64,000 nucleotides of DNA from Candidatus Woesebacteria bacterium. Lineage in GTDB: Bacteria > Patescibacteriota > Microgenomatia > UBA8517. The notes beneath the pieces were generated by a model. It saw only the letters and a program-made list of their open reading frames with translations. It was not told the origin of the DNA and did no database searches. This document shows positions 1 to 64,000 of the stretch, in pieces. The position numbers were made by a program, and so were the translations under genes. The stretch covers positions 74,479-138,478 of the forward strand of contig OY970314.1 of the NCBI GenBank assembly GCA_963716475.1. The letters are read 5' to 3'. How positions within the stretch are numbered: the first letter of the stretch is position 1; the number at the start of each line of letters is the position of its first letter.

Positions 1-133
1 AAATAATAATCTTATATACCTAAAAAGCAATAGAACCTTTTTCAAAACTTGCCATTACGGCTTGCTTTAGGGAGCTAACGCTAGGTTATATGAACAGGTA
101 TAAAACCAGTCCATAGTGTTGTAGAATGAACTA

Positions 134-1759
134 ATGATTAGGGATCAACTTGAAAAAATCTTGGGATTTGGGTTGGAAGCAACCGAAAATCCCGCCTTTG
201 GAGATTATTCTTCAGCAGTGGCTCTAAGTGGCGGTTCACCCAAGAAAAAAGCTGAGGAAATTGTAGAAAAGTTAAAAACCGACAAGGAACTATCCAACAT
301 TGTTGACAAAATAGAAGTTGCCGGCCCGGGTTTTATCAACTTTTGGCTGAAAAAAGATGCACTTATCGACAATGTGATACAGATTGAACATAGCAAAGAC
401 AAATATGGAACCTCGGACGCCGGAAAAGGCAAGACCGTCATTATTGATTATTCCTCACCCAATATCGCCAAACCTTTCGGGATAGGGCATCTTAGATCAA
501 CCATAATCGGAGCGGCTTTGTACAATCTTTATACAACCTTGGGTTACTGTGTCGTTGGAGATAATCATTTGGGGGATTGGGGAACGCAGTTCGGGAAGCT
601 TCTTTACATGATTAAATTAAAAAATTTAACCGATTTTGACATTGCCAAGCTTGAAGAACTGTATGTTGAATTTCATAAGCTTGCAGAAAAGGACAATAGC
701 CTTGATGAGAAAGCCCGTGAATGGTTTAAAAAACTGGAGGACGGAGACCCTGAGGCCAAATCAATCTGGCAAAAGTGCGTTGATGTTTCAATGGAAGAGT
801 TCGACAGAGTTTACAGGACCCTTGGCGTAAAAGTGGATTTTGCTTTCGGGGAAAGCTACTACTTAAGTGAAATGAAGCAGATGGTGAATGACCCGACCTT
901 CAAAAAATACCTATCGAAAGGAGAGGATGGGGCCCTGATTATTGATTTGGCCGAGGAAGGAATAAAAACGCCTTTGATGTTATTAAAAAGCGATGGGGCC
1001 ACAACTTATGCGACGCGCGACTTAGCTACAATTAAGTTCCGGGTTAGAAAATGGGATCCCGAAATCATTATTTATGAGGTCGGGGCGGAGCAATCGCTTC
1101 ACTTTAAGCAAGTATTCGCCGCTGCGAGACTTTTGGGACTTGTAGATGAGAGAGTTACACTGGTACACACGGCTCACGGCCTTTATTTGGCGTCTGACGG
1201 GAAGAAATTCAGTACCAGGGAAGGAAAAACCATAAAATTGGAGGAAGTCTTGGACGAAGCAATAAAAAGAGCTGAGAAATTGGGGAATAGTGACGGCAAG
1301 GTAGCCAAAGAAGTGGGGATAGGTGCCATAAAATATTTTGACCTGATGCATTCAGTTCAGAGCAATGTTGTTTTTGAATGGGACAAGGTGATGAATATGG
1401 AGGGCAATTCCGGTCCTTATCTTCAATATACGGTTGCCCGAACAAACTCGGTTCTGGCAAAGGCAAAAGCCCTAAACGCCGATCTTAAAGTAGCGGATTT
1501 AAACAGCGGGGAAGAATTGGTTCTTCGGAGCCTGATTAAATTTCCGGAAGTCGTTGAATTAAGCGCAAAACTATTTTCGCCCAATCTTCTCTGCAACTAT
1601 CTGTATGACTTAGCGCAGAAATATAATAATTTCTACAACATAAATAGAATAATCGGTTCGGATAGTGAAGATTTCCGACTTGCTTTGACTTTTGGAGTAG
1701 GGCAAGTATTAAAAAATGGGCTGAAGCTTCTTGGAATACAGACTCCTGAAAGGATGTAA
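134..1759 (+). CDS. argS: Arginine--tRNA ligase
   Basis: 541-aa ORF with class I aaRS signature region 'SSPNIAKPFGIGHLRST' and 'HLGDWGTQFG'; size and C-terminal anticodon-binding-like tail fit ArgRS. TAGAAT hexamer (122-127) lies 6 nt upstream of the ATG. Confidence 0.93.
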   Translation: MIRDQLEKILGFGLEATENPAFGDYSSAVALSGGSPKKKAEEIVEKLKTDKELSNIVDKIEVAGPGFINFWLKKDALIDNVIQIEHSKDKYGTSDAGKGKTVIIDYSSPNIAKPFGIGHLRSTIIGAALYNLYTTLGYCVVGDNHLGDWGTQFGKLLYMIKLKNLTDFDIAKLEELYVEFHKLAEKDNSLDEKAREWFKKLEDGDPEAKSIWQKCVDVSMEEFDRVYRTLGVKVDFAFGESYYLSEMKQMVNDPTFKKYLSKGEDGALIIDLAEEGIKTPLMLLKSDGATTYATRDLATIKFRVRKWDPEIIIYEVGAEQSLHFKQVFAAARLLGLVDERVTLVHTAHGLYLASDGKKFSTREGKTIKLEEVLDEAIKRAEKLGNSDGKVAKEVGIGAIKYFDLMHSVQSNVVFEWDKVMNMEGNSGPYLQYTVARTNSVLAKAKALNADLKVADLNSGEELVLRSLIKFPEVVELSAKLFSPNLLCNYLYDLAQKYNNFYNINRIIGSDSEDFRLALTFGVGQVLKNGLKLLGIQTPERM

Positions 1760-1760
1760 G

Positions 1761-2231
1761 TTATTTACCCTCGTCTTTTTCCAATTTCTCGATTCTTTTG
1801 AGAATATCCAGCATCATTTCATCCTGTTTCTCCAGATGAAGTAAAATGGCTTCAATTTCTTTTTCGGCTTTAACATTGGTTTCGTAATCGTGCTGGGCTC
1901 TGAGTTCTGCGTGCCTACTCTGCAGGTTTTGCCCGACCAAAATTAATGGCAAAAGTATAAGTTGCAGGTATCCTGAAGAAAAGTACTGAACCGTTGGCAT
2001 GGCCCAGCTAAAGATAAGGGGTAGGGTAACAAGTACCAGGCAGAAGTAGAAAAAACCCATCGTTCCGACTTTTGCAGTAATAAAAAGGGCCAGTTTGTCG
2101 GTTTTACTTAAACGGCTTTTATGTACCTCATTAGTATTGGCTATCGGTGCGAACTCGCGTTTAAGGTCGGCTACCGTTTTAATCGCGGGAGCGTGATCAT
2201 TTTTCTCGAGATGGGGTTGCGTTTCGGGCAT
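1761..2231 (-). CDS. Small membrane protein with C-terminal coiled coil (DUF1003-like, tentative)
   Basis: 156-aa ORF convergent with argS. It has two hydrophobic segments followed by 'QNLQSRHAELRAQHDYETNVKAEKEIE', a pattern I associate with DUF1003 membrane proteins. Assignment is from memory of the motif only. Confidence 0.45.
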   Translation of the reverse strand: MPETQPHLEKNDHAPAIKTVADLKREFAPIANTNEVHKSRLSKTDKLALFITAKVGTMGFFYFCLVLVTLPLIFSWAMPTVQYFSSGYLQLILLPLILVGQNLQSRHAELRAQHDYETNVKAEKEIEAILLHLEKQDEMMLDILKRIEKLEKDEGK

Positions 2232-2254
2232 TTATTAAGTATATAATACAAAAC

Positions 2255-3532
2255 ATGGATTACAAACTTCACAAAATGCCCTCGGGCCTAAGAGTGGTAA
2301 CAGTTCCCATGCCGGGACTGGAATCGGTGACCATAACTATTTGGGTCAGAACAGGCAGCCGAAACGAGGATGAAAAGGTAGGCGGAATCAGCCACTTCCT
2401 GGAGCATATGGTTTTTAAAGGCAGCCCAAAGCGCCCAACCGCAAAAGACATTTCTCAGGCAGTGGATGCAATCGGCGGAGAATTCAACGCCGCGACCAGC
2501 AAGGACTGGACGAATTTTTACATTAAAGCAGCCAAAGAAAACCTGGAAACCGCCTTCGATGTCCTAAGCGACATGGTTCTCAACCCCCTTTTGAAGTCGG
2601 ATGAGATAGAAAGGGAAAAGGGGACCATTATTCAGGAAATAAGAATGTATGAGGATACTCCGATGATGAGAATAGGAGACGTTTTTGAAGAGCTGGCATT
2701 TAACGGTAATCCATTGGGACGCGACACGGCCGGAATCGAAGCCACAGTCAAAGGGATCAAGAGGGACGATTTTGTAAGATATAGAAAGATACATTATCAT
2801 TCAGAAAATATGCTGGTTACGGTAGCCGGAGGAATAGACCAGGATGTGGTATTGAAATTGGTCGAAAAGTATTTTGACTCGGTTAAGCCCTTTAAAGGAG
2901 TTTTATTTAAAGGTCAGGAATTTAAGAATAAACAAACCAAACCCCAATTTAAACTCCAAACCAAGAAAAGCGAACAGGCTCATCTGATTTTGGGGTTTAT
3001 GGCTGAGGGCAGGGGATACCCGGCCCGATTTGCCCAAAGTATTCTCTCCGTAATTTTGGGCGGGGGAATGAGCTCGAGACTATTTATTGAGGTCAGGGAA
3101 CGGCGTGGCCTGGCATATTCCGTAAGGACAAATGCCGACAGATACCAGGAAATCGGATATATGGGGACATATGCCGGAGTAAACGTAGCTAAGTCCGATG
3201 AAGCCATTAAAGTCATCTTGGACCAATGCTATGGCTTGTCTTCCGGCAAGTATCCGGTAACCGCTAAGGAACTAACCAAGGCTAAAGGTTTTCTCAAAGG
3301 TAACCTCGCACTGGCTCTTGAGGACACGCATGACGTCAGCGGGTTTTACGGTGAACAGAACCTTTTCCTAGAAAAAGTTTTGACACCCGAGGAAATTTAC
3401 AAGAAAGTTGACGCAGTTACAATAAAAGACGTTAATTTTGAGGCTAAAAAACTATTCACCCCATCTCGCCTCAATTTAGCCATAATCGGTCCTTTCAAAG
3501 ATAGCAAGAAATTTGTACAATTATTGGAATAA
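2255..3532 (+). CDS. M16 family (pitrilysin-like) zinc peptidase
   Basis: 425 aa; inverted zinc motif HxxEH in 'ISHFLEHMVFKGS' near the N-terminus; two-lobed M16 length. Confidence 0.85.
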   Translation: MDYKLHKMPSGLRVVTVPMPGLESVTITIWVRTGSRNEDEKVGGISHFLEHMVFKGSPKRPTAKDISQAVDAIGGEFNAATSKDWTNFYIKAAKENLETAFDVLSDMVLNPLLKSDEIEREKGTIIQEIRMYEDTPMMRIGDVFEELAFNGNPLGRDTAGIEATVKGIKRDDFVRYRKIHYHSENMLVTVAGGIDQDVVLKLVEKYFDSVKPFKGVLFKGQEFKNKQTKPQFKLQTKKSEQAHLILGFMAEGRGYPARFAQSILSVILGGGMSSRLFIEVRERRGLAYSVRTNADRYQEIGYMGTYAGVNVAKSDEAIKVILDQCYGLSSGKYPVTAKELTKAKGFLKGNLALALEDTHDVSGFYGEQNLFLEKVLTPEEIYKKVDAVTIKDVNFEAKKLFTPSRLNLAIIGPFKDSKKFVQLLE

Positions 3533-3533
3533 T

Positions 3534-3995
3534 ATGGAAAGAACGGTAGTACTCATCAAGCCGGATGGTATTCAGAGAGGACTGGTAGGCGAGATAATGC
3601 ACAGATTTGAAAGAAAAGGGCTTAAACTGGTCGGACTTAAGATGGTCACCATGACCGATGCGATGCTTGACAGCTGGTATGTCCACCACAAAGATAAACC
3701 CTTTTTCCAGGACCTTAAGAGCTTTATGCGCTGGACTCCTGTGGTTGCCATGGTTTGGGAAGGCTTGGAAGCGGTTGCCGCCGTCAGAAAGATCGTGGGA
3801 ATTACCAAGGCGAGAGAAGCCGAAGCAGGTTCAATCCGGGGGGATTTTGGTATGAGTGGCTCACAAAATATAATCCACGCGTCAGATTCTCTGGAATCTG
3901 CGGAGAAAGAATTAGGATTAATATTTAACGGCGACGAAATCTTCGATTACGAAAGCGGTATGGACCGCCTTATTTACTCCAAAGAGGAAACTTAA
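3534..3995 (+). CDS. ndk: Nucleoside diphosphate kinase
   Basis: 'MERTVVLIKPDGIQRGLVGEI...' and catalytic-His motif 'NIIHASDS'. I chose ATG 3534 over the ORF-track start 3513, which overlaps the upstream gene. Confidence 0.93.
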   Translation: MERTVVLIKPDGIQRGLVGEIMHRFERKGLKLVGLKMVTMTDAMLDSWYVHHKDKPFFQDLKSFMRWTPVVAMVWEGLEAVAAVRKIVGITKAREAEAGSIRGDFGMSGSQNIIHASDSLESAEKELGLIFNGDEIFDYESGMDRLIYSKEET

Positions 3996-4034
3996 GATAA
4001 TATTTTGTATTTTCCTGATATAATTAGCCATATT

Positions 4035-4106
4035 CGGGGTGTAGTGAATCGGTATCACGTTACGTTCGGGACGTAAAGACACTGGGTTCAATTCCCAGCA
4101 CCCCGA
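4035..4106 (+). tRNA. tRNA-Pro (anticodon CGG)
   Basis: Hand-folded cloverleaf. Acceptor cggggtg/caccccg; D stem gtga/tcac; anticodon stem ttacg/cgtaa with loop ttCGGga; T stem ctggg/cccag with loop ttcaatt; discriminator A. CCA is not encoded. Confidence 0.8.
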
Positions 4107-4121
4107 CCGAAGAGTAAATAA

Positions 4122-4196
4122 GCCCTCGTAGCTCAACGGATAGAGCAAACCCGTCCTAAGGGTGAGATGACAGTTCAATTCCGTCCGAGGGCACCA
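4122..4196 (+). tRNA. tRNA-Arg (anticodon CCU), CCA encoded
   Basis: Hand-folded cloverleaf. Acceptor gccctcg/cgagggc; D stem gctc/gagc; anticodon loop gtCCTaa; T loop ttcaatt; terminal acca. There is one mismatch in the anticodon stem and one in the T stem. Confidence 0.72.
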
Positions 4197-5399
4197 TTAC
4201 TTTACTGTCAGTGTATAAAGATTAGCAGAGGTCGTTGGGGCTCCTAAGTTTGTAAGAATCAAGATCTTGGTTGTATTTGAAAAAGGAAATGCAGCCGGAG
4301 CAAAATACGAGCCTGAATAGACTACCTGGCGGTTGGTTCCGTCATAGTCCATTATCACAATCTGCCCGCTTTGAGCCAGGAGCAGATGCCTGCTCGTAGA
4401 CATCCATCTTAATGCTCCCGTTTGAGGATTATCTATATTATTTATGCTAACGGGCTGGTCCGTGATCAGAAAGTTCCGGTCCTCTTTAGTATCGTAAATA
4501 TAAGTGTGTCCTGTCTGGATACTTCTTTCCTGCCTTTGTGTTGAGGCTCCCGGAAGAGGTCTAATTAAACCTTCCGGCAAAGTGCCGGAAGAACTGGCAG
4601 TGTAAAGGATCATATTACCATCTGGTGAAAATACGAAGTCCGAAGATTTTCTGGAAAGGACATCGCTTACCTCCGGAGGTAAATTCCTGATTAAATTTTG
4701 GTTATTTGTCACAGTTTCCGTTTTCCACTGTGCAAGAGTTACGTTCTCTTTCGAAGCAATATTTACCCTTTGATTTTGGGCTATAAATGATCCGGTATCT
4801 AATAGAAAGACGCTGTTAGATATTGTTAGAAGTACCTGACGTCCGTCTGGTGAAAAAACATAGGTTGCCCCTGTCATATCTCCGTCCGTCATTCTTTTTG
4901 GTCCGGCTCCGAATCCCAAAGGCAAACTCAAGGTATCGAGTTCCCAGAGCCCGGCTTTATCGTTCACGGTATCCGTGGAGGGAAGTATGCTGAAAACAAT
5001 TTTTGATCCGTCCTCAGCCATTACAGGGTTAATGGCTCCTGTTGAAGTAACCGGTGAGAGGGAAGGGACGTTTTTGAAAAGCGAAATTGTGGCTTGAGTA
5101 ACAATTTCTTTTTCGATGGTTAGCCTTTTATACCAGCTAAAATAACCGTCTTTTCTGACCTCAACGTCGTAGGTTCCGGGGGAAAGAGAAATACTGGCAT
5201 TGGTTGCAGTTTTGAGATCCCCGTTGACAAAGACTGAGGCTCCATCCGGCTCGGATTTAAGCACTAAAATGCCGTTCGGCTGGAACTTAAACGTTTTAAG
5301 ATTAAACCGATAGCCTCGGGCATAATATGAGGCAAAAAGCCCCACGCTTCCTACAACGACCAAAGTAATCAGGAAAAAAATAACTCTGACTTTTGTCAT
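4197..5399 (-). CDS. Membrane-anchored PEGA-domain / TolB-like beta-propeller protein
   Basis: 400 aa. N-terminal TM segment, a PEGA-like segment 'LVLKSEPDGASVFVNG...GTYDVEVRKDGYFSW', then repeated 'FSPDG' propeller-type repeats. Confidence 0.7.
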   Translation of the reverse strand: MTKVRVIFFLITLVVVGSVGLFASYYARGYRFNLKTFKFQPNGILVLKSEPDGASVFVNGDLKTATNASISLSPGTYDVEVRKDGYFSWYKRLTIEKEIVTQATISLFKNVPSLSPVTSTGAINPVMAEDGSKIVFSILPSTDTVNDKAGLWELDTLSLPLGFGAGPKRMTDGDMTGATYVFSPDGRQVLLTISNSVFLLDTGSFIAQNQRVNIASKENVTLAQWKTETVTNNQNLIRNLPPEVSDVLSRKSSDFVFSPDGNMILYTASSSGTLPEGLIRPLPGASTQRQERSIQTGHTYIYDTKEDRNFLITDQPVSINNIDNPQTGALRWMSTSRHLLLAQSGQIVIMDYDGTNRQVVYSGSYFAPAAFPFSNTTKILILTNLGAPTTSANLYTLTVK

Positions 5400-5448
5400 A
5401 TGAGTGCATTATACCAAAGAACTGTCTGCTTTGGATCATCTTTGAATC

Positions 5449-5457
5449 TGATATAAT
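5449..5457 (+). promoter_or_regulatory. Extended -10 element (TGATATAAT) upstream of mreB
   Basis: TGnTATAAT match ends 9 nt before the mreB ATG (5467). No Shine-Dalgarno sequence lies in between, which implies a very short leader. Confidence 0.4.
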
Positions 5458-5466
5458 CCGATTAAT

Positions 5467-6474
5467 ATGTGGAGGAAGAATATTGCCATTGATTTAGGGA
5501 CTGCAAATACGCTTGTGTGGGTGGTGGGTGAAGGACTAGTTGTTAATGAGCCTACGGTTGTGGCTATTTCGGCGGATGATAATAAGGTGGTAGCGGTTGG
5601 AGAGGAAGCTAAAAGAATGCTCGGACGTACCCCCGAAGCTCTTATAGCCTCGCGTCCCATGAGAGACGGGGTAATTGCGGATTATCAGGTGACCGAGGCA
5701 ATGCTTAGGTATTTTATAGGCAAGGTTTTAGGTAGGTTTCAAATTTTTAAGCCTAATGTTATGGTTTGTGTACCTGCGGGTTGTACCCAAGTAGAACGTC
5801 GGGCGGCACTTGATGCCACTCTTTCGGCCGGTGCAGGGCACGCATACCTGATTGATGAACCTCTGGCTGCCGCAATCGGAGCTCAAATTCCGGTTTCGGC
5901 CCCATCCGGGCATATGATAATAGACATTGGAGGAGGTTCAACCGAGGCTGCTGTAATTTCACTGGGGGGTGTAGTTAGCCATAAGTCTGTCCGGGTTGCC
6001 GGAAACAAGATTGATGAAGCAATCCAGACTTATCTTAAAAAGAAACACAATCTGATAGTGGGAGATCAAACGGCGGAGGATATTAAACTCAAAATTGGAT
6101 CCGCAACCGCGACCCCTAAGGCCGAAAAGCTGGAGATATCCGGTCGCGACCTCGTTTTTGGGCTTCCGAGAACCGTTATTATCACTTCAGGGGAAGTAAC
6201 TGAAGCGATAAAGCCAATTTTGATGCAGATAATCAGTGCAGTAAAGGGTGTTTTGGAGGATACACCTCCGGAACTTGCCTCAGATATTATCGATAAGGGT
6301 ATCATTATGAGTGGGGGATCTGCGCTTCTCAGGAATTTTGATAAAATGATAACGACTGAAACCGGAGTTCCGGCTCATGTTGCCGATGAGCCGCTTCTTT
6401 GTGTTGTTAGAGGAACAGGACTCGTATTGGAAAACATCGAACTTTGGAAAAGAAGTGTAACGACAAGGGGGTAA
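5467..6474 (+). CDS. mreB: Rod-shape-determining actin homologue MreB
   Basis: 335 aa with 'IAIDLGTANTLV', 'DIGGGSTE' and 'GIIMSGGSALL' actin-fold phosphate/adenosine motifs. Confidence 0.93.
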   Translation: MWRKNIAIDLGTANTLVWVVGEGLVVNEPTVVAISADDNKVVAVGEEAKRMLGRTPEALIASRPMRDGVIADYQVTEAMLRYFIGKVLGRFQIFKPNVMVCVPAGCTQVERRAALDATLSAGAGHAYLIDEPLAAAIGAQIPVSAPSGHMIIDIGGGSTEAAVISLGGVVSHKSVRVAGNKIDEAIQTYLKKKHNLIVGDQTAEDIKLKIGSATATPKAEKLEISGRDLVFGLPRTVIITSGEVTEAIKPILMQIISAVKGVLEDTPPELASDIIDKGIIMSGGSALLRNFDKMITTETGVPAHVADEPLLCVVRGTGLVLENIELWKRSVTTRG

Positions 6475-6740
6475 CTCTATAATATAGGGTAGTGTGAATA
6501 ATAGGAAGCTATTATTAATATAGGTTTATAATTTCTGGATTTTCAAGTTGAATACTCATACTTTGTATTAACAGGAGCTAAGCATAAATATATGATCTAT
6601 AGTGATAGGTAAAATAAGCAATATATATTGTTCATCGTTTGAGGATAAGTTCGTTAATATGTAGTTCAGTAATTGGATAATAAATATACACAAGTTTGCT
6701 TTTTTAGAACGTATGTTTATCAATATAATTTACCTGTAGT

Positions 6741-6762
6741 AAAAGTAATAATTATTACTTTT
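6741..6762. repeat. 22-bp perfect AT-rich palindrome AAAAGTAATAATTATTACTTTT
   Basis: Read directly. It is identical to its own reverse complement and lies inside the 390-bp ORF-free AT-rich spacer 6475-6864. Confidence 0.9.
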
Positions 6763-6864
6763 CAATTATTAATTTTCAATATAATATAAGATATACACAG
6801 TTGCGGGGAAAACGAGGCTAATTATACCAATTCTGCAATCTATAAGATAAATACCATTTTTGAC

Positions 6865-7650
6865 ATGATAAGAACACAAAAAAACCACATAGAATTAGGC
6901 CGTAAAGACGGTAAAATCCTTGGAATTAATGTTACTGGCACTTACATTAATGAAGTGCTAGCAAGAGTAAAGGAGAATATAGCCGATAGTGTCAAATTTT
7001 ACATAGTAACACCCAACCCCGAGATCATTTTAATGGCACAGAAGTTCAAAAAGTTAAAGATTGCTTTAAATGGAACCGACTTGGCGATACCGGATGGAGT
7101 AGGACTAAAGTTTGCTATTCCCGGCTTAAATATTATTAGAGGAAGAGAGCTTTTTTCGGAACTTATAAAACTTTCCAGTGAGAAAAAATGGAAGTTATTC
7201 TTGCTGGGAGGGCTTGGTGACGAGGCGGGATTGTCAGCCAGGAAGCTCAAGGCTCAACATGCAGAACTCAAGATTGAAACATTTAAGGGTCCAAAATTGG
7301 ATAATGACGCTGAACCTGTGTCCGAAAACGATAAAGAGCTTCAAAAGGAGGCAATCGACAGAATTAACAAGTTTGCCCCGCAGCTTCTATTTGTAGCCTT
7401 TGGCAACCCGAAGCAGGAAATTTGGGTTTACGAAAACTATTCAAAATTAAATATCGGGGGGGCAATGGCCGTGGGAGGGGCATTTCGTTACGTAGCCGGG
7501 TTATCCAAGGTCCCGCCAAAATGGATAGCTGATCTGGGTCTTGAGTGGCTCTGGAGGCTTATTAACGAGCCGTTCCGGATTGGCCGCATTTGGAATGCAG
7601 TTATCATTTTCCCTCTAAGAGTATTTATTTTTAAAGTTTTCTCTGTATAA
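6865..7650 (+). CDS. WecB/TagA/CpsF family (GT26) glycosyltransferase
   Basis: 261 aa; family-typical 'IVTPNPEI' and 'LFVAFGNPKQEIW' motifs. Confidence 0.82.
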   Translation: MIRTQKNHIELGRKDGKILGINVTGTYINEVLARVKENIADSVKFYIVTPNPEIILMAQKFKKLKIALNGTDLAIPDGVGLKFAIPGLNIIRGRELFSELIKLSSEKKWKLFLLGGLGDEAGLSARKLKAQHAELKIETFKGPKLDNDAEPVSENDKELQKEAIDRINKFAPQLLFVAFGNPKQEIWVYENYSKLNIGGAMAVGGAFRYVAGLSKVPPKWIADLGLEWLWRLINEPFRIGRIWNAVIIFPLRVFIFKVFSV

Positions 7651-7657
7651 TGACCCC

Positions 7658-7891
7658 ATGTCATGCGATATTTCGCGGACCGGAGAGTGTGACCGTATTG
7701 CTGCGGAAGAATATCATTGTGACGATTGTAGCGATTTTATAGCTTTGGCCCAAGGCGCCATTACAGGTGGCGGTTTTGTTTTGGTTTACTCAAGTCCTAA
7801 CAAGGCTGCTGTTTACAATAGAAACGGCTATTTGCTGATGGAGATTGATAACGGAATGTTTAGGAAAAAGGGGAACATCGGTTCATCTTGA
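7658..7891 (+). CDS. Hypothetical small Cys-containing protein
   Basis: 77-aa ORF with no recognisable motif beyond four Cys in the first 25 residues. Its 3' end overlaps the convergent sigma-factor gene by 9 nt. Confidence 0.3.
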   Translation: MSCDISRTGECDRIAAEEYHCDDCSDFIALAQGAITGGGFVLVYSSPNKAAVYNRNGYLLMEIDNGMFRKKGNIGSS

Positions 7892-8410
7892 ACCTCCTGA
7901 CCATACTTTAGAAAATTCTTCTTTTGCCCTATAAAGCCTGCCTTCAACCGCCCGCTCGCTTATGCCCATTATTTTTGAGATTTCTATGTAAGACATATCT
8001 TTCCAGTATCTGAACCAAAGAAGTCTCCTTTTGTCGTCGGGGAGCAGGTTTAAGCAATCATTAACGGACCTTCTGAGGTCTTTTAGAGCCAGGCTTTCCT
8101 CGGGGGAGAGGGACTTTTCGTCTTTTTGAGTTATTGCCTCAATTAGAGGCACAACAATTCCGGATCTGGAATTTATCTGGTCGTGGTAATAATCGGCAAT
8201 TTTATTTAGTGCGATCCTGCAAAGCCAAGTAAAATAGCTGCTTTTGTGCCTGAAAGTTGTGAGTCCCCTCCATGCGGCCACAAATGTTTCCTCAACGATT
8301 TCATCTACCTCGTCTTTGTTTGCACCGATCCTTTTCATTACGAATTTGGTCAGAGGGAGAGCCAGTTTTTTATAAAATTCGTCAAACCAGACGCGTGGGT
8401 TATTTGGCAT
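7883..8410 (-). CDS. ECF-type sigma-70 family RNA polymerase sigma factor
   Basis: 175 aa. Region 2-like 'FVAAWRGLTTFRHKSSYFTWLCRIALNKIADYY' and region 4 HTH 'MSYIEISKIMGISERAVEGRLYRAK'. Confidence 0.85.
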   Translation of the reverse strand: MPNNPRVWFDEFYKKLALPLTKFVMKRIGANKDEVDEIVEETFVAAWRGLTTFRHKSSYFTWLCRIALNKIADYYHDQINSRSGIVVPLIEAITQKDEKSLSPEESLALKDLRRSVNDCLNLLPDDKRRLLWFRYWKDMSYIEISKIMGISERAVEGRLYRAKEEFSKVWSGGSR

Positions 8411-8431
8411 ATCGAAGACTAATTATATAAC

Positions 8432-8686
8432 ATGGACATTTCCGGAGTATTGTCAAAATATTTGAGGCTGGGTAGGGAGAGGGAAGGCGGTACCTTTTTT
8501 GAAGAGACTTCCTTCTATCGCGATGCAGGTGGGGATATGGGATTAGTGCAGGACGCCGGTGATGGTCGGTATATTTTGGATAAACATCAACTTCAAATCC
8601 TAATGCGGAGGGACCCCAAATCTTCCGATTTTGAGGTAAAAATGCTTCAGGAAGGAAAATTTCTTGTGGGGTTTAAAAAGGAGTAG
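8432..8686 (+). CDS. Hypothetical protein
   Basis: 84-aa ORF with no recognisable motif. Coding status is uncertain. Confidence 0.3.
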   Translation: MDISGVLSKYLRLGREREGGTFFEETSFYRDAGGDMGLVQDAGDGRYILDKHQLQILMRRDPKSSDFEVKMLQEGKFLVGFKKE

Positions 8687-8699
8687 AATAGGGCCTCAT

Positions 8700-9491
8700 A
8701 TGAAGAATTTGATTCTGATTAAGCTTGGTGGAAGCATAATTACCGATAAGAAAAAGGGCTATTCGGTACGCGGGGCCAATATCTTACGATTGGGGAGAGA
8801 GATAAAAAGTGCCTTAAAAGCCGGCAATTGCAAAGTAATTATCGGTCACGGAGCTGGCAGTTTTGCCCATGTCCCAGCACACAAATATAAAACTAAAGAA
8901 GGACTAATTAATAAAAATAGCCTTTACGGAATGAGTGTTACTGGGGATGCGGCACGGAAGTTGAACTCCATTGTGCTAAAAAATTTTCTTACTTTGGGAC
9001 TTCCGGTGTTTTCTTTTTCTCCGGCAAGTTTCCTGATATCTGATAGATATAGATATAGTAAATCATATATAGATCCTATCAAAAAGGCTTTAAATATTGG
9101 AATTATACCGGTAGTTTATGGGGATGTTATTCTGGACAAGGTAACCGGCTGCACAATTTTTTCCACCGAAAAAATTCTTTCAATATTGGCAAGGCAGTTA
9201 ACAGGGGATTATAAAATCAGAATTATTTATGCAACCGATACAGATGGTGTTTATGATGAAAAAGGGAAAACAATGGAAAAAATTATACAATCAAGCTTTG
9301 ACAAAGTTAAAAAAGTAGTTTCTAGTGCTGGAACGACGGACGTAACCGGTGGGATGCTTCACAAAGTGGAAGAGTCGCTGAAATTAGCCAAAGAAACTGG
9401 AATTGAAACCACTATTGTAAACGGAAACAAAAAAGGTAATTTGTTAAGAGCTGTCCTGGGAGAATCTGTAAGATCTACGATTATCTCCTAA
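8700..9491 (+). CDS. Isopentenyl phosphate kinase (amino-acid-kinase fold)
   Basis: 'MKNLILIKLGGSIITDKKK' and 'IIGHGAGSFAH' match the IPK/amino-acid-kinase glycine and His motifs. I chose ATG 8700 rather than the upstream-extended 8664. Confidence 0.78.
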   Translation: MKNLILIKLGGSIITDKKKGYSVRGANILRLGREIKSALKAGNCKVIIGHGAGSFAHVPAHKYKTKEGLINKNSLYGMSVTGDAARKLNSIVLKNFLTLGLPVFSFSPASFLISDRYRYSKSYIDPIKKALNIGIIPVVYGDVILDKVTGCTIFSTEKILSILARQLTGDYKIRIIYATDTDGVYDEKGKTMEKIIQSSFDKVKKVVSSAGTTDVTGGMLHKVEESLKLAKETGIETTIVNGNKKGNLLRAVLGESVRSTIIS

Positions 9492-9715
9492 AATTCGTCA
9501 GAGCTGTCCATTCCTTCATCCTCTTGTCTTAGGATACTTTTTGTGATGTTGGCAGCAAGATCCGAGTTCTTCGGCTTACTTAGGTCAAGGCTCTCGGTTT
9601 CGCCGCTTTCCACATTTTCCATCTTGACTCTGCAACCACGCAGGTGAGTGTAAAGGTTCCCACCTCTTGGATCAAAATCATAATTGTCTATATTATAGTG
9701 ACTACCTTTTTCCAT
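9488..9715 (-). CDS. Hypothetical acidic small protein
   Basis: 75-aa ORF filling the gap between the IPK and idi genes on the opposite strand. No motif recognised. Confidence 0.3.
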   Translation of the reverse strand: MEKGSHYNIDNYDFDPRGGNLYTHLRGCRVKMENVESGETESLDLSKPKNSDLAANITKSILRQEDEGMDSSDEF

Positions 9716-9757
9716 ATTCGTGAGATATTATATCATATAGCTAAAATTTGTTTAAAA

Positions 9758-10270
9758 ATGGCAAAACCTTTGGTTTTGGTTGATAAAAAAGATAGCGTAC
9801 TGGGATTTAAGGAAAAATTTGCTACTCATAAAATTCCGGTTCCGCTTCATCGGGCGATATCAATTGTTATTTTTAATAAAGGTAAAACAAAGATGCTTAT
9901 TACCAAAAGGGCCGAGGTTAAACCAACCTGGCCTGAATTTTGGACAAACGCGGTTTGCAGCCACCCGTATCCGAAAGAAACTTATCAAAAAGCGGCCGAA
10001 AGAAGGATTTACGAGGAGCTTGGCTTTAAAACAACGCTCAAAGAGGTTTTTCTCTTCACATATGAAGCGGAAATGGATAACAAAGTCTGGGGTGAGCATG
10101 AACTTGACCACGTATTTAAAGGAACTTACGAGGGGCCGGTTAAACCGGATCCGAACGAGACCTCGGGCTATGAATGGATAAGAATAGGGGATTTAAAGAA
10201 AGACGTAATAAATAACCCCCAAAAATATTCCCCATGGTTTATGATTATTTTAGAAAAGCTTAAGATATGA
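9758..10270 (+). CDS. idi: Isopentenyl-diphosphate delta-isomerase, type 1 (Nudix fold)
   Basis: 'LHRAISIVIFN', 'WTNAVCSHP' (catalytic Cys) and 'WGEHELDHVF' (catalytic Glu region). I chose ATG 9758 ('MAKPLVLVDKKD') over ORF-track 9644. Confidence 0.85.
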   Translation: MAKPLVLVDKKDSVLGFKEKFATHKIPVPLHRAISIVIFNKGKTKMLITKRAEVKPTWPEFWTNAVCSHPYPKETYQKAAERRIYEELGFKTTLKEVFLFTYEAEMDNKVWGEHELDHVFKGTYEGPVKPDPNETSGYEWIRIGDLKKDVINNPQKYSPWFMIILEKLKI

Positions 10271-10324
10271 AAGATATTCCCCTGGTTTGCTTCCGGGATA
10301 GTTGGATGTTATTATACCTATAAT

Positions 10325-10630
10325 ATGGCAGAAAGAATCGTCGAAGTGAGGATGTTTCCACCGGCTGTGGAAAATTTAAGATGTGCTTCAGATGAAAGGA
10401 TATGCACGGTAACCGGCAAGATAAAGGATGTATTACAGTCAAAAGGCTATATCAAGCCCGGCGAAAGAGTGGAGGTACGGCTAATTCCCGATTCTGAGGT
10501 TGATCCAGAATCTCTGTTAAGTACAGCTGCAGTGACCGAGGCGGTTACGGATGATGAACGTCATTTTTTTAAGATAGGTGATCCAGTGAGTGTACCCAAC
10601 ATTGAAGTCCCGGGTGTCAGGCAGAACTAG
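10325..10630 (+). CDS. Hypothetical protein
   Basis: 101-aa ORF in its own intergenic slot. No motif recognised. Confidence 0.4.
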   Translation: MAERIVEVRMFPPAVENLRCASDERICTVTGKIKDVLQSKGYIKPGERVEVRLIPDSEVDPESLLSTAAVTEAVTDDERHFFKIGDPVSVPNIEVPGVRQN

Positions 10631-10636
10631 ACGGTT

Positions 10637-11611
10637 TTAGTACTTTCTCTCAAGGACGAAGTTGATCAGCTCCTTCAGCTCGCTTCTGGCAGGCTCTTTC
10701 GAAAGAAAGCCGAGGTTTTTATCAAATATTTCCAGGGCTTTGGTTTTAGCATCATTCGCCAGTTTCCTTGCATAGGGTACGCCTCTTGTATTTGCTAAGG
10801 TCATTTTTCCCTCTTTACCGTCTTGTTCTATATCCAGAATATCATCAATCAGTTGAAAACACCGTCCAAGATATAAACCAAAATCAGTAATCTTATTTAA
10901 TTGATTATGGGTTGCTCCGGCGAGGATCGCCCCCAGCCTCATCGGCCCGGCCATTGAGTAATATGCACTTTTACTGTCGGCTATAAAAAAATATTCATCC
11001 TGACTTACCTTTTTGGCCTTTTTATTGGTCCAAATTTGTTCGACTCCTTGTCCGAGGGCGGTTCTGAGTAGCATTTTGTAAAACTCTTCACTAATGGCCT
11101 TGGAGTTTTGGTCATTAATAATTTTCCACATAATAATGTGCAGAGAGTCACCGGCGTTAATTGCCAGCTCGTGGCCGTAAATTTTATGTAAAGCGGGCTT
11201 ACCTCTTCTAACCGCCGAGCCGTCTTCAATATCGTCATGGATTAAGATCCATTCTTCGGAGAGCTGCATCGCCGCAGCAACCTTAAAAGCCTTTTGCCTT
11301 TTGGCTCCAAGAGCCTGTGCCGTGAGAAGAACCAGGGTGGGGCGCAGGTACTTGCCCTTCCTTTCCGGGTAAATTCTGTTTATTTTCCAGTACAAATTTA
11401 TGTCCTTTTTGTATTTGTCTGGGATCCGGAATTGGGTAGGGTAACTCGGATCCCTCAAATATTTTTTAATTTCTGGCCAGACGAGCTGTCTGGTCCTTTC
11501 TAAAGTTTTCTGTATCACAGCCGTATTATATCGCACGAATGCCTTGTGGTATAATTTCCTGATATGTCGGAGACAATATCGCTTCCCAGAGGCACAGTAA
11601 TTCCCAGCCAC
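10637..11611 (-). CDS. Polyprenyl (geranylgeranyl/farnesyl-type) diphosphate synthase
   Basis: Two Asp-rich motifs, 'LIHDDIEDGSAVRRGKPALH' and 'FQLIDDILD'. The start is uncertain: ATG 11611 overlaps divergent uppS by 48 nt, and an in-frame GTG at 11536 would give 300 codons. Confidence 0.82.
   Translation of the reverse strand: MAGNYCASGKRYCLRHIRKLYHKAFVRYNTAVIQKTLERTRQLVWPEIKKYLRDPSYPTQFRIPDKYKKDINLYWKINRIYPERKGKYLRPTLVLLTAQALGAKRQKAFKVAAAMQLSEEWILIHDDIEDGSAVRRGKPALHKIYGHELAINAGDSLHIIMWKIINDQNSKAISEEFYKMLLRTALGQGVEQIWTNKKAKKVSQDEYFFIADSKSAYYSMAGPMRLGAILAGATHNQLNKITDFGLYLGRCFQLIDDILDIEQDGKEGKMTLANTRGVPYARKLANDAKTKALEIFDKNLGFLSKEPARSELKELINFVLERKY
11547..11555 (+). promoter_or_regulatory. Extended -10 element (TGGTATAAT) upstream of uppS
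   Basis: Perfect TGnTATAAT ending 8 nt before the uppS ATG (11564), which implies a leaderless or 1-3 nt leader transcript. Confidence 0.45.
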
Positions 11612-12841
11612 ATCGCTATGATCTTAGACGGCAACAGACGTTGGGCCAGGGCCCGCGGTCTGAAGCCTTGGGAAGGTCATTATCATGGTTTTAAAGCGGT
11701 CGAAAAGCTTGCCGAAGCTGCCAGGCAATTGGGAGTACATACCTTTACCGTTTGGGCATTTTCTACAGAAAATTGGGAGCGTCCCAAAGAGGAGGTCGAC
11801 GCGATAATGAATCTCTTCCGGAAGGCTCTTAAAGAAAAAGAAAAAGAATTCCATCGGGACAGGGTTGCCTTAGTTCACCTGGGCAGGAAAGACAGATTGC
11901 CTGAGGATATCAGCCGGGAATTAACCAGAATCGAAAAAGATACAGCGGTTTACTCTCAAAACCACGTCTTTAACTTGGCGGTAGATTATGGGGGTAGAGA
12001 TGAGATTTTAAGGGCCACTAAGAAAATCGTTGAAAATAAAGTTCCGGCAGCCAAGATTGATGAAAAACTGTTTGAAAGCTACCTGGATACAGCAGGACAA
12101 CCGTATCCGTCCCCGGATCTATTTATTCGCACATCAGGAGAGCAGCGTACAAGCGGCCTTCTTCCTTGGCAGATGAGTTACACTGAATTTTATTTTGAGT
12201 CCGAGCACCTTCCGGATTTTACTCCTGAAAAACTTAAAGTGGCGGTTTTAGACTTTAGCAGGCGCAGGCGTAGGTTTGGCGGTGACGATACTACCAGGCA
12301 TTTTGAATTCAACCCGGGAGTTACGGCAAGACTTGAGATTGATTGGTGGAGGCTTCGGAATGTTCCCGGAGGTATGAGGATAAGGGACTATGCGATGAAG
12401 CACCTTAGAGAGCAATACGGGCTTTCTAAGAAGCTTGCAATTGAAGCCGCCAAATATTTGATTGAAGCAGTCGCCGAGGAGAAGGATGAAAAATGGGACA
12501 AGGCCACCGAAAGAATGAAAAAGTTCTATATGCTTATAAAAGAGGAGGTTAAACTTGCTTTCGAACCCAGGATAGTTGCTTCAATGGAGGTAGATTTTGT
12601 CAGGAAAATGGAAGGTAAAGATAGTGTGGCCGCGTCTTCCGAGGCAGAAAATATTGCCCGGGAGCATCTCGCCGAAGTATACAGAATCTCACTTCTTCAA
12701 GCCGCCAAGGCGGCTCATCTTAAGGTTCTGGCCTCGGTTGAAAGAAACATGGCTCTGGCCGGCTTGGGGGAAGAGCATTGGGCTAAAGCCGAAGATTACT
12801 TGTCAAAATATTACTCGGCACTAAAGGAACGCGTGGCATAG
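11564..12841 (+). CDS. uppS: Undecaprenyl (cis-polyprenyl) diphosphate synthase with ~175-aa C-terminal helical extension
   Basis: 'HIAMILDGNRRWA', 'FSTENWERP' and 'RTSGEQRTSGLLPWQ' cis-prenyltransferase motifs lie in the first ~245 aa. The remaining residues are Ala/Glu/Lys-rich with no family I recognise. Confidence 0.85.
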   Translation: MSETISLPRGTVIPSHIAMILDGNRRWARARGLKPWEGHYHGFKAVEKLAEAARQLGVHTFTVWAFSTENWERPKEEVDAIMNLFRKALKEKEKEFHRDRVALVHLGRKDRLPEDISRELTRIEKDTAVYSQNHVFNLAVDYGGRDEILRATKKIVENKVPAAKIDEKLFESYLDTAGQPYPSPDLFIRTSGEQRTSGLLPWQMSYTEFYFESEHLPDFTPEKLKVAVLDFSRRRRRFGGDDTTRHFEFNPGVTARLEIDWWRLRNVPGGMRIRDYAMKHLREQYGLSKKLAIEAAKYLIEAVAEEKDEKWDKATERMKKFYMLIKEEVKLAFEPRIVASMEVDFVRKMEGKDSVAASSEAENIAREHLAEVYRISLLQAAKAAHLKVLASVERNMALAGLGEEHWAKAEDYLSKYYSALKERVA

Positions 12842-12897
12842 TTTCCAATAATCTTCAAATTTGTAGTGATCTTGTTATCTACACGTCTAAATGGCTA

Positions 12898-12926
12898 TTG
12901 ACACAGTTGTTTCACTTTGATATTTT
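12898..12926 (+). promoter_or_regulatory. Sigma-70-type promoter (TTGACA-N17-TATTTT, TG at -15/-14)
   Basis: ggctaTTGACA at 12898-12903 and tgaTATTTT at 12918-12926, about 42 nt upstream of ORF 12969. An AGGAGA-like motif lies in the leader. Confidence 0.45.
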
Positions 12927-12968
12927 CTGACTAAGAAAGATAAGAGTTAGGCAGGAGACACTATAAAA

Positions 12969-13187
12969 ATGGATCAAAGCACTAAAAAGAAAATCAGATT
13001 GGAAGATCTTCCGGATCTTCTTACAGTACGGGAGGTAAGCGAACTCCTGCGGGTCTCGCCTTTAACAATTAAGCGTTGGGGTAAAAGGGGAAAACTCCCG
13101 GCTATCCGCATTAACTCCCGTGGAGACCGCAGATATAAAAAAGAGGCTGTCCTTTGGCTTCTGGGAATGCAGGCTAAGGAAGAGTAA
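12969..13187 (+). CDS. Excisionase-family / MerR-superfamily small HTH DNA-binding protein
   Basis: 72 aa; 'LLTVREVSELLRVSPLTIKRWGKRGKLPAIRINSRGDRRY' matches the excisionase-type HTH pattern. Confidence 0.68.
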   Translation: MDQSTKKKIRLEDLPDLLTVREVSELLRVSPLTIKRWGKRGKLPAIRINSRGDRRYKKEAVLWLLGMQAKEE

Positions 13188-13219
13188 CTTCTTCGTTCCT
13201 TCTCCGTGTTAATATAATA

Positions 13220-13489
13220 TTGATGAAGAAGCATGGAGGCTATCATTATATTCTTACGGCACTCGAGGTTTTGCTGAGTAAAGCCGCGTTTTTATTGGTT
13301 AGTATTGCAGCAGTACTGGCAGGTTATCTTATTTTCGTTGGTCAAAAAACTCCTTTAAAATTCATCTTCGGTATTCCTCTTATACTTGGCGGAGCCGGTT
13401 TGACCATAAACTTATTATGGACAATTATCCTGGTTATCTTTTCACCAAAATATAATCGCGGGGTTTGCAAGATCTGCAATCCAAGCTGA
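13220..13489 (+). CDS. Small membrane protein (about 3 TM)
   Basis: 89-aa ORF that is almost entirely hydrophobic segments. No motif recognised. Confidence 0.4.
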   Translation: MMKKHGGYHYILTALEVLLSKAAFLLVSIAAVLAGYLIFVGQKTPLKFIFGIPLILGGAGLTINLLWTIILVIFSPKYNRGVCKICNPS

Positions 13490-13615
13490 TCTACTTAGTT
13501 CTAATTGACTATTCGTTTTTCATAGGATAAAACACCCTTTAGAAGAACTTGACAGCAACCTTCTGCCCGAGGGAACTCCAATCTTCGTTTTTACTGGCAT
13601 GGTGCTTAACATTTT

Positions 13616-13834
13616 ATGATGCTTATATTTGCATTTCTGACACTTGGTTATTTTGCCGGCGTAATCACGGCACTTGTCATATTCCCTCCAAAGGTAAAAG
13701 AGATTGAAATGCAGGAAAAAGATGCTGCCGGACCGGTTAACGACCTGATTACGTATGAAGAACCGCAGCTTAACCCGGTAATAGGCAAAGATTTGAGAAT
13801 AGAAATTGGTAATACGCAACCCGCTTCGCTATAG
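13616..13834 (+). CDS. Small single-pass membrane protein
   Basis: 72-aa ORF with an N-terminal hydrophobic helix and an acidic tail. Confidence 0.33.
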   Translation: MMLIFAFLTLGYFAGVITALVIFPPKVKEIEMQEKDAAGPVNDLITYEEPQLNPVIGKDLRIEIGNTQPASL

Positions 13835-13845
13835 AATTAAATGTA

Positions 13846-15228
13846 ATGTATCCTCCCCAAACCTCCCTGATCCCGGTTGCAGTAGCTCTTGCCAGGTTTT
13901 TGGGAGAGAAGGGCTTATCAGCCTTAACCTCCAGTTATCCTTATTGGTATCTGGGAACGACTCCTTACGGGTATTTGACAGGACCCGTTATCCCGATCCT
14001 CTCAGTTTTAGTTAAAAAAATCGCTTCAGGAGCTACATATTTTGATATCGAAATAGTATTGGTTCTTGCTTCCTGTCTGGCGTCTTCAGTAGGCTGGTCT
14101 CTTCTTGTAGCCAGAATTAAAGAAGAAAAAATAAATCTGTCATCTTTTGCGATCTATTTTCTGCTTTTCGCGGTTCTGCCTTGGAAGTACCTCAACGGAT
14201 TAGCTTTAGCCGAGCCCTCGGCATTTATTGCGGAAATGCTTATTCCGTATGTATTTTTGGCCGTGGCGAAAAACCGCTATCTTGGAATCATCTCGGTTTT
14301 GACAGTACTTCTTATTAGTACAAACGTGCTGCCGGTTTTAATTGTGGGGATGGCAGTTCTGGCCTTGACCGGATCGTTTACTGGGGGAAAATTAAAAAAA
14401 TGGAAGGAGTCTGTAAAAAGAAGCATTATAATTTTGATTTTTGGACTCGCTTTAGCGACTTTTTACTACACGCCGGGCTTTTGGCTGACAGTTTTGGTTA
14501 ATCCCTCTGTCGGGGGAGTTCCCGGGGTAAAAGCCATGCTGTCACTGATCGGAATGGCAAGAAACGCGATACCCATACTTCTTGCCTTTATTGTAATTTA
14601 CCTTTCAAGGAGAATTCCGGATAAAATTAGCTTTTTTGGCTGGGCATGGGTATTGGTTTTTGCTTTTCTGACCGTTTGGAGAGCTCTAGGTAACATCCAT
14701 TTTTGGATGGACTGGATAAGTTGGTTTGGGGAAATCGAGATAGGTTTAGGAATCCTGATTGCGGCCAATCTTAAGAACCTCCGCCGGCTTTTTCTTTTGG
14801 TTTTGCCGTTTCTTGCGACATTTCTGGTTTTTAATGCAATCGGGAAGCCCGTGCTTATCACAAAGAGTCCTCCGCCCGAAATAACAAGTATTTCCAAACT
14901 CGCGGGTCTTGCGGGCGGAAGTCTTGTTTTTACTTCAGGGACAGGTGTGTTTTGGTTGAATGCTTTTTATAATACACCGCAGGTGCGGGGAGGAAGGGAC
15001 GAGGTATCGGTCAGTTCCATGTGGCTTCCTGTTTCATATGCCCTAAGGGAAGGAACTGACGAAAAAGTTATTTCTCAGGACCTGGGTGAACTTGGTATTT
15101 CCTACATATTGGTCAATTCATATGCATCTTACGACTATTACCATGATTATAAGAACGTTAACCTTTGGGACAGTGTTGCTAAAGCGGTTTGGCAGGGGTC
15201 GGGAGACGTTATTTACGTATTCAAGTAA
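13846..15228 (+). CDS. Polytopic membrane protein, GT-C-like (paralogue of 43814-45154)
   Basis: 460 aa with more than 10 hydrophobic segments and a C-terminal soluble tail. Its N-terminal 'TGPVIPILSVLV' block resembles 'SGPVIPVLTNLL' in ORF 43814. Confidence 0.55.
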   Translation: MYPPQTSLIPVAVALARFLGEKGLSALTSSYPYWYLGTTPYGYLTGPVIPILSVLVKKIASGATYFDIEIVLVLASCLASSVGWSLLVARIKEEKINLSSFAIYFLLFAVLPWKYLNGLALAEPSAFIAEMLIPYVFLAVAKNRYLGIISVLTVLLISTNVLPVLIVGMAVLALTGSFTGGKLKKWKESVKRSIIILIFGLALATFYYTPGFWLTVLVNPSVGGVPGVKAMLSLIGMARNAIPILLAFIVIYLSRRIPDKISFFGWAWVLVFAFLTVWRALGNIHFWMDWISWFGEIEIGLGILIAANLKNLRRLFLLVLPFLATFLVFNAIGKPVLITKSPPPEITSISKLAGLAGGSLVFTSGTGVFWLNAFYNTPQVRGGRDEVSVSSMWLPVSYALREGTDEKVISQDLGELGISYILVNSYASYDYYHDYKNVNLWDSVAKAVWQGSGDVIYVFK

Positions 15229-15350
15229 TCCTGTAGTTGTTGCGGTAATTATTCTTTTCATAGACCCATAGCATATTCTGGCTTCAGTTTGTGTATATTT
15301 TCACTCAAAATCGTACCATTTCCCTATTTCTTATGTGGCCTATAAGGCTA

Positions 15351-15380
15351 TTGACAAACGTTCCCATGGTTGGTAACAAT
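15351..15380 (+). promoter_or_regulatory. Promoter of giant gene 1: TTGACA-N11-GGTTGGTAACAAT
   Basis: TTGACA at 15351-15356 and TGgTAACAA extended -10-like at 15371-15379. The same 13-mer at the same spacing recurs upstream of giant gene 2. Confidence 0.5.
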
Positions 15381-15394
15381 TAATTAGTAGCAAA

Positions 15395-18300
15395 ATGCCC
15401 ACAAAAGAAAAAATCTCCGCGGTAAAAAAAGTTTTGGAAGGAATTTCTGTCTCTTCTGTTGCATCTGAGGCCGGGGTTGCCAGAAAAACAATATATTCGT
15501 GGCTAAATATTTATAAAGCCGCTGCCAAAAGAAACAAAAAAACCTGTCTCTTGCCCAAATATGTGGCGGGAAGGGCTCACCCGAGGGAATATACGCACAC
15601 TTTGGAGCAGAAGACAGTAAGACTAATAAAGAAGGACCCGACACTTAGCGTTTCCAAAATGGCTGAAAGATTAAACGCAGGACATCATGCGGTTTACAAT
15701 CTTTTAAAGGCCTTAAAATTGAACACAGAAGATTCCAGGCTTGCATACTCCCGGATTTACTCATATCCCGGTATTTTTGACCCCCAAATTAAGGAATCGG
15801 TTGCAAGGAAAATTGTGAATTCGGAAGGAAAAGTCACGGATATTTCCAGGGAGCTACGGGTTTCCAGAAAGACTATATATAAATGGTTAAAAGAATACAA
15901 AGAGAAGGGAACAGTAAGAAATAACTATTTGAAAGGTTTTGAACACCCCAGATCACTTGGCCCGGAGGCGGAAGCGTCAGTGCTCTCGCAAGTCGTAAAG
16001 GCGCCGGAACTTTCAATTCATGCCTTGGCCACCGGTTTAAACTTTTCCAATCATGCGGTTTTTAATATTCTAAAAAGAAATTTCCTGACTCAAAGAAATG
16101 CCAGGATTATCTATTCTCAGGCTCAGGCTATCCGGGTTTCCGAAAAACCGGAAGCTATCGGTTTTATCGACAGGATAAAGAGTGTTTTTGAAACCTTTAC
16201 TCCGAATCTGGCCCCGGCTCCGCCTCCGGGGGGAAAATCCAAGTTTAGCCCTCTTCTTAAAATCTCCCTGGCTTCGATAATCGTTTTACCGCTTTTCACT
16301 CTTGCCCTGGTCTATTGGGTGAATCTATTAAGGTCCGGTGCAGCAGGGAACGTCGTCGGGCTTATCTTTGCCACAATATCCCTGATTATGGGTACTTTCT
16401 TCTTTTTATATTCACTCAAATATTATTTTACGGTCGCTTTGGTTCTTTCCCGCACCCAGCAGGAAGGGTCAAAAAGCCGTACTTCTATCGGTCTTGAACC
16501 CAATCTCGATCACGTAATTCTCACAAAGAAGCCATACATATCAGTTCATATACCTTTTTATAATGAGAAGAATGTAGTAGAGCGTGCAATTGAGGCTTCA
16601 ACCAATTTCGATTACCCGGAGTATGAAGTGATTCTTTGTGATGATTCAACCGATGAAACAACAACCATTATCAGGGATTATCAAAAGAAATATCTTTCAA
16701 AAGGGGAGAGCTTAAAAATAACTACCAATAGTCAAGACGGCTGGGAGCTGTCCCATGTGGATGTCAGACCGGGAGTAACCCTTAAACATCTTCACAGGAT
16801 CTCAAGAGAAGGTTACAAGGGGGGAGCACTCAGGCTAGCTCTTACTCAGACTGATCCCAGGGCTGAGTTTGTCTCTGTCTTTGATGCCGATTTTGTTCCA
16901 TATCCTGATTCTCTAAACCTTTTCCTCAAGTACTTTAAAGCTGAGAATAACATGAGTGAGGATTATACAGTAAGTAAGGTTGCTGCGGTTCAAGGTTACC
17001 AGTGGCATGTACTTAATAAATCCGAAAACTGGATAACCAGGGGTGTCAGAAGTGAATATGCAGGTAGCTACGTTATCGAAAGAGCGGGAACTGAAATCTA
17101 TGGGGGACTAAAACAAATCTCGGGGTCAGTATATATGATTAGACGTAAGCCCCTAGAAGAAGTAGGCTGGGCCACATCAATCACTGAGGACTTTGAACTT
17201 ACTCTCAAACTATATAATGCCGGCTACAAGGTGGTCTATACACCTTATATACAAGCTCCTGCAGAATGTGTATCAACCCTAAGACGCTTAGTGAGGCAAC
17301 GTATGCGTTGGGCCGAGGGTCATTCTTTCAATGTCAAAAAGATGTTTGCAAAGCTTATGTTCTCTCCGAAACTTTCTTCTGCCGAGAAGTTTGAAACGGT
17401 TTACCTTGCCCCTTACTACCTTCAGGCATTCTTTTTTGTAGTCGGAACTCTTTCCTGGTTTATCAGTGAGACTCTCCTGCCTGCCCGTCTGCCTTTCTGG
17501 ACAGAACTTTGGGGATGGAGTCTGGTCTTAACCAACATGGTAGCCCTTCCCCTTATGAACACCGTCGGAATGTTCCTGGAAGAAAGTGAACAGAAGGACT
17601 ATACAGGAATACTATCATTCGTCGCTCTTTCATACCTTGTGGTCCCGTTTCAGGCCTACGCGGCTGTCAAGGGCTTTCTGGAGACCTCAGAAGGGCCTTG
17701 GTTTAGAACTCCCAAGACCGGTAGAATCACAGACGTCTTTGCCAGGGGTAAATTCTACAGGCTTATCAGACAGATCCTTCCCAGAAGAGCCACCTCATTC
17801 CAAAGTACTTATTCATACAACTACATTACCTTAACGACAGCAAATAATAGATTTAGCAATTTTAAAATAAAAAGGTCGGGAAATAAATATATTTCAAAAG
17901 CATTACTTACGGGATTAACGATTATTATTTTACTTTTGAATCAACTTAGCTTCTTTGCCCCGGGAGTACTTGCGGCAAGTCCTAACCCTACTATTGAACA
18001 ACAAATAAATTTTATGGATAAATTATACTCTACAACCAGCACGAGTGCCGCACCGGGCGATAATTCTTTAGGAATGTTTACTTGGAATGACTCAAAATAT
18101 AATAACGCAACTGTTAATATGGACTATGATGCTGGGAAAAGCGGAAACTTGTCTTATGGCCTAACTTCTGTGGGACTTTCTTTGGTTAATGGAACAACAT
18201 ACACACCGGCAATAAGGTATCAATGTCTTGCAGTGAGTGGAATAGCAACCGAATACGCTATTCCAGGGTTATATACGTCAGGTGGAGTTTTAGTTCAATT

Positions 18301-19282
18301 CTCAGAAGTTTCAATTTCTCTCGGCGAGGTTCCGGGTGGGAAATGTCCTACTTCAGCGAACAGAACACCTGCATATATTGCTGCGGCACGCCTAAGAATT
18401 GTACAGACAAATGCTACCGGAATTACAAATACCAGAAACATGATTGAACTGGGAGATGGTGAAACCATTTCAACAGGTACAACAGCAACTCAGCTAACTT
18501 ACCCCAAATATTGGCTTTATACATCGGGAAATTATGACGGGACTGTTACTACGACTTTTGAAGCGACTGTTTGGAGGGCCGGTGGCAGTTCATACACCGC
18601 CTACGTATGTCTGTATTCTACAGCAGGCAGTGAGATCGGGTGTGTGAGTACCACAAGTACATCCCCGGCTTACCCGACCGCAGTAAGCGTAACCCTGTCA
18701 AACGGAACCGAATATGAAGTAAGAGTCAAAGCCAGCGCAGCCGCAAAAACTGTATATATTGCAAACGCTAAAGTTATAGTTGATCAAGCAGCGGCAGGGG
18801 GAATTACCAAATTGGAAACAGTGCAACATTATAATAACACTCTGGCAACGGAATCAACATCTTCCTATGTTTCTAAGCAATTTTTAACCGAGTTTGTTTT
18901 GGATAACTGGTATGGCGGAACGTTTGCTGCCTATTTTGAGTCGGATATAAAGACTAATAACAGTTCAAATGCCTATTATGCTCGTTTGTACGATATTTAT
19001 AATGCTACCCCTATGGGAGAGATTACAGGTAATGATACTTCCTATGTTAGAAAAACCAGTTCGGATATATGGAGTTCTCTTGCTGCGGGTGGCAATACAA
19101 TGATAGACGTTCAACTGAAAAATAATTCGACCAGCACCACCTCATCATCAAATTCTTGGTTAATCATTAAAGTAACAAATTTACAAGTGCCCGAGAAGCT
19201 TATTTTTGCCCTGCCGTTGATATCCTTAATCCCGATTATAATTAAAAAAAGGAAGGAGATTCTATTAAATAGAAATGGTTGA
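15395..19282 (+). CDS. Giant gene 1: tandem HTH - polytopic processive GT2 synthase - variable ectodomain - VPE-CTERM protein
   Basis: 1295 aa. Two HTH modules ('VASEAGVARKTIYSWLNIYK', 'ISRELRVSRKTIYKWLKEYKEKG'). GT2 motifs 'CDDSTDET', 'FDADFVPYPD', 'QGYQWH', 'SITEDFELT' and 'RQRMRWAEGH'. Multiple TM segments and a Ser/Thr/Asn-rich C-terminal ~400 aa, ending 'VPEKLIFALPLISLIPIIIKKRKE'. Confidence 0.85.
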   Translation: MPTKEKISAVKKVLEGISVSSVASEAGVARKTIYSWLNIYKAAAKRNKKTCLLPKYVAGRAHPREYTHTLEQKTVRLIKKDPTLSVSKMAERLNAGHHAVYNLLKALKLNTEDSRLAYSRIYSYPGIFDPQIKESVARKIVNSEGKVTDISRELRVSRKTIYKWLKEYKEKGTVRNNYLKGFEHPRSLGPEAEASVLSQVVKAPELSIHALATGLNFSNHAVFNILKRNFLTQRNARIIYSQAQAIRVSEKPEAIGFIDRIKSVFETFTPNLAPAPPPGGKSKFSPLLKISLASIIVLPLFTLALVYWVNLLRSGAAGNVVGLIFATISLIMGTFFFLYSLKYYFTVALVLSRTQQEGSKSRTSIGLEPNLDHVILTKKPYISVHIPFYNEKNVVERAIEASTNFDYPEYEVILCDDSTDETTTIIRDYQKKYLSKGESLKITTNSQDGWELSHVDVRPGVTLKHLHRISREGYKGGALRLALTQTDPRAEFVSVFDADFVPYPDSLNLFLKYFKAENNMSEDYTVSKVAAVQGYQWHVLNKSENWITRGVRSEYAGSYVIERAGTEIYGGLKQISGSVYMIRRKPLEEVGWATSITEDFELTLKLYNAGYKVVYTPYIQAPAECVSTLRRLVRQRMRWAEGHSFNVKKMFAKLMFSPKLSSAEKFETVYLAPYYLQAFFFVVGTLSWFISETLLPARLPFWTELWGWSLVLTNMVALPLMNTVGMFLEESEQKDYTGILSFVALSYLVVPFQAYAAVKGFLETSEGPWFRTPKTGRITDVFARGKFYRLIRQILPRRATSFQSTYSYNYITLTTANNRFSNFKIKRSGNKYISKALLTGLTIIILLLNQLSFFAPGVLAASPNPTIEQQINFMDKLYSTTSTSAAPGDNSLGMFTWNDSKYNNATVNMDYDAGKSGNLSYGLTSVGLSLVNGTTYTPAIRYQCLAVSGIATEYAIPGLYTSGGVLVQFSEVSISLGEVPGGKCPTSANRTPAYIAAARLRIVQTNATGITNTRNMIELGDGETISTGTTATQLTYPKYWLYTSGNYDGTVTTTFEATVWRAGGSSYTAYVCLYSTAGSEIGCVSTTSTSPAYPTAVSVTLSNGTEYEVRVKASAAAKTVYIANAKVIVDQAAAGGITKLETVQHYNNTLATESTSSYVSKQFLTEFVLDNWYGGTFAAYFESDIKTNNSSNAYYARLYDIYNATPMGEITGNDTSYVRKTSSDIWSSLAAGGNTMIDVQLKNNSTSTTSSSNSWLIIKVTNLQVPEKLIFALPLISLIPIIIKKRKEILLNRNG
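19187..19279 (+). other. C-terminal tripartite sorting-signal-like region (VPEK / Pro-rich hydrophobic / KKRK)
   Basis: 'VPEKLIFALPLISLIPIIIKKRKEILLNRNG' at the extreme C-terminus of giant gene 1. The layout matches PEP-CTERM / archaeosortase signals. Confidence 0.65.
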
Positions 19283-19838
19283 AAAAAGGAAAATTATAAA
19301 TATTTTGCTTATAGCCAGCCTAATTTTGGCTTTACTGCCTTTTTATGTGAGCTTTCAGGATTTACTTACAAATATAGTTATGAAGGTAAATTTGTATAAA
19401 GCTTTACAAAACACAATTGTGCCATATGAAATGAAAGTGGTAGGCGGAATTATAAACCTGTTACGTTTTCCGATTAGCGCAGGCAGTAGTTATTTTTCAT
19501 GGAATATAGCCAATGGTAAAAAAGAAGCAGTCTATTTGGCCTGGAACTGTATTGGTTGGCAGACTATGATACTGTTTTTGGTGACATTAGTTACAGGTTT
19601 TTCAAAAAGACACCTCTTAAGTTCAAAAATTGAAGCTATTTTAATAGGAGCGCTAGGGACATATATAATAAACATTGTAAGGATTACTGTTGTTATTTTG
19701 ATCTATTTCTGGTTTGGCCGGGGGTTTGGAATAATATTCCACGATTACTTCTCATCTCTAATTACAATATTCTGGTTAATAGGGTATTGGCTGTTTGTTT
19801 ATAAACATACCCTAATAGAAAAATCCGTCGAAGAGTAG
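19275..19838 (+). CDS. Miniature exosortase/archaeosortase-like polytopic protein (cassette 1)
   Basis: 187 aa with about 5 hydrophobic segments. Motifs 'AWNCIGWQT', 'INIVRITV' and 'IFHDYFS' are conserved in the paralogues at 33555 and 41283. The ATG overlaps the giant-gene stop by 8 nt. Confidence 0.62.
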   Translation: MVEKRKIINILLIASLILALLPFYVSFQDLLTNIVMKVNLYKALQNTIVPYEMKVVGGIINLLRFPISAGSSYFSWNIANGKKEAVYLAWNCIGWQTMILFLVTLVTGFSKRHLLSSKIEAILIGALGTYIINIVRITVVILIYFWFGRGFGIIFHDYFSSLITIFWLIGYWLFVYKHTLIEKSVEE

Positions 19839-20290
19839 CGGAACAGGTTGTTTTGGTAAAAATATTCTTCCACAATACACAAGACATGGATGTATTGATT
19901 AACCTAATTGGTTGTCGTTTTCTGGTGGCTTTCGTATAGATATATTTTGGAAGATAAGGAAAGCACGGGAAAGGATATAGTTGAGGTTTGAGCATATATT
20001 TTACTCCATCATATATGCCGTATAGATGGGATTTACTGTCAATCCACTGGTTAAAGTGAACACCAAACCAAGGGAAATTTCTTCATCAATATAGGTTGTA
20101 TTATTTAACGAAACCGGCTGACATTTGACCCAAATCCGGAAGAATAATCTCTAACCAATCATCGTTTTTAAATGATTCTTTTGAGGCCGGATCAACAGCT
20201 TTCTGACTATCTGTGGGTTGAGAATTCGATGGGAATGACTTTTCTGAGCCAGCATAAAGACCTGGCCATGCACACCCAGGAAGTACAAAG

Positions 20291-20325
20291 ACCGATAGTA
20301 TATAATCTCCGCACCGATAGTATAT
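20291..20325. repeat. Tandem direct 13-mer ACCGATAGTATAT x2 (22-bp period)
   Basis: Exact copies at 20291-20303 and 20313-20325 in the ORF-poor spacer upstream of giant gene 2. Confidence 0.9.
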
Positions 20326-20437
20326 TTGAGGCCAATTGTATCTTCATTTCGTGCCTGTTTCGACTTTTTTGTCTATGTCCAGCCTGGCCGTGAGGCCGAA
20401 TTTATCCACCGCCATTTTATGAGCCTGTAGTTAGTAC

Positions 20438-20467
20438 TTGACAGGTGTTAGGATGGTTGGTAACAAT
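20438..20467 (+). promoter_or_regulatory. Promoter of giant gene 2: TTGACA-N11-GGTTGGTAACAAT
   Basis: TTGACA at 20438-20443 and the 13-mer at 20455-20467, identical in sequence and spacing to gene 1. The -10-like hexamer ends 7 nt before ATG 20474, which suggests a leaderless mRNA. Confidence 0.5.
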
Positions 20468-20473
20468 GAATAT

Positions 20474-23400
20474 ATGCCCTTTTCCGAAGCTAAAAGAGAA
20501 AAGATCGTTTTATCCGTACTAAAGGATAATATTGCGGTTTCGGAAGTCTCCAGAAACTACTCTGTTGCCCGAAAAACTATTTACTCTTGGATAAAGAGGT
20601 ATAAAAAGGGAAGTCTTGCTCCACTATATACAAAGGGCAGGAAACACCCGGCGGCCGTATACCCGAAAGCCTATTCTTATATAAGTAGATGGGCTGTAGG
20701 GCACCCCAAGTGGGGATGCCGCACTTTGAGTAAAAGATTAAATGAAAAAGGAATCAGCTTGAGCTACGTTCAGGTTAACAGATTGTTGAACACAATCGGA
20801 GCGGAGACTTATGACAGAAGGTTGAATTATGCCAGAAACTTTGCCGGTCCGGGGAGAACCAGGGAGGATGTCAGGCTTGAAATTGTCAAAAAGGCCGTTA
20901 CCGGGAAAATTTCCATTACAACTCTTTCCGAAAACTACAAAGTTGCCCGTAAGACCATATATAAATGGATAGCGAAATACCGGGCCATTGGTAACATTAA
21001 AGATTCGTACGTCGTTGGTGAGGCTCATCCCAAGGCAATCTACCCGAAAATTACGCAGCAAGTACTCGACTTGGTCGTTACAAACCCCGGTTATTCGGTA
21101 CGCACTCTGGCTAAATCATTTCCGGCATCCTCTTGGACCATCTGGAGTATTTTAAATAGAAATAATCTGAATACATATAATTTAAGGCTCGAATATTCCA
21201 GGAATATATCTGAGGCTGCCGAAGAGAAAGTCTCGACAACGGGAGTTTCCGAAAGGATAAGATCTGTTTTTGAAAGCTTTACTCCAAATCTGGCTCCGGC
21301 CCCGCCTCCGGGGAAACGTAAAATCTTCAACTTCTTCATTATTTCAGTCTTCCTCTTATCAATATCCTTAGCAATTTTCTATTGGGGATCCGTAATTGTT
21401 CACGCTCCGAATATTGCCGGGTCCATAGGCATGATTTTTGCAGGCGTCTCACTGTCACTCGGAATGTTTTTCTTCCTTTATTCTCTTAAATACTATATTT
21501 CTACAGCGATAGTGCTTTCATATTCACAGAAAGAGGGCTTAGATGCCTCGAGAGTAAGCGCTACCGGCTTAAACTCAGACCTCAGTAACATTCATCTTGA
21601 ACGGCATCCTTATGTCTCGGTTCATCTGGCTCTCTATAACGAGAAGAATGTGGTGGAAAGACTGATGAAAGCAGCTACTTCTTTCGATTACGACAATTAT
21701 GAAGTAATCATCGCGGATGACTCAACTGATGAAACCACCGACAAAATCAGGGAGTTTCTGAAAACATTCCTTCCTAAAGGTGAATCGCTTCGGCAAACCA
21801 AAGGGGACGGGTGGGCAATGACAGAAGTTGACATAAGGAGCGGGGTTGTCTTTAAACATGTCCATAGAACCACAAGGATGGGTTATAAAGGGGGAGCGCT
21901 GAAGCTTGCCCTTTCTCTTACCGACCCGAAAGCTGAATTTGTTTCTGTCTTTGATGCCGATTTTGTGCCTTACCCAGATTCCCTGATGCTATTTCTTAAA
22001 TACTTCAAACTACAGAATAATGGATCAGAAGACTACAAAACAAGTAATACTGCATCAGTTCAGGGCTATCAGTGGCACGTACTTAATAAATCAGAAAACT
22101 GGATTACTAGGGGAGTCAGAAGTGAGTATGCAGGTAGCTACGTAATAGAAAGAGCCGGAACCGAAATCTACAAAGGCCTAAAGCAAATCTCGGGATCAGT
22201 TTACATGATCAGGCGCGATGTTTTGGAAGGAATAGGTTGGGGTACTTCTATCACTGAGGACTTTGAGCTTACCCTGAAACTCTACGAAAAAGGCTACAAA
22301 GTGGTTTATACGCCGTATATTCAGGCTCCGGCTGAATGCGTATCGACCCTAAGAAGACTTGTCAGACAACGTATGCGTTGGGCGGAAGGACATTCTTTCA
22401 ATGTCAAAAAGATGTTCGCAAAGCTTATGTTCTCTCCAAAACTTTCTTCCGCCGAGAAGTTTGAAACGGTTTATCTTGCCCCTTACTATCTACAGGCATT
22501 ATTCTTCCTCATCGGAACTCTCTCCTGGTTCATTTCGGAAACCATTTTACCCGCCCGCCTTCCTTTCTGGACAGAGCTTTGGGGATGGAGTTTGGTTCTG
22601 ACCAATATGATTTCACTGCCGCTTCTAAACACAGTCGGACTTTTCTTAGAGGAATCGGACAGAAAGGATTACTCGGGTATTCCATCTTTTATAGCTCTTT
22701 CATATATAGTTGTTCCGTTTCAGGCCTATGCGGCTGTAAAAGGCTTTCTGGAGAAGGAGGAAGGACCATGGTTTAGAACTCCGAAAACCGGCCGCATTAC
22801 GGATGTTTTCAAAAGAGGTAAGTTCTACAAATTTATTTCCGGGATCTTGCCGGGGAAGGCTGCCGGTTCTGCCACGAGTTATGATCTAAGTCCTTATCTT
22901 GCCCTGACCTCAGCCAATAATAGATTCAGCTCGTTCTCCATTCAAACAAGAAAAGGCAGAAGGTGGGTGGGAAAACTAATGCTAACCTCAATGCTTATTA
23001 TTTCCAATCTTCTTCTTTCTTTTTCTCCTTATATTGAATCAAGGGACGGCAACAGCCAACCTCCTCCGGGAACAGGTATTCTTATGGATGGCAGTACAAA
23101 AGGATCGGGAGGCAAGGTCAATTTAACTCCTGAGCAGCAGCAGTCTTTGGACAAATCGATTAAAGCGAATAACCAAAAAACAAGCTTTAAACTGGTTAGC
23201 GATGTCTCGGCAGCAGAAATATCCGGAGGCAGTGAGGTGAACACCTCCTTTGATGTTAAAAAGAAAGACCTTGAACTTAGCGGGGGAAATACCACCTTTA
23301 CAACTGATGAAAATCCCCAATTTACCTTAAAGCAGAACGACGGTTTTTGGGAATTTATCAAGAATATTTTCATTAAAGAAAAACCCTTGAAAGATCAGGT

Positions 23401-26400
23401 TGTTGTAACAGTTTTGGACTTAAAAGGTAAGGAGGTGGGAAGCCCGCAGGTGGTAGAAGGTGGAATTGATGATTTAAGTATAAATCTTGACAAAACAACC
23501 CTTACTCCGGGCGGATATACTCTTGAGATCAAAAGTGGGAGTAGCCCCGTTATCACCCAGGATTTCAGTTGGGGAGTGCTGGCAATAAATACCAATAAGT
23601 CGGTATATAGTCCGGGTGAAGACGCCTCCATTTCAATGGGGGTTCTTAATGAAGTTGGAGAAACGCTTTGTAGCGCGGGACTAACGCTTGATATTACAGA
23701 CACGGCAGGCACAGTTACCGCTTTAACCACAAAGGAGGGCACCATTAAAGTCAGCGATGAATGCAGCCTCAAGGGCTTCAGCCTGAAACCCGACTATGAA
23801 GCAGCCTACAAAACAACGGTTGCAGGAAAGTACAGCATGGTTCTGACTGCAGAGACTCTTAACGGCAAATATGTTATCAAGGGTTGGTTTGAGGCAAAAG
23901 ACTCGGTCGATTTTGACGTCGAAACGATTACGGCCTCCAGAATTAATCCGGTTTATGAATACCCGGTTATTTTTATAGTTAAGGCGGGTAAAGACTACAA
24001 TGGCATTGTTGAAGAAAAAGTCCCGGCCGGCTTTGAAATCAGTAAACTCAACGACTTAAAGTTGAATAACTATCTGGATTCTAAAGGGGAAAGTACGGCA
24101 AGCGGTAAACTTCAGGAGACACTGGTTAATGACGGTTCACAGGAGGCGGGACAAAAAACACTCCGTTGGATTGTTGACTGGAAAAAAGACCAGACTTATG
24201 TTCTTGCATACGCTTTTAAAGCGCCGATGGTCAGTCCAGAATTTTATCTACTCGGGCCGCTCTGGATCGGGGCATATGAGGGAGCGGGAGGTTGGCAGAT
24301 AGCCGCGGATAAGGTCCCTGCTGGGATTATTGTCGGTTGGCCGTCAACTGTAGCCTCAATTCCTAATCACTGGAGCAGGGTTTCAGGCGCGGCTCTTGAC
24401 GGGTACTTTTTAAGATCAGTAACAGCAACTGATCCGTCGGGTACTCCCGGAGGAAATGCCAGCCATACTCATTCACCGGCGAGTCATACTCATTCCGTTC
24501 CTGTCCATACACATACAGTTCCCGCTTTTGCCCAATCAACCAATACTTCGGCAACGACGGGTAACTCTACGGGTTCCGCCCGTGATACTCATACTCATGC
24601 GGCATTTAGTTCCGGAAATTCCAACGTAACCGTCAATAATGCCCAGACGGTTCCTTTTGCGGGACTTTCCAATGACCCCGATAATTCAACCGTCATCTGG
24701 ATCCAGTCGGACGGAGACCCGTCTACCGAAATTCCGGTAGGGTCTTATGTTTACTTTGACTCAAACACCATGCCGGGAGCCAACTGGGGTAGAGTAAAGG
24801 GAAATTACTTCCTTAAAGGTGCGGCAACGGGTTTAGGGGGAGGAACCGATACGGTAACAGGTTCCGCAACTCATACCCACGCCGCCTCAGCCGACCATAC
24901 CCATACTGAGGCTGCCCATACCCATTCAGGGAGCTCGGCAGGAGGTTCACTTGCTGTTTCCAGTACGGGAACTGGGTCTTACTCTCCGAGTGGCCATACA
25001 CATACCGTTACCTCAAGCTCCGTTGCGGCAACGGAGGGAGGAGCATCGGTAACCCCGACAGTCGGAGTGGCCGCTCCCTCGGGAGAACCTCCTTGGTACA
25101 AACTTAATATCATTAGTAAGTCTACAGGTGCTAATGAAACTCCTTTAAATGTCATTGCCATGTGGACCGGAACTCTGGCAACAATTCCCGACGGTTGGGT
25201 AATTTGTGACGGAACAAATGGAACTCCAAACCTGGGTACAAACTTTATCAAAGGCGCAAATGCCGACGGGGAGCTCAATACCACCGGGGGTTCCCTTACC
25301 CACACTCATGGGGCAGGCAATACCCATACACATACAATAAATGCTCACGTACACACCTGGACGGTTGGAGCTGCCTCCGGAACCGGTGTTGGATTAACGG
25401 GAAATGGAAGATCAGCCGTGGTCAGTACTCATACACATACCCTCAGCGCTGCGCAAACATCAAGTGGCGGAGGTTCAACAGGAACGGCAACTATTACGGC
25501 CGACTCGCAATCTAATCTTCCTCTCTACAAAGAGGTTGCCTACATTATGTATATCGGTAAGACTGTTGCCGGTAAAGCCTATTCGGATGAAGCAACCAGT
25601 ATCTGGGCCGGTTGTGACAACTCGACTGCCAGAATAAGTTTGGTAGTTAACGGCGGTACAGCCTCCACAACCTCATGCAGCAGTTCAGACGGATCTTTCA
25701 GTTTCAAGAATGTTACTCACGCGACAGATAATCCAATATCGGTATTTTTTAATACCGCAGGTAGCAATGCCGACAAAGGTGTGGCAGTTACTATCGCCAA
25801 CGATGCCACTACTCCGATTACCCTTAATCCCAGAAAAAATATTGTCTGGATGAGGAGTGAGAAAGCAACACCGACCATTACCAACTCCAATCTGGCTCAT
25901 TGTTATGCCTCAACCCCCGCAAGCTGTGCCAATGTCCCGTATTCTGCTTCGGGAGCCAATATAACCCTAACTACTGGAGTTGAGCTTCATGTAGAAAGCA
26001 GTATGACATATGATCCCGGGGGAACCACTGCAACCACCGGTACCGGAAGTCTGCATGTGGATGACAATGCTGTCGCATACTTGGATACTACTGGCAATAC
26101 CATTGCTAATAATATTTTAGTGGATGCCGGGGCGACCATTCATATTGATGCCAGTACGGCAGTAAACGGGGGAAATATCACGGTTACAGGTAACGGAATA
26201 GTATCTTCAGCCGCCGGAACCGTAACTATGGGGGCAAGCGGAACCATTGGGGGAGGATCAACAGGATCTACCTTCCAGTTAACAGATCTTGTTGTTTCTT
26301 CGGGGACTACAACCCTGGGGACGGATGCCGACAATATACTGGACTTTACCGGGGATATCAACGTTTCGGCCGGAGCCGTGCTTGCCATGAACAATAAAAC

Positions 26401-29400
26401 CGCTAATGTAGACGGAGGAAATCTGACGACAACTTCTACCGGGTCAGTTACCTGTTCAGGTTGTACGACTGGCGGTTTAACAATTTCAGGAGTCGGAACA
26501 ACAAATGGTATAGGCGGGGGAGGTGGAGCTATAACTTTATACAACCTGACACTTGACGGATCAACCAATACCACAACAGTCGGGTCAAGCGCCATTACGG
26601 TAACCAATGATGTAACAATAGGTACGGGAAGAACCCTGTCAGGAGCCGCATCAGGAACAATCTATGTGGGACACAACTGGGCCAACAGCGGCACTTACAA
26701 TGCCAACTCGGGAACTATTAATTTAAATGCAGCAGCCGATACTGTTCAACAGATAACAGGTGCGACCACATTTTATAATTTATATGTAGCTACTGGAGAT
26801 AGGATTATTAAATTTGGTTCATCAACCGCTTTTACCATTGATACCGGAGGAACCTTTACGGCAACAGGGGATTCCTGTTCGGCACTTGTGGTAATCCGTT
26901 CAACCACTTCCGGGAGTGCCGCAACAATTACCAAGACAGGTTCCGTTTCCTTCTCATATATAGATATACAGGATATCAACTTTTCGGCTTCTGCCTCGGC
27001 TTCTAATTCAGTCGATTCCGGAAACAACAGTAGTATCGTCATTGCAGCCAATAGCTGTCTTGGTGCATCAACCAATAACCAAGCCGCAACAGGTCATTCA
27101 TTCCAGAGAAAAGTATTCTATGATTCCGGGAATAATGTCTACTGGGGTTTCTACCATGACGGAACCCAGATCGAAGTCAGGTATTCATCAAATAGTGGCT
27201 CTACTTGGAATGTAGAAAATGACCATCTGGTACAAAATACCAACGACTTTTCCGTCTGGGACCAGACAATCTCCTCCTACTACGTCTTTTTGGCAGCCAA
27301 AAGCAGCGACAGTATTGTCTTAAGAAGAGGAACAATAACTTCAGGTGCAATCTCATGGGACAGTGAAACAACTCCGGTTACAGCCTTTACGGGGACGGGT
27401 TCAGGCGATTCTTATTCCTATCCCTATATCTCTGCCGATTCATCCGGTAATCTCTGGGTGGGAGCCAGATATTTTAACGGATCAAGTTATGTCTACAAAG
27501 CAGTCAAAAGTAACAATGCAGGAAGTGCTACCTGGACAAACGCTGCTTTTACCTGGGGAGATCCTTCTCAAATCTCTAATGATCAAGCCGACCCTAACGT
27601 TTTTGGCAATGTAGTATCCATAGGCTCGCTGAATATGTACGCAACATTCGTAGTAGGTACAACTATCAAAGGCTGTAAATACACCAATTCTCCTCCTGCC
27701 TGGAAGAATTCAGCAGGGACAGATTCATGCGTAACAACCGAGGGTAGTGGCGGCGGGGAGTCAACATATTTTGATAGCTTAAGTACCGGGTTAGTTGCGT
27801 ACTGGAAAATGAATGAAACTTCCTGGACAGGAGCGAGTAACGAGGTGGTTGATTCATCAGGCAACGGTAACAATGGAACTCGTGTAGGCGATGCAACAAC
27901 AACGGCTGCAGGGTTTTATAGGTCAGGAACGTTCGATGGGACGGGAGATAGGGTTTCTGTTCCTGACAAGACAGACTGGACATTATCGTCCGGAATAGAT
28001 CTGACATATTCAACCTGGATTAATTATACCGTATTGCCGGGGAGCACCAATTGGCCTGGTATTGTTGAAGGAGGTGATGATATGTATGGTTTCCAAATGA
28101 ATGGGCCCACTACCGGGAATATAGTTGTAGATTGGTGGGACGGTACTGTTGACCATACATCATCTTCGCAGGCTGTATCTGTCGGTACCTGGTATCATGT
28201 CGTGATAACTTTAGATTTTGGTGTAACTAATGGTTCCCATTGGTATTTTAACGGTAGAGACCTTGGAACTTTTACCGCACAAGATCGCAGTGTAAATCCT
28301 GATGCACTATATATCGGAGGTAGTGTTACCAATCCCGTTTCAAACAACGCTGTTAATGGAAAGATTGACGATCTGAGAATTTATAACAGGCTACTCTCTG
28401 GTGAAGAGGTTGCCAAACTTTATCAATATGCCCCGGATAGAGTCAATATCGACGATGCCAGTGATTTTAATGCTCCGTCCGGTAGACAAGTTGTTAGAGC
28501 GAAAAACGGGGATTTGTATACTTTTGTCAATGATGCGGGGACATGTGGGGTATGGAAGTCAACTGATGGAGCAAGTTGGTCAGAACAGGATAGTACTCAT
28601 CATAAAACTTGTATGAGTTATTCGGGGGTATCAATAGCGATTGATTCAACTGATAAGTTACATCTTTTATACGCTTCAGGATCCAACACCTTACAATATG
28701 ACACGTTTACTGCCGGGGCTTTTTCTATTCTTAATGAAAATATTTATAATGATGTTGGTGGCAATGGGCTAGGGGGTTTTGATATTGCTGTTGATGCAAA
28801 TAATATTCCCCACGTAGTCTATGTATACATAGACACGTTTACCGATAATCAACTTGGTTACGATAACCGTGTAGGTGGCGCTTGGAATGGTTCAGATGCT
28901 AACCCCGATACTGATAGTGTCGGATTGCTGTCTCCAACAATAGAGATTAATGAAACTGGGTATCCGGAAGTCTCATATATAAAGGCTAGTACTGGGGTTT
29001 TAGTGGCTAAGGCGGGAAACGGAAATGACCCCAATTTATGGGCAGGTTATAGTATAGATACGAGCGTTAATGTTACTGGCGGTCAGGGGGGTGCTTCAAT
29101 TGCAGTAGACACCTTGACCGGTAATACGTGGATAGCGTATGTCGACGGGGATAACGATATTTCTTTGGCAAAATATTCAGGGACGGATTATTCCGGATGG
29201 GAGACAGCCGGTAACTGGGCCACCGTGACCAGTAAAAGCGACGATGGGTACGACCCGTCAATTGCCATTACCGGACCTTCCGATATTTATGTTTTTTATC
29301 AGGATGATGGGGTGGCGGATAACGGAACTAATAAAAGGATCTCTTACGATATATATGATTCGATAGGAGAAGATTGGGCCGGGGAAGTTCCCCTACAAAC

Positions 29401-31612
29401 TCCAAGTTCAGGAGATTTTAAAACTGTTAAAGCCAAGTGGAGTTTTGAATGGAATAATTATGGTGCAAACAGGATTGATTATCTTTTCTCCGACGGAACC
29501 GATGTCTTCTGGAGCTATCTATACCTCCGCCGTCAGCCGACCAATATAGATGACGCCTCAAATATGGGAGCTCTTCCGGGAGAAGGCAGGCAGGTGGTGA
29601 GAACGTCAAGCGGGTATCTTTACTCTTTTATTGCCGGGAAAATGTGGAAATCAACCGATGGTGGAGCGACCTGGGCTCAAAAAGGTGCGAGTAAATCAGG
29701 CATTTTTAACACTCTAGCAGTGGGGTCGGATGATACATTACATGTCACCTTTGGGACGAGTACTACAGGTATTTTTTATGATACTTTTTCTACGTCTTCT
29801 GAAGCTTTTGCGGGATTAAATCAATCGATACATGCTTATACTGCAGGAGAGTCTATTGAAGATAGTGTGTCGATGGCATTGGATTCGAATGATATACCGC
29901 ATGTAGTTTATATTTATAACAATTCAGGCGCCACGGATACTTTTTTGATTTATGACAGCAAAGTCGGGGGTTCATGGCATACTCACTACTTGGTTTTGGA
30001 AGATAACGCGACGGGAGGCACAACCGATATTTTTAGCCCCGAAATAACGATTAATGAATCTGATTATCCTGAGGTTGTTGAATATAATGCCATGACCGGA
30101 ACGGTTCGAGGCAAGGCGGCAAATGCCAATGCTGCGACGGCGTTTGCGACCTATGTTATAGATGACAGTGTTGTAGGAACGCCGACTATCGGTATTGATT
30201 CGTCAGGAAATACCTGGGTGGCCTACGCAGACTCGGGAGATAAAATATCACTTGCAAAATACTCGGGCACTGATTTCACAGGCTGGTATACCTCGGGAAA
30301 CTGGGCTGTGAATACAAGTAAAACTCAAAAAGGATATAAACCTTCGATCGTAGTTGACGGAACTAATATTCGTGTTTTATATCAGGACGACCAAAACGAT
30401 ATTGTTTATGACACGTTTAACGGAACAAGTTGGAGCGGGGAGACTCTTCTGGAGGAACATGCAGCCCTGCAGGATGTTAAAGCCAGAGGGAGCTTTCTGA
30501 ATAATTATGATTCAACCGGGGTAGCACAGTTGAAATATAATACCTATTATTTTAATACTTACGATGGCGAACTTGGTGATCCGAATGGCGTATGGGGTAA
30601 TGATGCAAGCGCCTTTGATGGAAATACCGGTACCTCTGCCACTTCCGGCGTAAATGGGTCAACATCAAGTAATTATTTAATGGGTACAGGAACCAGTGCG
30701 CCGGCAAGCGGAGAAACGATCAGTAGTGTTCAGGTAAGATTTTATGGTGGTCAAGTTGTTGATTCTAATACAACGGTATATGCGACAGTTTCTTCTGGCG
30801 GAACAGAAATTGGAACAGCTACTATTTTTAAACTCAATGATCCCGCCTGGAGTGGTTTTGTTACTCTTTCTGCGCCCGGGGGAAGCTGGGACTGGTCTGA
30901 GGTGCAGGGATTAAATGTAAAATTATATGCCACAGGCATAGTGACTGGCTCTGTAGCGGTAAGGAAAGTGGAGATACAGGTCAAATCGACAAGTACAACT
31001 TCTCAGGCAGAAGTTGATTATGTGTATTCTGATGGCACGGATGTGTTTTACAACCGCCTGCTTTTAGGCGGTACCAGCTCAATTTCGGGAACCCAGGATC
31101 CGATTGACGACTTGATCCCCGCTGATATATCTAAAAATATCTCAACAGTTGCCGACGGGAGCGGGAATGTCCACATACTTTATATCAAGGACTCCGCTAC
31201 GGATTATGTAGCTTACAAGAAGTGGAACGGGACAAGCTGGGATGTAAGCCCGACGAGTATTGAATCAAACGCCAACGCAGCCTATCTGACACTATCCCGT
31301 GCCTCGGATACGGGAGATCTCTATGCCCTTTGGATTGACACATCCGCCAATACAATCAGAAAAAGTATATTTACCTCAAGCTGGTCCGGTCCTACCGCCT
31401 GGCAGAATCCGGGTGTAACAATCACAAACCTTTCCTCTTCGTATTCTGCATCCGCAGTATTTTCTGAGTGGACAATCGGAGCCCTTGCTCCTTTTGAAAT
31501 AAATGCTGGCGTGCTTAAAGTTCCAGAATATCTGCTTTTATTCCTACCCCTTGCACCGCTTTTGCCGTTTTTATCAAGAGTTAAGAAGAAAAGGGGAGCT
31601 CTGATTAGGTAG
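20474..31612 (+). CDS. Giant gene 2: tandem HTH - processive GT2 synthase - ~2800-aa multidomain ectodomain - VPE-CTERM protein
   Basis: I chose ATG 20474 ('MPFSEAKREKIVLSVL', parallel to gene 1 'MPTKEKISAVKKVL') over ORF-track TTG 20438, which is the -35 box. It has the same chassis motifs as gene 1, including a 66-aa identical run. The ectodomain carries Ig-like modules, HxH collar-like modules, Gly/Thr-rich beta-helix-like repeats, a LamG domain and duplicated Asp-box units. It ends 'VPEYLLLFLPLAPLLPFLSRVKKKRG'. Confidence 0.85.
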   Translation: MPFSEAKREKIVLSVLKDNIAVSEVSRNYSVARKTIYSWIKRYKKGSLAPLYTKGRKHPAAVYPKAYSYISRWAVGHPKWGCRTLSKRLNEKGISLSYVQVNRLLNTIGAETYDRRLNYARNFAGPGRTREDVRLEIVKKAVTGKISITTLSENYKVARKTIYKWIAKYRAIGNIKDSYVVGEAHPKAIYPKITQQVLDLVVTNPGYSVRTLAKSFPASSWTIWSILNRNNLNTYNLRLEYSRNISEAAEEKVSTTGVSERIRSVFESFTPNLAPAPPPGKRKIFNFFIISVFLLSISLAIFYWGSVIVHAPNIAGSIGMIFAGVSLSLGMFFFLYSLKYYISTAIVLSYSQKEGLDASRVSATGLNSDLSNIHLERHPYVSVHLALYNEKNVVERLMKAATSFDYDNYEVIIADDSTDETTDKIREFLKTFLPKGESLRQTKGDGWAMTEVDIRSGVVFKHVHRTTRMGYKGGALKLALSLTDPKAEFVSVFDADFVPYPDSLMLFLKYFKLQNNGSEDYKTSNTASVQGYQWHVLNKSENWITRGVRSEYAGSYVIERAGTEIYKGLKQISGSVYMIRRDVLEGIGWGTSITEDFELTLKLYEKGYKVVYTPYIQAPAECVSTLRRLVRQRMRWAEGHSFNVKKMFAKLMFSPKLSSAEKFETVYLAPYYLQALFFLIGTLSWFISETILPARLPFWTELWGWSLVLTNMISLPLLNTVGLFLEESDRKDYSGIPSFIALSYIVVPFQAYAAVKGFLEKEEGPWFRTPKTGRITDVFKRGKFYKFISGILPGKAAGSATSYDLSPYLALTSANNRFSSFSIQTRKGRRWVGKLMLTSMLIISNLLLSFSPYIESRDGNSQPPPGTGILMDGSTKGSGGKVNLTPEQQQSLDKSIKANNQKTSFKLVSDVSAAEISGGSEVNTSFDVKKKDLELSGGNTTFTTDENPQFTLKQNDGFWEFIKNIFIKEKPLKDQVVVTVLDLKGKEVGSPQVVEGGIDDLSINLDKTTLTPGGYTLEIKSGSSPVITQDFSWGVLAINTNKSVYSPGEDASISMGVLNEVGETLCSAGLTLDITDTAGTVTALTTKEGTIKVSDECSLKGFSLKPDYEAAYKTTVAGKYSMVLTAETLNGKYVIKGWFEAKDSVDFDVETITASRINPVYEYPVIFIVKAGKDYNGIVEEKVPAGFEISKLNDLKLNNYLDSKGESTASGKLQETLVNDGSQEAGQKTLRWIVDWKKDQTYVLAYAFKAPMVSPEFYLLGPLWIGAYEGAGGWQIAADKVPAGIIVGWPSTVASIPNHWSRVSGAALDGYFLRSVTATDPSGTPGGNASHTHSPASHTHSVPVHTHTVPAFAQSTNTSATTGNSTGSARDTHTHAAFSSGNSNVTVNNAQTVPFAGLSNDPDNSTVIWIQSDGDPSTEIPVGSYVYFDSNTMPGANWGRVKGNYFLKGAATGLGGGTDTVTGSATHTHAASADHTHTEAAHTHSGSSAGGSLAVSSTGTGSYSPSGHTHTVTSSSVAATEGGASVTPTVGVAAPSGEPPWYKLNIISKSTGANETPLNVIAMWTGTLATIPDGWVICDGTNGTPNLGTNFIKGANADGELNTTGGSLTHTHGAGNTHTHTINAHVHTWTVGAASGTGVGLTGNGRSAVVSTHTHTLSAAQTSSGGGSTGTATITADSQSNLPLYKEVAYIMYIGKTVAGKAYSDEATSIWAGCDNSTARISLVVNGGTASTTSCSSSDGSFSFKNVTHATDNPISVFFNTAGSNADKGVAVTIANDATTPITLNPRKNIVWMRSEKATPTITNSNLAHCYASTPASCANVPYSASGANITLTTGVELHVESSMTYDPGGTTATTGTGSLHVDDNAVAYLDTTGNTIANNILVDAGATIHIDASTAVNGGNITVTGNGIVSSAAGTVTMGASGTIGGGSTGSTFQLTDLVVSSGTTTLGTDADNILDFTGDINVSAGAVLAMNNKTANVDGGNLTTTSTGSVTCSGCTTGGLTISGVGTTNGIGGGGGAITLYNLTLDGSTNTTTVGSSAITVTNDVTIGTGRTLSGAASGTIYVGHNWANSGTYNANSGTINLNAAADTVQQITGATTFYNLYVATGDRIIKFGSSTAFTIDTGGTFTATGDSCSALVVIRSTTSGSAATITKTGSVSFSYIDIQDINFSASASASNSVDSGNNSSIVIAANSCLGASTNNQAATGHSFQRKVFYDSGNNVYWGFYHDGTQIEVRYSSNSGSTWNVENDHLVQNTNDFSVWDQTISSYYVFLAAKSSDSIVLRRGTITSGAISWDSETTPVTAFTGTGSGDSYSYPYISADSSGNLWVGARYFNGSSYVYKAVKSNNAGSATWTNAAFTWGDPSQISNDQADPNVFGNVVSIGSLNMYATFVVGTTIKGCKYTNSPPAWKNSAGTDSCVTTEGSGGGESTYFDSLSTGLVAYWKMNETSWTGASNEVVDSSGNGNNGTRVGDATTTAAGFYRSGTFDGTGDRVSVPDKTDWTLSSGIDLTYSTWINYTVLPGSTNWPGIVEGGDDMYGFQMNGPTTGNIVVDWWDGTVDHTSSSQAVSVGTWYHVVITLDFGVTNGSHWYFNGRDLGTFTAQDRSVNPDALYIGGSVTNPVSNNAVNGKIDDLRIYNRLLSGEEVAKLYQYAPDRVNIDDASDFNAPSGRQVVRAKNGDLYTFVNDAGTCGVWKSTDGASWSEQDSTHHKTCMSYSGVSIAIDSTDKLHLLYASGSNTLQYDTFTAGAFSILNENIYNDVGGNGLGGFDIAVDANNIPHVVYVYIDTFTDNQLGYDNRVGGAWNGSDANPDTDSVGLLSPTIEINETGYPEVSYIKASTGVLVAKAGNGNDPNLWAGYSIDTSVNVTGGQGGASIAVDTLTGNTWIAYVDGDNDISLAKYSGTDYSGWETAGNWATVTSKSDDGYDPSIAITGPSDIYVFYQDDGVADNGTNKRISYDIYDSIGEDWAGEVPLQTPSSGDFKTVKAKWSFEWNNYGANRIDYLFSDGTDVFWSYLYLRRQPTNIDDASNMGALPGEGRQVVRTSSGYLYSFIAGKMWKSTDGGATWAQKGASKSGIFNTLAVGSDDTLHVTFGTSTTGIFYDTFSTSSEAFAGLNQSIHAYTAGESIEDSVSMALDSNDIPHVVYIYNNSGATDTFLIYDSKVGGSWHTHYLVLEDNATGGTTDIFSPEITINESDYPEVVEYNAMTGTVRGKAANANAATAFATYVIDDSVVGTPTIGIDSSGNTWVAYADSGDKISLAKYSGTDFTGWYTSGNWAVNTSKTQKGYKPSIVVDGTNIRVLYQDDQNDIVYDTFNGTSWSGETLLEEHAALQDVKARGSFLNNYDSTGVAQLKYNTYYFNTYDGELGDPNGVWGNDASAFDGNTGTSATSGVNGSTSSNYLMGTGTSAPASGETISSVQVRFYGGQVVDSNTTVYATVSSGGTEIGTATIFKLNDPAWSGFVTLSAPGGSWDWSEVQGLNVKLYATGIVTGSVAVRKVEIQVKSTSTTSQAEVDYVYSDGTDVFYNRLLLGGTSSISGTQDPIDDLIPADISKNISTVADGSGNVHILYIKDSATDYVAYKKWNGTSWDVSPTSIESNANAAYLTLSRASDTGDLYALWIDTSANTIRKSIFTSSWSGPTAWQNPGVTITNLSSSYSASAVFSEWTIGALAPFEINAGVLKVPEYLLLFLPLAPLLPFLSRVKKKRGALIR
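24319..25560 (+). repeat. Three phage tail-collar-like modules with 12 H-x-H triplets (protein-level repeat)
   Basis: Examples: 'IAMWTGTLATIPDGWVICDGTNGTPNLGTNFIKGA...GGSLTHTHGAGNTHTHTINAHVHT' and 'SHTHSPASHTHSVPVHTHT'. The region terminates with 'NLPLYKEVAYIMYIG'. Confidence 0.7.
27787..28430 (+). other. LamG-like (concanavalin-A-like lectin/glucanase) jelly-roll domain inside giant gene 2
   Basis: 'LVAYWKMNETSW...VVDSSGNGNNGT...GTFDGTGDRVSVPD...TWYHVVIT...GKIDDLRIYNRLLSGEEVAKLY' is the canonical Laminin_G_3 pattern. Confidence 0.8.
28442..31075 (+). repeat. Intragenic tandem duplication of a ~360-aa Asp-box/beta-propeller-like unit, second copy with ~155-aa insertion
   Basis: Unit A runs 28442-29530 ('VNIDDASDFNAPSGRQVVRAKNGDLY...VWKSTDGASWSEQ...DYLFSDGTDVFWSYLYL'). 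Unit B runs 29540-31075 ('TNIDDASNMGALPGEGRQVVRTSSGYLY...MWKSTDGGATWAQ...DYVYSDGTDVFYNRLLL'). The insertion is at about 30544-31010. Confidence 0.7.
31520..31609 (+). other. C-terminal tripartite sorting-signal-like region (VPEY / Pro-rich hydrophobic / RVKKKR)
   Basis: 'VPEYLLLFLPLAPLLPFLSRVKKKRGALIR' at the extreme C-terminus of giant gene 2. Confidence 0.65.
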
Positions 31613-31624
31613 TACAATGACATA

Positions 31625-33550
31625 ATGAAAAGAAAATTTAATTTAAATGTTATCGGTAAGATATTTCTTTTGGCTTCGTTTCTAATACCTTTTGTTATTT
31701 ACCTTAAGACGCTTTGCCCGACGCTTTCCTCCTATGCTGATGCGGGAGAGTTCCCGACCTTTGCTTATATAAGCGGTTTTGCCCATCCTCCTGGGTACCC
31801 CCTGTATATTCTGATACTCAAGTTGTTCCTTTTATTGCCGGTCGCGGGGAGTGTTGCCATGAAAGCCAATTTGGCATCGGCATTTATCTCCGCGGCTTGC
31901 GTCGCCCTTACCTATCTTTGGCTGAGAAGACTAAAATTGGAAGAGGGCGTTGCCTTCACAACCTCGCAAATACTGGCCTTTACACCGATTTTTTGGAGAA
32001 ACGCGTTGATTTCCGAGGTCTTCGGTCTTCTGACGTTATTTATTGTTTTAACCAATTACATGTATCTAAGATGGACCGAGACGGGGGAGAAGAGGGACTT
32101 TTATCTTTTTCTTTTCTTTTGCGGTCTTGGCCTTTCCCATCACCAGCTTTTGATGATAGCTCTTGTTCCGCTTTTAGTGCATTTCATTATTACCAAGAAA
32201 TGGAAATTGATTAATTATAAAAATGTAATAATCGGAATAGCTCTGTTTTTGATTGGGTTCTTACCGTATTTATATATATTGTTATATTCTGCACCGCGTT
32301 GGCCTCTAATGAACTGGAACAACCCCAGCAGTTTGGTAGGTCTTAAGGAATTGATCACCCGTTCGACTTATGGCACTTTTACACTGACGAATCAGTATCA
32401 GGCGTCCGATTTAAAGGTACAGGCCTGGGGGATATTAAAGTTGATTTATAGTAATTATTCGCTTTTTGGAATCGTACTTTTTCCTTTCGGATTAATTTAC
32501 CTCCTTCTAAAAAAGAAGTGGGGCATGACCGCAACCAGCCTCTTTGTAATAATTGCTATTTTTCTTTTCTCCCTCTATTCGGGTATGCCGGTTTTGCAGA
32601 ACAGCCAAATACAATATCTGGAGCGTTTTCAACTTGCAAGCACGGCCTTTATGATTCTTATCATTGCCTTTGGAATTTCCTTTTTCAGGGACCTTGTTTT
32701 TTCCATTAAGCCTCTGAGAGTTCCGGTGCTAATTTTGTTCATGCTGATTCCGGCCGGCCTTGTCTATACAAATTACGCAAAAGTGGATCAAAGTAAAAAT
32801 TACTTTGCAGATAACCTTGCGGATGATATTTTTGCTTCCATCCCTAAAGACAGCATTTTTTTGATGGAGGGGGACAATGTCATTAATGATGTTTTTTATA
32901 ACCGCTACGTTTTGGGACAAAGGAAAGACATCATTTTTATCATAGGCGGACTTATGGACGCCCAGAGTCCCTGGTACCTACAGGAACTGAGGCGTTTTTA
33001 TCCGGACCTGGTTCTGCCTGAAGTTACCGACGACAGAACAGACTACTTAGACGCTTTCCTGGCAGAAAATTCGATAAAAAGGCAAATAATCTTGTATTTA
33101 CCCTCGCTTGAAAACGATTTGGGAATATACATCAATAAAGTAAATAGGGGAATTGTCTGGAAATTTGTCAGGGAGGATGAAGAAGTTTATCTGGGTGATG
33201 TTCAGGATGAAATCCTTGCGCTCACCGGTAGCTACAAAAACCTGAAAGGGAGATTAAATTATACGCTCGATTCTCCCGAATACGCTTTATTGAACCTTTA
33301 TACCCAACCTTATATTTATCTGGCTCAGATGAACGATGACGATCCTGTCTTATCAGAAGAGTACTATAAAAAGGCATTGGCAATTACGCCGGATAATTAT
33401 CAGGCTTTGACCGAGATGGGTGATGACTACTTGATGTATGGGGAGTATGAGAAAGCGGTCGCAAGCTGGAAGCAAGCTCTGAATTATATTTACGATAGTG
33501 ATTTGAGGGATGAAGTTTTGGCAAAAATAGACGAATACCAAAACCAGTAA
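31625..33550 (+). CDS. DUF2723 (TMEM260-like) GT-C membrane glycosyltransferase with C-terminal TPR repeats
   Basis: 641 aa. It has the N-terminal signature 'DAGEFPTFAYISGFAHPPGYPLY', about 10 hydrophobic segments and TPR-like 'EEYYKKALAITPDNYQALTEMGDDYLMYGEYEKAVASWKQAL'. It starts 12 nt after the giant gene 2 stop. Confidence 0.7.
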   Translation: MKRKFNLNVIGKIFLLASFLIPFVIYLKTLCPTLSSYADAGEFPTFAYISGFAHPPGYPLYILILKLFLLLPVAGSVAMKANLASAFISAACVALTYLWLRRLKLEEGVAFTTSQILAFTPIFWRNALISEVFGLLTLFIVLTNYMYLRWTETGEKRDFYLFLFFCGLGLSHHQLLMIALVPLLVHFIITKKWKLINYKNVIIGIALFLIGFLPYLYILLYSAPRWPLMNWNNPSSLVGLKELITRSTYGTFTLTNQYQASDLKVQAWGILKLIYSNYSLFGIVLFPFGLIYLLLKKKWGMTATSLFVIIAIFLFSLYSGMPVLQNSQIQYLERFQLASTAFMILIIAFGISFFRDLVFSIKPLRVPVLILFMLIPAGLVYTNYAKVDQSKNYFADNLADDIFASIPKDSIFLMEGDNVINDVFYNRYVLGQRKDIIFIIGGLMDAQSPWYLQELRRFYPDLVLPEVTDDRTDYLDAFLAENSIKRQIILYLPSLENDLGIYINKVNRGIVWKFVREDEEVYLGDVQDEILALTGSYKNLKGRLNYTLDSPEYALLNLYTQPYIYLAQMNDDDPVLSEEYYKKALAITPDNYQALTEMGDDYLMYGEYEKAVASWKQALNYIYDSDLRDEVLAKIDEYQNQ

Positions 33551-33554
33551 GAAA

Positions 33555-34127
33555 ATGAATCAAAAAGCGCTTTTTAAACAAATACTGGCAACCCTTGTAA
33601 TTATATTGGCAGTTTTACCTGTGATTGTGACTTTTTCGGCAGTTTTGACTTCATTTTTCGAAAAAATTAAGCTTTATGTGTGGCTTCAGGATCTGGCTGT
33701 TCCTTTTGAAAGCAGACTGGTTGCGGTTCTAATCCAACTCTTTGGAATCAAAGGAATTATAACCCCCGGCAGCAGTTTTGCCATGGTTTTGCGGACATCC
33801 TCGGGGACTTTTACCCCGGTTGCATTGGAATGGAACTGTTTGGGCTGGCAAAGCCTGATTCTATTGGGTCTTACCCTAATAACAGGCCTCAGGGGAGCTT
33901 ACACGGGTTTAAGTAAAGCCCAGGTTGTTCTTTTCGGAATACTCGGAACTTTTTTATCAAATCTATTCAGGATGGCTTTTATTGTCATTCTGGCTTTTTA
34001 TTGGAATTCATTTGCAGCTATGATTATCCATGATTATTTTGCCAGTTTTGTCGCTATCATCTGGATGTTATTTTTCTGGTGGTTCTCCTACAGGTATATT
34101 TTGGAGGAAAAACCTGCGGGAAACTAA
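33555..34127 (+). CDS. Miniature exosortase/archaeosortase-like polytopic protein (cassette 2)
   Basis: 190 aa with 'EWNCLGWQS', 'SNLFRMAF', 'IIHDYFA' and the tail 'FWWFSYRYILEEK' shared with cassette 3. It starts 4 nt after the upstream stop. Confidence 0.62.
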   Translation: MNQKALFKQILATLVIILAVLPVIVTFSAVLTSFFEKIKLYVWLQDLAVPFESRLVAVLIQLFGIKGIITPGSSFAMVLRTSSGTFTPVALEWNCLGWQSLILLGLTLITGLRGAYTGLSKAQVVLFGILGTFLSNLFRMAFIVILAFYWNSFAAMIIHDYFASFVAIIWMLFFWWFSYRYILEEKPAGN

Positions 34128-34435
34128 ACCAATTTTTGCAATTTGAAATCGGGGAAGAGACGCTTTTTAATCAGGATGTCGCTTTCCTCGCCTATTTTAA
34201 TCGCTTCCAGTAAATTCTTCACCCCAGCCAAATTGATGCCCTTATTTTGCGTTAGGTAGCGTACAAATTGGAGTTTATTGATATCCTCAATGGAGAATAG
34301 TCTTCTTTTGGACTCGGATCGGTAGGGAGTAATGAGCCCGAGACTTTCGTAAAGCATAATTGTCCGTGGATGAACTTTCAAAAGTCTCGCAGCTATGGAT
34401 ATAGGCAGAATTGGACTCTCACTAAGCTCAGTCAT
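34124..34435 (-). CDS. MerR-family transcriptional regulator
   Basis: 103 aa. 'LPISIAARLLKVHPRTIMLYESLGLITPYRSESKRRLFSIEDINKLQFV' is a MerR/HspR-type HTH plus wing. It is divergent from giant gene 3. Confidence 0.75.
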   Translation of the reverse strand: MTELSESPILPISIAARLLKVHPRTIMLYESLGLITPYRSESKRRLFSIEDINKLQFVRYLTQNKGINLAGVKNLLEAIKIGEESDILIKKRLFPDFKLQKLV

Positions 34436-34926
34436 ATTAATATGATAATAATTAAGTATATTAACCTGAAGATAATACTGTCAAGAGGAAAAAGAAATAA
34501 AATCTATTGTCGATTTTTTATTATAGCCAATACGTTCGATAATTTGATAGGATTAGGGTTCTAATAAAGTATTTACTCAATCGTGAAAAGCTATCAAAGA
34601 AAATAGCAACAACCCTTATAGAACATAATAATACCTATATATATGTATCCTGATCAATATTTTTCAATAATTACCATAAACATATAGGAGAATAACAGAT
34701 GCCGGACGGGCAGAAAGGTTAACATTTGAGGCTGATTTCGGAGTAATAAAATGACTCATATAGCCAGTTCTCTTATAACCAATCGTTATATTTCGAGATA
34801 TTAGTTTAGAAATATCTATATCCTCTAGTAACATAGCTATATTTGAATTGGAAAATATGAGATTTAAACCGTTATTATCAACAGTATTTTAACCCATAGC
34901 CTCTTAAATGAGGATACTATTGACCA

Positions 34927-35006
34927 TTGACAGATGTTACCCACAAGGTGTTAACATAATATATTAGCATCGTTTTCACGGGATTTAGAAACTAATGTGT
35001 TAACAC
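34927..35006 (+). promoter_or_regulatory. Putative promoter/operator region of giant gene 3 (TTGACA ... TGTTAACAT ... GTGTTAACAC)
   Basis: TTGACA at 34927-34932, TGtTAACAT extended -10-like at 34949-34957, and a 10-bp perfect palindrome GTGTTAACAC at 34997-35006, 6 nt before ATG 35013. Confidence 0.4.
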
Positions 35007-35012
35007 CCTGCC

Positions 35013-38000
35013 ATGACACCTAAGTTATCAAAAGAGGGCCGTTTAAAGCTCATTGAACGCGTTGAAAAAGGCGAATCTGTCGCCAAGCTTTGCGCTGAAG
35101 CAGGAATTTCCCGGGTTCTTTTCTATAGATGGTATAAAAAGTATAAAAAGGGAGGTTTAATTGGCCTTAAACCTGGAGAAGCAGGCAGGCCGCAAACGTT
35201 TCACGCGCCTGAAAAGGGCAGGGTATACACAATTCTTTCACCAAAGGCCAGGAGTTTGATGGTCAAGGAAGTAGTAGAGCAGAATCAGGACGCAACAGAA
35301 GTCGCCGGACGCTATAACGTAAGCCGCGTCACACTATATAAATGGATAGACAGATATAAGGCTGATTTGGCAAAAGGTGTGGAACCGGATATGACCTCAA
35401 GAAAACCGTATGTGGAAAGGTATTTCAGGCAGGTTCCGGAGAAACACGAGCAGGCGGTTTTACAAATAGTAGAACAGCACCCTGAATGGGGTATTAGGAA
35501 AATTGTAGCCAATTTGCCGCAAGTTGCCGGAATCCCCATTATTGGACACCACGGTGTCCAAAACATACTTAACAGGCATAATCTGTCTACTTATGAGGTG
35601 CGCCTTGCCTACGCCAGATCCCGTGTTACTCCTATTACCCAGGGTATTGGTGGGGTACTGGAAAAAGTTACGGAGTTTTTCCAAATTGCTCCCGAAAAAA
35701 GGAAATCCTTTATCAAAAACTTCACCCGCATAAGTTTTGGGCTTTTTTCGCTGGTTGTAGTTCTCGGAGTTGTCAGTTACATTGCACGTTCCTTCTCGCA
35801 GGAGGCAGGAGCTTCACCACTGGGCTTAGGGTTTGCTTTTATAGCCCTTCTAATGGGCACAATATTCCTGTTCTATTCGTTTAAATACTATTTCAGCATT
35901 GCCATGGTGCTTTCATTTTCCCAGAATGAAAGTGGAAGTATTAGAAAGAGGGGGATTGGACTTACTCCAGACCTTTCGCATATAAAGCTTCTGAAAAGAC
36001 CGTATGTTTCGGTGCACATACCTTTTTATAACGAAAAGTATGTAGTTGAGCGTGCCATGGAGGCAGCATCGGGTTTTGATTATCCGGAGTATGAAGTGAT
36101 TCTTTGTGATGATTCTACTGATGAAACAACCAAAATAATCAGTAATTACCTGCATGCTAATGGAAAGAGCATTCAGAAGAAATCTGGAAACGGTTGGGAG
36201 CTTCAATGGACCGAAATAAAACCCGGAGTTACTTTTAAGCATCTTCACAGAACCAGCCGTGGCGGTTACAAAGGAGGAGCATTAAACCTGGCACTAAAAC
36301 TTACCGATCCCAGAACAGAATATGTATCAATTTTTGATGCGGACTTCGTGCCTTACCCGGATACATTGGAACTGTTCCTTAAGTATTTTCAGGTTGAAGG
36401 CAATAGGCCGGAAATCGCCGCGGTTCAGGGATATCAGTGGCACGTACTCAATAAATCCGAAAACTGGATTACCAGGGGAGTCAGAAGCGAATATGCGGGT
36501 TCCTATGTCATAGAAAGGGCAGGAACTGAGATCTACGGTGGTTTAAAGCAGATCTCCGGTTCGGTTTATATGATTAAGAAAGATGTCTTGCAGCAAATCG
36601 ACTGGGGGACTTCTATTACCGAGGATTTTGAACTAACCCTTCGGCTCTACGCTCAGGGCTACAAAGTTCTTTACACTCCCTATATACAGGCTCCGGCGGA
36701 GTGTGTTTCCACAATTAGGCGCTTGGTGCGTCAAAGAATGCGCTGGGCTGAGGGACACTCTGCCAATGTCAGAAAGATGTTCTTGAGGCTTATGAGAAGT
36801 CCCAAGCTTAATGCTACAGAAAAATTTGAATTTGTATATCTTTCACCCTACTACCTCCAGGCATTTTTCTTTTTGGTTGGGACTGTTTGCTGGTTTCTTT
36901 CTGAGGCCGTTTTTAAGGCAAGACTTCCTTTTTGGACTGAGCTTTGGGGTTGGAGTTTGGTATTAACCAACATGATTTCTCTCCCGCTTTTAAACGCGGT
37001 TGGAATGTTTCTCGAGGAAAGTGGGGAAAGGGATTACCTGGGCTTGGCATCATTTGCGGCTTTAAGCTATATCCTGGTGCCTTTCCAGGCATACGCTTCC
37101 GTTAAAGGATTTTTGGAGGATAAAGAAGGCCCCTGGTTTAGAACCCCAAAGACAGGCAGGATCACAGATATATTCAAAAGAGGTAAGTTTTACAGGTTTA
37201 TTTCCGGAATTTTGCCGGGGAAAGCCTCCGAGCCGGCTTCCGCTACCGGAAAACTTCTGCCGGGAGAAGCCCATGACATTGAGGCCAATTATTATTTGAA
37301 CTTAAACTCTGCCAATAATACCTTCAGCAACTTTAAAATTAAATCCAAAAAGGCTTATTGGATTGGGAATGCCGTAATCGGTATTACTGTTGCACTCAGC
37401 GGCTTACTTGTTTATTCCGGTTCGTTGATAAGCAAAGGAACTCTAATGGATTTACCGATTTCAACACGTGTTATTTCCGAAAGCCGTCCCAAGACGTTTC
37501 TTTCCAGACTGGAAATGTTTAAAGTCAAGGAGGTAATGGCCAATACCCTGCCACTACGAAAATCACTTCTGGCTCACGGAGAAAAAACATTGCCCCAACT
37601 CCTGGGAATATGGCCGATATTTATTTTTGCGCTTTTTGTCGCCCTACTTATTATCCTATTTATTAAGAGACGAAGTTTATTCAAGAAGGTGGTTTCGGTT
37701 GGTTTAATTATCTCGCTTGTCGCAAGTTGGCTTTTGTCCGGCTGGCCGGCCATTTGGAATTACCCGAGAATCCCGCCAAAGATCCGGGAAGCAAAGGCTG
37801 CGTTTGACGAGAGAACGGAAACAAACGTACAAGGAGCAAGCCTGAGTAGTCCTTATCAGGCCACTCTTGCTGTTCCTACCGGTACAACTAACGGAGACAT
37901 AATGTTCACTTGGATCGGTTCATATAGTGCTACCGTAACGACCAATGCTGCCTGGACTTTGATTGGAAGCAATACTACTAACAGTGATAAATATTACCTG

Positions 38001-41000
38001 TATGCTCGGGTAGCCTCAAGCGAACCGGCGTCATATGTCTGGACATTTTCAGGGACTTCAACATATAAAGCTACTTGTACCACCTATATAGCCAGTAGTG
38101 ATTTTAGTGTGACTAATGTTTCTACTGATCTTACCGTCAGCAATACTCCTTATAGAACATCTAATGGGACAAATCGTGCGGCGTCTTTTAGTGTTCCCAA
38201 TGCGAATTCGCCGTTATTGTTTTTCGGAGGCGTGTATTCTACAAGTTCCAAGACTCAGACTCCTCCTACAAACCCGGGAACATTCGCTGAAGATTATGAC
38301 ACGGGAAGCACCACTCCGGACTTTTGGTTGGAAATTGCTTCATATATTTGGGCCGGCTCCGGAACTAGCGGAGATATAGATTCCACGATTTCTGCTACTT
38401 TGACTACCAAACACGCTTTTGCTGTGGCATTGAAACCGCCGGCTGCTACAGTAAGCACAGGTGGCGGCCAAAAAGCTGGAATGGCCATTTCCAGCACTGA
38501 CAATTATGTCGGAGGGGAATTTATTATAGAGGAAGGTAGTGGGGGATCACGTAATGTAACAGGTATTACCATTGCCGAACAGGGGACAGTGAATGCCCAG
38601 ACGAACTTGGATAATATTAAACTTTATTATAATTCGGATACGAGTGCCCCCTATGATTGTGCCAGCAAAGCCTATACAGACGGAGACCTGAACCAATTCG
38701 GTTCCACTGACACAGATGGCTTCAGTGCGGCAAACGGTACCTCTGCTTTTACCGGTTCAGTGGGTATCAGCACCACTTCAACGATGTGTGTTTATGTGGT
38801 TTTGGATATCGGTTCGGGTGCCGGGAATGGAGATACATTAGAAATCCAGATTACCAATCCTTCAACTGATGTAACAGTCAGCAGCGGTTCGGTTAAACCA
38901 ATTACTGCCGTGCTTATCTCCGGAATTACTACAATTATGAATCCGGGCGTGATAGGCACTTTAGGAAAGTCCGCGGACGGTTGGGGTGGCGTCATTCCTG
39001 TTTATATGGAATTGGTCGGTGTAGATCAGGCAAGCTATCCCTATGCCAGGGCACAGGTTGTTACCCCAGCCTCAGAAACGTATTACACCACGATGACTTG
39101 GGATAGCGGGGATAACCGCTACGAGGGAGCGATTTATATCGGTTCCTGGTATTGTAATGCGTGTGCTGATAATCATACCGGAAGCTTTGCAGTGACGGTA
39201 CAGCTGGATAATAACTCCGGTTTTCCTTCAATAGATTACTCGGATAGCGTCGGCAATTTTGCTACAACGGTTACCCGCAGGCGAAGCTCCATCGGAGGAA
39301 CGACCAACTATGCAAAATATGCTGCGGTTTGGAGTACCGACCATTGGAATGTTCAGGCTTATGATTTTGATCTTTATACGGATTCGGGAACTATTACAAA
39401 TGCCGTTATCGGTATGGCTTTTCACCCCACGACGGCGGACATTTCCATTACCCAGGTCAGATTAAGTGATGGAGCGTGGATAACTACTCAATCTGCCGTC
39501 GACGGCACCGGTAACGGCTGGTGGTGGGACAGTTCGACCCATTCTCTGTATGTAAGAGTAGCTTCTCTGACGACCACTGCCCAAAATCTTGATTTTGAAT
39601 TTACTTCTTCGACTGACCTTTGGGCAACGCGTTTTGACAATGTCCAGACTACAGATATGGGGGAGCGTGACTTTTGGAACGGACTCTATATAAATAACCG
39701 TTATTACACAACCAGTATCTATGGATCTTCGCTTAACGTAGCCTTTAGCGGTACTGATCATGATAATGACGGAGTTCAGGCGGAATCAAGATCTCACAGG
39801 GATGGAACTTTAGAGAACGTAACAACCGACTGTATGGAAAGACTAGCGGTACACGTAGGACCTGACGGAGGAGGTACCCCAAGTGTGGCGAGACAGGATA
39901 ACAGCGTTGATTATAGCTACGATGTTAAATGGAAAGCGAACGATTTTGCAAATTGGATACAAAGTGAAAACGATGACCAAATGGTACTCTATGAAACCTC
40001 CGACGATCAGGGAAGTTGTACCGGTGGCAACATTCAGGCTTGGGCTCAATACTGCGATAATCAGATCGCAGCTCAAAGAACTCAAACTTTTTATGCAGGG
40101 AAACCCTACCTTAAAAACTATTATAAATTTATAAACAATGATACTAGTAGTCATTATTATGATATGGTTTGGGGAAGGGAGCAGTGGCTTAATGATTCTG
40201 CCGCTTCCACCAATGACCGGGGGATGACCTATGACAGCAATCCGAAGACAGTTGAGTGGTCCGGAGTTGACGATGAAAATCCGGATCAACCAACTTCTGC
40301 TCACCCATGGTTTGCCGCTTATGATATTACAGGTACCAACTTAATGGACGGAGTTTGTTATAAGTCCAACGATATTGCGACTAATAATTATTTTCTGTCA
40401 TACGCACCCCTTCAATCAGGATCCACCGCAGCCGAATGGCCGATTGATCATGGCCAGACAGGTACAGATGCTGCCGATACTTTCTTCAATAAATCTTTTG
40501 GTGTCGTTGGCGCAGGAAGTTCTGTAAACTTTACTTTTTGGCAGTTTAACTATTACGGAAGCTCTTTTGCCGATCTTAAATCAACAATTGATACAAATTG
40601 CACGGCGTTAAACGCACCCACATATAACCAATCCGCCTTCCGTTGGTTTAGTAATGATAATTCGGTATCAGTAGGTTCCCCAATAGTAAGTCAGGATACG
40701 GCGATGAGTAGTGAAACACCGCCTCAGGGGACACCTTTCCGTATGCGTGTCCTTCTACATGTGGATGGTAGCGATTTGGCCTCAAGCGGTCAGAATTTCA
40801 AGCTCCAGATTGCCTCGAAAGTAGGAGCGTCTTGTGATACTGATATGGATACAACCGACGAGTCGTACTCCGATCTGGTGACTACAACCGGAGCTATCCG
40901 TTATTATGACAACACTTCAGCCACGGATAATACAGCACTGACCGCGGATGTGACAAATGACCCCAGCCATAGTGGTCATACTAAAGTAACTCAAACCTAC

Positions 41001-41273
41001 AAAGATTTGGATACGAGCGATAGCAATATTAATTTCACTAATTCGGAAGGGGCGATACCTGTCGGTCAGGACGGAGAATGGGATTTTACCATCGTTGACA
41101 ATTCGGCCACGGAGGGAACGGATTATTGTCTTAGAATTGTTAAAGCTGACGATACAGTACTTGATACCTATTCCGTGGTGCCTGAATTTACTACGGTTCC
41201 GGAAAACCCGCTTCTCCTTTTTGGTCTGTATCCCCTATTTGCGGGATTTTTGAAAAAGCTGAGAAGGAAATAA
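35013..41273 (+). CDS. Giant gene 3: HTH modules - processive GT2 synthase - extra TM segments - ~1100-aa ectodomain - VPE-CTERM protein
   Basis: 2086 aa. HTHs 'VAKLCAEAGISRVLFYRWYKKYKKGG' and 'VAGRYNVSRVTLYKWIDRYK'. GT2 motifs 'CDDSTDET', 'FDADFVPYPD', 'QGYQWH', 'SITEDFELT' and 'RQRMRWAEGH'. It ends 'VVPEFTTVPENPLLLFGLYPLFAGFLKKLRRK'. Confidence 0.85.
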   Translation: MTPKLSKEGRLKLIERVEKGESVAKLCAEAGISRVLFYRWYKKYKKGGLIGLKPGEAGRPQTFHAPEKGRVYTILSPKARSLMVKEVVEQNQDATEVAGRYNVSRVTLYKWIDRYKADLAKGVEPDMTSRKPYVERYFRQVPEKHEQAVLQIVEQHPEWGIRKIVANLPQVAGIPIIGHHGVQNILNRHNLSTYEVRLAYARSRVTPITQGIGGVLEKVTEFFQIAPEKRKSFIKNFTRISFGLFSLVVVLGVVSYIARSFSQEAGASPLGLGFAFIALLMGTIFLFYSFKYYFSIAMVLSFSQNESGSIRKRGIGLTPDLSHIKLLKRPYVSVHIPFYNEKYVVERAMEAASGFDYPEYEVILCDDSTDETTKIISNYLHANGKSIQKKSGNGWELQWTEIKPGVTFKHLHRTSRGGYKGGALNLALKLTDPRTEYVSIFDADFVPYPDTLELFLKYFQVEGNRPEIAAVQGYQWHVLNKSENWITRGVRSEYAGSYVIERAGTEIYGGLKQISGSVYMIKKDVLQQIDWGTSITEDFELTLRLYAQGYKVLYTPYIQAPAECVSTIRRLVRQRMRWAEGHSANVRKMFLRLMRSPKLNATEKFEFVYLSPYYLQAFFFLVGTVCWFLSEAVFKARLPFWTELWGWSLVLTNMISLPLLNAVGMFLEESGERDYLGLASFAALSYILVPFQAYASVKGFLEDKEGPWFRTPKTGRITDIFKRGKFYRFISGILPGKASEPASATGKLLPGEAHDIEANYYLNLNSANNTFSNFKIKSKKAYWIGNAVIGITVALSGLLVYSGSLISKGTLMDLPISTRVISESRPKTFLSRLEMFKVKEVMANTLPLRKSLLAHGEKTLPQLLGIWPIFIFALFVALLIILFIKRRSLFKKVVSVGLIISLVASWLLSGWPAIWNYPRIPPKIREAKAAFDERTETNVQGASLSSPYQATLAVPTGTTNGDIMFTWIGSYSATVTTNAAWTLIGSNTTNSDKYYLYARVASSEPASYVWTFSGTSTYKATCTTYIASSDFSVTNVSTDLTVSNTPYRTSNGTNRAASFSVPNANSPLLFFGGVYSTSSKTQTPPTNPGTFAEDYDTGSTTPDFWLEIASYIWAGSGTSGDIDSTISATLTTKHAFAVALKPPAATVSTGGGQKAGMAISSTDNYVGGEFIIEEGSGGSRNVTGITIAEQGTVNAQTNLDNIKLYYNSDTSAPYDCASKAYTDGDLNQFGSTDTDGFSAANGTSAFTGSVGISTTSTMCVYVVLDIGSGAGNGDTLEIQITNPSTDVTVSSGSVKPITAVLISGITTIMNPGVIGTLGKSADGWGGVIPVYMELVGVDQASYPYARAQVVTPASETYYTTMTWDSGDNRYEGAIYIGSWYCNACADNHTGSFAVTVQLDNNSGFPSIDYSDSVGNFATTVTRRRSSIGGTTNYAKYAAVWSTDHWNVQAYDFDLYTDSGTITNAVIGMAFHPTTADISITQVRLSDGAWITTQSAVDGTGNGWWWDSSTHSLYVRVASLTTTAQNLDFEFTSSTDLWATRFDNVQTTDMGERDFWNGLYINNRYYTTSIYGSSLNVAFSGTDHDNDGVQAESRSHRDGTLENVTTDCMERLAVHVGPDGGGTPSVARQDNSVDYSYDVKWKANDFANWIQSENDDQMVLYETSDDQGSCTGGNIQAWAQYCDNQIAAQRTQTFYAGKPYLKNYYKFINNDTSSHYYDMVWGREQWLNDSAASTNDRGMTYDSNPKTVEWSGVDDENPDQPTSAHPWFAAYDITGTNLMDGVCYKSNDIATNNYFLSYAPLQSGSTAAEWPIDHGQTGTDAADTFFNKSFGVVGAGSSVNFTFWQFNYYGSSFADLKSTIDTNCTALNAPTYNQSAFRWFSNDNSVSVGSPIVSQDTAMSSETPPQGTPFRMRVLLHVDGSDLASSGQNFKLQIASKVGASCDTDMDTTDESYSDLVTTTGAIRYYDNTSATDNTALTADVTNDPSHSGHTKVTQTYKDLDTSDSNINFTNSEGAIPVGQDGEWDFTIVDNSATEGTDYCLRIVKADDTVLDTYSVVPEFTTVPENPLLLFGLYPLFAGFLKKLRRK
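41178..41270 (+). other. C-terminal sorting-signal-like region with tandem VPEF and VPEN motifs / hydrophobic / KKLRRK
   Basis: 'VPEFTTVPENPLLLFGLYPLFAGFLKKLRRK' at the extreme C-terminus of giant gene 3. Confidence 0.65.
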
Positions 41274-41282
41274 TCGTGAACC

Positions 41283-41888
41283 ATGCCTAAAAACACATTC
41301 AAGACAATTTTGGTTGTATTTTCAATTATCATAATGCTTTTACCCATTTTTGCGGCTCTGAATGGCTTTTTGACGGGGGTTTTAGATAACGCCGGCTGGT
41401 ATAGACCTGTCCAGCAGTTTATTGTTCCCTGGCAGGCGAGGATAGTAGCCGGGGTAATCCGCCCTTTCGGAATTAACTCCAAAGTAACTCCGGGAAGTTC
41501 GCTGTCAACTTTCTATATGATTAAAAAGGAAACTGCCATCCCTGTCGATTTGTCCTGGAACTGTTTGGGGTGGCAATCTATCTTGTTGCTAATAGTATCC
41601 CTGATAACAGGGTTAAGAGGGCCATTTACTCATCTTTCAAGGATAAAGTGCGTCCTGTTCGGTTTGGTGGGTACTCTGCTTATCAATATCTTAAGAATGA
41701 GTGTTATTGCCCTGGGAATCTATTATATTAATGCCCTGGCTGCACAAATTATTCATGATTACTTGGCAGCCTTTTTTACAATAATTTGGCTATTTATCTT
41801 CTGGTGGTTTTCATATAGATACATCCTGGAAGAAAAGGAAAGCCATGATACGGGGAATGATAATATGGAAGTTACACCGAAGGGTTGA
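41283..41888 (+). CDS. Miniature exosortase/archaeosortase-like polytopic protein (cassette 3)
   Basis: 201 aa with 'SWNCLGWQS', 'INILRMSV', 'IIHDYLA' and 'FWWFSYRYILEEK'. It starts 9 nt after the giant gene 3 stop. Confidence 0.62.
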   Translation: MPKNTFKTILVVFSIIIMLLPIFAALNGFLTGVLDNAGWYRPVQQFIVPWQARIVAGVIRPFGINSKVTPGSSLSTFYMIKKETAIPVDLSWNCLGWQSILLLIVSLITGLRGPFTHLSRIKCVLFGLVGTLLINILRMSVIALGIYYINALAAQIIHDYLAAFFTIIWLFIFWWFSYRYILEEKESHDTGNDNMEVTPKG

Positions 41889-41965
41889 AATAGAATCTTA
41901 TAAAAGACCAGGAATCAAGCGCAAACTCCTTAATCACAGCACACACAATAAGGGGGAAGATAAAA

Positions 41966-42988
41966 TCATCGGTTCTTACCGCTCTTGATTTGTTTATCAA
42001 TTTGTTGATATATGGATAATGAAATATCCTGAATAACTCCCTCCAAGGACTGATAATCGTGCCCCCTGGTCATTATGCAAGCCATGTAGGGGTAGGATGG
42101 GTAGTAGACGATGCCACAGTCATGCAGTTGGATAAATGCGCCGTTTGCATCCCCGTATTCACCGAATTTGTGTGCAACTTCTATATTGGCCGGCAGTTTT
42201 GAGGTTAAACCCAAGTTAAATTTGGTTTGAGTTAAAAGTGAAAGAACTTTATTCGAATCACCTTTATTTAAATAGGAAGCATTATATAAAACGCTGTAAA
42301 AAGCTGAATATGCGTGAACGGATAAAGAAGGTTGATTGCCCATGAGTTCGGGTGCTTCAGCAAGACCAAGATCTGTATAAACACGTAGGTATCTGTCTTC
42401 GGAATCGAAGTTCAAAACCAAAAGATTTTTGGCATTATTGTCCGATTCGATAATCATTTTTTCGATTAATTGTTCGACTGTGTAAGTTTGTCCAACTTCG
42501 ATGGGGTTATCCGGTTTATAATGTTCGCTGGTATTAAAGTCTTCGAGGATTTTTGCTGTACTGTCTTGGTAACTAATTTCTTTTTTCAGAATAGTTGGAT
42601 CCTCCTCGGACCATTTATAATAGGCAACCGCAATCGGCAGCTTCAGAAGGCTCGCGGGGAAAAAATTTTGATCTTCCTGGATTCCGAACCACCCACCACT
42701 ATTGAGACTTTTAAAATAAACGGCGATTTCATCCGCCTTACCATCCTGCAGTTTTTGACTTACGACTTGGTTAACATCAGTTTTAAAATTTTTCAAAGCA
42801 TTGACGTAAAGTCCACTGTCAATTTGGTAATCAATAAGAGGGTTTACCAATCCGTTCTGTGAAGCCCGTATCAGTTTAATGGAGTAATTTGACAGGCTTA
42901 GGTTGTTTTTTCCTAAAAAGTAACCTACGAAGCCAGCCGCTCCTATCAGTAGGATAATCAGGAGCAAAAATAATATTCGTTTTAGCAT
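41966..42988 (-). CDS. Membrane-anchored serine hydrolase, class A beta-lactamase / DD-peptidase-like
   Basis: 340 aa with an N-terminal TM, 'PASLLKLP' (SxxK), 'ESDN' (SDN) and 'HKFGEYG' (KTG-equivalent). Confidence 0.65.
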   Translation of the reverse strand: MLKRILFLLLIILLIGAAGFVGYFLGKNNLSLSNYSIKLIRASQNGLVNPLIDYQIDSGLYVNALKNFKTDVNQVVSQKLQDGKADEIAVYFKSLNSGGWFGIQEDQNFFPASLLKLPIAVAYYKWSEEDPTILKKEISYQDSTAKILEDFNTSEHYKPDNPIEVGQTYTVEQLIEKMIIESDNNAKNLLVLNFDSEDRYLRVYTDLGLAEAPELMGNQPSLSVHAYSAFYSVLYNASYLNKGDSNKVLSLLTQTKFNLGLTSKLPANIEVAHKFGEYGDANGAFIQLHDCGIVYYPSYPYMACIMTRGHDYQSLEGVIQDISLSIYQQIDKQIKSGKNR

Positions 42989-43117
42989 GACAGGTAGATT
43001 ATCAGAAATAGTATACTAGAAAAAGATTTAGGTACAATGGGACAAAAAAGAATCCATTGTGCGAAAACCCATTGACGTATATTGGGGTGTTTGGGTACAC
43101 TTGGGGCTGAATTAAAA

Positions 43118-43813
43118 ATGAAAATTGCCTTGATTATTCCCACATACAATGAAGCCGAAAATATTGTTAACCTGATACGGGGTGTAAAACTCCGAAATCT
43201 TAATTTAAAAATAATTGTAGTTGATGACGCCTCACCTGACGGTACCGGAAAGAAGGTTTCGAAATTTCCTGAGGTAATATTGATTTCCAGAAAGGGAAAA
43301 CTGGGTCTGGGGTCTGCCTATAAGGAAGGTTTTAAATATGCTTTAAGGCAGGGATATGATGTTATCGGAACAATGGATGCGGACTTTTCCCACGACCCGA
43401 AATTTCTTCCGGAAATGGTAACCGCAATAAAAAGGTGCGACATGGTAATAGGTTCCAGATATGTCAAAGGTGGGAATATAGTCGGTTTTAATTTTTGGAG
43501 AAAATTAATAAGCGGATCGGCGCAGTTCATGTCAAGGAAACTTTTGGGAATAAACGTTAAAGACGCCACAAGCGGTTTTAGATTATATAAAAAAGATGTT
43601 CTTATAACAACCGGTTATGCATCGATTAAGTCCCAGGGGTATTCTTTTTTGATCGAATCTCTATTTTTATCCCTAAAACACGGCTTTAATGTATGTGAAG
43701 TACCAATCGTTTTTGAAAACAGAAGACTGGGAACATCAAAAATATCGGGCTCGGAAATTATAAAGGCCCTATTTACAGTTGTCAGGCTTAAGTATAAATT
43801 TAATTTGGCTTAG
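43118..43813 (+). CDS. Polyprenol-phosphate glycosyltransferase (Dpm1-like GT2)
   Basis: 'MKIALIIPTYNEAENI', 'VVDDASPDGT' and 'DADFSHDP'. I chose ATG 43118 over the upstream-extended 43082. Confidence 0.8.
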   Translation: MKIALIIPTYNEAENIVNLIRGVKLRNLNLKIIVVDDASPDGTGKKVSKFPEVILISRKGKLGLGSAYKEGFKYALRQGYDVIGTMDADFSHDPKFLPEMVTAIKRCDMVIGSRYVKGGNIVGFNFWRKLISGSAQFMSRKLLGINVKDATSGFRLYKKDVLITTGYASIKSQGYSFLIESLFLSLKHGFNVCEVPIVFENRRLGTSKISGSEIIKALFTVVRLKYKFNLA

Positions 43814-45154
43814 ATGAAAGAAAATATTCCCAAGGAGGAGGAGAAAATTTCAGCCATCAGGGCGGCCAGGGTGTCTGAAAAAATCCGTCAGGCAAAACTT
43901 GGCCTTTTGGCAAGGAGGGCCTGGTGGAGTGACGGTCCTCTCGAAGATGCTGTACTTCTTCTGGTTTTATTCTTAAATTTTTATCTGATCTTTCCTTTGA
44001 TTGGGAAGGAAGCTCCGATTGTCACTTTTTCGGGACCTGTTATCCCGGTTCTTACAAATTTACTTTCTTCACTAATTAATAGCCCGTTTTATTATTCTCT
44101 TCAGATAGTATATATAGTGTTTTTTCTGGCTTTTCCGGTTACTTTTTATTTCTTGATTAAAAAATTGACAAACCGGAAGCTAATTGCTTTTTTTGCATGT
44201 CTTTTTTCCACTATTCCCATATACATGTTGGGTAGAACCAGACTGATGTCGATGTTTTTCGGTCAGGACGGGCCGCACGTGGTTTCACTTACAGTGATAC
44301 CTGTTGCCTTATACTTCTTGATTATCTATTTGAAAGAAGGATCCATAAAAGACCTGATTTACGCCGGCTTGAGCGCTGCCCTTGTAGCTTTGATTTCCCC
44401 TTTCGGGTTTTTAAATTATCTTATATTTGCCGGAATATTTACTTTTTCCGAAATCTTGCTGGGCCAGGGGAGGACAAAAATACTGAAATTCCTTCTTATC
44501 CTTGTGACTGCAGGAGCTTTATCGGCCTTTTGGTATAATCCGTCATTTTTTATCTGGATGCTGACAGGCCCTATGGGAAGCGACATCAGATCTATGGTTT
44601 CCAAACTTTTACCCGTTTCCTTTTTTGCCATTCCGATTCTGGCAACATTCGGCTATCTTTTATTTGACCGTAAACCCAATTTGCAGCCTCTTTTTATTGT
44701 CAGTTTTTGCACAATAGCATTTTTTATTATTACCGTTGCCGGCGGGAACCTTGTTCCTTCAAGCCCGGCAAGATACCGGACGGAATTGGGGATTACCGTT
44801 TCTTTCTTGGCGGCATTTCTATTTGTTTCTTTAATTGAACTTTTTAAGTTTCGGGTTATTAAAGTAAACCTTACCGGAAAAGTTTGGGATTTTTTGTCGA
44901 ATTTGGTAGTTCCGGCCTTGGGGGTAGCATTCCTTGTTACCGGGATTTTAATTCGTGACGTAATGATCTACGACAGCACGGATGTACTCGGGATTTGGAC
45001 GGAGATTCCAAAAGGAAGTGTCTGGGTAGCCAGAGATAATTTTATGGGCTACCACGCGTATATAGGTTATTCAATAACTGCGATAGCGTTAGGAGCTTTG
45101 ATTTACTTAGCCGTTAAAGGCAACTCTGTAGCTAAAATAAAAACAATTGTCTAA
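43814..45154 (+). CDS. Polytopic membrane protein, GT-C-like (paralogue of 13846-15228)
   Basis: 446 aa with more than 10 hydrophobic segments. The ATG abuts the upstream stop. It shares the 'GPVIPVL' block with ORF 13846. Confidence 0.5.
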   Translation: MKENIPKEEEKISAIRAARVSEKIRQAKLGLLARRAWWSDGPLEDAVLLLVLFLNFYLIFPLIGKEAPIVTFSGPVIPVLTNLLSSLINSPFYYSLQIVYIVFFLAFPVTFYFLIKKLTNRKLIAFFACLFSTIPIYMLGRTRLMSMFFGQDGPHVVSLTVIPVALYFLIIYLKEGSIKDLIYAGLSAALVALISPFGFLNYLIFAGIFTFSEILLGQGRTKILKFLLILVTAGALSAFWYNPSFFIWMLTGPMGSDIRSMVSKLLPVSFFAIPILATFGYLLFDRKPNLQPLFIVSFCTIAFFIITVAGGNLVPSSPARYRTELGITVSFLAAFLFVSLIELFKFRVIKVNLTGKVWDFLSNLVVPALGVAFLVTGILIRDVMIYDSTDVLGIWTEIPKGSVWVARDNFMGYHAYIGYSITAIALGALIYLAVKGNSVAKIKTIV

Positions 45155-46153
45155 ATGAAAAAAGCATTAGTTACTGGAGGGGCAGGCTTCATAGGAACGA
45201 ATCTGGTTTTGAAACTCCTGGAAAACGGTTGGAAAGTTACAGTTTTGGACAACCTTTCCAGAAAAGGAACAAAATTTAATCTTGATTTAATAAGGAAAAG
45301 TGCAGGAAAAGGTTTCCTGGAATTATTAATTAGAGATATCAGAGAGAAAAATATTTTTGACAACCTTATTAATACAGATGCCATCTTTCACCTGGCCGGG
45401 CAAACTGCAGTGACCACTTCAGTAATAAACCCGTCGGAGGATCTGGACATTAATTTATTTGGAACATTCAATCTACTGGAGAGCATGAGAAAGAAAAAAA
45501 GCAGGTCAGTTCTTATTTATGCATCAACGAATAAAGTTTACGGGTCGCTCTCTTATCTAAGTCGCACGAAATTAATGGATGGTGTCTCTGAGGAAACTAA
45601 TCTGGATTTCCATTCTCCTTACGGTTGTTCAAAAGGATCAGCGGAAAGTTATATCCGTGACTACGCGAGAATTTATGATATCAATAGTGTCGTTTTCCGG
45701 CAGTCTTGTATTTACGGAACTCATCAAATGGGAGTTGAGGATCAGGGTTGGGTGGCCCATCTGGGAGCGAGGGCGATTTTGGGCAAAACTATAAATATTT
45801 ACGGCAGCGGGGGTCAAGTTCGCGATCTTCTTTATGTAGACGATTTAGTTGATTTATACCTTTTATCTGTTCGGAGTCAAGATAAGGTTAAGGGTAAAGT
45901 GTTTAATGTTGGGGGAGGACGACAAAATGCAATTTCAGTTTTAGAGTATATAGATTTTTTGTCGTATTATTTGAAGAAAGACATTAAAACGTCCAAAAAT
46001 GATACTCGGCCTGGGGACCAGGAAGTTTTTATCTCCGACAACTCTTTAGTCAAACGGGTACTTGATTGGCAACCTAAAGTCGGTTATAAGATAGGTCTTG
46101 TAAGGATGCTTTCATGGATAAAGGAAAATCAACAAATCTTCAAAAACCTTTGA
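45155..46153 (+). CDS. NAD-dependent sugar-nucleotide epimerase/dehydratase (extended SDR)
   Basis: 'VTGGAGFIGTNLV' Rossmann motif and 'YGCSKGSAE' (YxxxK). 332 aa. Confidence 0.85.
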   Translation: MKKALVTGGAGFIGTNLVLKLLENGWKVTVLDNLSRKGTKFNLDLIRKSAGKGFLELLIRDIREKNIFDNLINTDAIFHLAGQTAVTTSVINPSEDLDINLFGTFNLLESMRKKKSRSVLIYASTNKVYGSLSYLSRTKLMDGVSEETNLDFHSPYGCSKGSAESYIRDYARIYDINSVVFRQSCIYGTHQMGVEDQGWVAHLGARAILGKTINIYGSGGQVRDLLYVDDLVDLYLLSVRSQDKVKGKVFNVGGGRQNAISVLEYIDFLSYYLKKDIKTSKNDTRPGDQEVFISDNSLVKRVLDWQPKVGYKIGLVRMLSWIKENQQIFKNL

Positions 46154-47379
46154 AAGTAGTATTTATTCATTGCGGTTTTATTTATTCGGGAGGCGGTGAA
46201 AGAATCGTTCTTGAGGAAGCAAAAGGTCTTGCCCAAAGGGGTTATAAAGTTGAAGTTTATGCGCCAACCGTTGATTACAAAAAATGTTTTCCTGAGTTTC
46301 TGAAAGAGCTGAATGTCAAAATGCTCCTCCCCAGTTTTACAGAACGTCTTCCTTATCGAAATGCTATTCGTATGGTTGCTTCGAGTTTTTTGGCTCCGTT
46401 TCTTGCACTTTGGTTTAGGGATGCGGACATTTTAATTGGTGCAAATCAACCCGGAATTTGGATTGCTTTTTGTGCCGCCAAAATACTTGGCAAACCTTAT
46501 ATAGCATATTTGAATCAACCCAATAGGGTGATTTATCCGAGACCCGTTGATATTGAATATGGCTGGTACACAACCAATAAAGACTACCACATTCTTTATA
46601 GAATTTTGAAGATCGGAGGGACTTTCTTAAGATTTCTTGACCGGGAGTCAATTTCTCAAGCGGATAGTGTTTTAACAAATGGAGGTTATATCGGTTCAAT
46701 TATTCAAAATGTATATTCTGTTAAGACTATAGACGATCCTGCCGGTTCACATTTTCAACCAATCAAAAATATTAGCGGCAAAAAGGGTCAGACATACAAA
46801 GGTTCCTTAAGAATTTCGGGGACGATAATTAATAAACCATATCTTTTAATAACCAACAGGCATGATCCTCAAAAGAGATTCGATTATGTGATTAATGCGT
46901 TTGCTTATGTATTAAAAAAGAATCCAAAAGTAGAGCTTGTGATCCCCGGGCCGTTTACCGAACACACAGCGACACTTATTAGATTAGTCAAAAAGTTGGG
47001 TATAAGCGGAAAAGTTCATTTTACGAAGGGGATTACCGAAAATGATCTACAAAAACTTTATAAAAACGCGTGCGTTTATTGTTATCCGTCTCCACAGGAA
47101 GATTTTGGTCTTGGTCCTTTGGAGGCAGGAGGCTGGGGGGTTCCTACTGTTGCCTGGAATCATGCGGGCCCGACAGTCACAGTAGATAACGGTAAAACAG
47201 GGTATCTGGCTAAGCCTTTCGAAATTGAAGATTATGCGAAGCAGATACAAAAAATTTTGGAGAACAAAAATTTACGGTTAAAACTCGGGGTATTGGCTTG
47301 GCAAAGAACCAAAAATATTTTTTCCTGGGACAGGCACATAGATGTCCTTGAAAAGGAGATAAGGAAGAATATACCATAG
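46114..47379 (+). CDS. GT4-family (GT-B) glycosyltransferase
   Basis: C-terminal 'EDFGLGPLEAGGWGVPTVAWNHAGP' (E-x7-E type). ATG 46114 overlaps the upstream gene by 40 nt. An in-frame TTG at 46150 (a TTGA overlap with the upstream stop) is an alternative start. Confidence 0.78.
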   Translation: MDKGKSTNLQKPLKVVFIHCGFIYSGGGERIVLEEAKGLAQRGYKVEVYAPTVDYKKCFPEFLKELNVKMLLPSFTERLPYRNAIRMVASSFLAPFLALWFRDADILIGANQPGIWIAFCAAKILGKPYIAYLNQPNRVIYPRPVDIEYGWYTTNKDYHILYRILKIGGTFLRFLDRESISQADSVLTNGGYIGSIIQNVYSVKTIDDPAGSHFQPIKNISGKKGQTYKGSLRISGTIINKPYLLITNRHDPQKRFDYVINAFAYVLKKNPKVELVIPGPFTEHTATLIRLVKKLGISGKVHFTKGITENDLQKLYKNACVYCYPSPQEDFGLGPLEAGGWGVPTVAWNHAGPTVTVDNGKTGYLAKPFEIEDYAKQIQKILENKNLRLKLGVLAWQRTKNIFSWDRHIDVLEKEIRKNIP

Positions 47380-47384
47380 ATGGT

Positions 47385-48995
47385 ATGTTTGGGAACCTTT
47401 TCGATAAGATTTTGGGTGGTGAGGAGAATGTTGTTGAAGAGATCAAAAGCGAGGTAGTTGAACAAAAAAGCAATTTGAGTCCTGCCAAGATAAAAAATTT
47501 TCTAAAAAACTCCTGGCAACCACTTCTTGTATTCTTGATAGCTTTAGCTCCAAGACTAATTTTTCTTTTTACACATGACCCGCAAAATGCCGGTATGGAT
47601 TGGTATGGCGATGTCTACCATCATTGGCAAATTGCTTATCTTTCCGGAAAAATAGGGTTTGGCGTTTCCTTTTTGAGACTGTGGGACTTGAAAGGCTTGG
47701 AGTTTTTTTGGGGATTGGGACATCCTTTAGTTTTAAATATACTTTTTTGGTTAACAGGAAGTGTAAGTATAATAATTCCAAGACTTTTATCCGTGGTTTG
47801 CGGCTCACTTGTAGTTTCTTTCATTTTTGTTTTGGTGAAACGCTACTTTAGTCTGCCAACCGCCATTCTGGTTGCTGCCTGGGCGGCATTTTTCTCTGTA
47901 GCTTTATTCTCAGACACTTTGGGCATGCAGGAACAGTTGGGTCTTGTTGCGCTTCTCGGAGGAATAATTGCCTGGCCGGCTGCCCCGTTAGCCACTGGTT
48001 TAGCTTGGTTTTTTGCTTCTACCGTCCGTTCGGAATACTGGCTTTTTGCTTTAGGGCTTTTTCTAGTTGCATTGCTAAGGCACGAAGATAAAGGTTCCGG
48101 AAAGAAGGCCGTTTTAGCCTTGGCTTACCTCCTGCCGATAATTTTTTACATGAAGTACTTATTACAATATACAGGCAACGCCATTTTTCCTATCTACTGG
48201 AATTTTCTGGCATCGGTTATCGGTAAATGGTTTACGAATGTTGACACTCCTTTTACAGCAGAGCAAGTTACGGCAAGACTTATCGGCAAGGGAATATTTG
48301 CCTTAGGTTTTATCGGAACTGTCGTAACTTTCTTTAAAAAACCAAAGGCCAACCTGCTATTTTTAGCTGGGTTTTTAAATATCACTTTTGTAGGTTTTAT
48401 TTTTGGATTTGCTGCCTATACTCATGGATTTTTTGACCGCTTTTGGGTGGACAGACTGTTTGCTTATCCATACGTTTTTGCTGGGATGACGGTTCTTATT
48501 GCTGTTTGCGAATGGCTGCCGAAACTTCTTAAAACCGGTAAAAAAGCTTTCATCGGGATCGGAGTTGTGGTTTTGTTGGTTATTTTGGGTGTGGGACAGC
48601 TGGCATGGGTGAAAATTGATAAATACTGGGCAATAGCACAGGGTCCTTATAAAAATGAATTGGCTGTAGGGGAGTTCTTGGGCAAAAATATCGGCTCCGA
48701 CGGAAAAGTACTTTTCCCGGCGGATCGTCCTGTTTTGACGTATGTTTTGGTATATGACCATAAATTTGACGGGGCAAGAATTGTATCTCAAATGTACGAC
48801 CCTTATTACTATGCAAACGGAGAGGATAAATCGATAATCGAGGAAAAGTTTTTAACTTGGCTTAAGAAGGAAAATATTAAATATATTGTCTATACGAACA
48901 GGGTAGAATACCTGGAGGTGTTTGCCAAATACCCTGGTGAATTTAAGAATATGGGCGATAGTCTCGGAACCTCCCTATATGAAGTTTTTCAATAG
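47385..48995 (+). CDS. Polytopic membrane protein, GT-C (ArnT/PMT-like) architecture
   Basis: 536 aa with about 12 hydrophobic segments and a C-terminal soluble tail. The family assignment is unverified. Confidence 0.5.
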   Translation: MFGNLFDKILGGEENVVEEIKSEVVEQKSNLSPAKIKNFLKNSWQPLLVFLIALAPRLIFLFTHDPQNAGMDWYGDVYHHWQIAYLSGKIGFGVSFLRLWDLKGLEFFWGLGHPLVLNILFWLTGSVSIIIPRLLSVVCGSLVVSFIFVLVKRYFSLPTAILVAAWAAFFSVALFSDTLGMQEQLGLVALLGGIIAWPAAPLATGLAWFFASTVRSEYWLFALGLFLVALLRHEDKGSGKKAVLALAYLLPIIFYMKYLLQYTGNAIFPIYWNFLASVIGKWFTNVDTPFTAEQVTARLIGKGIFALGFIGTVVTFFKKPKANLLFLAGFLNITFVGFIFGFAAYTHGFFDRFWVDRLFAYPYVFAGMTVLIAVCEWLPKLLKTGKKAFIGIGVVVLLVILGVGQLAWVKIDKYWAIAQGPYKNELAVGEFLGKNIGSDGKVLFPADRPVLTYVLVYDHKFDGARIVSQMYDPYYYANGEDKSIIEEKFLTWLKKENIKYIVYTNRVEYLEVFAKYPGEFKNMGDSLGTSLYEVFQ

Positions 48996-49794
48996 CCACG
49001 AAGTTTTTTATCCCTGGCCAAAGGCTCTCAGGGCAAGCGGTTTTAAATATCTTTTTAGACCCAGGGAGGTTTTTTGGTTGGAAAACCTTATACAACTTGG
49101 TTCCCAAAAAGGGCAGAAAGCGTTGGAGGTAGGTTGCGGCCGGGGGGTAACCTTGGATCGGCTTAAGAAGGAATTTGGACTGGATACTTTTGGAGTGGAT
49201 ATTGCGGATGAGGCAATAACTGATGCCAAAAAAGAGTGTTTATTTAAACATGATTTGAGAGTGGGAAGTGCTACCAAACTGCCCTTTGAAGACGATTTTT
49301 TTGATTTGGTTGTGACTTTTGATGTTTTAGAACACATAGAAGATCAAAAGAAAGCAATATCGGAAATGGCCAGGGTAGTTAAAAAAGGGGGAAAGATTCT
49401 TATCTATACTATCAATAAGAACCAAACGGGAACCTGGAATTGGTTGCTCGATAAACTGGGGATAGATGTTTACAAACGATCGGATCATGACCCGAATCTT
49501 TTTTTGGACTCTAAATGGCTTGAAAGAGAATTGACCGGCTGCGGAATTAAGTTGGAAGAAGTTTCCTACTATGATGCTTTTTGGACCCTAGCTGCCAATG
49601 AGATTATTACGGTGTGCTTTATGCTATTCGGCCGAATATTTAATTGGGAAAAAAGCGCTGATTTTGGTAAGATGAAGTTAGGTTTTGCTACCTTATTTTC
49701 GAGATTTGTCGGTTTGATTTTGCGGATTTTGGATTTACCTTGGACAATATTCGGAAAATCTAATGCAGTTTTGGTTTGGGGTTATAAAGAATGA
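48979..49794 (+). CDS. Class I SAM-dependent methyltransferase
   Basis: 'ALEVGCGRGVTL' (motif I) and 'FDLVVTFDVLEHI'. I prefer the internal ATG 48979 to 48922 because it minimises overlap. Confidence 0.75.
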   Translation: MKFFNSHEVFYPWPKALRASGFKYLFRPREVFWLENLIQLGSQKGQKALEVGCGRGVTLDRLKKEFGLDTFGVDIADEAITDAKKECLFKHDLRVGSATKLPFEDDFFDLVVTFDVLEHIEDQKKAISEMARVVKKGGKILIYTINKNQTGTWNWLLDKLGIDVYKRSDHDPNLFLDSKWLERELTGCGIKLEEVSYYDAFWTLAANEIITVCFMLFGRIFNWEKSADFGKMKLGFATLFSRFVGLILRILDLPWTIFGKSNAVLVWGYKE

Positions 49795-52790
49795 ATAAAG
49801 CTTTTCGGATCATTAAGTATTTAATTGAATTTGGGTTTTTGCTTCTCTGTTTTGGAGTTACCCTTTATGTAACCTATTACTTTGGCTGGATGCTTTTAGT
49901 CAAAGGGCCAATGTCTGGTAATGATATTGCTTCGGCCATGAATAATATTGTCTATTTGGAAAAATGGTTCCCTCCAATTCCCCAATGGAGTTATCTTGGA
50001 AGTGGGGGAATGCCGTTTTTACAAATTTACCCCATTGCTCCTTTTGTTCTGACTTTTTTTCTAGGAAAAGCTATGCATTTTGATGTGCTCCAGATATTTA
50101 AATTTGTTTGCTTCATGAGTTTGCCGTTGGCAGCAACAGGTGTGGCTGCTTTGGGTCGGGTTTTGACCAAAAGCTGGTGGGTAGGTCTTTTGGCCGGGGT
50201 AATCATGCTCATTTCACCGGATTCATGGCTATGGATCACCTACGGGGGATTTTATGCCGTAAATTTTTCCGTTCCGTTTTTTGCTTGGTCTTTAGTCTTT
50301 TTTTGTTTGGCTTTGGAAATGAAGAGTTTTTGGTGGTCGCTGGTTGCTGCTATTTTTTATGGAGTTACCTGGCTGGCACATCCCATGTCGGGAATGCTGG
50401 GCGCTGTGGTCATGGCGTTTTTGGGGATGGGGTACGGATTTAAGAATTATAATTGGAAATTATCCTGGAAATCGGTCTTACAAACAATGGGGATTGGTTT
50501 ACTGGGAATAGGTATTTTTGCCTGGTGGATTGTCCCGTTTTTAACCCGTGAGGATGTGGGTGGAATTTCTCTCGGTGCGGAACAAATGTTCAGAATGACC
50601 TTTTTGGAATTGGCCGGGCTTCAGCTGCCGGAATCGCTTATTTATAACACTTCCACCTTTTACGCCCTCTCTGCAATTATTTTATTTATTTTCGGGTCGG
50701 TTGTTGTATTTTTTAGAAGAAGTATCTTGAGGTGGGCGGTTTTGGCTTGTGGATTGGCAGTTTTTATAATGACGGCGCCCTATTATGCCCAGCCGATTGT
50801 TAAGATTTTCCAACTCTTTTGGGCGGCAACAAATGTGCGTTCAGGTCTGATTCTAAGAATACTGGGTCCGGTTGTGGGCGCATATGGTGCAGTTAGTGTT
50901 GTTAGGCCTTTGTTTTTTGCAGTGGAACATTTTGTTAAGGGGCTGAAAGAAAAAAGTTGGTGGTTCTATCTAACTGAAACTGTAGGAGGTGGGGTTGGAA
51001 TAATAATCTTTTTATTGCTGGTATTTAAAGGTCCGATAATTATCCCTCCCTGGCAGGGTGAAGGAGATAAAAGTTTGGCCTATTCAGGCTACGGACCTTT
51101 AAGAAACTGGTTTTTAACCGTTAGGAAGGATGGAACGCTTTGGGCTGTCTTAACTGATGAAAAAGGCAAAGAAACCATTAAACCTCTGTATAAAAATAGC
51201 CAGGAAATTATTTCAGATTTAACTCACCTGACTTCATTGGTTTTGAAGTCGGAAGAGTCCTATTGGGATCTGGTTCTTAGGGCCATGGTTGAAAAGAGTG
51301 GAGTAACAGAGAAGGACAGAATAGATTTTCCTCCGGGTTGGTCTATAGTTGGGGCGATCGGCAATTATTCCCAAGTCGGCACGGTACAGGCCTACATTGG
51401 CTCGAGCTTAATTCAGCCTATGATAGGCTGGCAGATTGATTGTGTTTTTTACAATAAACTTTGCGGTCCCAAACAAATCGCCGATATCTATAAGTGGTTT
51501 GGTGTGAGCCAAATTTGGATCGGGCAGGGCGATATTCAAAACCCGACGAATTATTTGGCCAGATTTTATAACCAGGATTTTTGTAAATGGGAAAAATTGA
51601 ATCTGGGCTCATTTAGCAAGGAGGAAGAGTCCTTGAATATTTGCCGTATGCCGGAAAATACTTTGGCCAGCATCACCAATAAACCCGCTATTTTGGTTAT
51701 TGGCGACAACCCCCCAAATAATGATGTTTTTGCCTCAGTTTTTAAAGACTTAACCAAAGTTGATTTCGGCTATCAAAACGCATGGAGTGTAAAAGGGAAA
51801 AGATTTATAGACGATTATCCGCTTGAGGAATTACAAAAATTTGAAGGCATATTCCTTTATGGCTATCAATATCACGATAAAACCAAAGCCTGGAATCTTT
51901 TGGATAAATATGTTTCGGGTGGCGGAAATCTATTTATAAATTCCGGATGGCAATATATGTCTCCGGATTGGGGTGCTGTAAAGAATGGAGTTTATCAAGA
52001 ATACCCCTTACCCAATCTGTTTCCTGTGAGTAAAACTACCTGGGGCCAGATTGAAAACGGTAAATGGAACCTAACTCTAGGTTCGCATCAGATTACACAA
52101 GGATTGGATACTACTGATTGGGGGGAGCCCTTATGGGAAGAGAAATATTGGGGTGTAGCCTACGCAAAGAAATCGGATTTAAGAAATGGGGCGACCAGTG
52201 TTCTGGAAAACAATGGGAAAGTATTGATGGCAGTAATGGACCATGGAAAAGGAAAAGTTGCCTGGACGGGTTTCGATTTTTGGGGACACTTGAACATTTA
52301 TCAAGCCGACAGTGAAAGGCAGTTGGTAAAGAATACTTTGACTTGGCTTTTGGGGAATAGCGGTACCGAGACAAAACTTGATTTTACAAGGGTCAGGCCT
52401 GAACTTATTAAGATTAAATTTACAGAATTATCGGGAGAAAATAAATTGATGTTTAAGGAAGTAGCCGATAATCACTGGTCGGCTAGTGCTACTTCTCAGA
52501 ACGGAAAGAAAATCTCTCTACCTATATATAAAGCCGGGCCGGGGTGGAAAATGGTCATAATTCCTTCCTCATTGGGTTCGGGTACTGTTACTTTTAGTTT
52601 TCATAAAAATATGATCCAAATTATTGGCATAATCATCTCGGCAATTAGTATTTGTTTGGTCGTTTTCCTGATTATCCTGAAATATAAAGGCAAGAATTTT
52701 GTTCAAGAAGTCAAGCAAAAGATTTCACTGATTTTTTCAAAAAAATTTAAGGATATCAAAAATAAATGGGAGGATGATACCGATGCGTAA
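49791..52790 (+). CDS. Large polytopic membrane protein with extracytoplasmic C-terminal domain and terminal TM (YfhO/GT-C-like architecture, unverified)
   Basis: 999 aa. The N-terminal ~420 aa are multi-TM, followed by a soluble region and a C-terminal TM. It shares 'GKGKVAWTGFDFW' with 'GKGKVVWSGANFF' in the next gene. ATGA overlap with the upstream stop. Confidence 0.55.
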   Translation: MNKAFRIIKYLIEFGFLLLCFGVTLYVTYYFGWMLLVKGPMSGNDIASAMNNIVYLEKWFPPIPQWSYLGSGGMPFLQIYPIAPFVLTFFLGKAMHFDVLQIFKFVCFMSLPLAATGVAALGRVLTKSWWVGLLAGVIMLISPDSWLWITYGGFYAVNFSVPFFAWSLVFFCLALEMKSFWWSLVAAIFYGVTWLAHPMSGMLGAVVMAFLGMGYGFKNYNWKLSWKSVLQTMGIGLLGIGIFAWWIVPFLTREDVGGISLGAEQMFRMTFLELAGLQLPESLIYNTSTFYALSAIILFIFGSVVVFFRRSILRWAVLACGLAVFIMTAPYYAQPIVKIFQLFWAATNVRSGLILRILGPVVGAYGAVSVVRPLFFAVEHFVKGLKEKSWWFYLTETVGGGVGIIIFLLLVFKGPIIIPPWQGEGDKSLAYSGYGPLRNWFLTVRKDGTLWAVLTDEKGKETIKPLYKNSQEIISDLTHLTSLVLKSEESYWDLVLRAMVEKSGVTEKDRIDFPPGWSIVGAIGNYSQVGTVQAYIGSSLIQPMIGWQIDCVFYNKLCGPKQIADIYKWFGVSQIWIGQGDIQNPTNYLARFYNQDFCKWEKLNLGSFSKEEESLNICRMPENTLASITNKPAILVIGDNPPNNDVFASVFKDLTKVDFGYQNAWSVKGKRFIDDYPLEELQKFEGIFLYGYQYHDKTKAWNLLDKYVSGGGNLFINSGWQYMSPDWGAVKNGVYQEYPLPNLFPVSKTTWGQIENGKWNLTLGSHQITQGLDTTDWGEPLWEEKYWGVAYAKKSDLRNGATSVLENNGKVLMAVMDHGKGKVAWTGFDFWGHLNIYQADSERQLVKNTLTWLLGNSGTETKLDFTRVRPELIKIKFTELSGENKLMFKEVADNHWSASATSQNGKKISLPIYKAGPGWKMVIIPSSLGSGTVTFSFHKNMIQIIGIIISAISICLVVFLIILKYKGKNFVQEVKQKISLIFSKKFKDIKNKWEDDTDA

Positions 52791-55557
52791 ACTTTGGAAG
52801 ATTTTAGGGGCTATTGGAGTAGTCATCTTGTCCCTGGCGGCGATTGGAATAACCGGCGCTTTTCTTTTTACACAAGTTAAAGATTGGATTTTTCTTCCTA
52901 AATTTGTCGGAACCGATACCTCGCAGTATATCCACATGGTTTTCTACTATATAAAGAATCCGCATTTCATCGTAGACGCATGGGACCACGTCTGGTTCAA
53001 CGGAGTTCCCAGATTAATTGATACCTCATGGATTCACTATACTCTGATAGCAACCTTTGCAAGATATTTTGGTGTCTATCAGGTTCTTAAAATTTATCCT
53101 GTTATTACTTTCTTTCTTGGAGCTGTGTTTGTTTATCTTTTTTTCTATGAAATTTCCAGAAGTATTTTGGTATCCCTTGCCTTAAGCATTTCTTTCGTTC
53201 TGGGGAAGGGATATTATACGGCTCTTTTTGAAAACGGCGTTGTAATATCCACCATGTCGCAGATGTTTCTCCCCATGCAGCTTTACTTTTTGGCAAGGTT
53301 TGTCAAAAGAGGCAATTACAAAAACCTTATTCTGGCATCAATAGTGAGCTCAATAGGCATGGGCGGGCACGTTTTGCTCATGCTCGTGTTTGGTGTGATT
53401 CCCTCGCTTATTTTTCTGCTTTTTAGTAACAGCAAAGGGAAGCATATATGGAGTATTTTCAGTAAAGAGGCTTTTTTAAATACATTTTTATTTGGTTTCT
53501 TAACATTACTTTTAGGTGCCGTTAGTCTTTGGCCGTATTTGGATTTGCTGTTTAGTGGTGGCGCTGCTATTCAGTGGAGGGCGGGATATTTAATTAGTGA
53601 TCCAAAGACCTGGGGGATAATGATGGATCTGAACAATCCCGGAAGCGGTATTGGTTTGGCGGCCGCAGTAATTATCGCCATACCCTTTATCATTTTCAAA
53701 AGGAGGCTGGATAAGGCTTTTGGGTCAATTTTTGCATTATTTATTTGGTATACGCTTTGGATGATTTCCTACACAGTAGTCGGCAATCTTTTTTTCCTTG
53801 TAATGTTTCCCGGTAGAATATATTGGATTTGGTCTTTGGTTTTGGGAGGTATGACTTCTGTTTTGGTGGCGTCAATGGATTTTGATGCAGAAGCGGGCGG
53901 TGTTGTTAAGAAGATTGGAAAATTTGCCATTGCCAACTTTAGCAAGATTGTGGTTGCGGGTGTAATTCTTTATGCAACTTTTATACCGTTTAGAGAAGAT
54001 CTGAGTCCATTTTTAAGTCAACTCAATATCCCCGCGAAATGGGAAACGGTAGATATAGTCAAACAAACCGAACAAAATGTTAGCTTCATACTCTCGCATA
54101 TTGATAACAGCAATACTAATCAGAGATTATGGACCCACAACTCGTTTATAAATCTTTCCTGGATACCCGTCTCAAATGTTCCTTTGTCTGAAGGCTATGC
54201 ACACTTTTGGACCCGCTACTCCAGACTTTGGGAAGGGTGGTTCTACGGGACGGTTTCCGCATCGAATTGGCAAAGTCAGGAGATACCCAGAGACATGGCC
54301 ACAGAGCAGTCCTTATTTTTCATTGATTGGTATGGAATTAAATATTTGTCAGCCCAGAAAAATGTAGGCGCGGAATGGGATGTTGCCGATCATTTCTATA
54401 TCAAATCCGATTATGTTGAAAGTATTGCATTAAATGATGCGGGGCTGAGCGTGATTACTATTTCTCCCGACTATACGTCGCCCATCGTTTCGTCAGTTAA
54501 TACCCCGGTTGTTGGATTTGTGGGTAGCGATGACTCGTATATGTCTTTTGTAAAAGATGTTGCGGTCCTGAACTTAAACACTTCCTACATGATTCCTGTG
54601 AGATTATCGAATACATTGTCCGAGCTTAGCAACGATAAATTGAAATACATGGACGCATTGGTTATTTATGATTATAAAAATGGATTATTTGGAAATTTAA
54701 AGTGGAGTGAAATTGAAAATTTTGTAAATAGGGGGGGCAAAGTCTGGATTGAAACAGGAGGGAATTCGATACTAAGTCAAAGCGGAAATCTTCCTAAAAT
54801 ATTTCCTATCTCCCGAAACAGTTATGGTTCACTAGGTGAAGAATGGGTGGCGGGGGGAGATATAGCAGGTAAAGTTGACTTTTCCCTGATGTCGAAACTT
54901 ATTTTCAAAGGAACTCCTTGGAAGTTATCATATGCTTCAACAAGTGATTTAAGAGAAGGAGCAAATGTACTTTTGACACAAAAGGGTAATCCTATTGCTG
55001 TATCTCAGAATATAGGGAAAGGCAAAGTAGTTTGGAGCGGAGCCAATTTTTTCTACAGACCCGAGGAATATAGACAAAATGGAATGAATGAAGTAAAACC
55101 GATAAATTTATTATTCCATGATTTATTGGGTGATCTTCCTAAAATCAAAATCGATTCTAAAGTAACCATGTCCACCCCGGAAAAGATAACTCTTACAGGA
55201 GTAAATTTATCAGGAGTAGTTCTCAAAGAAAATCATTGGCCGGGTTGGGTGGCAAAAGTAAATGCCGCAGGTAAAAATTATTCCGTTCCGGTTTTTTCCG
55301 CAGGGCCGGAATTAATGTATATTCCCATACCCAGGGAGGTCAGAAACGGTAATATAAGTGTAAATATGGATTATTTGGGCAGTCCGATAAATTGGATGGG
55401 GTTTGTAGTAACCGTATTTTCCTTAATTGCCTGTATAATTTATCTCTTATTTGGTAATATATTTCATATTAAACTTGGAGGTAAGGTGACTTCCTACTTG
55501 GATGCGAAAAAATATATATCCAAAATTTCCGGCTGGTGGGGGAAAGAGGATGAGTAA
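52774..55557 (+). CDS. Large polytopic membrane protein, paralogue of 49791-52790
   Basis: 927 aa with the same architecture and shared motifs ('GGKVWIETGGN' versus 'GGGNLFINSGWQ', plus the GKGKV block and a C-terminal TM). Confidence 0.55.
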   Translation: MIPMRKLWKILGAIGVVILSLAAIGITGAFLFTQVKDWIFLPKFVGTDTSQYIHMVFYYIKNPHFIVDAWDHVWFNGVPRLIDTSWIHYTLIATFARYFGVYQVLKIYPVITFFLGAVFVYLFFYEISRSILVSLALSISFVLGKGYYTALFENGVVISTMSQMFLPMQLYFLARFVKRGNYKNLILASIVSSIGMGGHVLLMLVFGVIPSLIFLLFSNSKGKHIWSIFSKEAFLNTFLFGFLTLLLGAVSLWPYLDLLFSGGAAIQWRAGYLISDPKTWGIMMDLNNPGSGIGLAAAVIIAIPFIIFKRRLDKAFGSIFALFIWYTLWMISYTVVGNLFFLVMFPGRIYWIWSLVLGGMTSVLVASMDFDAEAGGVVKKIGKFAIANFSKIVVAGVILYATFIPFREDLSPFLSQLNIPAKWETVDIVKQTEQNVSFILSHIDNSNTNQRLWTHNSFINLSWIPVSNVPLSEGYAHFWTRYSRLWEGWFYGTVSASNWQSQEIPRDMATEQSLFFIDWYGIKYLSAQKNVGAEWDVADHFYIKSDYVESIALNDAGLSVITISPDYTSPIVSSVNTPVVGFVGSDDSYMSFVKDVAVLNLNTSYMIPVRLSNTLSELSNDKLKYMDALVIYDYKNGLFGNLKWSEIENFVNRGGKVWIETGGNSILSQSGNLPKIFPISRNSYGSLGEEWVAGGDIAGKVDFSLMSKLIFKGTPWKLSYASTSDLREGANVLLTQKGNPIAVSQNIGKGKVVWSGANFFYRPEEYRQNGMNEVKPINLLFHDLLGDLPKIKIDSKVTMSTPEKITLTGVNLSGVVLKENHWPGWVAKVNAAGKNYSVPVFSAGPELMYIPIPREVRNGNISVNMDYLGSPINWMGFVVTVFSLIACIIYLLFGNIFHIKLGGKVTSYLDAKKYISKISGWWGKEDE

Positions 55558-57009
55558 ATGAAAATTGCTTTCTGTTATCCTCCATTCACAAAAAATGGAC
55601 GCTATCCTAACCTGCCTCAAAATCGCCAATTTATCTATGAGGCTTCAAATGAGGTAAAAATCTACCCCGTGGTTCTTGCAACAGCAGCTACATGGTTAAA
55701 AAATTTAGGCCACGAAGTTCTTTGGCTGGACGGAGTGACAAGGCGTTTAAAAATGACCGAATTTAATTCGAAGCTAAATAAGTTTAAACCGGATATAGTT
55801 ATATTGGAGTGCAAAGCCCCGATCATGAATAAAATTTGGAACTTTATTAATAAAAATAAATTTCCAAAATCAGTTATATTGGGAGATCATGTAAGTTTTT
55901 TTCCTGAGGAGTCATTTAAAAAGTCCAAGGTAGATTATATTTTGACAGGTGGCGATTACGACTTTCTTATTAAAGATTTAGTGGAACACATTACTAAAGG
56001 TAAGCGATTAGGAAAAGGTGTTTGGTATAGGGAAGAAGGAAGAATAAAAAACACGGGGGAATTTGTTCCCAATAACGACCTTAATGAAGTACCTGTTATA
56101 GACAGAGAGCTTACAAGATGGAAGGACTATGGAGAGGCATACTTGTATCGCCCCTGCGCTTATATTATGTCAGGGAGAGGCTGCGGAATAGACAAGGAAA
56201 AATGTGGCATCTGCACTTTCTGTATATGGGAACACGCACTTTGGAAAAGGCAGGCAAGGCTTGCGATGCCGGAACAGGTTTTGAAAGAAGTAAAAAATCT
56301 TGCGAGCTTGGGTGTAAAAGAAATATTTGATGATTGCGAAAGCGGGGGGATGTGGAATATTGAATGGCTGAAAAGGTTTTATGAACTTCTCAAAAAGGAA
56401 AAACTTTTGGGTAAAGTTACGTTCTCCTCTAATGCAAGAGGAGACCAGCTTACCAAAGAAAAATGTAAACTTCTCAAAAAAATGAATTACAGACTACTTA
56501 AAGTGGGTTTGGAATCAGGTTCAAACAAAACTTTGGAACAAATTGCCAAAAGAGAAGTAATTGAAGATATCATTAAAGGTGTAAAAACGGCAAAAGATGC
56601 TGGTTTAAGAGTAATGCTTACGATAATGGTAGGTTATCCATGGGAGACGGAGGAAGAAGTGCAAATAACCTACGAGATCACCAAGAAACTGTTGCTTTAT
56701 AAAACCAGAGCGGGAGATTGTCTGCAATCGTCGGTAATTGTTTCCTACCCCGGGACGCCGCTTTGGAATATGGCAAAAACCAATAAATGGTTGAAAATTA
56801 ACCCTCTGGATTACGAGAAATACGATATGTCCAGGCCTATTCTTAAATCAAAATACAATCCCGTTAAATGGTGTCAAAAAATATGGTCGATTCAGAGTAG
56901 CCCATTGTTTATTGCTAAATCTGCAATTGGTATGAACAGCTTTCAGGACATGGCTCTTCTGGCACGAGGTGCAAAGTCTCTCGTAGGGCATATAATGGAT
57001 TTTTCATAA
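55558..57009 (+). CDS. B12-binding-domain radical SAM enzyme (class B-like), atypical Cys cluster
   Basis: 483 aa. The N-terminal Rossmann-like segment resembles a cobalamin-binding domain. The Cys cluster is 'SGRGCGIDKEKCGICTFC'. The ATG immediately follows the upstream stop. Confidence 0.65.
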   Translation: MKIAFCYPPFTKNGRYPNLPQNRQFIYEASNEVKIYPVVLATAATWLKNLGHEVLWLDGVTRRLKMTEFNSKLNKFKPDIVILECKAPIMNKIWNFINKNKFPKSVILGDHVSFFPEESFKKSKVDYILTGGDYDFLIKDLVEHITKGKRLGKGVWYREEGRIKNTGEFVPNNDLNEVPVIDRELTRWKDYGEAYLYRPCAYIMSGRGCGIDKEKCGICTFCIWEHALWKRQARLAMPEQVLKEVKNLASLGVKEIFDDCESGGMWNIEWLKRFYELLKKEKLLGKVTFSSNARGDQLTKEKCKLLKKMNYRLLKVGLESGSNKTLEQIAKREVIEDIIKGVKTAKDAGLRVMLTIMVGYPWETEEEVQITYEITKKLLLYKTRAGDCLQSSVIVSYPGTPLWNMAKTNKWLKINPLDYEKYDMSRPILKSKYNPVKWCQKIWSIQSSPLFIAKSAIGMNSFQDMALLARGAKSLVGHIMDFS

Positions 57010-57026
57010 GGTTTATTTTTAATTAA

Positions 57027-58397
57027 ATGAAAATTGTATTGGTTCATTCTGCTCAAAAAGCCTGGACAAAAGCTGCCCTAATACCTTTAGGTATTGGATA
57101 TATTGCCTCGTATTTGGAAAAAAATGGCTTTGACGATATCAGGATAGTTGATTATAGTGTTGAACGTAAAGCCAGGCTCCCTAAGGCCGATGTGGTTGGA
57201 ATATCCGCAACCACGGCATCAATAAAATCTGCCTGGAATTTTGCTAAAAAAGCAAAAAAAATGGGGGCTATTACTATAATTGGAGGAACTCATGCCTCAG
57301 CCTTACCGGAAGAGACAATACGGTTACCATATGTTGATATTGTTTGTATTGGAGAAGGTGAGCAAACAATGCTCGAGATATGCCGAATGATTAAATCAGG
57401 TAAAAATTCTTTTGAGAAGATTAAGGGTATTTGCTACAAAAAGAATGGGAAAATATTCTTTAACAAGCCACGGCCTTTTATTTCAGATTTAGATAGTCTT
57501 CCTTTTCCTGCCTATCATTTATTTAAGCTCCCGCTGTATTCAACTGCGCAACCCCTCGTTTCGTTCCGCAAACCTGTTGCCAATCTGGTTACATCCAGAG
57601 GCTGTCCATTTGGCTGCAATTTTTGTTATAAAGGTACCTTTGGTCGCACCTGGAGGCCCAGAAGTATAGAAAATGTTCTTGCTGAGTGGGAGTATTTAGT
57701 TAAAGAAGTTAAAGTATCCGAAATAGCTATGGTGGATGATGCCTTTAACTTGGACGTGAACCGTGCTATTAAAATTTGTAAGGAAATTAAAAAAAGAAAC
57801 CTAGTAATTCCCTGGAGATCCTCAAGTGGCATAAGAGCTGATCGTTCCTCTAAAAAATTATTAAAAATTATGAAAGAAGCTGGATGTTTTCATCTGGCTT
57901 TTGGAGTTGAATCTGGCGTGCAAAAAGTATTGGATGAGATTATTCATAAACAGCTTAAATTAAGTAGTGTAAAAAAGGCCTTTAAAATGTGCCGAGAGTT
58001 AGGCATTACATCGTGGGCATTTTTTATGATTGGAAATGTTGGTGAAACGTTAAAGAATGTACAAAAAACCATCGATTTTGCAATAAAACTGGACCCGGAC
58101 TTTGCCCAGTTTACTGTAGCAACGCCATTTCCCGGTACCTCTCTTTATCAGTTGGTCACCAAGGGTGGACAATTAAAAGTTAAGGACTGGGATAAATTTT
58201 ATATGTTTGGAAATAAAGGTTATTTTAACAATAATCTTAAAGCAGGAGACATAGAGCGATTAACTACCCACGCATATAGAAAATTCTATCTTAGACCGAA
58301 AGTTGTTTTTAGATTATTTAGGCGAAAGCAAACTTATTTGGCTTTATCGAATGTAATATCCGGAGCTTTTCACTATTTTTTTAATTACAACTTTTAA
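57027..58397 (+). CDS. B12-binding-domain radical SAM enzyme (class B-like)
   Basis: 456 aa with 'TSRGCPFGCNFCYK' (CxxxCxxC) after an N-terminal B12-binding-like domain ('VVGISATTAS...'). Confidence 0.78.
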   Translation: MKIVLVHSAQKAWTKAALIPLGIGYIASYLEKNGFDDIRIVDYSVERKARLPKADVVGISATTASIKSAWNFAKKAKKMGAITIIGGTHASALPEETIRLPYVDIVCIGEGEQTMLEICRMIKSGKNSFEKIKGICYKKNGKIFFNKPRPFISDLDSLPFPAYHLFKLPLYSTAQPLVSFRKPVANLVTSRGCPFGCNFCYKGTFGRTWRPRSIENVLAEWEYLVKEVKVSEIAMVDDAFNLDVNRAIKICKEIKKRNLVIPWRSSSGIRADRSSKKLLKIMKEAGCFHLAFGVESGVQKVLDEIIHKQLKLSSVKKAFKMCRELGITSWAFFMIGNVGETLKNVQKTIDFAIKLDPDFAQFTVATPFPGTSLYQLVTKGGQLKVKDWDKFYMFGNKGYFNNNLKAGDIERLTTHAYRKFYLRPKVVFRLFRRKQTYLALSNVISGAFHYFFNYNF

Positions 58398-58399
58398 TC

Positions 58400-59185
58400 A
58401 TGAAATTGCAAAAAAAATTTTTGAAAATTTTTCTTCAAAAACAGCCTTCTTTCCAGGCACTTTTTAGATCTGTTGAGGCAGATGCTTTAGCTGATTACAC
58501 AATCATTGATCCTGTAGTGGATCTTGGTTGTGGAGATGGTTCGTTTACTGAAGCATTTTTGGGGAAGGGCAGAAAAATAATAGGAATAGACACAAATCCC
58601 AAGGATTTAAAAGAAGCGGAGAAAAGGGGAATATATTCTAATATCTACGAAACCTCAGGTAGCAACCTCCCTCAAAAGGATGAACAGGTGGGTACGGTAT
58701 TTGCAAATAGCGTTTTGGAACACATAAAAGATTTAGATCCGGTCCTAAAGGAGTCGTATAGGGTTTTAAAAAAGGGAGGGACATTTGTTTTTACGGCTCC
58801 TAGTGAAAAAAGATTAAAACTTTATTTAGTTTACCGTCTACTTTCATTTTTTAGACTAAATAGGCTAGCAACTGTATCAGCCAACCTTATGGATAAGATA
58901 TTTGTACATTATAATTGTTGGTCATCGAAAACATGGAGCAATAAGCTGCATAATATTGGATTTAGCAAGGTCAAATATCAGTATAGAGGGTCACCCAGGA
59001 TATCACTAATCAGTGATCTTCTTTTCATCTTTGCGCCCATAGGATATTTAGAGAAGAAATTATTTGGACGCTATTTAGGATGGAGAAAGTATATAAGCCT
59101 GGTAATATATTTGTTTCTAAAAGATTACAAAGATGCATTGATTGGTAATAACGGTTCTGTTATAGTCGTTGAGGCAACCAAATAA
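58400..59185 (+). CDS. Class I SAM-dependent methyltransferase
   Basis: 'VVDLGCGDGSF' motif I and 'FANSVLEHIKD'. 261 aa. Confidence 0.75.
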   Translation: MKLQKKFLKIFLQKQPSFQALFRSVEADALADYTIIDPVVDLGCGDGSFTEAFLGKGRKIIGIDTNPKDLKEAEKRGIYSNIYETSGSNLPQKDEQVGTVFANSVLEHIKDLDPVLKESYRVLKKGGTFVFTAPSEKRLKLYLVYRLLSFFRLNRLATVSANLMDKIFVHYNCWSSKTWSNKLHNIGFSKVKYQYRGSPRISLISDLLFIFAPIGYLEKKLFGRYLGWRKYISLVIYLFLKDYKDALIGNNGSVIVVEATK

Positions 59186-60615
59186 TGAAAATATTATTAA
59201 TAAACCCCCCGAGAGTAATGGGGTATCCCGTGGTAAGAGAGGAGCGCTTCGAACACAAAGATATGGGTTCAGTTTATCCTCCTCTTAGTCTACTTCAAAC
59301 AGCAGCCATATTGGAAAAAGAGAAATATACAGTTTCTTTAATAGACGCAAATGGATTTGATTTGAAACTGACGGAGGTAGGTCAAAAGATAAAGGAATTT
59401 GAGCCGGATATGGTACTTATTAGAATAGGATTCGATACTCAAAAAACAGACCTGAAAGTTGTCAGCTTAGCTAAGAAATTTGGTGCTGTAACAATTGTCA
59501 GAAACCATATCATTTCGAGGACTCCTAAAATTAAGCAGGAAATCCTTAAGAAATATACCGCAATTGATATTCTTTTAAACCAGGAACCTGAAGCGGTCAT
59601 GCCCCAGCTGGCAAGAGTGATAAAAAGTAAAGCGGATTTATCTCAAGTTAAGGGAATTACATTTAGACTTGGAAGAAAGTTGATAACAACAGAAGATGCT
59701 TCAATTTTGTACGATCTTAATAAACTGCCGTTTCCCGCATACCACCTTTTACCCAACATGAACGTATATTACTCGGGTACTTACGGACCGCCATTTAGCG
59801 TAATACTTTGTTCCAGGGGGTGTCCGTTTAATTGTGCTTTCTGTGCCTACGGTCGAATGCCTTACCGAGTGAGGAGCCCCATTAACATAGCAAATGAACT
59901 TGAAAGGTTGACGAAAGAAGTAAAGGTGCATGAGTTCTGTCTTTTTGATGACGTGGCGACTCTCGATCCTGCTAGGATGATTGAGATTTGTAAGGAAATA
60001 ATTTCCAGGAAAATCAAGATCAGATGGGCTGCGGGACTAAGGGCCCCAACCGTCACTTATAAAATGCTTAGCTGGATGAAGAAAGCCGGCTGTGACGAGA
60101 TAGCAATAGGAATGGAAAATGGTACGGATGAAATATTAACCGCCATGGATAAAAGGGTTACAGTGGAAGATATTAAAAAAGCATCGGAAGCGGCACACAA
60201 GGCCGGTGTAAGAATATATGCAATGTTCATTATTGGTCTTCCCGGAGAAACCAAAGAAAGTGTGGAAGCAACCATTAAGCTTGCAAAAGAGATTAAACCT
60301 TTCTACACGCAATTTATGTTTGCGACACCATTTCCAGATACCAGAATTTACGAATATTACAAAAAGAATAAGTTTCTTTTATCAGAAGACTGGAGTAAAT
60401 ATTTTCCATTAAATAAGGAACCGATTGTTAGAACTAGAGATTTGACCAAAGGAGACCTAATAAACTTAAAAAATAGAGCGTATAGAGAAACGCTATTTGA
60501 TTTTAAATCCTTACTCGGACAAATCAGATGGAATGATTGGAAATGGAATATTCGAGGTATAAAACAGGTTTCCAAAAGAATGTTGGCTGCCCTTAGTTTT
60601 GAGCCCCTACGCTAA
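59185..60615 (+). CDS. B12-binding-domain radical SAM enzyme (class B-like)
   Basis: 476 aa with 'CSRGCPFNCAFCAYG'. TAATG overlap with the upstream stop. Confidence 0.78.
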   Translation: MKILLINPPRVMGYPVVREERFEHKDMGSVYPPLSLLQTAAILEKEKYTVSLIDANGFDLKLTEVGQKIKEFEPDMVLIRIGFDTQKTDLKVVSLAKKFGAVTIVRNHIISRTPKIKQEILKKYTAIDILLNQEPEAVMPQLARVIKSKADLSQVKGITFRLGRKLITTEDASILYDLNKLPFPAYHLLPNMNVYYSGTYGPPFSVILCSRGCPFNCAFCAYGRMPYRVRSPINIANELERLTKEVKVHEFCLFDDVATLDPARMIEICKEIISRKIKIRWAAGLRAPTVTYKMLSWMKKAGCDEIAIGMENGTDEILTAMDKRVTVEDIKKASEAAHKAGVRIYAMFIIGLPGETKESVEATIKLAKEIKPFYTQFMFATPFPDTRIYEYYKKNKFLLSEDWSKYFPLNKEPIVRTRDLTKGDLINLKNRAYRETLFDFKSLLGQIRWNDWKWNIRGIKQVSKRMLAALSFEPLR

Positions 60616-60619
60616 CGGT

Positions 60620-61699
60620 ATGAAGATTTTAGTTTTAAGCAGCCTGGCTGGCGATACAGGCAGCTATATCCGGGCGCTACAACTGACAGAAAGCCTCAAA
60701 GGGAATGGGGTAAAAGTCGAATTGGTTAGACCATCTCCGAAAACTTTACCATTTAAACTTGATTTATTATTTTCATTACCACGTTATCTGTACGAGATAA
60801 TTTTTTTCAAATACGACTACATAATGGCAGTAAAATCTTACCCTAATGTCGGAATCCCTATATTTTTTAAAAAATTGATCAGCCCGACAAAAATTATTCT
60901 GGATACAGATGATTTGTCCTTTGCCTATACGAAAGGATTATGGTCTTGGTTTTCAAAAATTCTTCAGGAGATATTTTTGCCACTTGCCGATTTGTATACC
61001 TGTCACAACCCTAAACTCAAGAAATATTTGGTCGGGAAACTTAAAATACCCTCTGCCAAGGTCTATTTTTTACCCCAGGGGGTATCGCATATCTTTTTTG
61101 AACCGAAAGTGTCGTTATTAAAAGAAAAACGGCTTAAAGAGCGGTTAAAGATTGGTGGTTCTTTGGTATTAATATTTACCGGACATTTGGATGTTGCTTG
61201 CGATTTACCTATGATTCTCAGATCTTTGCCACAGGTTTTCAATGTTTATCCCCAAGCAAGGTTGGTAATTATCGGAGACGGTTTGAGAAAAAAAGAAATG
61301 CAGTCACTGTCCCAGAAATTAAAAATTGCCGATAAATTAATTTGGATAGGTTTAGTTTCAAATAATCAAATCCCGAATTATCTAAATATGACTGATATAT
61401 GTCTGGTCTATTATCAAAATACCAGGGCTAATCTTTATAGAGTTTCACTTAAAATTAGAGAATATTTAGCCATGGGTAAAAAGGTAGTTTCTAACAATAC
61501 GGGGGACCTGAAATTATTTGCAAAATACTCTTATCAAACAGATTCTAATTTGGTGGATTATGGAAGAATGGTGGATCGGTTGCTGGGCGGTTATAGCGAC
61601 GGGCGGGAAAAAAAAGGAAAATTGTTCGTAAAGAAGAATTACTTATGGTCTATGATAGGAAAGAATTTTATTCAATTTTTAAAAAAGGAATTTAAATGA
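60620..61699 (+). CDS. GT-B (GT4/GT1-like) glycosyltransferase
   Basis: 'MKILVLSSLAGDTGSYIRA' N-terminus and C-terminal 'REYLAMGKKVVSNNTGDL'. I prefer ATG 60620 to 60599. Confidence 0.65.
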   Translation: MKILVLSSLAGDTGSYIRALQLTESLKGNGVKVELVRPSPKTLPFKLDLLFSLPRYLYEIIFFKYDYIMAVKSYPNVGIPIFFKKLISPTKIILDTDDLSFAYTKGLWSWFSKILQEIFLPLADLYTCHNPKLKKYLVGKLKIPSAKVYFLPQGVSHIFFEPKVSLLKEKRLKERLKIGGSLVLIFTGHLDVACDLPMILRSLPQVFNVYPQARLVIIGDGLRKKEMQSLSQKLKIADKLIWIGLVSNNQIPNYLNMTDICLVYYQNTRANLYRVSLKIREYLAMGKKVVSNNTGDLKLFAKYSYQTDSNLVDYGRMVDRLLGGYSDGREKKGKLFVKKNYLWSMIGKNFIQFLKKEFK

Positions 61700-62826
61700 A
61701 ATTATTCAAATTTAGCATTGTTATCCCTGTGAAACCTGGAAGAGTAATAGGAGCAGCTTTAAAAGCACTGAAGAAAGTGAATTACCCGACTAATCTAATC
61801 GAAGTAATAGTTGCATACGGATTTAATCCCTCGAGGCAGAGAAATAAGGCAGCGAATTTTTCTGGGGGCGAAATTATATATTTTCTTGATGATAATTCTG
61901 AAATTGACAAGAACGCTTTTCGGAAAGTAAATGATGTTTTTACAGGGAAAGAGATAAAGATAAGAAATTCCGGATTCAGAGGGTTTTCATTTTTTCCAGA
62001 GTCGGTTTCAAATGTAATTCAGAAAATATTTTTTTCGTCAAAAATTTACAAAGGAGAAATAGGAGCTGTTGGCGGACCAAATGTATGGACCAGGAAAGAA
62101 AACTTCTGGGAAACGGTATCCGGGGCTACTCAAGAGTCGTTCTTTTTACAAACGCGAATGGCTGCACGTCACAGGCCGATTGGTTTATTTCATAGAGCCA
62201 GCGAAAAGGAATTGGTATTATGTAATCTGGCTGTTAGAAGTGGGGTTTTTAAAAAAGTCGGTGGTTTTAATGAGGATCTTTATCCGAACGAAGAAAACGA
62301 ACTCTTAAACCGGTTTGAAAGTGCCGGATATCAACTTGCTTATCACCCTCAGGTAAAGGTTGAAAGACCGAGAAGGCAATCTTTAAATGGTTTGTTGGAT
62401 ATGTTTTACAATTACGGAAGGGGCAGAATGGAACAAATTCGTTTGGAGGGACTCGTACCCAATCTGCCTTTGACATCTCCTTTACTGTTGATTGTTTATT
62501 TATTGTTACTGGTGGTTGTTTTGAGCTTAAATAAAAATTATTTAGTTAATATTATTTTTCTATGCCCAATTATTATTTATTTACTTATGTCCTTAGGTTC
62601 GGCAGGCGGGTCCGCCCTGAGAAAAAATAAAATGTATTTAGTCGTTTTTCTACCAATAATGTTTCTAATTTCCCATCTAACTTATGCTTTGGGACTTATT
62701 GGGGGACTATTTACAAATCTAAAGAAAAAAAAGATAAGAGGTAAACACACGGAAATTAAATTGGTCAAACTAAAGGAATTTGGTAAGGCTTGGCAAAAGT
62801 ATGATTATGATAAAATGATGCCGTGA
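61696..62826 (+). CDS. GT2 glycosyltransferase with C-terminal TM segments
   Basis: 'FSIVIPVKPGR', 'IYFLDDNSEID' and 'PNEENELLNR'. The last ~120 aa are hydrophobic. ATGA overlap with the upstream stop. Confidence 0.68.
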   Translation: MKLFKFSIVIPVKPGRVIGAALKALKKVNYPTNLIEVIVAYGFNPSRQRNKAANFSGGEIIYFLDDNSEIDKNAFRKVNDVFTGKEIKIRNSGFRGFSFFPESVSNVIQKIFFSSKIYKGEIGAVGGPNVWTRKENFWETVSGATQESFFLQTRMAARHRPIGLFHRASEKELVLCNLAVRSGVFKKVGGFNEDLYPNEENELLNRFESAGYQLAYHPQVKVERPRRQSLNGLLDMFYNYGRGRMEQIRLEGLVPNLPLTSPLLLIVYLLLLVVVLSLNKNYLVNIIFLCPIIIYLLMSLGSAGGSALRKNKMYLVVFLPIMFLISHLTYALGLIGGLFTNLKKKKIRGKHTEIKLVKLKEFGKAWQKYDYDKMMP

Positions 62827-63008
62827 CGAAATTATCCGTTGATCAGAAGAAGTGCATTGGTTGTGGTTTATGCGAGGCTTTGGCCCCTAAAACTTTTAAG
62901 CTTAATTCTATAGGTAAATCTGAAGTAATTAACCAAAAAGGTGACAGTAAGGCCGATATTCAAAACGCGATTGACAGTTGCCCCGTCAAAGCTATTTCGT
63001 ATAAGTAA
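62823..63008 (+). CDS. Small single-cluster ferredoxin
   Basis: 61 aa with 'CIGCGLCEALAP...CPVKAI' (CxxCxxC...CP). GTG start overlapping the upstream TGA (GTGA). Confidence 0.75.
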   Translation: MTKLSVDQKKCIGCGLCEALAPKTFKLNSIGKSEVINQKGDSKADIQNAIDSCPVKAISYK

Positions 63009-63082
63009 TCTTCCTCAAGGTACGAAGAGCCCCGATCACCTTGTCAGGCTCGGTAAATGATGATATATATAGCCATACTTTC

Positions 63083-64000
63083 ATGAAAGCCTTGATTTTG
63101 GCGGGTGGGTTCGGCACGAGACTTAAAGAAGTCATAAGCGACAGGCCGAAAGTTATGGCGCCTGTTAACGGCAAACCTTTTTTGGAATATATAATTCAAC
63201 TTCTTCGAAGAAACGGGTTTAAGGAAATAGTAATTTCTGTAGGTTACTTGGGTGATTATATAAAGACTTACTTTGGTGACGGAACTAACTTTGGTGTAAA
63301 AGTTGAATATGTGGTGGAAGATTTCCCCCTGGGTACCGGGGGTGCATTGAAAAAGGCCGAATCTTATTTCGAGGAGCCTTTTTTAGTTGTTAACGGAGAT
63401 ACATATTTGGAAACGGATTTTTCGCGTCTTATATCTTTTCATAGTGGAAAAAAATCCCTGGCAACCATAGCGTTAGCCGTAATAAATAATGTGGGAGAAT
63501 CCGGGTTAGTTTCTTTGCAGAAATCCGGGAAAATAAAATCATTTAAAGAAAAACCCAAAACAAGCAAGAAGGGTCTTGTTAATGCGGGCTACTATTTCTT
63601 CACACCGAAAATTTTCAAACATATTCCTTCCGGGAAACGTCTTTCATTGGAGAAAATAGTTTTCCCAAAACTGGTAAAAGCCGGGCTGATTTACGGTTAT
63701 GCAATGAATGCAAACTTTTTGGATATCGGTAAACCGGAAAGCTATGAAATAGCAAAGACATATTTTAAAAAGCAGAAAAAGATAGTTATCGAAGCCAACG
63801 CTCCCGTGAGGGTTTGTTTTGCCGGGAGCGGAACTGACTTGCCGGAATACTTTAGGAAGTATGGCGGTAGGATTTTCTCCGTAACCATAGGGATGTTTGC
63901 GCACGTAAAAATTCAACTTACAGACCAGGCATTTATTAAAATTCATTTGAAAGATTACAGGAAAGAGGAAATCTACCAACTCGGGAAAATATTGCCGTAT
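63083..64000 (+). CDS. Sugar-1-phosphate nucleotidyltransferase fused to GHMP-type sugar kinase (3' end beyond window)
   Basis: This ORF is absent from the ORF track because it has no stop. I translated 306 codons by hand with no stop. It contains 'MKALILAGGFGTRLKE', 'PLGTGGAL' and 'VNGDTY', and after ~235 aa 'PVRVCFAGSGTDLPEYF', which resembles the N-terminus of HddA/GHMP kinases. Confidence 0.75.
   Translation, partial: MKALILAGGFGTRLKEVISDRPKVMAPVNGKPFLEYIIQLLRRNGFKEIVISVGYLGDYIKTYFGDGTNFGVKVEYVVEDFPLGTGGALKKAESYFEEPFLVVNGDTYLETDFSRLISFHSGKKSLATIALAVINNVGESGLVSLQKSGKIKSFKEKPKTSKKGLVNAGYYFFTPKIFKHIPSGKRLSLEKIVFPKLVKAGLIYGYAMNANFLDIGKPESYEIAKTYFKKQKKIVIEANAPVRVCFAGSGTDLPEYFRKYGGRIFSVTIGMFAHVKIQLTDQAFIKIHLKDYRKEEIYQLGKILPY

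What the first reader, a model, noticed from the sequence alone, without database searches (positions are those of the whole stretch)
17231..17428. Chassis under strong purifying selection while ectodomains are unalignable (mosaic paralogues)
**Seen.**
- Genes 1 and 2 encode an identical 66-residue run, 'VVYTPYIQAPAECVSTLRRLVRQRMRWAEGHSFNVKKMFAKLMFSPKLSSAEKFETVYLAPYYLQA' (17231-17428 versus 22301-22498).
- I aligned ~130 nt by eye, from CGTATGCGTTGGG to CAGGCATT. I counted nine nucleotide differences, all at synonymous third positions.
- Gene 3 keeps the same block with conservative changes.
- Similarity stops abruptly after the TM that follows 'SANNRFSNF' (about 17975, 23030 and 37430).

**Inference.** The synonymous-only divergence argues against very recent duplication or gene conversion. 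It supports long-term constraint on the synthase module, combined with cassette-like swapping or rapid diversification of the displayed ectodomain. That pattern is typical of host- or phage-interaction surfaces.
Basis: seen in the sequence. Interest (0 to 1): 0.55.

Follow-up and report, generated by a model that had tools for sequence, protein, structure and literature searches.

The report
Conserved sugar-synthase genes with swapped ectodomains
Three neighbouring genes of an ultra-small (CPR/Patescibacteria) bacterium share a tightly conserved membrane sugar-polymerase core but carry unrelated outer-surface domains, and these domains have been exchanged between genomes as cassettes together with a partner processing enzyme.

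Summary
Genes g1 and g2 encode an identical 66-residue run (17231-17428 / 22301-22498) with 24 nucleotide differences, all synonymous.

The run lies around the QxxRW motif of a BcsA-like processive GT2 synthase. All three genes share one architecture:
- two transposase-like HTH domains;
- transmembrane helices, GT2 domain and gating loop;
- a junction helix, then a variable ectodomain;
- a 'VPE'-helix-basic C-terminal sorting signal.

Each gene has its own mini-exosortase gene downstream, directly adjacent for g1 and g3. At least 1,470 relatives exist, where named mostly Patescibacteria.

Purifying selection on the chassis is strong (omega about 0.03-0.08) and synonymous sites are saturated, so the paralogues are ancient.

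Ectodomain replacement is shown directly. A positional orthologue of g3 is 79% identical up to the junction and unrelated beyond it. The exosortase tracks the C-terminal module, not the chassis (71% versus 41%).

The stretch it aligned by eye (nine differences) is a roughly 110-nt gene-conversion tract between g1 and g2, with 94% nucleotide identity against 72-80% in the flanks.

The evolutionary pattern is ordinary. The fused synthase/exosortase-substrate system appears undescribed.

The parts
15395..19282 (+). g1: HTH-GT2 synthase-ectodomain-sorting-signal fusion protein, 1295 aa
   Evidence: ORF. Pfam HTH_28/HTH_23/HTH_32 and Glyco_trans_2_3. NCBIfam PgaC/CelA-like, far below the equivalog cut-offs. 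Identical to database protein P0001, from a 982,852-bp contig.
15395..16204 (+). g1 N-terminal cytoplasmic region with two transposase-like HTH modules (aa 1-270) and no DDE domain
   Evidence: Pfam and NCBIfam hits cover the HTH parts only. IS481 scores 57 bits against a cut-off of 224. The equivalent region of g3 has omega of 0.05-0.08 against orthologues.
16535..17344 (+). g1 GT2 catalytic domain with DDSTDE (16640-16657), DAD (16880-16894), TED (17180-17194) and QRMRW (17297-17311)
   Evidence: Motif coordinates. Nearest solved relatives are BcsA by sequence at E 2e-14, and BcsA and hyaluronan synthase by fold at E 6e-17 to 1e-13.
17231..17428 (+). The finding: a 66-residue run identical to g2 22301-22498. 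It covers a strand, the QxxRW interface helix, a short helix and the start of the next membrane helix.
   Evidence: 24 synonymous differences. Secondary structure from the AF2 model, residues 333-398.
17321..17428 (+). Probable old gene-conversion tract between g1 and g2 (partner 22391-22498)
   Evidence: 94% nucleotide and 81% third-position identity, against 72-80% and 43-53% in the flanks and 59-72% and 36-58% against 16 other homologues. Low-dS scan p = 0.008. g1 and g2 are mutual best hits only in and just downstream of the run.
17699..17722 (+). WFRTPKTG, a gating-loop-like motif (compare FxVTxK of BcsA)
   Evidence: Nearly invariant across 122 and 47 family members. The comparison with BcsA's motif rests on my knowledge of BcsA.
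17840..17947 (+). Junction: ANNRFSNF motif plus the junction transmembrane helix (aa 833-851). This is the chassis/ectodomain boundary.
   Evidence: Similarity to close relatives ends inside this helix.
17948..19183 (+). g1 ectodomain (aa 852-1263): S/T/N-rich, all-beta, with two confident jelly-roll-like domains
   Evidence: AF2 pLDDT 70.7, with residues 143-412 confident. Foldseek hits to CBM22/CBM51, SGBP-B, Cry/Vip3 and viral jelly rolls have low TM-scores. Composition. Relatives about 30% identical exist in other genomes.
19187..19279 (+). g1 C-terminal sorting signal: VPE, a hydrophobic helix with prolines, then KKRK
   Evidence: 72 of 122 family members end this way.
19275..19838 (+). 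x1: mini-exosortase (187 aa) cognate to g1
   Evidence: TIGR04178 at 38.3 bits against a cut-off of 23. Cys, Arg and His are invariant across x1-x3.
20474..31612 (+). g2: same chassis with a 2.9-kaa ectodomain. The ORF list starts it at TTG 20438, but that TTG is the start of a TTGACA promoter-like hexamer, so ATG 20474 is the likelier start.
   Evidence: Laminin_G_3 at E 9e-23; MG2, Collar and BNR_4 are sub-threshold. Internal repeat at aa 2480-2883 versus 2884-3287.
22301..22498 (+). g2 copy of the identical 66-residue run
22913..23023 (+). g2 junction motif ANNRFSSF plus junction helix
   Evidence: Similarity to P0006 (70% identity) ends at aa 856.
31520..31609 (+). g2 C-terminal sorting signal (VPEYLLLFLPLAPLLPFLSRVKKKR...)
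31625..33550 (+). GT-C-type glycosyltransferase (TMEM260/PMT_2-like) with TPR repeats, lying between g2 and its exosortase
   Evidence: Pfam PF11028 at E 4e-26 and PMT_2 at E 2e-9.
33555..34127 (+). x2: mini-exosortase (190 aa) cognate to g2
   Evidence: TIGR04178 at 32.2 bits; alignment A2.
35013..41273 (+). g3: same chassis (one HTH segment shorter), two extra membrane helices after the junction, and a 1.1-kaa ectodomain
36663..36860 (+). g3 copy of the block, 82% identical to g1 and g2
37311..37418 (+). g3 junction motif and helix. Nucleotide similarity to the positional orthologue (L081) ends at about 37343.
   Evidence: blastn gives 76% identity over nt 1-2331 of the gene and nothing beyond. 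BLASTP breaks fall at aa 787-806.
41196..41270 (+). g3 C-terminal sorting signal (VPENPLLLFGLYPLFAGFLKKLRRK)
   Evidence: The tail of L002 is nearly identical.
41283..41888 (+). x3: mini-exosortase (201 aa) cognate to g3
   Evidence: TIGR04178 at 31.6 bits. It is 71% identical to the exosortase next to the g3-like tail in L002, but 41% identical to the one next to the 81%-identical chassis in L080.

Best explanation
**What the stretch is.** It encodes the QxxRW interface helix and adjoining elements of a membrane-embedded, processive, BcsA/HAS-like GT2 polysaccharide synthase. That synthase forms the conserved 'chassis' of three ancient paralogous genes in a Patescibacteria (Microgenomates/Woesebacteria-like) genome.

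**Layout of each protein.**
- Cytoplasmic side: dual HTH, then two transmembrane helices, the GT2 domain, channel helices and a gating loop.
- Then one junction helix that carries the chain outside.
- Outside: a variable, S/T/N-rich, beta-rich ectodomain.
- At the end: a tripartite sorting signal (VPE motif, helix, basic cluster).
- Each gene has its own small Cys/Arg/His exosortase gene downstream.

**Shown here.**
- The chassis evolves under strong purifying selection, with saturated synonymous sites.
- Each paralogue has closer relatives in other genomes than in its own.
- The segment from the junction helix onward has been replaced by recombination: the ectodomain, the tail and the downstream partner gene(s).
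- The exosortase co-inherits with the tail and C-terminal module.
- The perfect 66-residue identity between g1 and g2 has two causes. Its first ~30 residues are family-invariant. The last 36 codons lie in a short old gene-conversion tract.

**Inferred, not shown.**
- The synthase extrudes a beta-glycan through its own channel.
- The tethered lectin/CBM-like ectodomain sits at the channel exit and binds the polymer or a partner-cell surface.
- The cognate exosortase cleaves at VPE, releasing or re-anchoring the C-terminus.
- The HTH region links the protein to DNA, either for regulation or as a tether.

**What the confidence covers.** The stated value applies to the identification and the evolutionary account. 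The inferred mechanism taken alone would rate about 0.35.
For: **Architecture.**
- Domain hits. Motif coordinates. Helix layout.
- The AF2 chassis model (pLDDT 82.5) matches BcsA, hyaluronan synthase, CesA and chitin synthases at E 6e-17 to 1e-8. By sequence the nearest solved structure is BcsA at E 2e-14.

**Selection.**
- omega is about 0.05 in the GT2 core of g1-g2, and pS is 0.69-0.84 for all three pairs.
- omega is 0.03-0.08 for HTH, GT2 and the chassis overall against two g3 orthologues.

**Ancient paralogy.** In the HTH, TM1-2, GT-N and GT-C segments the paralogues rank only 8th to 100th among each other's relatives.

**Ectodomain replacement.**
- g3 is 79-83% identical to P0047, P0054, P0058 and P0061 over aa 1 to about 800, with nothing after. 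g2 is 70% identical to P0006 over aa 1-856, with nothing after.
- L081/L082 share g3's flanking genes at 50-85% identity: MerR, beta-lactamase-like, GT2, a 446-aa protein, an epimerase and a GT4.
- Yet they carry a 253-aa 'LPV'-ended ectodomain followed by a 617-aa protein and YfhO, instead of g3's ectodomain and x3.
- The nucleotide break falls at about 37343.

**The cassette includes the exosortase.**
- x3 is 71% identical to the L002 exosortase. There the tail and C-terminal module are g3-like (56%) but the chassis is only 58% identical.
- x3 is 41% identical to the L080 exosortase, where the chassis is 81% identical.

**Pairing of substrate and enzyme.**
- Only g1, g2 and g3 carry the tail in the 64-kb window, against three exosortases.
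- A synthase with an adjacent exosortase is seen in most of the related loci examined.
- 72 of 122 family members have the tail.
- Cys, Arg and His are invariant in x1-x3.

**Conversion tract.**

**No ectodomain homology.**
Against: **Nothing is biochemical.**
- The polymer made is unknown.
- Cleavage at VPE is untested, and so is the fate of the C-terminus.
- DNA binding by the HTH region is untested.

**Limits of the computations.**
- Synonymous sites are saturated, so omega values are upper-bound-like estimates from NG86, not likelihood fits.
- The ectodomain profiles used for hhalign were shallow (1-21 sequences). Very remote homology, or a shared jelly-roll ancestry, is not excluded.
- The g1 ectodomain fold matches have low TM-scores (0.15-0.25).
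- The conversion tract rests on 36 codons (scan p = 0.008).

**Gaps in the pairing.**
- Some family loci lack an adjacent exosortase (L008, L010, L013, L016, L017).
- The tails match no curated sorting-signal model.
Confidence: 0.75

Rival explanations
1. **Concerted evolution.** The three chassis look alike mainly because intragenomic gene conversion keeps homogenising recently duplicated copies, not because of purifying selection.
For: A real conversion-like patch exists between g1 and g2 at 17321-17428 / 22391-22498. g1 and g2 are mutual best hits in segments 612-677 and 678-790.
Against: - Outside that ~110-nt patch, synonymous sites are saturated (pS 0.7-0.95).
- Third-position identity between g1 and g2 (0.40-0.53) is no higher than between g1 and homologues from other genomes.
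- Each paralogue has much closer relatives elsewhere.
- The same residues are nearly invariant across 122 family members from several candidate phyla.
Confidence: 0.07
2. **Divergence in place.** The ectodomains are homologous and have simply diverged beyond recognition under diversifying selection, with no recombination.
For: - The ectodomains are S/T/N-rich and beta-rich in all three genes.
- Same-type ectodomains evolve faster than the chassis. For g1 and its relatives the figures are about 30% against about 50% identity.
- A shared lectin/jelly-roll theme is possible.
Against: - At 79-83% chassis identity the ectodomains already show no detectable similarity, and lengths differ five-fold (253 against about 1,280 aa). 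The break is within a few codons of one helix.
- Modules recur in different combinations. P0104 has the g2-type N-terminal module with a g3-type C-terminal module. L002 and L008 share only the two ends of the g3 ectodomain.
- The downstream gene content changes together with the ectodomain.
Confidence: 0.08
3. **Artefact.** The HTH-GT2 fusion comes from an IS-element fragment inserted upstream of a glycosyltransferase gene, or from mis-assembly, and has no function.
For: The best NCBIfam hits of the N-terminus are IS481, IS630 and IS3 transposases. JGI labels some relatives '...glycosyltransferase/transposase'.
Against: - Only the DNA-binding part matches, and scores are far below the transposase cut-offs. 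No hit extends beyond it, so no DDE domain was detected.
- Most listed relatives, out of at least 1,470 found, carry the same HTH and GT2 domain set.
- The HTH region has omega of 0.05-0.08 between orthologues.
- All three copies are uninterrupted reading frames.
Confidence: 0.03
4. **Plain anchor.** The C-terminal 'VPE-helix-basic' tail is just a second membrane anchor, and the neighbouring exosortase-like protein acts on something else.
For: - The tail matches no curated sorting-signal model.
- The substrate is anchored at its N-terminal end by a polytopic enzyme, unlike known PEP-CTERM proteins (PMC1569441).
- Several family loci have no adjacent exosortase.
Against: - The window shows one exosortase gene downstream of each of the three tail-bearing genes, and no other tail-bearing ORF.
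- The exosortase co-inherits with the tail and C-terminal module rather than with the chassis.
- Members ending in 'LPV' lack the adjacent exosortase.
- The tripartite layout matches the definition of exosortase and sortase signals (PMC1569441).
Confidence: 0.12

Closest known systems
Exosortase G (XrtG) system of Firmicutes: Firmicu-CTERM protein + XrtG + XrtG-associated GT2 glycosyltransferases
   Same: - A small exosortase of about 190 aa sits next to a PgaC/CelA-like membrane GT2 and a protein with a C-terminal sorting signal. The host has, by general knowledge, a single membrane. The system's composition is as listed in PMC12854382.
- A PTPS_related membrane protein also lies 8 kb downstream, at 49791-52790. 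I recall that such a protein accompanies XrtG systems, but this is from memory and unverified.
   Different: - Here the GT2 and the sorting-signal protein are one polypeptide with an N-terminal dual HTH.
- The XrtG model scores 16 bits against a cut-off of 102.75. The XrtG-associated GT model scores 24 bits against 364.
- There are three enzyme/substrate pairs, one exosortase per substrate gene, with exchangeable ectodomains.
PEP-CTERM / exosortase (EpsH, XrtA) protein sorting linked to exopolysaccharide loci
   Same: - The tripartite C-terminal signal has a conserved motif containing Pro-Glu, then a transmembrane helix, then a basic cluster.
- The substrates are S/T/N-rich with little recognisable homology.
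- The partner is a polytopic protein with conserved Cys, Arg and His.
- The system is linked to polysaccharide biosynthesis genes (PMC1569441).
   Different: - The motif is [VI]PE-x, not PEP, and no PEP-CTERM model hits it.
- The substrate has no signal peptide and is fused to a polytopic enzyme.
- The ratio is one enzyme per substrate rather than one to many.
- The host is a CPR bacterium. From general knowledge these lack an outer membrane, whereas PEP-CTERM was defined in diderms.
BcsA cellulose synthase, hyaluronan synthase and chitin synthase (membrane-integrated processive GT2 enzymes)
   Same: - D, DxD, TED and QxxRW motifs, an FxxTxK-like loop, and interface plus channel helices.
- Best sequence and fold matches are to these enzymes.
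   Different: - No PilZ domain or other Bcs partner domain was detected, and there are two rather than four helices before the GT domain.
- The protein has added HTH, ectodomain and sorting-signal parts.
- Equivalog scores are far below the cut-offs (85 against 699 bits for CelA; 87 against 422 for PgaC), so the product is unknown.
Polymorphic-toxin style cassette exchange (CdiA-CT/CdiI, Rhs-CT/immunity); an analogy from general knowledge
   Same: A conserved N-terminal 'delivery' part has a sharply delimited variable C-terminal part, which is exchanged together with the gene immediately downstream that matches it.
   Different: The variable part here is a surface ectodomain with a sorting signal, and the co-exchanged gene is a processing enzyme or a GT-C glycosyltransferase. 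There is no toxin or immunity pair, and no evidence of antagonism.
Archaeosortase A / PGF-CTERM (S-layer glycoprotein anchoring)
   Same: Same enzyme superfamily. ArtC is the best specific NCBIfam hit of x1, at 31 bits. The C-terminal helix is removed and replaced by a lipid anchor in a cell with one membrane (mechanism from general knowledge).
   Different: Scores are below all archaeosortase cut-offs. The motif differs, the organism is bacterial, and the substrate is fused to a synthase.

Membership tests
Processive membrane-embedded GT2 synthases (BcsA/HAS/Chs type) | GT-A domain with D, DxD, TED and QxxRW motifs | tested here: met
   DDSTDE, FDADF, ITEDF and QRMRW are present in all three genes. 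They are invariant in 122 relatives.
Processive membrane-embedded GT2 synthases (BcsA/HAS/Chs type) | Overall fold with interface helices and a transmembrane channel, similar to solved synthases | tested here: met
   The AF2 model (pLDDT 82.5) matches BcsA with TMq 0.52 at E 6e-17, and Cv-HAS with TMt 0.57. This is a predicted model, not an experimental structure.
BcsA cellulose synthase proper | C-terminal PilZ domain with c-di-GMP control, and an equivalog-level score | tested here: not met
   No PilZ hit. CelA scores 85 bits against a cut-off of 699, and PRK11498 scores 59 against 992.
Exosortase/archaeosortase superfamily (TIGR04178, PF09721) | Signature HMM above its cut-off | tested here: met
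   x1, x2 and x3 score 38.3, 32.2 and 31.6 bits against a cut-off of 23. Some relatives carry PF09721.
Exosortase/archaeosortase superfamily (TIGR04178, PF09721) | Conserved Cys, Arg and His (proposed catalytic residues) | tested here: met
   WNC.GWQ, N..R and HDY are invariant in A2. The role of these residues comes from PMC1569441 and general knowledge.
Named exosortase/archaeosortase subfamilies (XrtA...XrtX, XrtG, ArtA-H) | Score at or above the subfamily model's cut-off | tested here: not met
   Best scores are ArtC 31 against 100, XrtG 16 against 102.75, XrtX 16 against 170, and ArtH 16 against 200.
PEP-CTERM sorting domain | Conserved motif, then a transmembrane helix, then a basic cluster at the extreme C-terminus | tested here: met
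PEP-CTERM sorting domain | Near-invariant Pro-Glu-Pro motif and a match to the curated model | tested here: not met
   The motif is VPEK, VPEY or VPEN. No NCBIfam hit appears even at E up to 10.
PEP-CTERM sorting domain | N-terminal signal peptide and no internal transmembrane helices (PMC1569441) | tested here: not met
   The N-terminus is a cytoplasmic HTH region followed by a polytopic synthase.
PEP-CTERM sorting domain | Cleavage by the exosortase | not testable with these tools
   This needs proteomics or reconstitution.
IS481/IS630 transposases | DDE catalytic domain and a score above the cut-off | tested here: not met
   Only the N-terminal HTH part aligns. Scores are 57-89 bits against 224 for IS481 and 50-54 against 100 for IS630.
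XrtG-associated glycosyltransferase (TIGR03111) | Score above the model's cut-off | tested here: not met
   24 bits against 363.95.

The most novel reading that the evidence does not exclude
**Proposed reading.** This is a Patescibacteria-wide, so far unnamed surface system in which one polypeptide does three jobs:
- it is a processive glycan synthase;
- it is the substrate of its own dedicated exosortase;
- through its HTH region, it is a membrane-tethered DNA-binding protein.

**How it would work.**
- The exosortase would attach the C-terminus of the ectodomain to the nascent glycan or to a lipid.
- The result would be a glycan-protein surface layer whose lectin-like outer modules set partner or host specificity.
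- Cassettes of ectodomain, tail and exosortase would be traded between genomes to change that specificity.
Probability: 0.25. Interest if true: 0.8.

Novelty: new variant of a known kind. Interest (0 to 1): 0.6.

Why it matters
CPR/Patescibacteria are thought to live attached to other cells, yet little is known of what their surfaces are made of or how specificity arises.

**What this family offers.**
- It has at least 1,470 members. Several copies often lie on one contig or in one genome, sometimes in tandem.
- It joins three things usually found in separate proteins: polymer synthesis, a displayed variable domain, and a sorting signal with its own processing enzyme.
- It shows modular exchange of the displayed part.

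**Consequences if the inferred mechanism holds.**
- It would give the long-unresolved exosortase question a compact test system, namely what exosortases attach their substrates to. Here the enzyme, the substrate and the glycan source sit in two adjacent genes.
- It would point to a concrete determinant of partner recognition in CPR bacteria.

**The evolutionary statement in the finding.** A conserved core with a variable surface part is ordinary in itself.

Tried and rejected
**Ectodomain homology.**
- Pairwise BLASTP of the three ectodomains gave only weak tail hits.
- hhalign of jackhmmer-built chunk profiles found only an internal g2 repeat.
- Pfam on ectodomain chunks at E up to 0.5 gave Laminin_G_3 as the only significant hit. 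MG2, Collar and BNR_4 were sub-threshold.

**Sorting signal and neighbouring genes.**
- The three tails searched against NCBIfam at E up to 10 gave nothing.
- NCBIfam on the neighbouring unknown ORFs gave nothing useful.

**Literature.**
- Searches for exosortase or PEP-CTERM together with Patescibacteria, CPR, Woesebacteria or Microgenomates found no relevant paper. The same held for cellulose synthase with Woesebacteria.
- The 2012 archaeosortase/exosortase paper I wanted (PMC3256604) is not held.

**Other searches.**
- Rfam and tRNA scans of the window found only two tRNAs, at 4035-4196.
- A first single-linkage clustering of ectodomains was too coarse. It lumped g2 and g3 through mosaic members, so I replaced it with module-level comparison.

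**Ideas rejected.**
- Recent duplication: dS is saturated.
- A transposase or IS artefact: there is no DDE domain, and the HTH region is under purifying selection.
- A nucleotide-level functional element as the cause of the low-dS patch: the patch is specific to the g1-g2 pair and absent from the 16 other comparisons.


Full report
**Observation.** The stretch 17231-17428 lies inside a 1295-codon ORF (g1, 15395-19282). Its counterpart 22301-22498 lies inside a 3.7-kilocodon ORF (g2, ending 31612). A third paralogue (g3) spans 35013-41273.
- Both stretches translate to the quoted 66 residues. They differ at 24 of 198 nucleotides, and every difference is synonymous.
Fifteen lie in the first 72 nt.
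- g3 keeps the block at 82% identity.
- Similarity between the three proteins ends at the helix that follows the ANNxFSxF motif.
- After that point BLASTP finds only weak matches between the extreme C-terminal tails. Profile-profile comparison finds no inter-gene match.

**What the genes are.** Each protein starts with two transposase-like helix-turn-helix modules and has no transposase catalytic domain.
- Next come two membrane helices, then a GT2 domain with the full motif set of processive synthases: DDSTDE, DAD, TED and QRMRW. A nearly invariant WFRTPKTG loop follows.
- The nearest solved proteins by sequence are BcsA cellulose synthases, at E 2e-14.
- An AlphaFold model of g1 residues 280-860 (pLDDT 82.5) matches BcsA, hyaluronan synthases, plant CesA and chitin synthases.
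- In that model the finding's run covers a strand, the QxxRW interface helix, a short helix and the start of the next membrane helix.
- After the gating-loop-like motif, one helix preceded by basic residues takes the chain outside.
- The outside parts are 412, about 2,830 and about 1,140 residues long. They hold about 30% S+T+N, against 15-20% in the chassis.
- The g1 ectodomain is predicted to be all-beta with two confident jelly-roll-like domains. These resemble carbohydrate-binding modules only loosely.
- g2 contains a significant Laminin_G_3 domain, an internal ~230-residue repeat, and sub-threshold MG2, tail-collar and BNR hints.
- All three proteins end with VPE, a proline-containing hydrophobic helix and a basic cluster. 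No other ORF in the window has this ending.

**The partner gene.** Each of the three genes has a 187-201-residue ORF downstream (19275-19838, 33555-34127, 41283-41888), directly adjacent for g1 and g3.
- Each passes the exosortase/archaeosortase signature model but matches no named subfamily model.
- The three are only 33-36% identical to x1 in the alignment, yet keep the Cys, Arg and His expected of these enzymes.
- A motif-helix-basic-cluster tail is the defining layout of exosortase and sortase signals (PMC1569441).
- About 370 similar mini-exosortases are found. They are named at best 'exosortase/archaeosortase family protein', and the named ones come from Woesebacteria, Microgenomates and Chisholmbacteria.

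**Distribution.**
- The chassis has at least 1,470 relatives at E <= 1e-10. Where named, most come from Patescibacteria, and most listed hits carry the same HTH and GT2 domain set.
- Of 122 members examined, 72 end in the [VI]PE-type tail, nine end in '...LPV', and most of the rest are truncated.
- Among species-representative genomes, a synthase with an adjacent exosortase recurs in Woesebacteria, Chisholmbacteria, Gottesmanbacteria and a few Chloroflexota MAGs. Several contigs carry tandem copies. Archaeal homologues are bare GT2 proteins.
- The window itself comes from a 982,852-bp contig of an unnamed organism.

**Selection.** Nei-Gojobori estimates on a codon alignment give these values for the GT2 core of g1-g2: pS 0.69, dN 0.10, omega about 0.05.
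- All three pairs have pS of 0.69-0.84, at or near saturation.
- The paralogues are only 30-35% identical in the HTH region.
- Against two orthologues of g3, omega is 0.03-0.08 for the HTH, GT2 and TM/gating regions where calculable. It is about 0.10 for TM1-2 and 0.34 for the linker/junction.
- The HTH domain is therefore a maintained part of the protein, not a decaying insertion.
- In the HTH, TM1-2 and GT2 segments, each paralogue has closer relatives in other genomes than in its own. The triplication is therefore old.

**Ectodomain replacement.** g3 is 79-83% identical to four database proteins over residues 1 to about 800, with no detectable similarity after. g2 behaves the same way with P0006, at 70% over residues 1-856.
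- One of the four, P0054, is a positional orthologue of g3. Its contig shares the MerR-like gene upstream (82.5%). Downstream it shares the beta-lactamase-like, GT2, 446-aa, epimerase and GT4 genes, at 50-85%.
- Yet its ectodomain is 253 residues long, ends in LPV, and is followed by a 617-aa protein and a YfhO-type protein instead of an exosortase.
- At the DNA level, similarity of 76% runs through nucleotide 2331 of g3 (window about 37343) and then stops.
- Modules also recombine within ectodomains. L002 and L008 share only the membrane-proximal ~200 and the C-terminal ~200 residues with g3. P0104 combines a g2-type N-terminal module with a g3-type C-terminal module.
- The exosortase travels with the tail. 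x3 is 71% identical to the exosortase beside the g3-like tail of L002, where the chassis is 58% identical. It is only 41% identical to the one beside P0061, where the chassis is 81% identical.
- This supports cassette exchange and also supports the enzyme-substrate pairing.

**The identical run itself.** The run is a composite.
- Residues 612-641 are invariant or nearly so across the family. Their synonymous sites are as diverged between g1 and g2 as anywhere else, with third-position identity 0.47. That is constraint.
- Residues 642-677 are only moderately conserved in the family, with median identity 0.64. Yet g1 and g2 are identical there, and the next best relative reaches 0.81.
- In those 36 codons g1 and g2 have 94% nucleotide and 81% third-position identity. 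The flanks show 72-80% and 43-53%. The same codons compared with 16 other homologues show 59-72% and 36-58%.
- A scan for low synonymous divergence picks out this place, with permutation p = 0.008.
- The simplest reading is a short gene-conversion tract between g1 and g2, old enough to have gained a handful of silent changes.

**Mechanism, with what is inferred.**
- Shown: the architecture, the conservation pattern, the replacement at the junction, and the co-inheritance of tail and exosortase.
- Inferred from family knowledge: the GT2 part polymerises and extrudes a beta-linked glycan.
- Inferred: the ectodomain, tethered next to the channel exit, binds carbohydrate or a partner surface.
- Inferred: the exosortase cleaves at VPE and either releases the C-terminal anchor or transfers the new C-terminus to a lipid or glycan.
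- Inferred: extra GT-C enzymes carried in some cassettes glycosylate the ectodomain or extend the polymer. Examples are 31625-33550 here and YfhO in L081.
- Inferred: the HTH region binds DNA.
- None of these steps can be tested with sequence tools.

**Comparison with known systems.**
- The closest is the XrtG system of Firmicutes, which combines a small exosortase, GT2 glycosyltransferases and a Firmicu-CTERM protein (PMC12854382). The specific XrtG models are not met, and here synthase and substrate are one protein.
- Classical PEP-CTERM proteins have a signal peptide, no internal helices, a PEP motif and many substrates per enzyme (PMC1569441). All of these differ here.
- I found no paper describing exosortases or this fusion in CPR bacteria. 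That search covers only the held library.

**Verdict.**
It needs one correction, the local gene conversion.
- As an evolutionary pattern this is ordinary.
- The interest lies in the system it exposes, which is best filed as a new variant of exosortase-linked surface systems.

Noticed in passing
window 15351-15380 and 20438-20467: The same promoter-like element (TTGACA, 18 nt, AACAAT, 10 of 12 matches) precedes g1 and g2, including an identical 15-mer ATGGTTGGTAACAAT. The TTG that the ORF list gives as g2's start is the first three bases of this TTGACA. g2 therefore more likely starts at ATG 20474, only 6 nt after the second hexamer and so nearly leaderless.
   Followed up: partly
window 34944-34961 / 34993-35010, and 34124-34435 (-): An 18-nt inverted repeat containing GTGTTAACA lies just upstream of g3. 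It is next to a divergently oriented MerR-family gene (103 aa) that is 82.5% conserved at the orthologous locus. It may be an operator.
   Followed up: no
window 31625-33550: A TMEM260/PMT_2-like GT-C glycosyltransferase with C-terminal TPR repeats sits between g2 and its exosortase. At the g3-orthologous locus of another genome, a different GT-C-type protein (YfhO) accompanies a different ectodomain. This suggests that cassettes bring their own glycosylation enzyme.
   Followed up: partly
window 24275-25717 (g2 aa about 1280-1760): His/Thr-rich repeats (..THTH..HTHT..) are preceded by 'IPxGW..CDG.NGTPNL'-like motifs. The Pfam phage tail-collar domain gives a sub-threshold hit (18.8 bits, E 0.0016). 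This hints at a tail-fibre-like module in a cellular surface protein.
   Followed up: partly
window 27875-30337 (g2 aa 2480-3287): Two ~230-residue internal repeats (hhalign probability 99.5) follow a Laminin_G_3 domain, with a sub-threshold BNR_4 hit. They may be propeller-like modules.
   Followed up: no
window 37608-37745 (g3 aa 866-911): g3 and its L002/L008 relatives have two extra membrane helices between the junction helix and the ectodomain, which g1 and g2 lack.
   Followed up: no
window 49791-52790 and 55558-60615: Downstream lie a 999-aa membrane protein with a PTPS_related domain (PF10131), three radical-SAM genes (one with a B12-binding domain), methyltransferases and GT4 enzymes. 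Together they look like a large glycan-modification cluster. From memory, PTPS-related membrane proteins accompany XrtG systems; I did not verify this.
   Followed up: no
window 10637-12841: A polyprenyl synthetase (- strand) and an unusually long (425 aa) undecaprenyl-diphosphate-synthase-like protein lie just upstream of the cluster. This fits lipid-carrier supply for envelope glycans.
   Followed up: no
L081 32-5305: The gene upstream of the g3 orthologue encodes a protein of at least 1,757 aa with Hint/intein-like domains. Its last ~160 residues resemble the C-terminal end of g2 at 36% identity.
   Followed up: no
L020, L023, L026; L021, L022, L025: Archaeal MAGs (Thaumarchaeota, Bathyarchaeota) hold 400-450-aa GT2-only homologues of the chassis core, at 30-50% identity. 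A few Chloroflexota MAGs hold the full synthase plus exosortase pair, with 'VDELGW' or 'VPERLW' tails. This could reflect lateral transfer or binning error.
   Followed up: no
L002/L008 (CAZIPM010000003.1), L010: Contigs labelled 'uncultured Gammaproteobacteria' carry tandem copies of this Patescibacteria-type gene family, at 71-76% core identity to the window. The taxonomic label is probably wrong.
   Followed up: no

What the first reader, a model, noticed from the sequence alone, without database searches (positions are those of the whole stretch)
19275..19838. Near-minimal exosortase/archaeosortase-like enzymes (187-201 aa) in three copies
**Seen.** The paralogues at 19275-19838, 33555-34127 and 41283-41888 align end to end.
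- Invariant blocks are W-N-C-(I/L)-G-W-Q, N-(I/L)-x-R-(I/M) and I-(I/F)-H-D-Y.
- Each block sits in or beside a hydrophobic segment.
- Copies 2 and 3 also share 'TPGSS' and the tail 'FWWFSYRYILEEK'.

**Established.**
- The exosortase/archaeosortase family is a polytopic core with an essential Cys in a C-x-G context and a conserved Arg in an N-x-x-R context.
- Both residues are required in Haloferax volcanii ArtA, to my recollection.
- A conserved His has also been noted.
- Characterised members are considerably larger, several hundred residues.

**Inference.**
- These could be the smallest functional versions of the fold.
- Three divergent copies imply substrate-specific pairing rather than one housekeeping sortase.
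Basis: partly seen in the sequence, partly recalled or inferred. Interest (0 to 1): 0.75.

Follow-up and report, generated by a model that had tools for sequence, protein, structure and literature searches.

The report
Three small dedicated exosortases (CPR bacterium)
These are three small membrane enzymes of the already known exosortase/archaeosortase family, each next to the giant surface protein whose C-terminal 'VPE' membrane anchor it most likely cuts. The enzyme kind and its small size are ordinary; the one-to-one pairing with sugar-polymer-synthase-fused targets is the modestly new part.

Summary
Three intact ORFs (187, 190 and 201 aa) sit at the stated coordinates, align end to end (33-48% identity, E 3e-33 to 9e-62) and share WNC(I/L)GWQ, N(I/L)xR(I/M) and HDY.

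All three pass NCBIfam's curated exosortase/archaeosortase signature TIGR04178. None reaches the cut-off of any named Xrt/Art subfamily. Homologues in Microgenomates-group CPR bacteria are already labelled 'exosortase/archaeosortase family protein' by NCBI and JGI. Cys, Arg and His stay conserved down to 22% identity.

The 'near-minimal size' claim is not new: curated subfamilies have profiles of 155-202 positions (XrtS, XrtH, XrtX, XrtG, ArtH).

The pairing inference holds:
- The window has exactly three proteins ending in VPE-hydrophobic-KKRK. Each lies directly upstream of a sortase, or one gene away.
- In 52 of 70 related loci the same arrangement recurs, against about 2.6% of other ORFs.
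- Sortase clades track tail classes.
- Natural enzyme-substrate fusions exist in both orders.

The targets are unusual: HTH + processive GT2 synthase + giant Ser/Thr-rich ectodomain + tail.

Verdict: an unnamed, dedicated (one-to-one) exosortase subfamily with a VPE-type sorting signal. It is a new member of a known kind. Catalysis and the acceptor are untested.

The parts
19275..19838 (+). Exosortase-family gene, copy 1 (187 aa). Cys92 codon at 19548, Arg136 at 19680, His156 at 19740. Its start overlaps the stop of the upstream target gene by 8 nt.
   Evidence: ORF. TIGR04178 38.3 bits against a cut-off of 23. Motif coordinates. Its clade includes L024 and L028, whose targets carry LQ(V/I)PE tails.
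33555..34127 (+). Exosortase-family gene, copy 2 (190 aa). Cys95 codon at 33837, Arg139 at 33969, His159 at 34029.
   Evidence: ORF. TIGR04178 32.2 bits. 157 homologues, many named exosortase/archaeosortase family protein. AF2 model with pLDDT 87.4.
41283..41888 (+). Exosortase-family gene, copy 3 (201 aa). Cys94 codon at 41562, Arg138 at 41694, His158 at 41754. It starts 9 nt after the stop of its target gene.
   Evidence: ORF. TIGR04178 31.6 bits. Its clade includes L006, L007 and L015, whose targets carry (E/Q)FTT(V/I)PEN tails.
15395..19282 (+). Predicted target 1 (1295 aa). Domain order: two transposase-like HTH domains, TM helices, a processive GT2 synthase (PgaC/CelA-like, QRMRW), TM helices, a Ser/Thr-rich ectodomain, then the C-terminal sorting signal.
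   Evidence: Pfam and NCBIfam. Hydropathy segments. 25% S+T in the ectodomain.
19187..19279 (+). Sorting signal of target 1: VPEKLIFALPLISLIPIIIKKRKEILLNRNG.
   Evidence: Translation. Tail scan.
20438..31612 (+). Predicted target 2 (3724 aa). Same HTH-GT2 N-terminal part, then a giant ectodomain with a Laminin_G_3 domain, then the C-terminal sorting signal.
31520..31609 (+). Sorting signal of target 2: VPEYLLLFLPLAPLLPFLSRVKKKRGALIR.
31625..33550 (+). GT-C-type glycosyltransferase (TMEM260/PMT-like) with C-terminal TPR, lying between target 2 and sortase 2. It is probably a protein O-glycosyltransferase for the ectodomains (inference).
   Evidence: Pfam PF11028 at 4.1e-26 and PF13231. In L011 and L039 the ORF directly upstream of the sortase ends in a similar sequence (read by eye, no domain search), with the tail-bearing ORF further upstream.
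35013..41273 (+). Predicted target 3 (2086 aa). HTH-GT2 N-terminal part, ectodomain, C-terminal sorting signal.
41196..41270 (+). Sorting signal of target 3: VPENPLLLFGLYPLFAGFLKKLRRK.

Best explanation
**What they are.** The three genes encode functional members of the exosortase/archaeosortase family, which are polytopic membrane cysteine endopeptidases or transpeptidases. They belong to an as yet unnamed subfamily typical of Microgenomates-group CPR bacteria (Patescibacteria).

**What each one does.** Each is a dedicated, one-to-one processing enzyme for the giant protein encoded just upstream.
- The target ends in a tripartite sorting signal: (V/I)-P-E-(N/K/R/Y), a short proline-containing hydrophobic helix, and a Lys/Arg cluster.
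- The enzyme recognises this signal within the membrane and cleaves at or near the PE motif on the outer face, using the conserved Cys with Arg and His.
- Cleavage removes the C-terminal anchor. By analogy with ArtA, the new C-terminus may be passed to an acceptor such as a lipid or a glycan.

**Setting.** The targets carry their own processive GT2 polysaccharide synthase and sit in a glycan-biosynthesis island. The cassette therefore probably builds a glycosylated surface fibre or adhesin that stays tied to the cell by the synthase part.

**Shown:** family membership, residue conservation, tail conservation, gene linkage and natural fusions.

**Inferred:** proteolysis, the cleavage site, the acceptor and the biological role.
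For: **Family and residues**
- All three pass TIGR04178, as do 46 of 46 aligned homologues.
- Cys, Arg and His are invariant in 46 homologues and in 53/53, 52/53 and 53/53 locus-derived sequences.
- In 50%-identity cluster representatives down to 22% identity they are kept in 69/70, 68/70 and 64/70. Six of the seven exceptions are proteins whose HMM match stops early.
- Cys/Arg/His is the proposed triad of the family (bioRxiv 10.1101/2023.06.07.544157). Cys and Arg are essential in ArtA (PMC9263693).

**Pairing**
- The window holds exactly three xPE-TM-basic tails and three sortases.
- In 52 of 70 related loci with upstream sequence, a same-strand ORF ending no more than 2.6 kb upstream carries such a tail. 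For 42 of them the gap is under 200 nt, and many are -4 to +14 nt.
- Only 14 of 547 other ORFs carry such a tail, and about half of those are further genuine targets.
- Pro and Glu are each present in 52 of 53 tails, and the helix carries conserved prolines.
- Sortase distance correlates with tail distance (Mantel r 0.35, 0 of 5000 permutations). The three window copies fall in three clades, each with like-tailed orthologues.

**Fusions**
- P0193 and P0233 read GT2-ectodomain-VPEN-TM-basic-sortase in one chain.
- P0164, P0184 and relatives read sortase-ectodomain-VV(P/S/D)E-TM-basic.
- These fusions are seen in independent assemblies.

**Targets and context**
- 22 of 28 full-length targets contain the GT2 domain and 21 of 28 the HTH.
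- The surrounding genes make polyprenyl phosphate and glycans.
Against: - No biochemical data exist for this subfamily.
- No exosortase structure is in the PDB to superpose.
- AF2 on a natural fusion left the tail at pLDDT below 50, so tail docking next to the Cys is not shown.
- The tails match no curated NCBIfam sorting-signal model.
- The targets stay membrane-anchored through the synthase helices, so the benefit of removing the C-terminal anchor is not obvious.
- The clade/tail correlation can arise from co-inheritance of whole cassettes and does not prove specificity.
- 18 of 70 loci showed no tail with my pattern. Some are explained by split ORFs or by distances beyond 2.6 kb (for example L039); not all were examined.
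Confidence: 0.8

Rival explanations
1. The small proteins are exosortase-fold accessory subunits of the GT2 synthases. They would gate, modify or export the polysaccharide rather than cut a protein, and the VPE tails would be ordinary C-terminal membrane anchors.
For: - They are always linked to a GT2 synthase, and P0193 and P0233 fuse the two.
- Exosortases in general sit in polysaccharide loci, and GT2 partners are curated for XrtG and XrtP.
- No cleavage has been demonstrated.
Against: - A plain anchor would not keep Pro-Glu in 52 of 53 tails, or an invariant Glu in the reverse-order fusions.
- The Cys/Arg/His set typical of the proteolytic family is kept.
- The reverse-order fusions (P0164 group) contain a sortase, an ectodomain and a tail but gave no GT2 hit in Pfam.
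Confidence: 0.1
2. One copy is the working housekeeping sortase for all VPE-tailed proteins. The other copies are redundant duplicates carried along by duplication of the cassette, with no substrate specificity.
For: - All tails share the same (V/I)PE core.
- The clade/tail correlation is also what co-inheritance alone would give.
Against: - The three copies are only 33-48% identical, yet each keeps the catalytic residues and has orthologues in other genomes with the same tail class. Redundant copies would be expected to decay in roughly 1-Mb genomes.
- Tight coupling of each sortase to its own target, with overlaps of -4 to +14 nt, is widespread.
- Enzyme-substrate fusions argue for cis pairing.
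Confidence: 0.08
3. They belong to an unrelated membrane family (CPBP/Rce1-type protease, transporter), and the C/R/H motifs are coincidental.
For: The Pfam PF09721 score is weak for the window copies (13.5 and 10.5 bits against a cut-off of 25.7).
Against: - The curated NCBIfam signature is passed by all three copies and by 46 of 46 homologues. The next-best hits are all Xrt/Art subfamilies.
- Several homologues carry precomputed PF09721 hits.
- No CPBP or transporter hit appears.
- PDB searches give only generic helix bundles.
Confidence: 0.02

Closest known systems
XrtG / Firmicu-CTERM system of Firmicutes (NCBIfam TIGR03110 with XrtG-associated GT2 TIGR03111)
   Same: - A small exosortase (profile of 187 positions) in bacteria without an outer membrane.
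- A dedicated system in which one CTERM target gene lies next to the enzyme, with GT2 glycosyltransferases in the same cassette (PMC12854382).
- 29 of 46 family members give sub-threshold XrtG hits.
- The targets' GT2 domain hits TIGR03111 weakly.
- A PTPS_related membrane protein lies nearby in the window. I recall such a protein being XrtG-associated, but I did not test this.
   Different: - Scores are far below the XrtG cut-off (at most 16 bits for the window copies against 102.75).
- Here the GT2 synthase is fused to the target itself, together with N-terminal HTH domains.
- The sorting signal is (V/I)PE-type and matches no curated model.
- The host lineage is Microgenomates (CPR), and several cassettes occur per genome.
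Archaeosortase C (ArtC, TIGR03762) with PEF-CTERM
   Same: - It is the best named-subfamily hit: 31.2 bits for copy 1, and 41 of 46 homologues hit it.
- The signal core also contains Pro-Glu, by my recollection of PEF-CTERM.
- Fused relatives occur on at least one contig whose neighbouring genes look archaeal (L079: FlaI/ArlJ-like).
   Different: - Scores are well below the cut-off of 100 bits.
- The window proteins align only to the C-terminal half of the 274-position ArtC profile (positions 119-271).
- The residue after PE is N/K/R/Y, and F in only 1 of 53 tails.
- The hosts are bacteria.
Exosortase A / EpsH (XrtA, PF09721) with PEP-CTERM
   Same: - The same family, the same proposed Cys/Arg/His triad and the same tripartite signal logic with the motif abutting the helix.
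- Location in polysaccharide loci (Haft preprint).
- A V-P-E start to the motif, by my recollection of PEP-CTERM.
   Different: - XrtA is larger (PF09721 profile of 254 positions; the window copies match only about positions 120-250).
- XrtA is one-to-many and occurs in diderm bacteria.
- The third motif residue is Pro in PEP-CTERM, not here.
Archaeosortase A (ArtA) with PGF-CTERM, Haloferax volcanii
   Same: It is the only member with mutational proof that the conserved Cys and Arg are needed, and with evidence for cleavage coupled to lipid attachment (PMC9263693). It serves as the mechanistic template.
   Different: - No ArtA hit among the listed NCBIfam families.
- A different signal (PGF).
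- One enzyme serves many substrates.
- ArtA is about 300 aa (my recollection).

Membership tests
Exosortase/archaeosortase superfamily (NCBIfam TIGR04178 signature; Pfam PF09721) | Score above the curated cut-off of the family signature model | tested here: met
   TIGR04178 gives 38.3, 32.2 and 31.6 bits against a cut-off of 23, and 46 of 46 homologues match. Pfam PF09721 is below its cut-off for the window copies, but it is recorded for several homologues and passed by the fused relative P0193 (35 bits).
Exosortase/archaeosortase superfamily | Conserved Cys, Arg and His (proposed catalytic triad) | tested here: met
   Invariant in A2. 53/53, 52/53 and 53/53 in locus-derived sequences. 69/70, 68/70 and 64/70 in distant representatives. 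The triad is as stated in bioRxiv 10.1101/2023.06.07.544157.
Exosortase/archaeosortase superfamily | Polytopic membrane protein with the conserved residues in or at membrane helices | tested here: met
   The AF2 model (pLDDT 87.4) has five long helices, with Cys at the start of helix 93-111, Arg in helix 118-149 and His in helix 152-182. Hydropathy agrees. The side of the membrane was judged only by the positive-inside rule (inference).
Exosortase/archaeosortase superfamily | Co-occurrence with proteins carrying a tripartite C-terminal sorting signal (motif, TM helix, basic cluster) | tested here: met
   3 of 3 in the window. 52 of 70 related loci against 14 of 547 background ORFs. Tail residue frequencies.
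Exosortase/archaeosortase superfamily | Endopeptidase or transpeptidase activity on the sorting signal | not testable with these tools
   Requires proteomics or mutagenesis. No solved structure is available for comparison.
Archaeosortase C (TIGR03762) | Score above the curated cut-off (100 bits) | tested here: not met
   31.2, 18.8 and 15.4 bits.
Exosortase XrtG (TIGR03110) | Score above the curated cut-off (102.75 bits) | tested here: not met
   13.3 bits (copy 1) and 16.2 bits (copy 3); copy 2 has no hit.
Other small named subfamilies (XrtS, XrtH, XrtX, ArtH, CrtC) | Score above each curated cut-off | tested here: not met
   All at or below 16 bits against cut-offs of 86-225.
Known C-terminal sorting signals curated in NCBIfam (for example PEP-CTERM, PEF-CTERM, VPEID-CTERM, Firmicu-CTERM; names recalled, not checked against the library) | Tail matches a curated sorting-domain model | tested here: not met
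   No family was reported for any of the three 45-aa tails at E up to 10. HMMER's filters may drop very short matches, so this is a weak negative.
Dedicated (one-to-one) sorting systems in Haft's sense | [quoted passage not shown] | tested here: met
   Definition. Gaps of -4 to 169 nt in 42 of 52 pairs. Three tails and three enzymes in the window.

The most novel reading that the evidence does not exclude
Each cassette may be a self-contained 'synthase-adhesin-sortase' machine.
- The exosortase would not merely clip the anchor. It would transfer the freed C-terminus of the giant ectodomain onto the glycan chain being extruded by the GT2 synthase of the same polypeptide, or onto a polyprenyl-linked glycan. 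The product would be a covalent protein-polysaccharide surface fibre.
- The cytoplasmic HTH domains might couple assembly of this fibre to transcription.
- The natural single-chain enzyme-substrate fusions would then be self-processing versions of the same reaction.
Probability: 0.12. Interest if true: 0.8.

Novelty: new member of a known kind. Interest (0 to 1): 0.4.

Why it matters
- **Open mechanism.** Exosortases and archaeosortases are widespread, but their mechanism is unsettled. It is not known whether they are proteases or one-step transpeptidases, what the acceptor is, or what the structure looks like (no PDB entry).
- **A compact test system.** This subfamily offers a 190-aa enzyme with one defined neighbouring substrate, three orthogonal enzyme/tail pairs in one genome for specificity swaps, and natural single-chain enzyme-substrate fusions.
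- **CPR biology.** It points to how these small-genome, probably host-attached bacteria build giant glycosylated surface proteins, which are candidates for attachment structures.
- **Limits.** The enzymes themselves are not a new kind, and their small size is not exceptional.

Tried and rejected
- **Tail docking in a natural fusion.** AF2 on the sortase-substrate fusion P0164 (alignment A3) was meant to show whether the tail docks at the Cys. The tail and linker had pLDDT below 50, so it was uninformative.
- **Tails against NCBIfam sorting-signal models.** No hits.
- **Naming the window's organism.** Exact protein look-up found no record. Only the contig size of 982,852 bp is known.
- **Literature.** No paper combines exosortase or archaeosortase with Patescibacteria, candidate phyla radiation or Microgenomates. 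Haft's 2012 paper (PMC3256604) is not held.
- **CPBP/transporter identity.** Considered and rejected: no such hits.
- **The 'smallest version of the fold'.** Considered and rejected: curated subfamilies of 155-202 positions already exist.
Full report
**1. The observation.**
- The ORF lists show three intact + strand ORFs at exactly the coordinates given: 19275-19838 (187 aa), 33555-34127 (190 aa) and 41283-41888 (201 aa).
- They align over their whole length (A1). Pairwise BLASTP gives 36% identity (E 3e-33), 48% (E 9e-62) and 33% (E 7e-36).
- The three motif blocks are as described: WNC(I/L)GWQ, N(I/L)xR(I/M) and (I/F)HDY. So are 'TPGSS' and the 'FWWFSYRYILEEK' end shared by copies 2 and 3.
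- tblastn with 53 family members finds no further copy in the window.

**2. What the proteins are.**
- Against NCBIfam, all three exceed the curated cut-off of the exosortase/archaeosortase signature TIGR04178 (38.3, 32.2 and 31.6 bits against 23).
- Every other listed hit but one (a 13.9-bit PsiE match for copy 3) is an exosortase or archaeosortase subfamily (ArtC, ArtH, XrtG, XrtS, XrtH, XrtX, CrtC). All are far below their cut-offs. Pfam's PF09721 is only weakly matched.
- A search of 5.8 billion proteins returned 157 homologues of 173-206 aa at 56-70% identity. Many are already named 'exosortase/archaeosortase family protein' by NCBI or JGI and come from Patescibacteria, Woesebacteria, Chisholmbacteria and the like.
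- An exhaustive profile search found 471 clusters at 50% identity with E up to 1e-3.
- All 46 aligned members pass TIGR04178. 41 also touch ArtC and 29 touch XrtG, below threshold.
- The proposed catalytic residues hold up. Cys, Arg and His are invariant in 46 homologues. They are 53/53, 52/53 and 53/53 in sequences taken from 50 related loci plus the window. They are 69/70, 68/70 and 64/70 in cluster representatives down to 22% identity.
- Six of the seven exceptions are proteins whose profile match stops early, probably because of frameshifts.
- The family's triad is given as Cys/Arg/His by Haft (bioRxiv 10.1101/2023.06.07.544157). In H. volcanii ArtA, Cys173, Arg214 and Arg253 are critical (PMC9263693).
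- An AF2 model of copy 2 (pLDDT 87.4) has five long helices and a small three-stranded sheet. Cys lies at the start of the third helix, Arg in the fourth and His in the fifth.
- By the positive-inside rule (inference), both termini are cytoplasmic and the three residues lie toward the outer leaflet.

**3. Size.** The first tool result contradicts this. Curated subfamily profiles are 155 (XrtS), 158 (XrtH), 168 (XrtX), 187 (XrtG) and 202 (ArtH) positions long. The window proteins correspond to the C-terminal half of the longer ArtC and EpsH profiles, as those small subfamilies presumably do. Small size is therefore ordinary within the family.

**4. Surroundings and pairing.**
- A scan of all window ORFs for a C-terminal hydrophobic stretch followed by a basic cluster found six. 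Only three of these are long ORFs with a VPE motif before the helix: 15395-19282 (...VPEKLIFALPLISLIPIIIKKRKE...), 20438-31612 (...VPEYLLLFLPLAPLLPFLSRVKKKRG...) and 35013-41273 (...VPENPLLLFGLYPLFAGFLKKLRRK).
- Sortase 1 overlaps the end of the first by 8 nt. Sortase 3 starts 9 nt after the third. Sortase 2 follows the second with one gene in between, a TMEM260/PMT-like GT-C glycosyltransferase with TPR.
- A scan of 185,579 species genomes returned 77 related loci. Nearly all are from Microgenomates-group CPR bacteria (Woese-, Curtiss-, Chisholm-, Gottesman- and Levybacteria), often with several per assembly.
- In 52 of the 70 loci with upstream sequence, a same-strand ORF of at least 150 aa ending no more than 2.6 kb upstream carries an xPE-hydrophobic-basic tail. 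In 42 the gap is under 200 nt, and many gaps are -4 to +14 nt.
- Among 547 other ORFs in the same loci only 14 match the pattern, and about half of those are evidently further targets.
- Pro and Glu are each present in 52 of 53 tails. They are preceded by V or I (48 of 53) and followed by N/K/R/Y, then a short helix with recurrent prolines at +8, +11 and +14, then Lys/Arg.
- Conserved residues inside the helix are what Haft argues is expected for signals read by intramembrane enzymes.

**5. Specificity.**
- Ordering the 53 sortases by similarity groups the tails into recognisable classes, such as IQxSxLQVPE, EVATAPVPEY, NFEFATVPEK, VVPEFTTVPEN and xIPExLWL.
- The three window copies fall into three different clades, each with orthologues elsewhere that have like tails.
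- The Mantel correlation between sortase and tail distances is 0.35, and 0 of 5000 permutations reach it.
- This shows old, stably maintained enzyme/tail pairs. It does not separate co-evolution from co-inheritance of whole cassettes.
- Stronger evidence comes from natural fusions in the exhaustive search. P0193 (946 aa) and P0233 (1227 aa) read GT2 synthase, ectodomain, 'EVPEN' plus helix plus basic residues, then an intact sortase domain. P0164, P0184 and four more representatives read sortase, helix, beta-rich ectodomain, then 'PG(I/M)VV(P/S/D)E' plus helix plus basic cluster, with the Glu invariant.
- P0233 and the P0164 and P0184 types recur in independent assemblies.
- The P0233 contig carries FlaI- and ArlJ-like genes, so it is probably archaeal.

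**6. The targets.**
- All three giants begin with two transposase-type HTH domains and two TM helices.
- Next comes a processive GT2 synthase (best hits PgaC/IcaA and CelA; QRMRW motif visible), followed by further TM helices.
- Then comes a long ectodomain with 23-25% Ser+Thr, against 12-16% in the N-terminal part. The 3724-aa protein also has a Laminin_G_3 domain.
- Of 28 full-length tail-bearing ORFs in other genomes, 22 contain the GT2 part and 21 the HTH part. The architecture is therefore conserved, not an artefact of this genome.
- The window around the cassettes encodes a polyprenyl synthetase, undecaprenyl-diphosphate synthase, a further GT2, an epimerase, a GT4 and a PTPS_related membrane protein. 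It is a surface-glycan island, the classic setting for exosortases.

**7. Mechanism.**
- Shown: family membership, conserved Cys/Arg/His, a conserved tripartite tail, tight one-to-one linkage and enzyme-substrate fusions.
- Inferred, by analogy with ArtA and XrtA: each sortase binds the tail helix of its own giant protein in the membrane, cuts at or near Pro-Glu on the outer face, and releases or transfers the ectodomain's C-terminus.
- The target stays anchored by its synthase helices. Processing may therefore free the distal end of a surface fibre, or couple it to a lipid or to the glycan made by the same polypeptide. The acceptor is unknown.

**8. Comparison with the known.**
- The closest described system is XrtG/Firmicu-CTERM. 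It has a small exosortase in monoderm bacteria, one adjacent target and GT2 partners (PMC12854382). ArtC is the best named profile hit. Both membership tests fail on score.
- One-to-one 'dedicated' systems with adjacent genes are an established concept.
- New here: an unnamed Microgenomates-centred subfamily; its (V/I)PE-type signal, which no curated model matches; targets that are fused to their own GT2 synthase and HTH domains; and natural enzyme-substrate fusions.
- I found no paper linking exosortases to CPR bacteria.

**9. Verdict.**
- The finding is real and its family assignment is correct. The enzymes are a new member of a known kind, and the 'minimal size' angle is not new.
- Interest is moderate (0.4). 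The value lies in a compact, naturally paired (even fused) model system for an enzyme family whose chemistry and structure are still open, and in a lead on how CPR bacteria build giant glycosylated surface proteins.

Noticed in passing
window 15395-16200, 20438-21300, 35013-35700 (N-termini of the three giant proteins): Each giant membrane GT2 synthase begins with two transposase-type HTH domains (HTH_28/HTH_23/HTH_32; IS481/IS630-like). The fusion is conserved in 21 of 28 full-length orthologues in other genomes. A DNA-binding module on a polytopic polysaccharide synthase is odd and unexplained; it might act as a membrane-tethered regulator.
   Followed up: partly
P0193, P0233 (L078:3331-6171, L079:4916-8599); P0164, P0184, P0185, P0191, P0213, P0229 (L080:5332-6708): Natural single-chain fusions of exosortase and substrate occur in both orders: GT2-ectodomain-VPEN tail-sortase, and sortase-ectodomain-VV(P/S/D)E tail. 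The L079 contig looks archaeal because its neighbours are FlaI- and ArlJ-like. P0134 instead fuses the sortase to a class I methyltransferase.
   Followed up: partly
window 31625-33550 (+): A TMEM260/PMT-like GT-C glycosyltransferase with a C-terminal TPR sits between target 2 and sortase 2. In L011 and L039 the ORF directly upstream of the sortase ends in a similar sequence (read by eye only). It suggests O-glycosylation of the Ser/Thr-rich ectodomains.
   Followed up: partly
window 41966-42988 (-): A class-A beta-lactamase-like gene (PF13354, 1.1e-31) lies next to cassette 3. ORFs with similar C-terminal sequences lie between target and sortase in L015, L047 and L058, so it may be a regular cassette neighbour.
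   Followed up: no
window 24200-25600 (about residues 1260-1700 of the 3724-aa protein): Repeated His-Thr-His runs (for example SHTHSPASHTHSVPVHTHTV, THTHGAGNTHTHTINAHVHT) follow 'IPDGWxxCDG'-like segments. From memory they resemble phage tail-collar or tail-fibre HxH repeats. Pfam reported nothing there at E up to 1e-3.
   Followed up: no
window 10637-12841 and 43082-52790: The cassettes are flanked by a polyprenyl synthetase, undecaprenyl-diphosphate synthase, a GT2, an NAD-epimerase, a GT4 and a 999-aa PTPS_related (PF10131) membrane protein. Together they form a surface-glycan island. From memory, PTPS_related proteins are also associated with XrtG systems.
   Followed up: partly
window 34124-34435 (-): A small MerR-family regulator gene converges on sortase 2, and its stop codon overlaps the sortase stop by 4 nt.
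   Followed up: no
L069:763-1236 (contig labelled Candidatus Dormiibacterota): A family member outside the CPR whose upstream ORF ends in a different tail without Pro-Glu (…AESPLPAAGLALLAPLAAAALLGRRRRRQM). It may be a different signal flavour.
   Followed up: no
window 13846-15228 (+), 43814-45154 (+), 47385-48995 (+), 52774-55557 (+): Four sizeable ORFs (446-927 aa) in the island have no Pfam match at the thresholds used (E up to 1e-3 or 1e-5).
   Followed up: no
record titles (for example L001, L005, L006, L008): Many loci with typical Microgenomates-type cassettes come from MAGs titled 'uncultured Gammaproteobacteria' (binchicken co-assemblies). The label is probably a placeholder or a mis-assignment.
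   Followed up: no

What the first reader, a model, noticed from the sequence alone, without database searches (positions are those of the whole stretch)
20438..20476. Identical promoter architecture (TTGACA-N11-GGTTGGTAACAAT) in front of giant genes 1 and 2; gene 2 probably leaderless
**Seen.**
- 15351-15380 reads TTGACAaacGTTcccATGGTTGGTAACAAT.
- 20438-20467 reads TTGACAggtGTTaggATGGTTGGTAACAAT.
- The spacing is identical and 24 of 30 positions match, although the surrounding intergenic DNA is unrelated.
- In gene 2 the -10-like hexamer ends 7 nt before ATG 20474, and no Shine-Dalgarno motif fits in between. In gene 1 the gap is 15 nt.

**Consequence for annotation.** The ORF-track start at 20438 (TTG) is the -35 box itself.

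**Inference.** A conserved 13-mer overlapping the -10 is more than RNA polymerase needs. It may double as an operator, plausibly for the HTH heads encoded immediately downstream.
Basis: partly seen in the sequence, partly recalled or inferred. Interest (0 to 1): 0.5.

Follow-up and report, generated by a model that had tools for sequence, protein, structure and literature searches.

The report
Conserved promoter-operator of giant glycosyltransferase genes
The 30-base element is the promoter of a family of giant membrane glycosyltransferase genes in tiny uncultured bacteria, and it contains a control site whose sequence changes in step with the DNA-reading helix of the protein each gene encodes, so these proteins most likely regulate their own genes.

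Summary
The window is from a Microgenomates (CPR/Patescibacteria) genome.

The giant genes are paralogs. Each encodes two transposase-like, paired-type HTH modules, two TM helices, a GT2 synthase, a giant surface domain and a VPE-CTERM tail. An exosortase gene follows each one.

The same architecture sits upstream of homologous genes: TTGACA, block 1 GT[TA]CCCA/GTTAGG, block 2 G[GT]TAACA, overlapping a -10 AACAAT. In 74 loci plus the window (821 kb), 49 of 52 pattern matches were family-associated. Only 1 of 252 unrelated upstream regions matched, and that copy is a family promoter displaced by an inserted ORF. Unrelated genes there use canonical TTGACA-N17-TATAAT, so this is not the organism's general consensus.

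Block 2 covaries with residue 2 of the recognition helix in the encoded head:
- Lys pairs with GGTAACA in 25 of 25 genes.
- Thr/Val pairs with GTTAACA.
- Phe/Tyr pairs with C at the second position.
- Four Lys-loss lineages changed exactly the GGTA bases.

That supports autoregulation by the heads, but only by correlation.

Gene 2's geometry puts +1 on the A of ATG 20474. Leaderless spacing is the norm in this window, so that feature is ordinary. No binding or TSS data exist.

The parts
15351..15380 (+). Gene 1 promoter-operator: -35 TTGACA 15351-15356; block 1 GTTCCCA 15360-15366; block 2 GGTAACA 15372-15378; -10 AACAAT 15375-15380. Predicted +1 is about 15387, giving a leader of about 8 nt with no SD.
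   Evidence: identical 15-mer plus GTTCCC in L004 and L051, the other genomes of the same orthologous group
15395..19282 (+). Giant gene 1 (1295 aa): two paired-like HTH modules, two TM helices, GT2, surface domain, VPE-CTERM tail. Identical to database protein P0004.
19275..19838 (+). Exosortase/archaeosortase-family gene, overlapping the end of gene 1 (same operon)
   Evidence: TIGR04178, 38 bits against a cut-off of 23
20438..20467 (+). Gene 2 promoter-operator: -35 TTGACA 20438-20443; block 1 GTTAGGA 20447-20453; block 2 GGTAACA 20459-20465; -10 AACAAT 20462-20467. Predicted +1 is 20474.
   Evidence: ortholog L124 is nearly identical, including the 8-nt gap
20474..31612 (+). Giant gene 2 (3712 aa) with true start ATG 20474. 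TTG 20438 and ATG 20453 are artefactual starts inside the promoter. Recognition helices begin at R33-K34 and R159-K160.
31625..33550 (+). PMT_2/TMEM260-like glycosyltransferase gene in the gene 2 operon
33555..34127 (+). Exosortase/archaeosortase-family gene of the gene 2 operon
34927..34957 (+). Gene 3 promoter-operator (type C variant): -35 TTGACA 34927-34932; block 1 GTTACCCA 34936-34943; block 2 GTTAACA 34950-34956; -10 TAACAT 34952-34957. The spacer is 19 nt and a TGT sits just upstream of the hexamer.
34997..35006 (+). Second block-2 copy, the 10-bp palindrome GTGTTAACAC, 6 nt before the gene 3 start codon. A second GTTAACA/GTTTACA box near the ATG recurs in type C relatives.
35013..41273 (+). 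Giant gene 3 (2086 aa), a paralog. Its recognition helices read SRV.. (X = Val/Val).
41283..41888 (+). Exosortase/archaeosortase-family gene of the gene 3 operon

Best explanation
The 30-bp element is the core promoter of a Microgenomates gene family. The family encodes a transposase-derived paired-like HTH head, a membrane GT2 synthase, and a giant surface domain that carries a C-terminal VPE-TM-basic signal and is probably an exosortase substrate.

RNA polymerase with the housekeeping sigma uses -35 TTGACA and, 18 nt on, -10 AACAAT. In gene 2 transcription should start on the A of ATG 20474, giving a leaderless mRNA. In gene 1 it should start about 8 nt upstream of the ATG.

A family-specific bipartite operator lies in the spacer and across the -10. 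Block 1 is GTTCCCA or GTTAGGA, at about -27 to -21. Block 2 is GGTAACA, at about -15 to -9.

The most likely ligand is the cytoplasmic HTH head of the encoded membrane protein itself. Residue 2 of its recognition helix (K34/K160 in gene 2) would read the second base of block 2. Occupancy would block RNA polymerase, which is negative autoregulation. Genes 1 and 2 share block 2, so cross-regulation between them is possible.

Shown: the sequence, its conservation, its specificity to the family, the covariation, the fold of the head, and the spacing statistics.

Inferred: the transcription start, the binding itself, and the sign of regulation.
For: Promoter:
- Both sites are the top sigma-70-type matches in the region.
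- TTGACA is exact in about 90% of family promoters.

Family specificity:
- TTGACA-N15-19-TAACA has 52 hits in 820,806 bp on both strands. 45 lie directly upstream of family ORFs and 4 more are family-associated.
- The motif is in 25 of 57 family upstream regions against 1 of 252 others, where promoters read TTGACA-N17-TATAAT.

Selection beyond what RNA polymerase needs:
- 23-27 of 30 motif positions are kept among genes whose heads are only 33-48% identical, while the flanks are at random level.
- Even the positions that differ between gene 1 (GTTCCC) and gene 2 (GTTAGG) are conserved within each orthologous group across genomes.

Covariation:
- Lys at recognition-helix residue 2 pairs with GG at the first two block-2 positions in 25 of 25 genes (GGTAACA in 24, GGTTACA in L038). 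In the 17 genes tabulated both modules carry Lys.
- None of about 40 genes with another residue has GGTAACA.
- Thr/Val/Ala pairs with GTT[AT]ACA, Gln with [TCA]TTAACA, and Phe/Tyr with C at position 2.
- Four Lys-loss lineages inside gene 2's own clade (D/D, G/N, N/D, R/R) changed exactly GGTA. They kept TTGACA, block 1 and ACAAT.

Head structure:
- It hits the DNA-binding part of IS481/IS630 transposases.
- The AF2 model has pLDDT 88. It shows two modules of two 3-helix bundles, with the recognition helices starting at R33 and R159.
- The best folds are Pax paired domain-DNA complexes and the Tc3 bipartite domain.
- Two TM segments separate the head from the GT2 domain, so both face the cytoplasm.

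Leaderless start:
- 11 of 13 operon-first genes in the window have a -10-like hexamer ending 6-11 nt before the ATG. SD-like motifs occur in 5 of 40 genes.
- The 8-nt gap is kept in the fetched ortholog L124. It is also implied by the 'MVGN..' N-termini of P0002 and P0003.
Against: - There are no TSS or binding data. Everything is comparative.
- The covariation is partly confounded by common descent, with perhaps 6-8 independent changes. There is no one-to-one code: Pro pairs with both GTTTACA and CTTTACA.
- A polytopic membrane protein acting on DNA needs its gene to sit at the membrane. That is plausible through co-transcriptional insertion but unproven.
- A generic version of the pattern also matched unrelated promoters in metagenomes: Phd/YefM-like antitoxin genes in 8 loci and MerR genes in 2 loci. 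Such sequences can therefore serve other repressors.
- An HspR-like regulator gene neighbours family genes in at least 13 loci, including gene 3, and is not excluded as the ligand.
- Operator-only copies without a -35 are near chance overall: 26 hits against 24 in a shuffle.
- Only 64 kb of a 983-kb genome could be searched, so the size of the regulon is unknown.
- The -10 register (AACAAT at 18 nt or TAACAA at 17 nt) is inferred.
Confidence: 0.62

Rival explanations
1. The operator is real, but a separate trans-acting regulator binds it. Candidates are the HspR-like MerR-family protein encoded next to gene 3 and next to many homologs, or another Microgenomates factor. The fused HTH heads would then do something else.
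For: An HspR-like gene lies divergently upstream of family genes in at least 13 loci and in the window at 34127-34435(-). Type C promoters have 19-nt spacers, as MerR-type promoters do. A genuine MerR promoter matched the generic pattern (L090/L111). Relatives without the head carry HTH_17/MerR-type heads or neighbours.
Against: The motif does not fit the HspR operator consensus CTTGAGT-N7-ACTCAAG (own knowledge). A HAIR-like TTGACA-N7-TATCAA sits at the HspR-like gene's own promoter instead. Genes 1 and 2 have no such neighbour, and their spacers are 17-18 nt. A single shared regulator does not predict operator variants that are specific to each paralog, conserved across genomes, and tracking the recognition helix of the downstream protein.
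Confidence: 0.17
2. It is only a promoter. The conserved spacer and the extended -10 reflect contacts with RNA polymerase/sigma that set a particular strength, and no dedicated regulator is involved.
For: The -35 is perfect. A G at -14 and TG-type motifs sit next to the -10 in many copies. High or tuned expression of a giant gene could select for a fixed promoter.
Against: Other promoters in the same genomes show no spacer conservation and use TATAAT-like -10 boxes. Spacer blocks differ between paralogs yet are conserved within orthologous groups. Block 2 covaries with a residue of the encoded HTH. Block-2 copies recur next to the start codon, without any -35, in type C.
Confidence: 0.1
3. The element is the terminal inverted repeat of an insertion sequence, and the HTH head is its transposase DNA-binding domain still acting in transposition.
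For: The head is homologous to the IR-binding N-terminus of IS481/IS630 transposases. Its fold resembles the Tc3 and IstA DNA-binding domains. IS left ends often contain the transposase promoter (own knowledge).
Against: Pfam and NCBIfam scans of the three giant proteins and of the gene 2 head reported no transposase catalytic (DDE-type) domain. No inverted second copy of the motif lies downstream, and minus-strand hits are absent. The genes are stable, syntenic paralogs with exosortase partners across genomes. As an account of evolutionary origin, a domesticated DBD plus its site remains possible and is compatible with the best explanation.
Confidence: 0.03
4. The conserved ATGGTTGGTAAC is coding. 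Translation would start at ATG 20453 (MVGNNEYMPF...), as gene callers assumed for several homologs.
For: ATG 20453 is in frame. Five database homologs are annotated with MVGN... N-termini.
Against: In gene 1 the same ATG is followed by a stop after 5 codons, and in L004 it is out of frame. Being in frame follows automatically from the conserved 8-nt gap. The TTGACA 9 nt upstream could not drive a transcript that contains this ATG. DNA-level conservation extends through non-ATG variants of types B and C.
Confidence: 0.02

Closest known systems
Autoregulation of IS transposase promoters through binding of the transposase N-terminal HTH to the terminal inverted repeat (IS481/IS630/Tc1-mariner paired-like domains; IS1 InsA, IS2 TnpA repressor)
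   Same: The DNA-binding fold and sequence family are the same. In both, the binding site overlaps the promoter of the gene that encodes the binder.
   Different: There is no transposase catalytic domain, no second inverted end and no mobility. The domain is duplicated in tandem and fused to a membrane GT2 synthase. The site has become a fixed chromosomal operator with variants specific to each paralog.
Membrane-integral one-component regulators (ToxR, CadC, TcpP, BcrR)
   Same: An N-terminal cytoplasmic DNA-binding domain is tethered to the membrane by TM helices in the same polypeptide. The target promoter must come to the membrane.
   Different: Those use winged-helix OmpR-type or XRE-type domains and are dedicated sensors. 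Here the output domain sits on a processive glycosyltransferase and a giant surface protein of up to 3712 aa, and the predicted target is its own promoter.
Bifunctional enzyme-repressors (PutA, BirA, NadR)
   Same: An enzyme carries an N-terminal DNA-binding domain that represses its own gene or operon. PutA switches between DNA and membrane.
   Different: PutA is a peripheral protein with an RHH domain. The proteins here are polytopic, with a paired-like HTH. No ligand or switch is known.
MerR-type promoters (dyad operator within a 19-20 bp spacer)
   Same: The operator lies between -35 and -10. The type C relatives, including gene 3, have 19-nt spacers.
   Different: Genes 1 and 2 have 17-18 nt spacers. 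The operator is offset over the -10 rather than centred. The covarying protein is not MerR-like.
Leaderless transcription units of Actinobacteria/Deinococcus type (-10 box about 7 nt upstream of the AUG, no SD)
   Same: The geometry is the same in gene 2 and in most operon-first genes of the window.
   Different: No difference in kind. It is simply seen here in a Microgenomates genome, and TSS have not been mapped.
Exosortase/PEP-CTERM systems paired with a GT2 glycosyltransferase (for example XrtG)
   Same: A small exosortase-family gene lies next to a GT2 gene. The substrate ends in a P-E-x motif, a TM helix and a basic tail.
   Different: GT2 enzyme, substrate domain and sorting signal are fused in one giant polypeptide that also carries a DNA-binding head.

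Membership tests
Sigma-70-type (housekeeping) promoter | -35 TTGACA-like and -10 TATAAT-like hexamers 16-18 nt apart, with A at -11 and T at -7 | tested here: met
   TTGACA, 18 nt, AACAAT, 10 of 12, at both sites. Lineages that changed GGTA keep nACAAT.
Sigma-70-type (housekeeping) promoter | Transcription starts 6-8 nt downstream of the -10 | not testable with these tools
   No transcript data are available.
Leaderless mRNA | -10 box ends about 6-8 nt before an AUG start, and no SD fits in between | tested here: met
   Gene 2 has 6 nt (gaatat) between the hexamer and the ATG. The same gap occurs in the fetched ortholog L124 and is implied for P0002 and P0003. In the window, 11 of 13 operon-first genes show this spacing. 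Gene 1 has 14 nt, so a short leader rather than none.
Leaderless mRNA | Mapped 5' end coincides with the start codon | not testable with these tools
   Needs dRNA-seq or 5' RACE.
Autoregulatory operator overlapping its own promoter | Conservation beyond the RNA polymerase contact hexamers | tested here: met
   Blocks 1 and 2 are conserved across genomes while the flanks are random.
Autoregulatory operator overlapping its own promoter | Site restricted to the regulator's own gene(s) | tested here: met
   49 of 52 hits are family-associated, and 1 of 252 unrelated upstream regions matches. Only 64 kb of the source genome was available.
Autoregulatory operator overlapping its own promoter | Operator bases covary with specificity residues of the regulator | tested here: met
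   Lys pairs with GG in 25 of 25. Thr/Val pairs with GT and Phe/Tyr with C. Lys-loss lineages changed GGTA. Phylogenetic non-independence is not fully controlled.
Autoregulatory operator overlapping its own promoter | Physical binding and an effect on transcription | not testable with these tools
   Needs EMSA, footprinting or a reporter assay.
MerR-type promoter | 19-20 bp spacer with a centred dyad, and a MerR-family regulator | tested here: not met
   Genes 1 and 2 have a 17-18 nt spacer, the operator is offset over the -10, and no MerR gene is adjacent. Gene 3 has a 19-nt spacer and an HspR-like neighbour, so it remains inconclusive.
HspR operator (HAIR) | Inverted repeat CTTGAGT-N7-ACTCAAG (consensus from own knowledge) | tested here: not met
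   No TTGA-N11-TCAA arrangement exists in the motif. A HAIR-like TTGACA-N7-TATCAA is found at the HspR-like genes' own promoters.
Insertion-sequence terminal inverted repeat | Two inverted copies flanking a transposase that has a catalytic domain | tested here: not met
   No inverted copy exists. Pfam and NCBIfam report no catalytic transposase domain in the giant proteins. Only the DNA-binding domain is transposase-like.
Known structured RNA (Rfam) | Match to a covariance model | tested here: not met
   Only two tRNAs reach gathering score in the window. Nothing significant lies at 15200-15500.

The most novel reading that the evidence does not exclude
A polytopic membrane glycosyltransferase fused to a giant surface protein reads its own promoter directly. 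It would do so through a tandem pair of domesticated transposase (paired-like) DNA-binding modules. Paralogs in one genome would be kept apart by a simple recognition code: helix residue 2 Lys pairs with G, Thr/Val with T, and Phe/Tyr with C at operator position 2. Because the mRNA is leaderless and the product inserts co-translationally, the gene would be held at the membrane next to its own repressor. That would be a self-contained feedback loop counting how many synthase molecules are in the membrane.
Probability: 0.5. Interest if true: 0.75.

Novelty: new variant of a known kind. Interest (0 to 1): 0.62.

Why it matters
CPR/Patescibacteria have tiny genomes and very few recognisable regulators, and almost nothing is known about how they control genes. 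This work yields several concrete, testable things:
- A deeply conserved cis-element, with a candidate regulator and a predicted amino-acid-to-base recognition rule.
- An example of a transposase DNA-binding domain recruited as the regulatory head of a cell-envelope enzyme.
- A correction to start-codon annotation. Gene callers place starts on the -35 box or on the ATG inside the operator, producing 'MVGN...' N-termini in public databases.
- Spacing evidence that leaderless initiation is the default in this lineage, which affects gene calling for these genomes.

The genes themselves combine a GT2 synthase, a giant surface domain and an exosortase signal. They are likely major determinants of the cell surface, which in these episymbionts is the interface with the host.

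Tried and rejected
- Exact look-ups of gene 1 / P0004 in the contig index found nothing. The cluster look-up gave no name. The source genome (a 982,852-bp contig) is not in genome contigs, so the rest of the genome could not be searched for the 13-mer.
- P0014 lies at a contig edge and has no upstream DNA.
- Literature searches returned nothing relevant. They covered Microgenomates with glycosyltransferase and HTH, Patescibacteria or CPR with leaderless, exosortase with Patescibacteria, and membrane-bound HTH glycosyltransferases.
- RNA element: rejected. There is no Rfam match, and the element lies upstream of the predicted +1.
- Gene conversion as the cause of the gene 1 / gene 2 identity: rejected (plus the cross-genome conservation).
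- General promoter consensus: rejected.
- A general second operator without a -35: the PWM scan gave 26 such hits against 24 in a shuffle. Only a few convincing cases stand out (L046, L028; block 2 alone in gene 3 and other type C leaders).
- Orphan motif copies (L006 537, L010 5034) and the long intergenic regions are not decayed head-coding remnants.
- A strictly palindromic, dimer-type reading of the operator fits some variants (GTTCCC/GGTAAC, 5 of 6) but not gene 2's GTTAGG or the type C left arm. It is left open.
- The unbiased metagenome scan with a generic pattern returned both family promoters and unrelated antitoxin and MerR promoters. The loose pattern alone is therefore not diagnostic. 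The full family signature is.
Full report
**1. Observation.** 15351-15380 reads TTGACAaacGTTcccATGGTTGGTAACAAT and 20438-20467 reads TTGACAggtGTTaggATGGTTGGTAACAAT, and 24 of 30 positions match. The degenerate 24-base pattern matches nowhere else in the window even with 3 mismatches allowed, and never in 100 shuffles. The exact 13-mer occurs only twice. DNA on either side is unrelated, with 11 of 60 identical upstream. The two genes are at most about 78% identical over their best-conserved 300 nt, so the 15/15 core is not a trace of recent gene conversion. The ORF track starts gene 2 at TTG 20438, which is the -35 hexamer. A second in-frame ATG at 20453 lies inside the motif. In gene 1 the equivalent ATG meets a stop after five codons, and in L004 it is out of frame, so the element is non-coding and the start is ATG 20474.

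**2. The genes.** Genes 1 (15395-19282), 2 (20474-31612) and 3 (35013-41273) are paralogs, 51-58% identical over a head of about 850 aa.
- Each begins with two tandem HTH modules. Pfam assigns HTH_28/HTH_32/HTH_23, and NCBIfam's best hit is the N-terminus of IS481 and IS630 transposases.
- Two hydrophobic segments follow, then a GT2 glycosyltransferase with further TM segments, a large variable domain, and a C-terminal VPE-TM-basic tail.
- Each gene is followed by a gene of about 190 aa from the exosortase/archaeosortase family. Gene 2 is also followed by a PMT_2-like gene.
- An AlphaFold model of gene 2 residues 1-280 (pLDDT 88) shows two modules, each of two three-helix bundles. The recognition helices begin at R33-K34 and R159-K160.
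- Its nearest solved folds are Pax paired domains on DNA and the bipartite Tc3 transposase domain.
- Homologs carry Patescibacteria/Microgenomates names such as Woese-, Chisholm-, Curtiss-, Davies- and Gottesmanbacteria.
- Gene 1 is identical to a database protein from a 982,852-bp contig.

**3. The motif travels with the gene family.** I fetched 74 loci from other genomes that encode relatives and read their upstream DNA. Nearly all show the same layout: TTGACA, 2-4 nt, block 1 (GT[TA]CCCA or GTTAG.), 5-6 nt, block 2 (G[GT]TAACA), then A/T.
- L004, a single-cell genome, has TTGACAgctGTTcccATGGTTGGTAACAAT.
- L124, the closest ortholog of gene 2, has ...gagcctgtagttagtacTTGACAgatGTTAGGATGGTTGGTAACAATggatatATG.
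- Across 820,806 bp on both strands, TTGACA-N15-19-TAACA occurs 52 times. 45 hits are directly upstream of family ORFs.
- Four more are family-associated: a family gene lacking an ATG, a promoter separated from its gene by an inserted four-helix-bundle ORF, and two orphan copies just upstream of family genes.
- About three hits look like chance.
- With crude gene calls, the motif is in 25 of 57 family upstream regions against 1 of 252 others. The other promoters in these genomes are canonical TTGACA-N17-TATAAT.

Relatives that lack the transposase-like head carry HTH_17/MerR-type heads or neighbours instead, and they lack the motif.

**4. Selection beyond what RNA polymerase needs.** Among type A genes the heads are only 33-48% identical, yet 23-27 of 30 motif positions are retained while flanks are at random level. 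The positions that differ between gene 1 and gene 2 are themselves conserved within each orthologous group. GTTCCC appears in gene 1, L004 and L051. GTTAG[GCT] appears in gene 2, L124, L013, L016b, L001 and L120. Operator subtypes map cleanly onto the head phylogeny. Gene 3 belongs to type C: TTGACAgatGTTACCCAcaaggtGTTAACAT, with a 19-nt spacer and a 56-nt leader. It has a second copy of block 2, the palindrome GTGTTAACAC at 34997-35006, just before its ATG. That second copy recurs in type C relatives.

**5. Covariation with the encoded HTH.** Take X as the residue after the invariant Arg at the start of each recognition helix (G-[VI]-[SA]-R-X-T-[IF]-Y-x-W). It tracks block 2 as follows.

| X residue | Block 2 |
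|---|---|
| Lys (both modules in the 17 genes) | GG at positions 1-2, 25 of 25 (GGTAACA in 24, GGTTACA in L038) |
| Thr/Val/Ala | GTT[AT]ACA |
| Gln | [TCA]TTAACA |
| Phe/Tyr | G/T-C-T-[AT]-ACA |

No gene with another residue has GGTAACA.

I tested the rule on homologs chosen for unusual residues and fetched afterwards. The Gln prediction held. The others gave new variants consistent with the pattern.
- P0072 (Gln) has TTTAACA, as predicted.
- P0005 (Asn/Asp) has TACGACA.
- P0061 (Tyr) has GCTTACA.
- P0001 (Lys) has GGTAACA.

Inside gene 2's own clade, four lineages lost Lys: L001 D/D, L002 G/N, L120 N/D and L003 R/R. They changed exactly the GGTA bases (to TCTG, TATG, TACG and TGGC) while keeping TTGACA, block 1 and ACAAT.

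Two conclusions follow. First, the -10 is nACAAT, that is AACAAT with an 18-nt spacer, keeping A-11 and T-7. Second, GGTA is read by something other than sigma, most simply by the residue that covaries with it. Caveats: common descent inflates the counts, I estimate only 6-8 independent changes, and the code is not one-to-one.

**6. Leaderless question.** With AACAAT ending at 20467, the canonical +1 is 20474, the A of the start codon, and no SD fits in the 6 nt between. The 8-nt TAACA-to-ATG gap is kept in the fetched ortholog L124. It is also implied by the N-termini of P0002 and P0003. Gaps of 7-10 nt recur in other branches (L004, L041, L056, L030, L048, L070, L010, L026). Other members have leaders of 12-30 or 40-170 nt. 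In this window 11 of 13 operon-first genes have a TAnn[AT]T hexamer ending 6-11 nt before the ATG, and only 5 of 40 genes have an SD-like motif. Leaderless or near-leaderless initiation is therefore the organism's habit. Gene 2 conforms to it, and gene 1 would have a leader of about 8 nt.

**7. Mechanism (inferred).** The promoter is intrinsically strong, with a consensus -35. The operator lies across the spacer and the -10, so occupancy should exclude RNA polymerase. Two TM helices separate the head from the GT2 domain, which puts the head in the cytoplasm. A paired-like module typically contacts two major grooves about 11-12 bp apart (own knowledge of Pax and Tc3 complexes). That fits two 7-bp blocks whose centres lie 12-13 bp apart. 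I therefore favour negative autoregulation by the membrane-anchored product, with possible cross-talk between genes 1 and 2 because they share block 2. For type C, with its 19-nt spacer, activation by DNA distortion cannot be excluded.

**8. Rivals.**
- A separate regulator, notably the HspR-like MerR-family gene at 34127-34435(-). It neighbours family genes in at least 13 loci. It has its own HAIR-like promoter, is absent next to genes 1 and 2, and does not explain the covariation.
- A promoter with no regulator. This is contradicted by sections 4 and 5.
- An active IS end. No catalytic transposase domain was reported and there is no inverted partner.
- Coding sequence (see section 1).
- A structured RNA. 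There is no Rfam hit, and the element lies upstream of +1.

**9. Limits.** There are no transcript or binding data. Only 64 kb of the source genome could be searched. An unbiased metagenome scan with a loosened pattern also returned unrelated autoregulated promoters: Phd/YefM-like antitoxin genes in 8 loci and MerR genes in 2 loci. The loose pattern alone is not diagnostic. No literature on this family or motif was found in the searchable library.

**10. Verdict.** The element is a family-specific promoter-operator conserved across Microgenomates. It most likely acts in autoregulation through domesticated transposase HTH heads (confidence about 0.6). The leaderless geometry is real but ordinary for this organism. 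I rate it a new variant of a known kind, with interest 0.62.

Noticed in passing
window 19275-19838, 33555-34127, 41283-41888; C-termini of genes at 19282, 31612, 41273: Each giant gene is followed by an exosortase/archaeosortase-family gene (TIGR04178 above cut-off). Each giant protein ends in VPE-x, a TM helix and a KKRK-like tail, which looks like a PEP-CTERM-type sorting signal. GT2 enzyme, substrate and sorting signal are thus fused in one polypeptide.
   Followed up: partly
window 34127-34435 (-) and its promoter around 34470-34490; L007, L009, L016, L017, L028, L043 and others: An HspR-like MerR-family gene (103 aa) lies divergently upstream of gene 3 and is a conserved neighbour of family genes in at least 13 other loci. 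Its own promoter has a recurrent TTGACA-N7-TATCAA(CTTTTAT) arrangement, always 49-52 nt before the ATG, which resembles the HspR inverted repeat.
   Followed up: partly
whole window, e.g. starts at 134, 2255, 4197(-)/5399, 5467, 11564, 13846, 31625, 34435(-): Most operon-first genes have a TATAAT-like hexamer ending 6-11 nt before the ATG and no Shine-Dalgarno (SD-like motif in 5 of 40 genes). Leaderless or near-leaderless initiation appears to be the default in this genome. The PMT-like gene at 31625 seems to have its own internal leaderless promoter (TACAAT, then 6 nt, then ATG).
   Followed up: partly
window 20291-20302 and 20313-20324; also L124 462-472, L020 4771-4781: The direct repeat ACCGATAGTATA occurs twice, 22 nt apart, in the 600-nt non-coding region upstream of the gene 2 promoter. 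One copy is also present upstream of the gene 2 ortholog and of another family gene. Its function is unknown.
   Followed up: partly
window 35006-35012; L016, L021, L022, L025, L029, L047, L015, L020, L099: CTGCC(C) lies immediately before the start codon in gene 3 and many type C relatives. It is not complementary to an anti-SD. It may be part of the second operator or of an unusual translation-initiation signal.
   Followed up: no
upstream of -35 in many family promoters, e.g. window 15339-15347 (cctataagg), 34893-34899; downstream of TAACA in type C: Short (C/T)ATAG blocks recur about 5-12 nt upstream of TTGACA and about 5-10 nt downstream of block 2. This suggests further conserved contacts, either an UP-like element or sites for the second HTH module.
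   Followed up: no
L006 537-564 and L010 5034-5060: Orphan full copies of the type B promoter-operator lie 0.6-0.9 kb upstream of the family gene's own copy. No ORF follows them and there is no detectable head-coding remnant. They might drive a non-coding RNA or act as auxiliary operators.
   Followed up: partly
L015 5220-5700: A 137-aa four-helix-bundle ORF, of the type found in 23S rRNA intervening sequences, is inserted between a type C promoter and its family gene.
   Followed up: no
L078, L085, L087, L089, L095, L107, L117, L118 (metagenome contigs): Eight contigs carry TTGACAATGTTCCCACATATATGGTAACA about 20-30 nt upstream of an 80-aa MKYVGVRELKE... ORF, which looks like a Phd/YefM-like antitoxin. 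This is a near-palindromic operator that resembles the family motif but has a different spacing.
   Followed up: no
database proteins P0001, P0002, P0003, P0044, P0056: Public gene calls for five homologs begin with MVGN..., that is at the ATG inside the operator (ATGGTTGGTAAC). This is a systematic start-codon mis-annotation for the family.
   Followed up: yes
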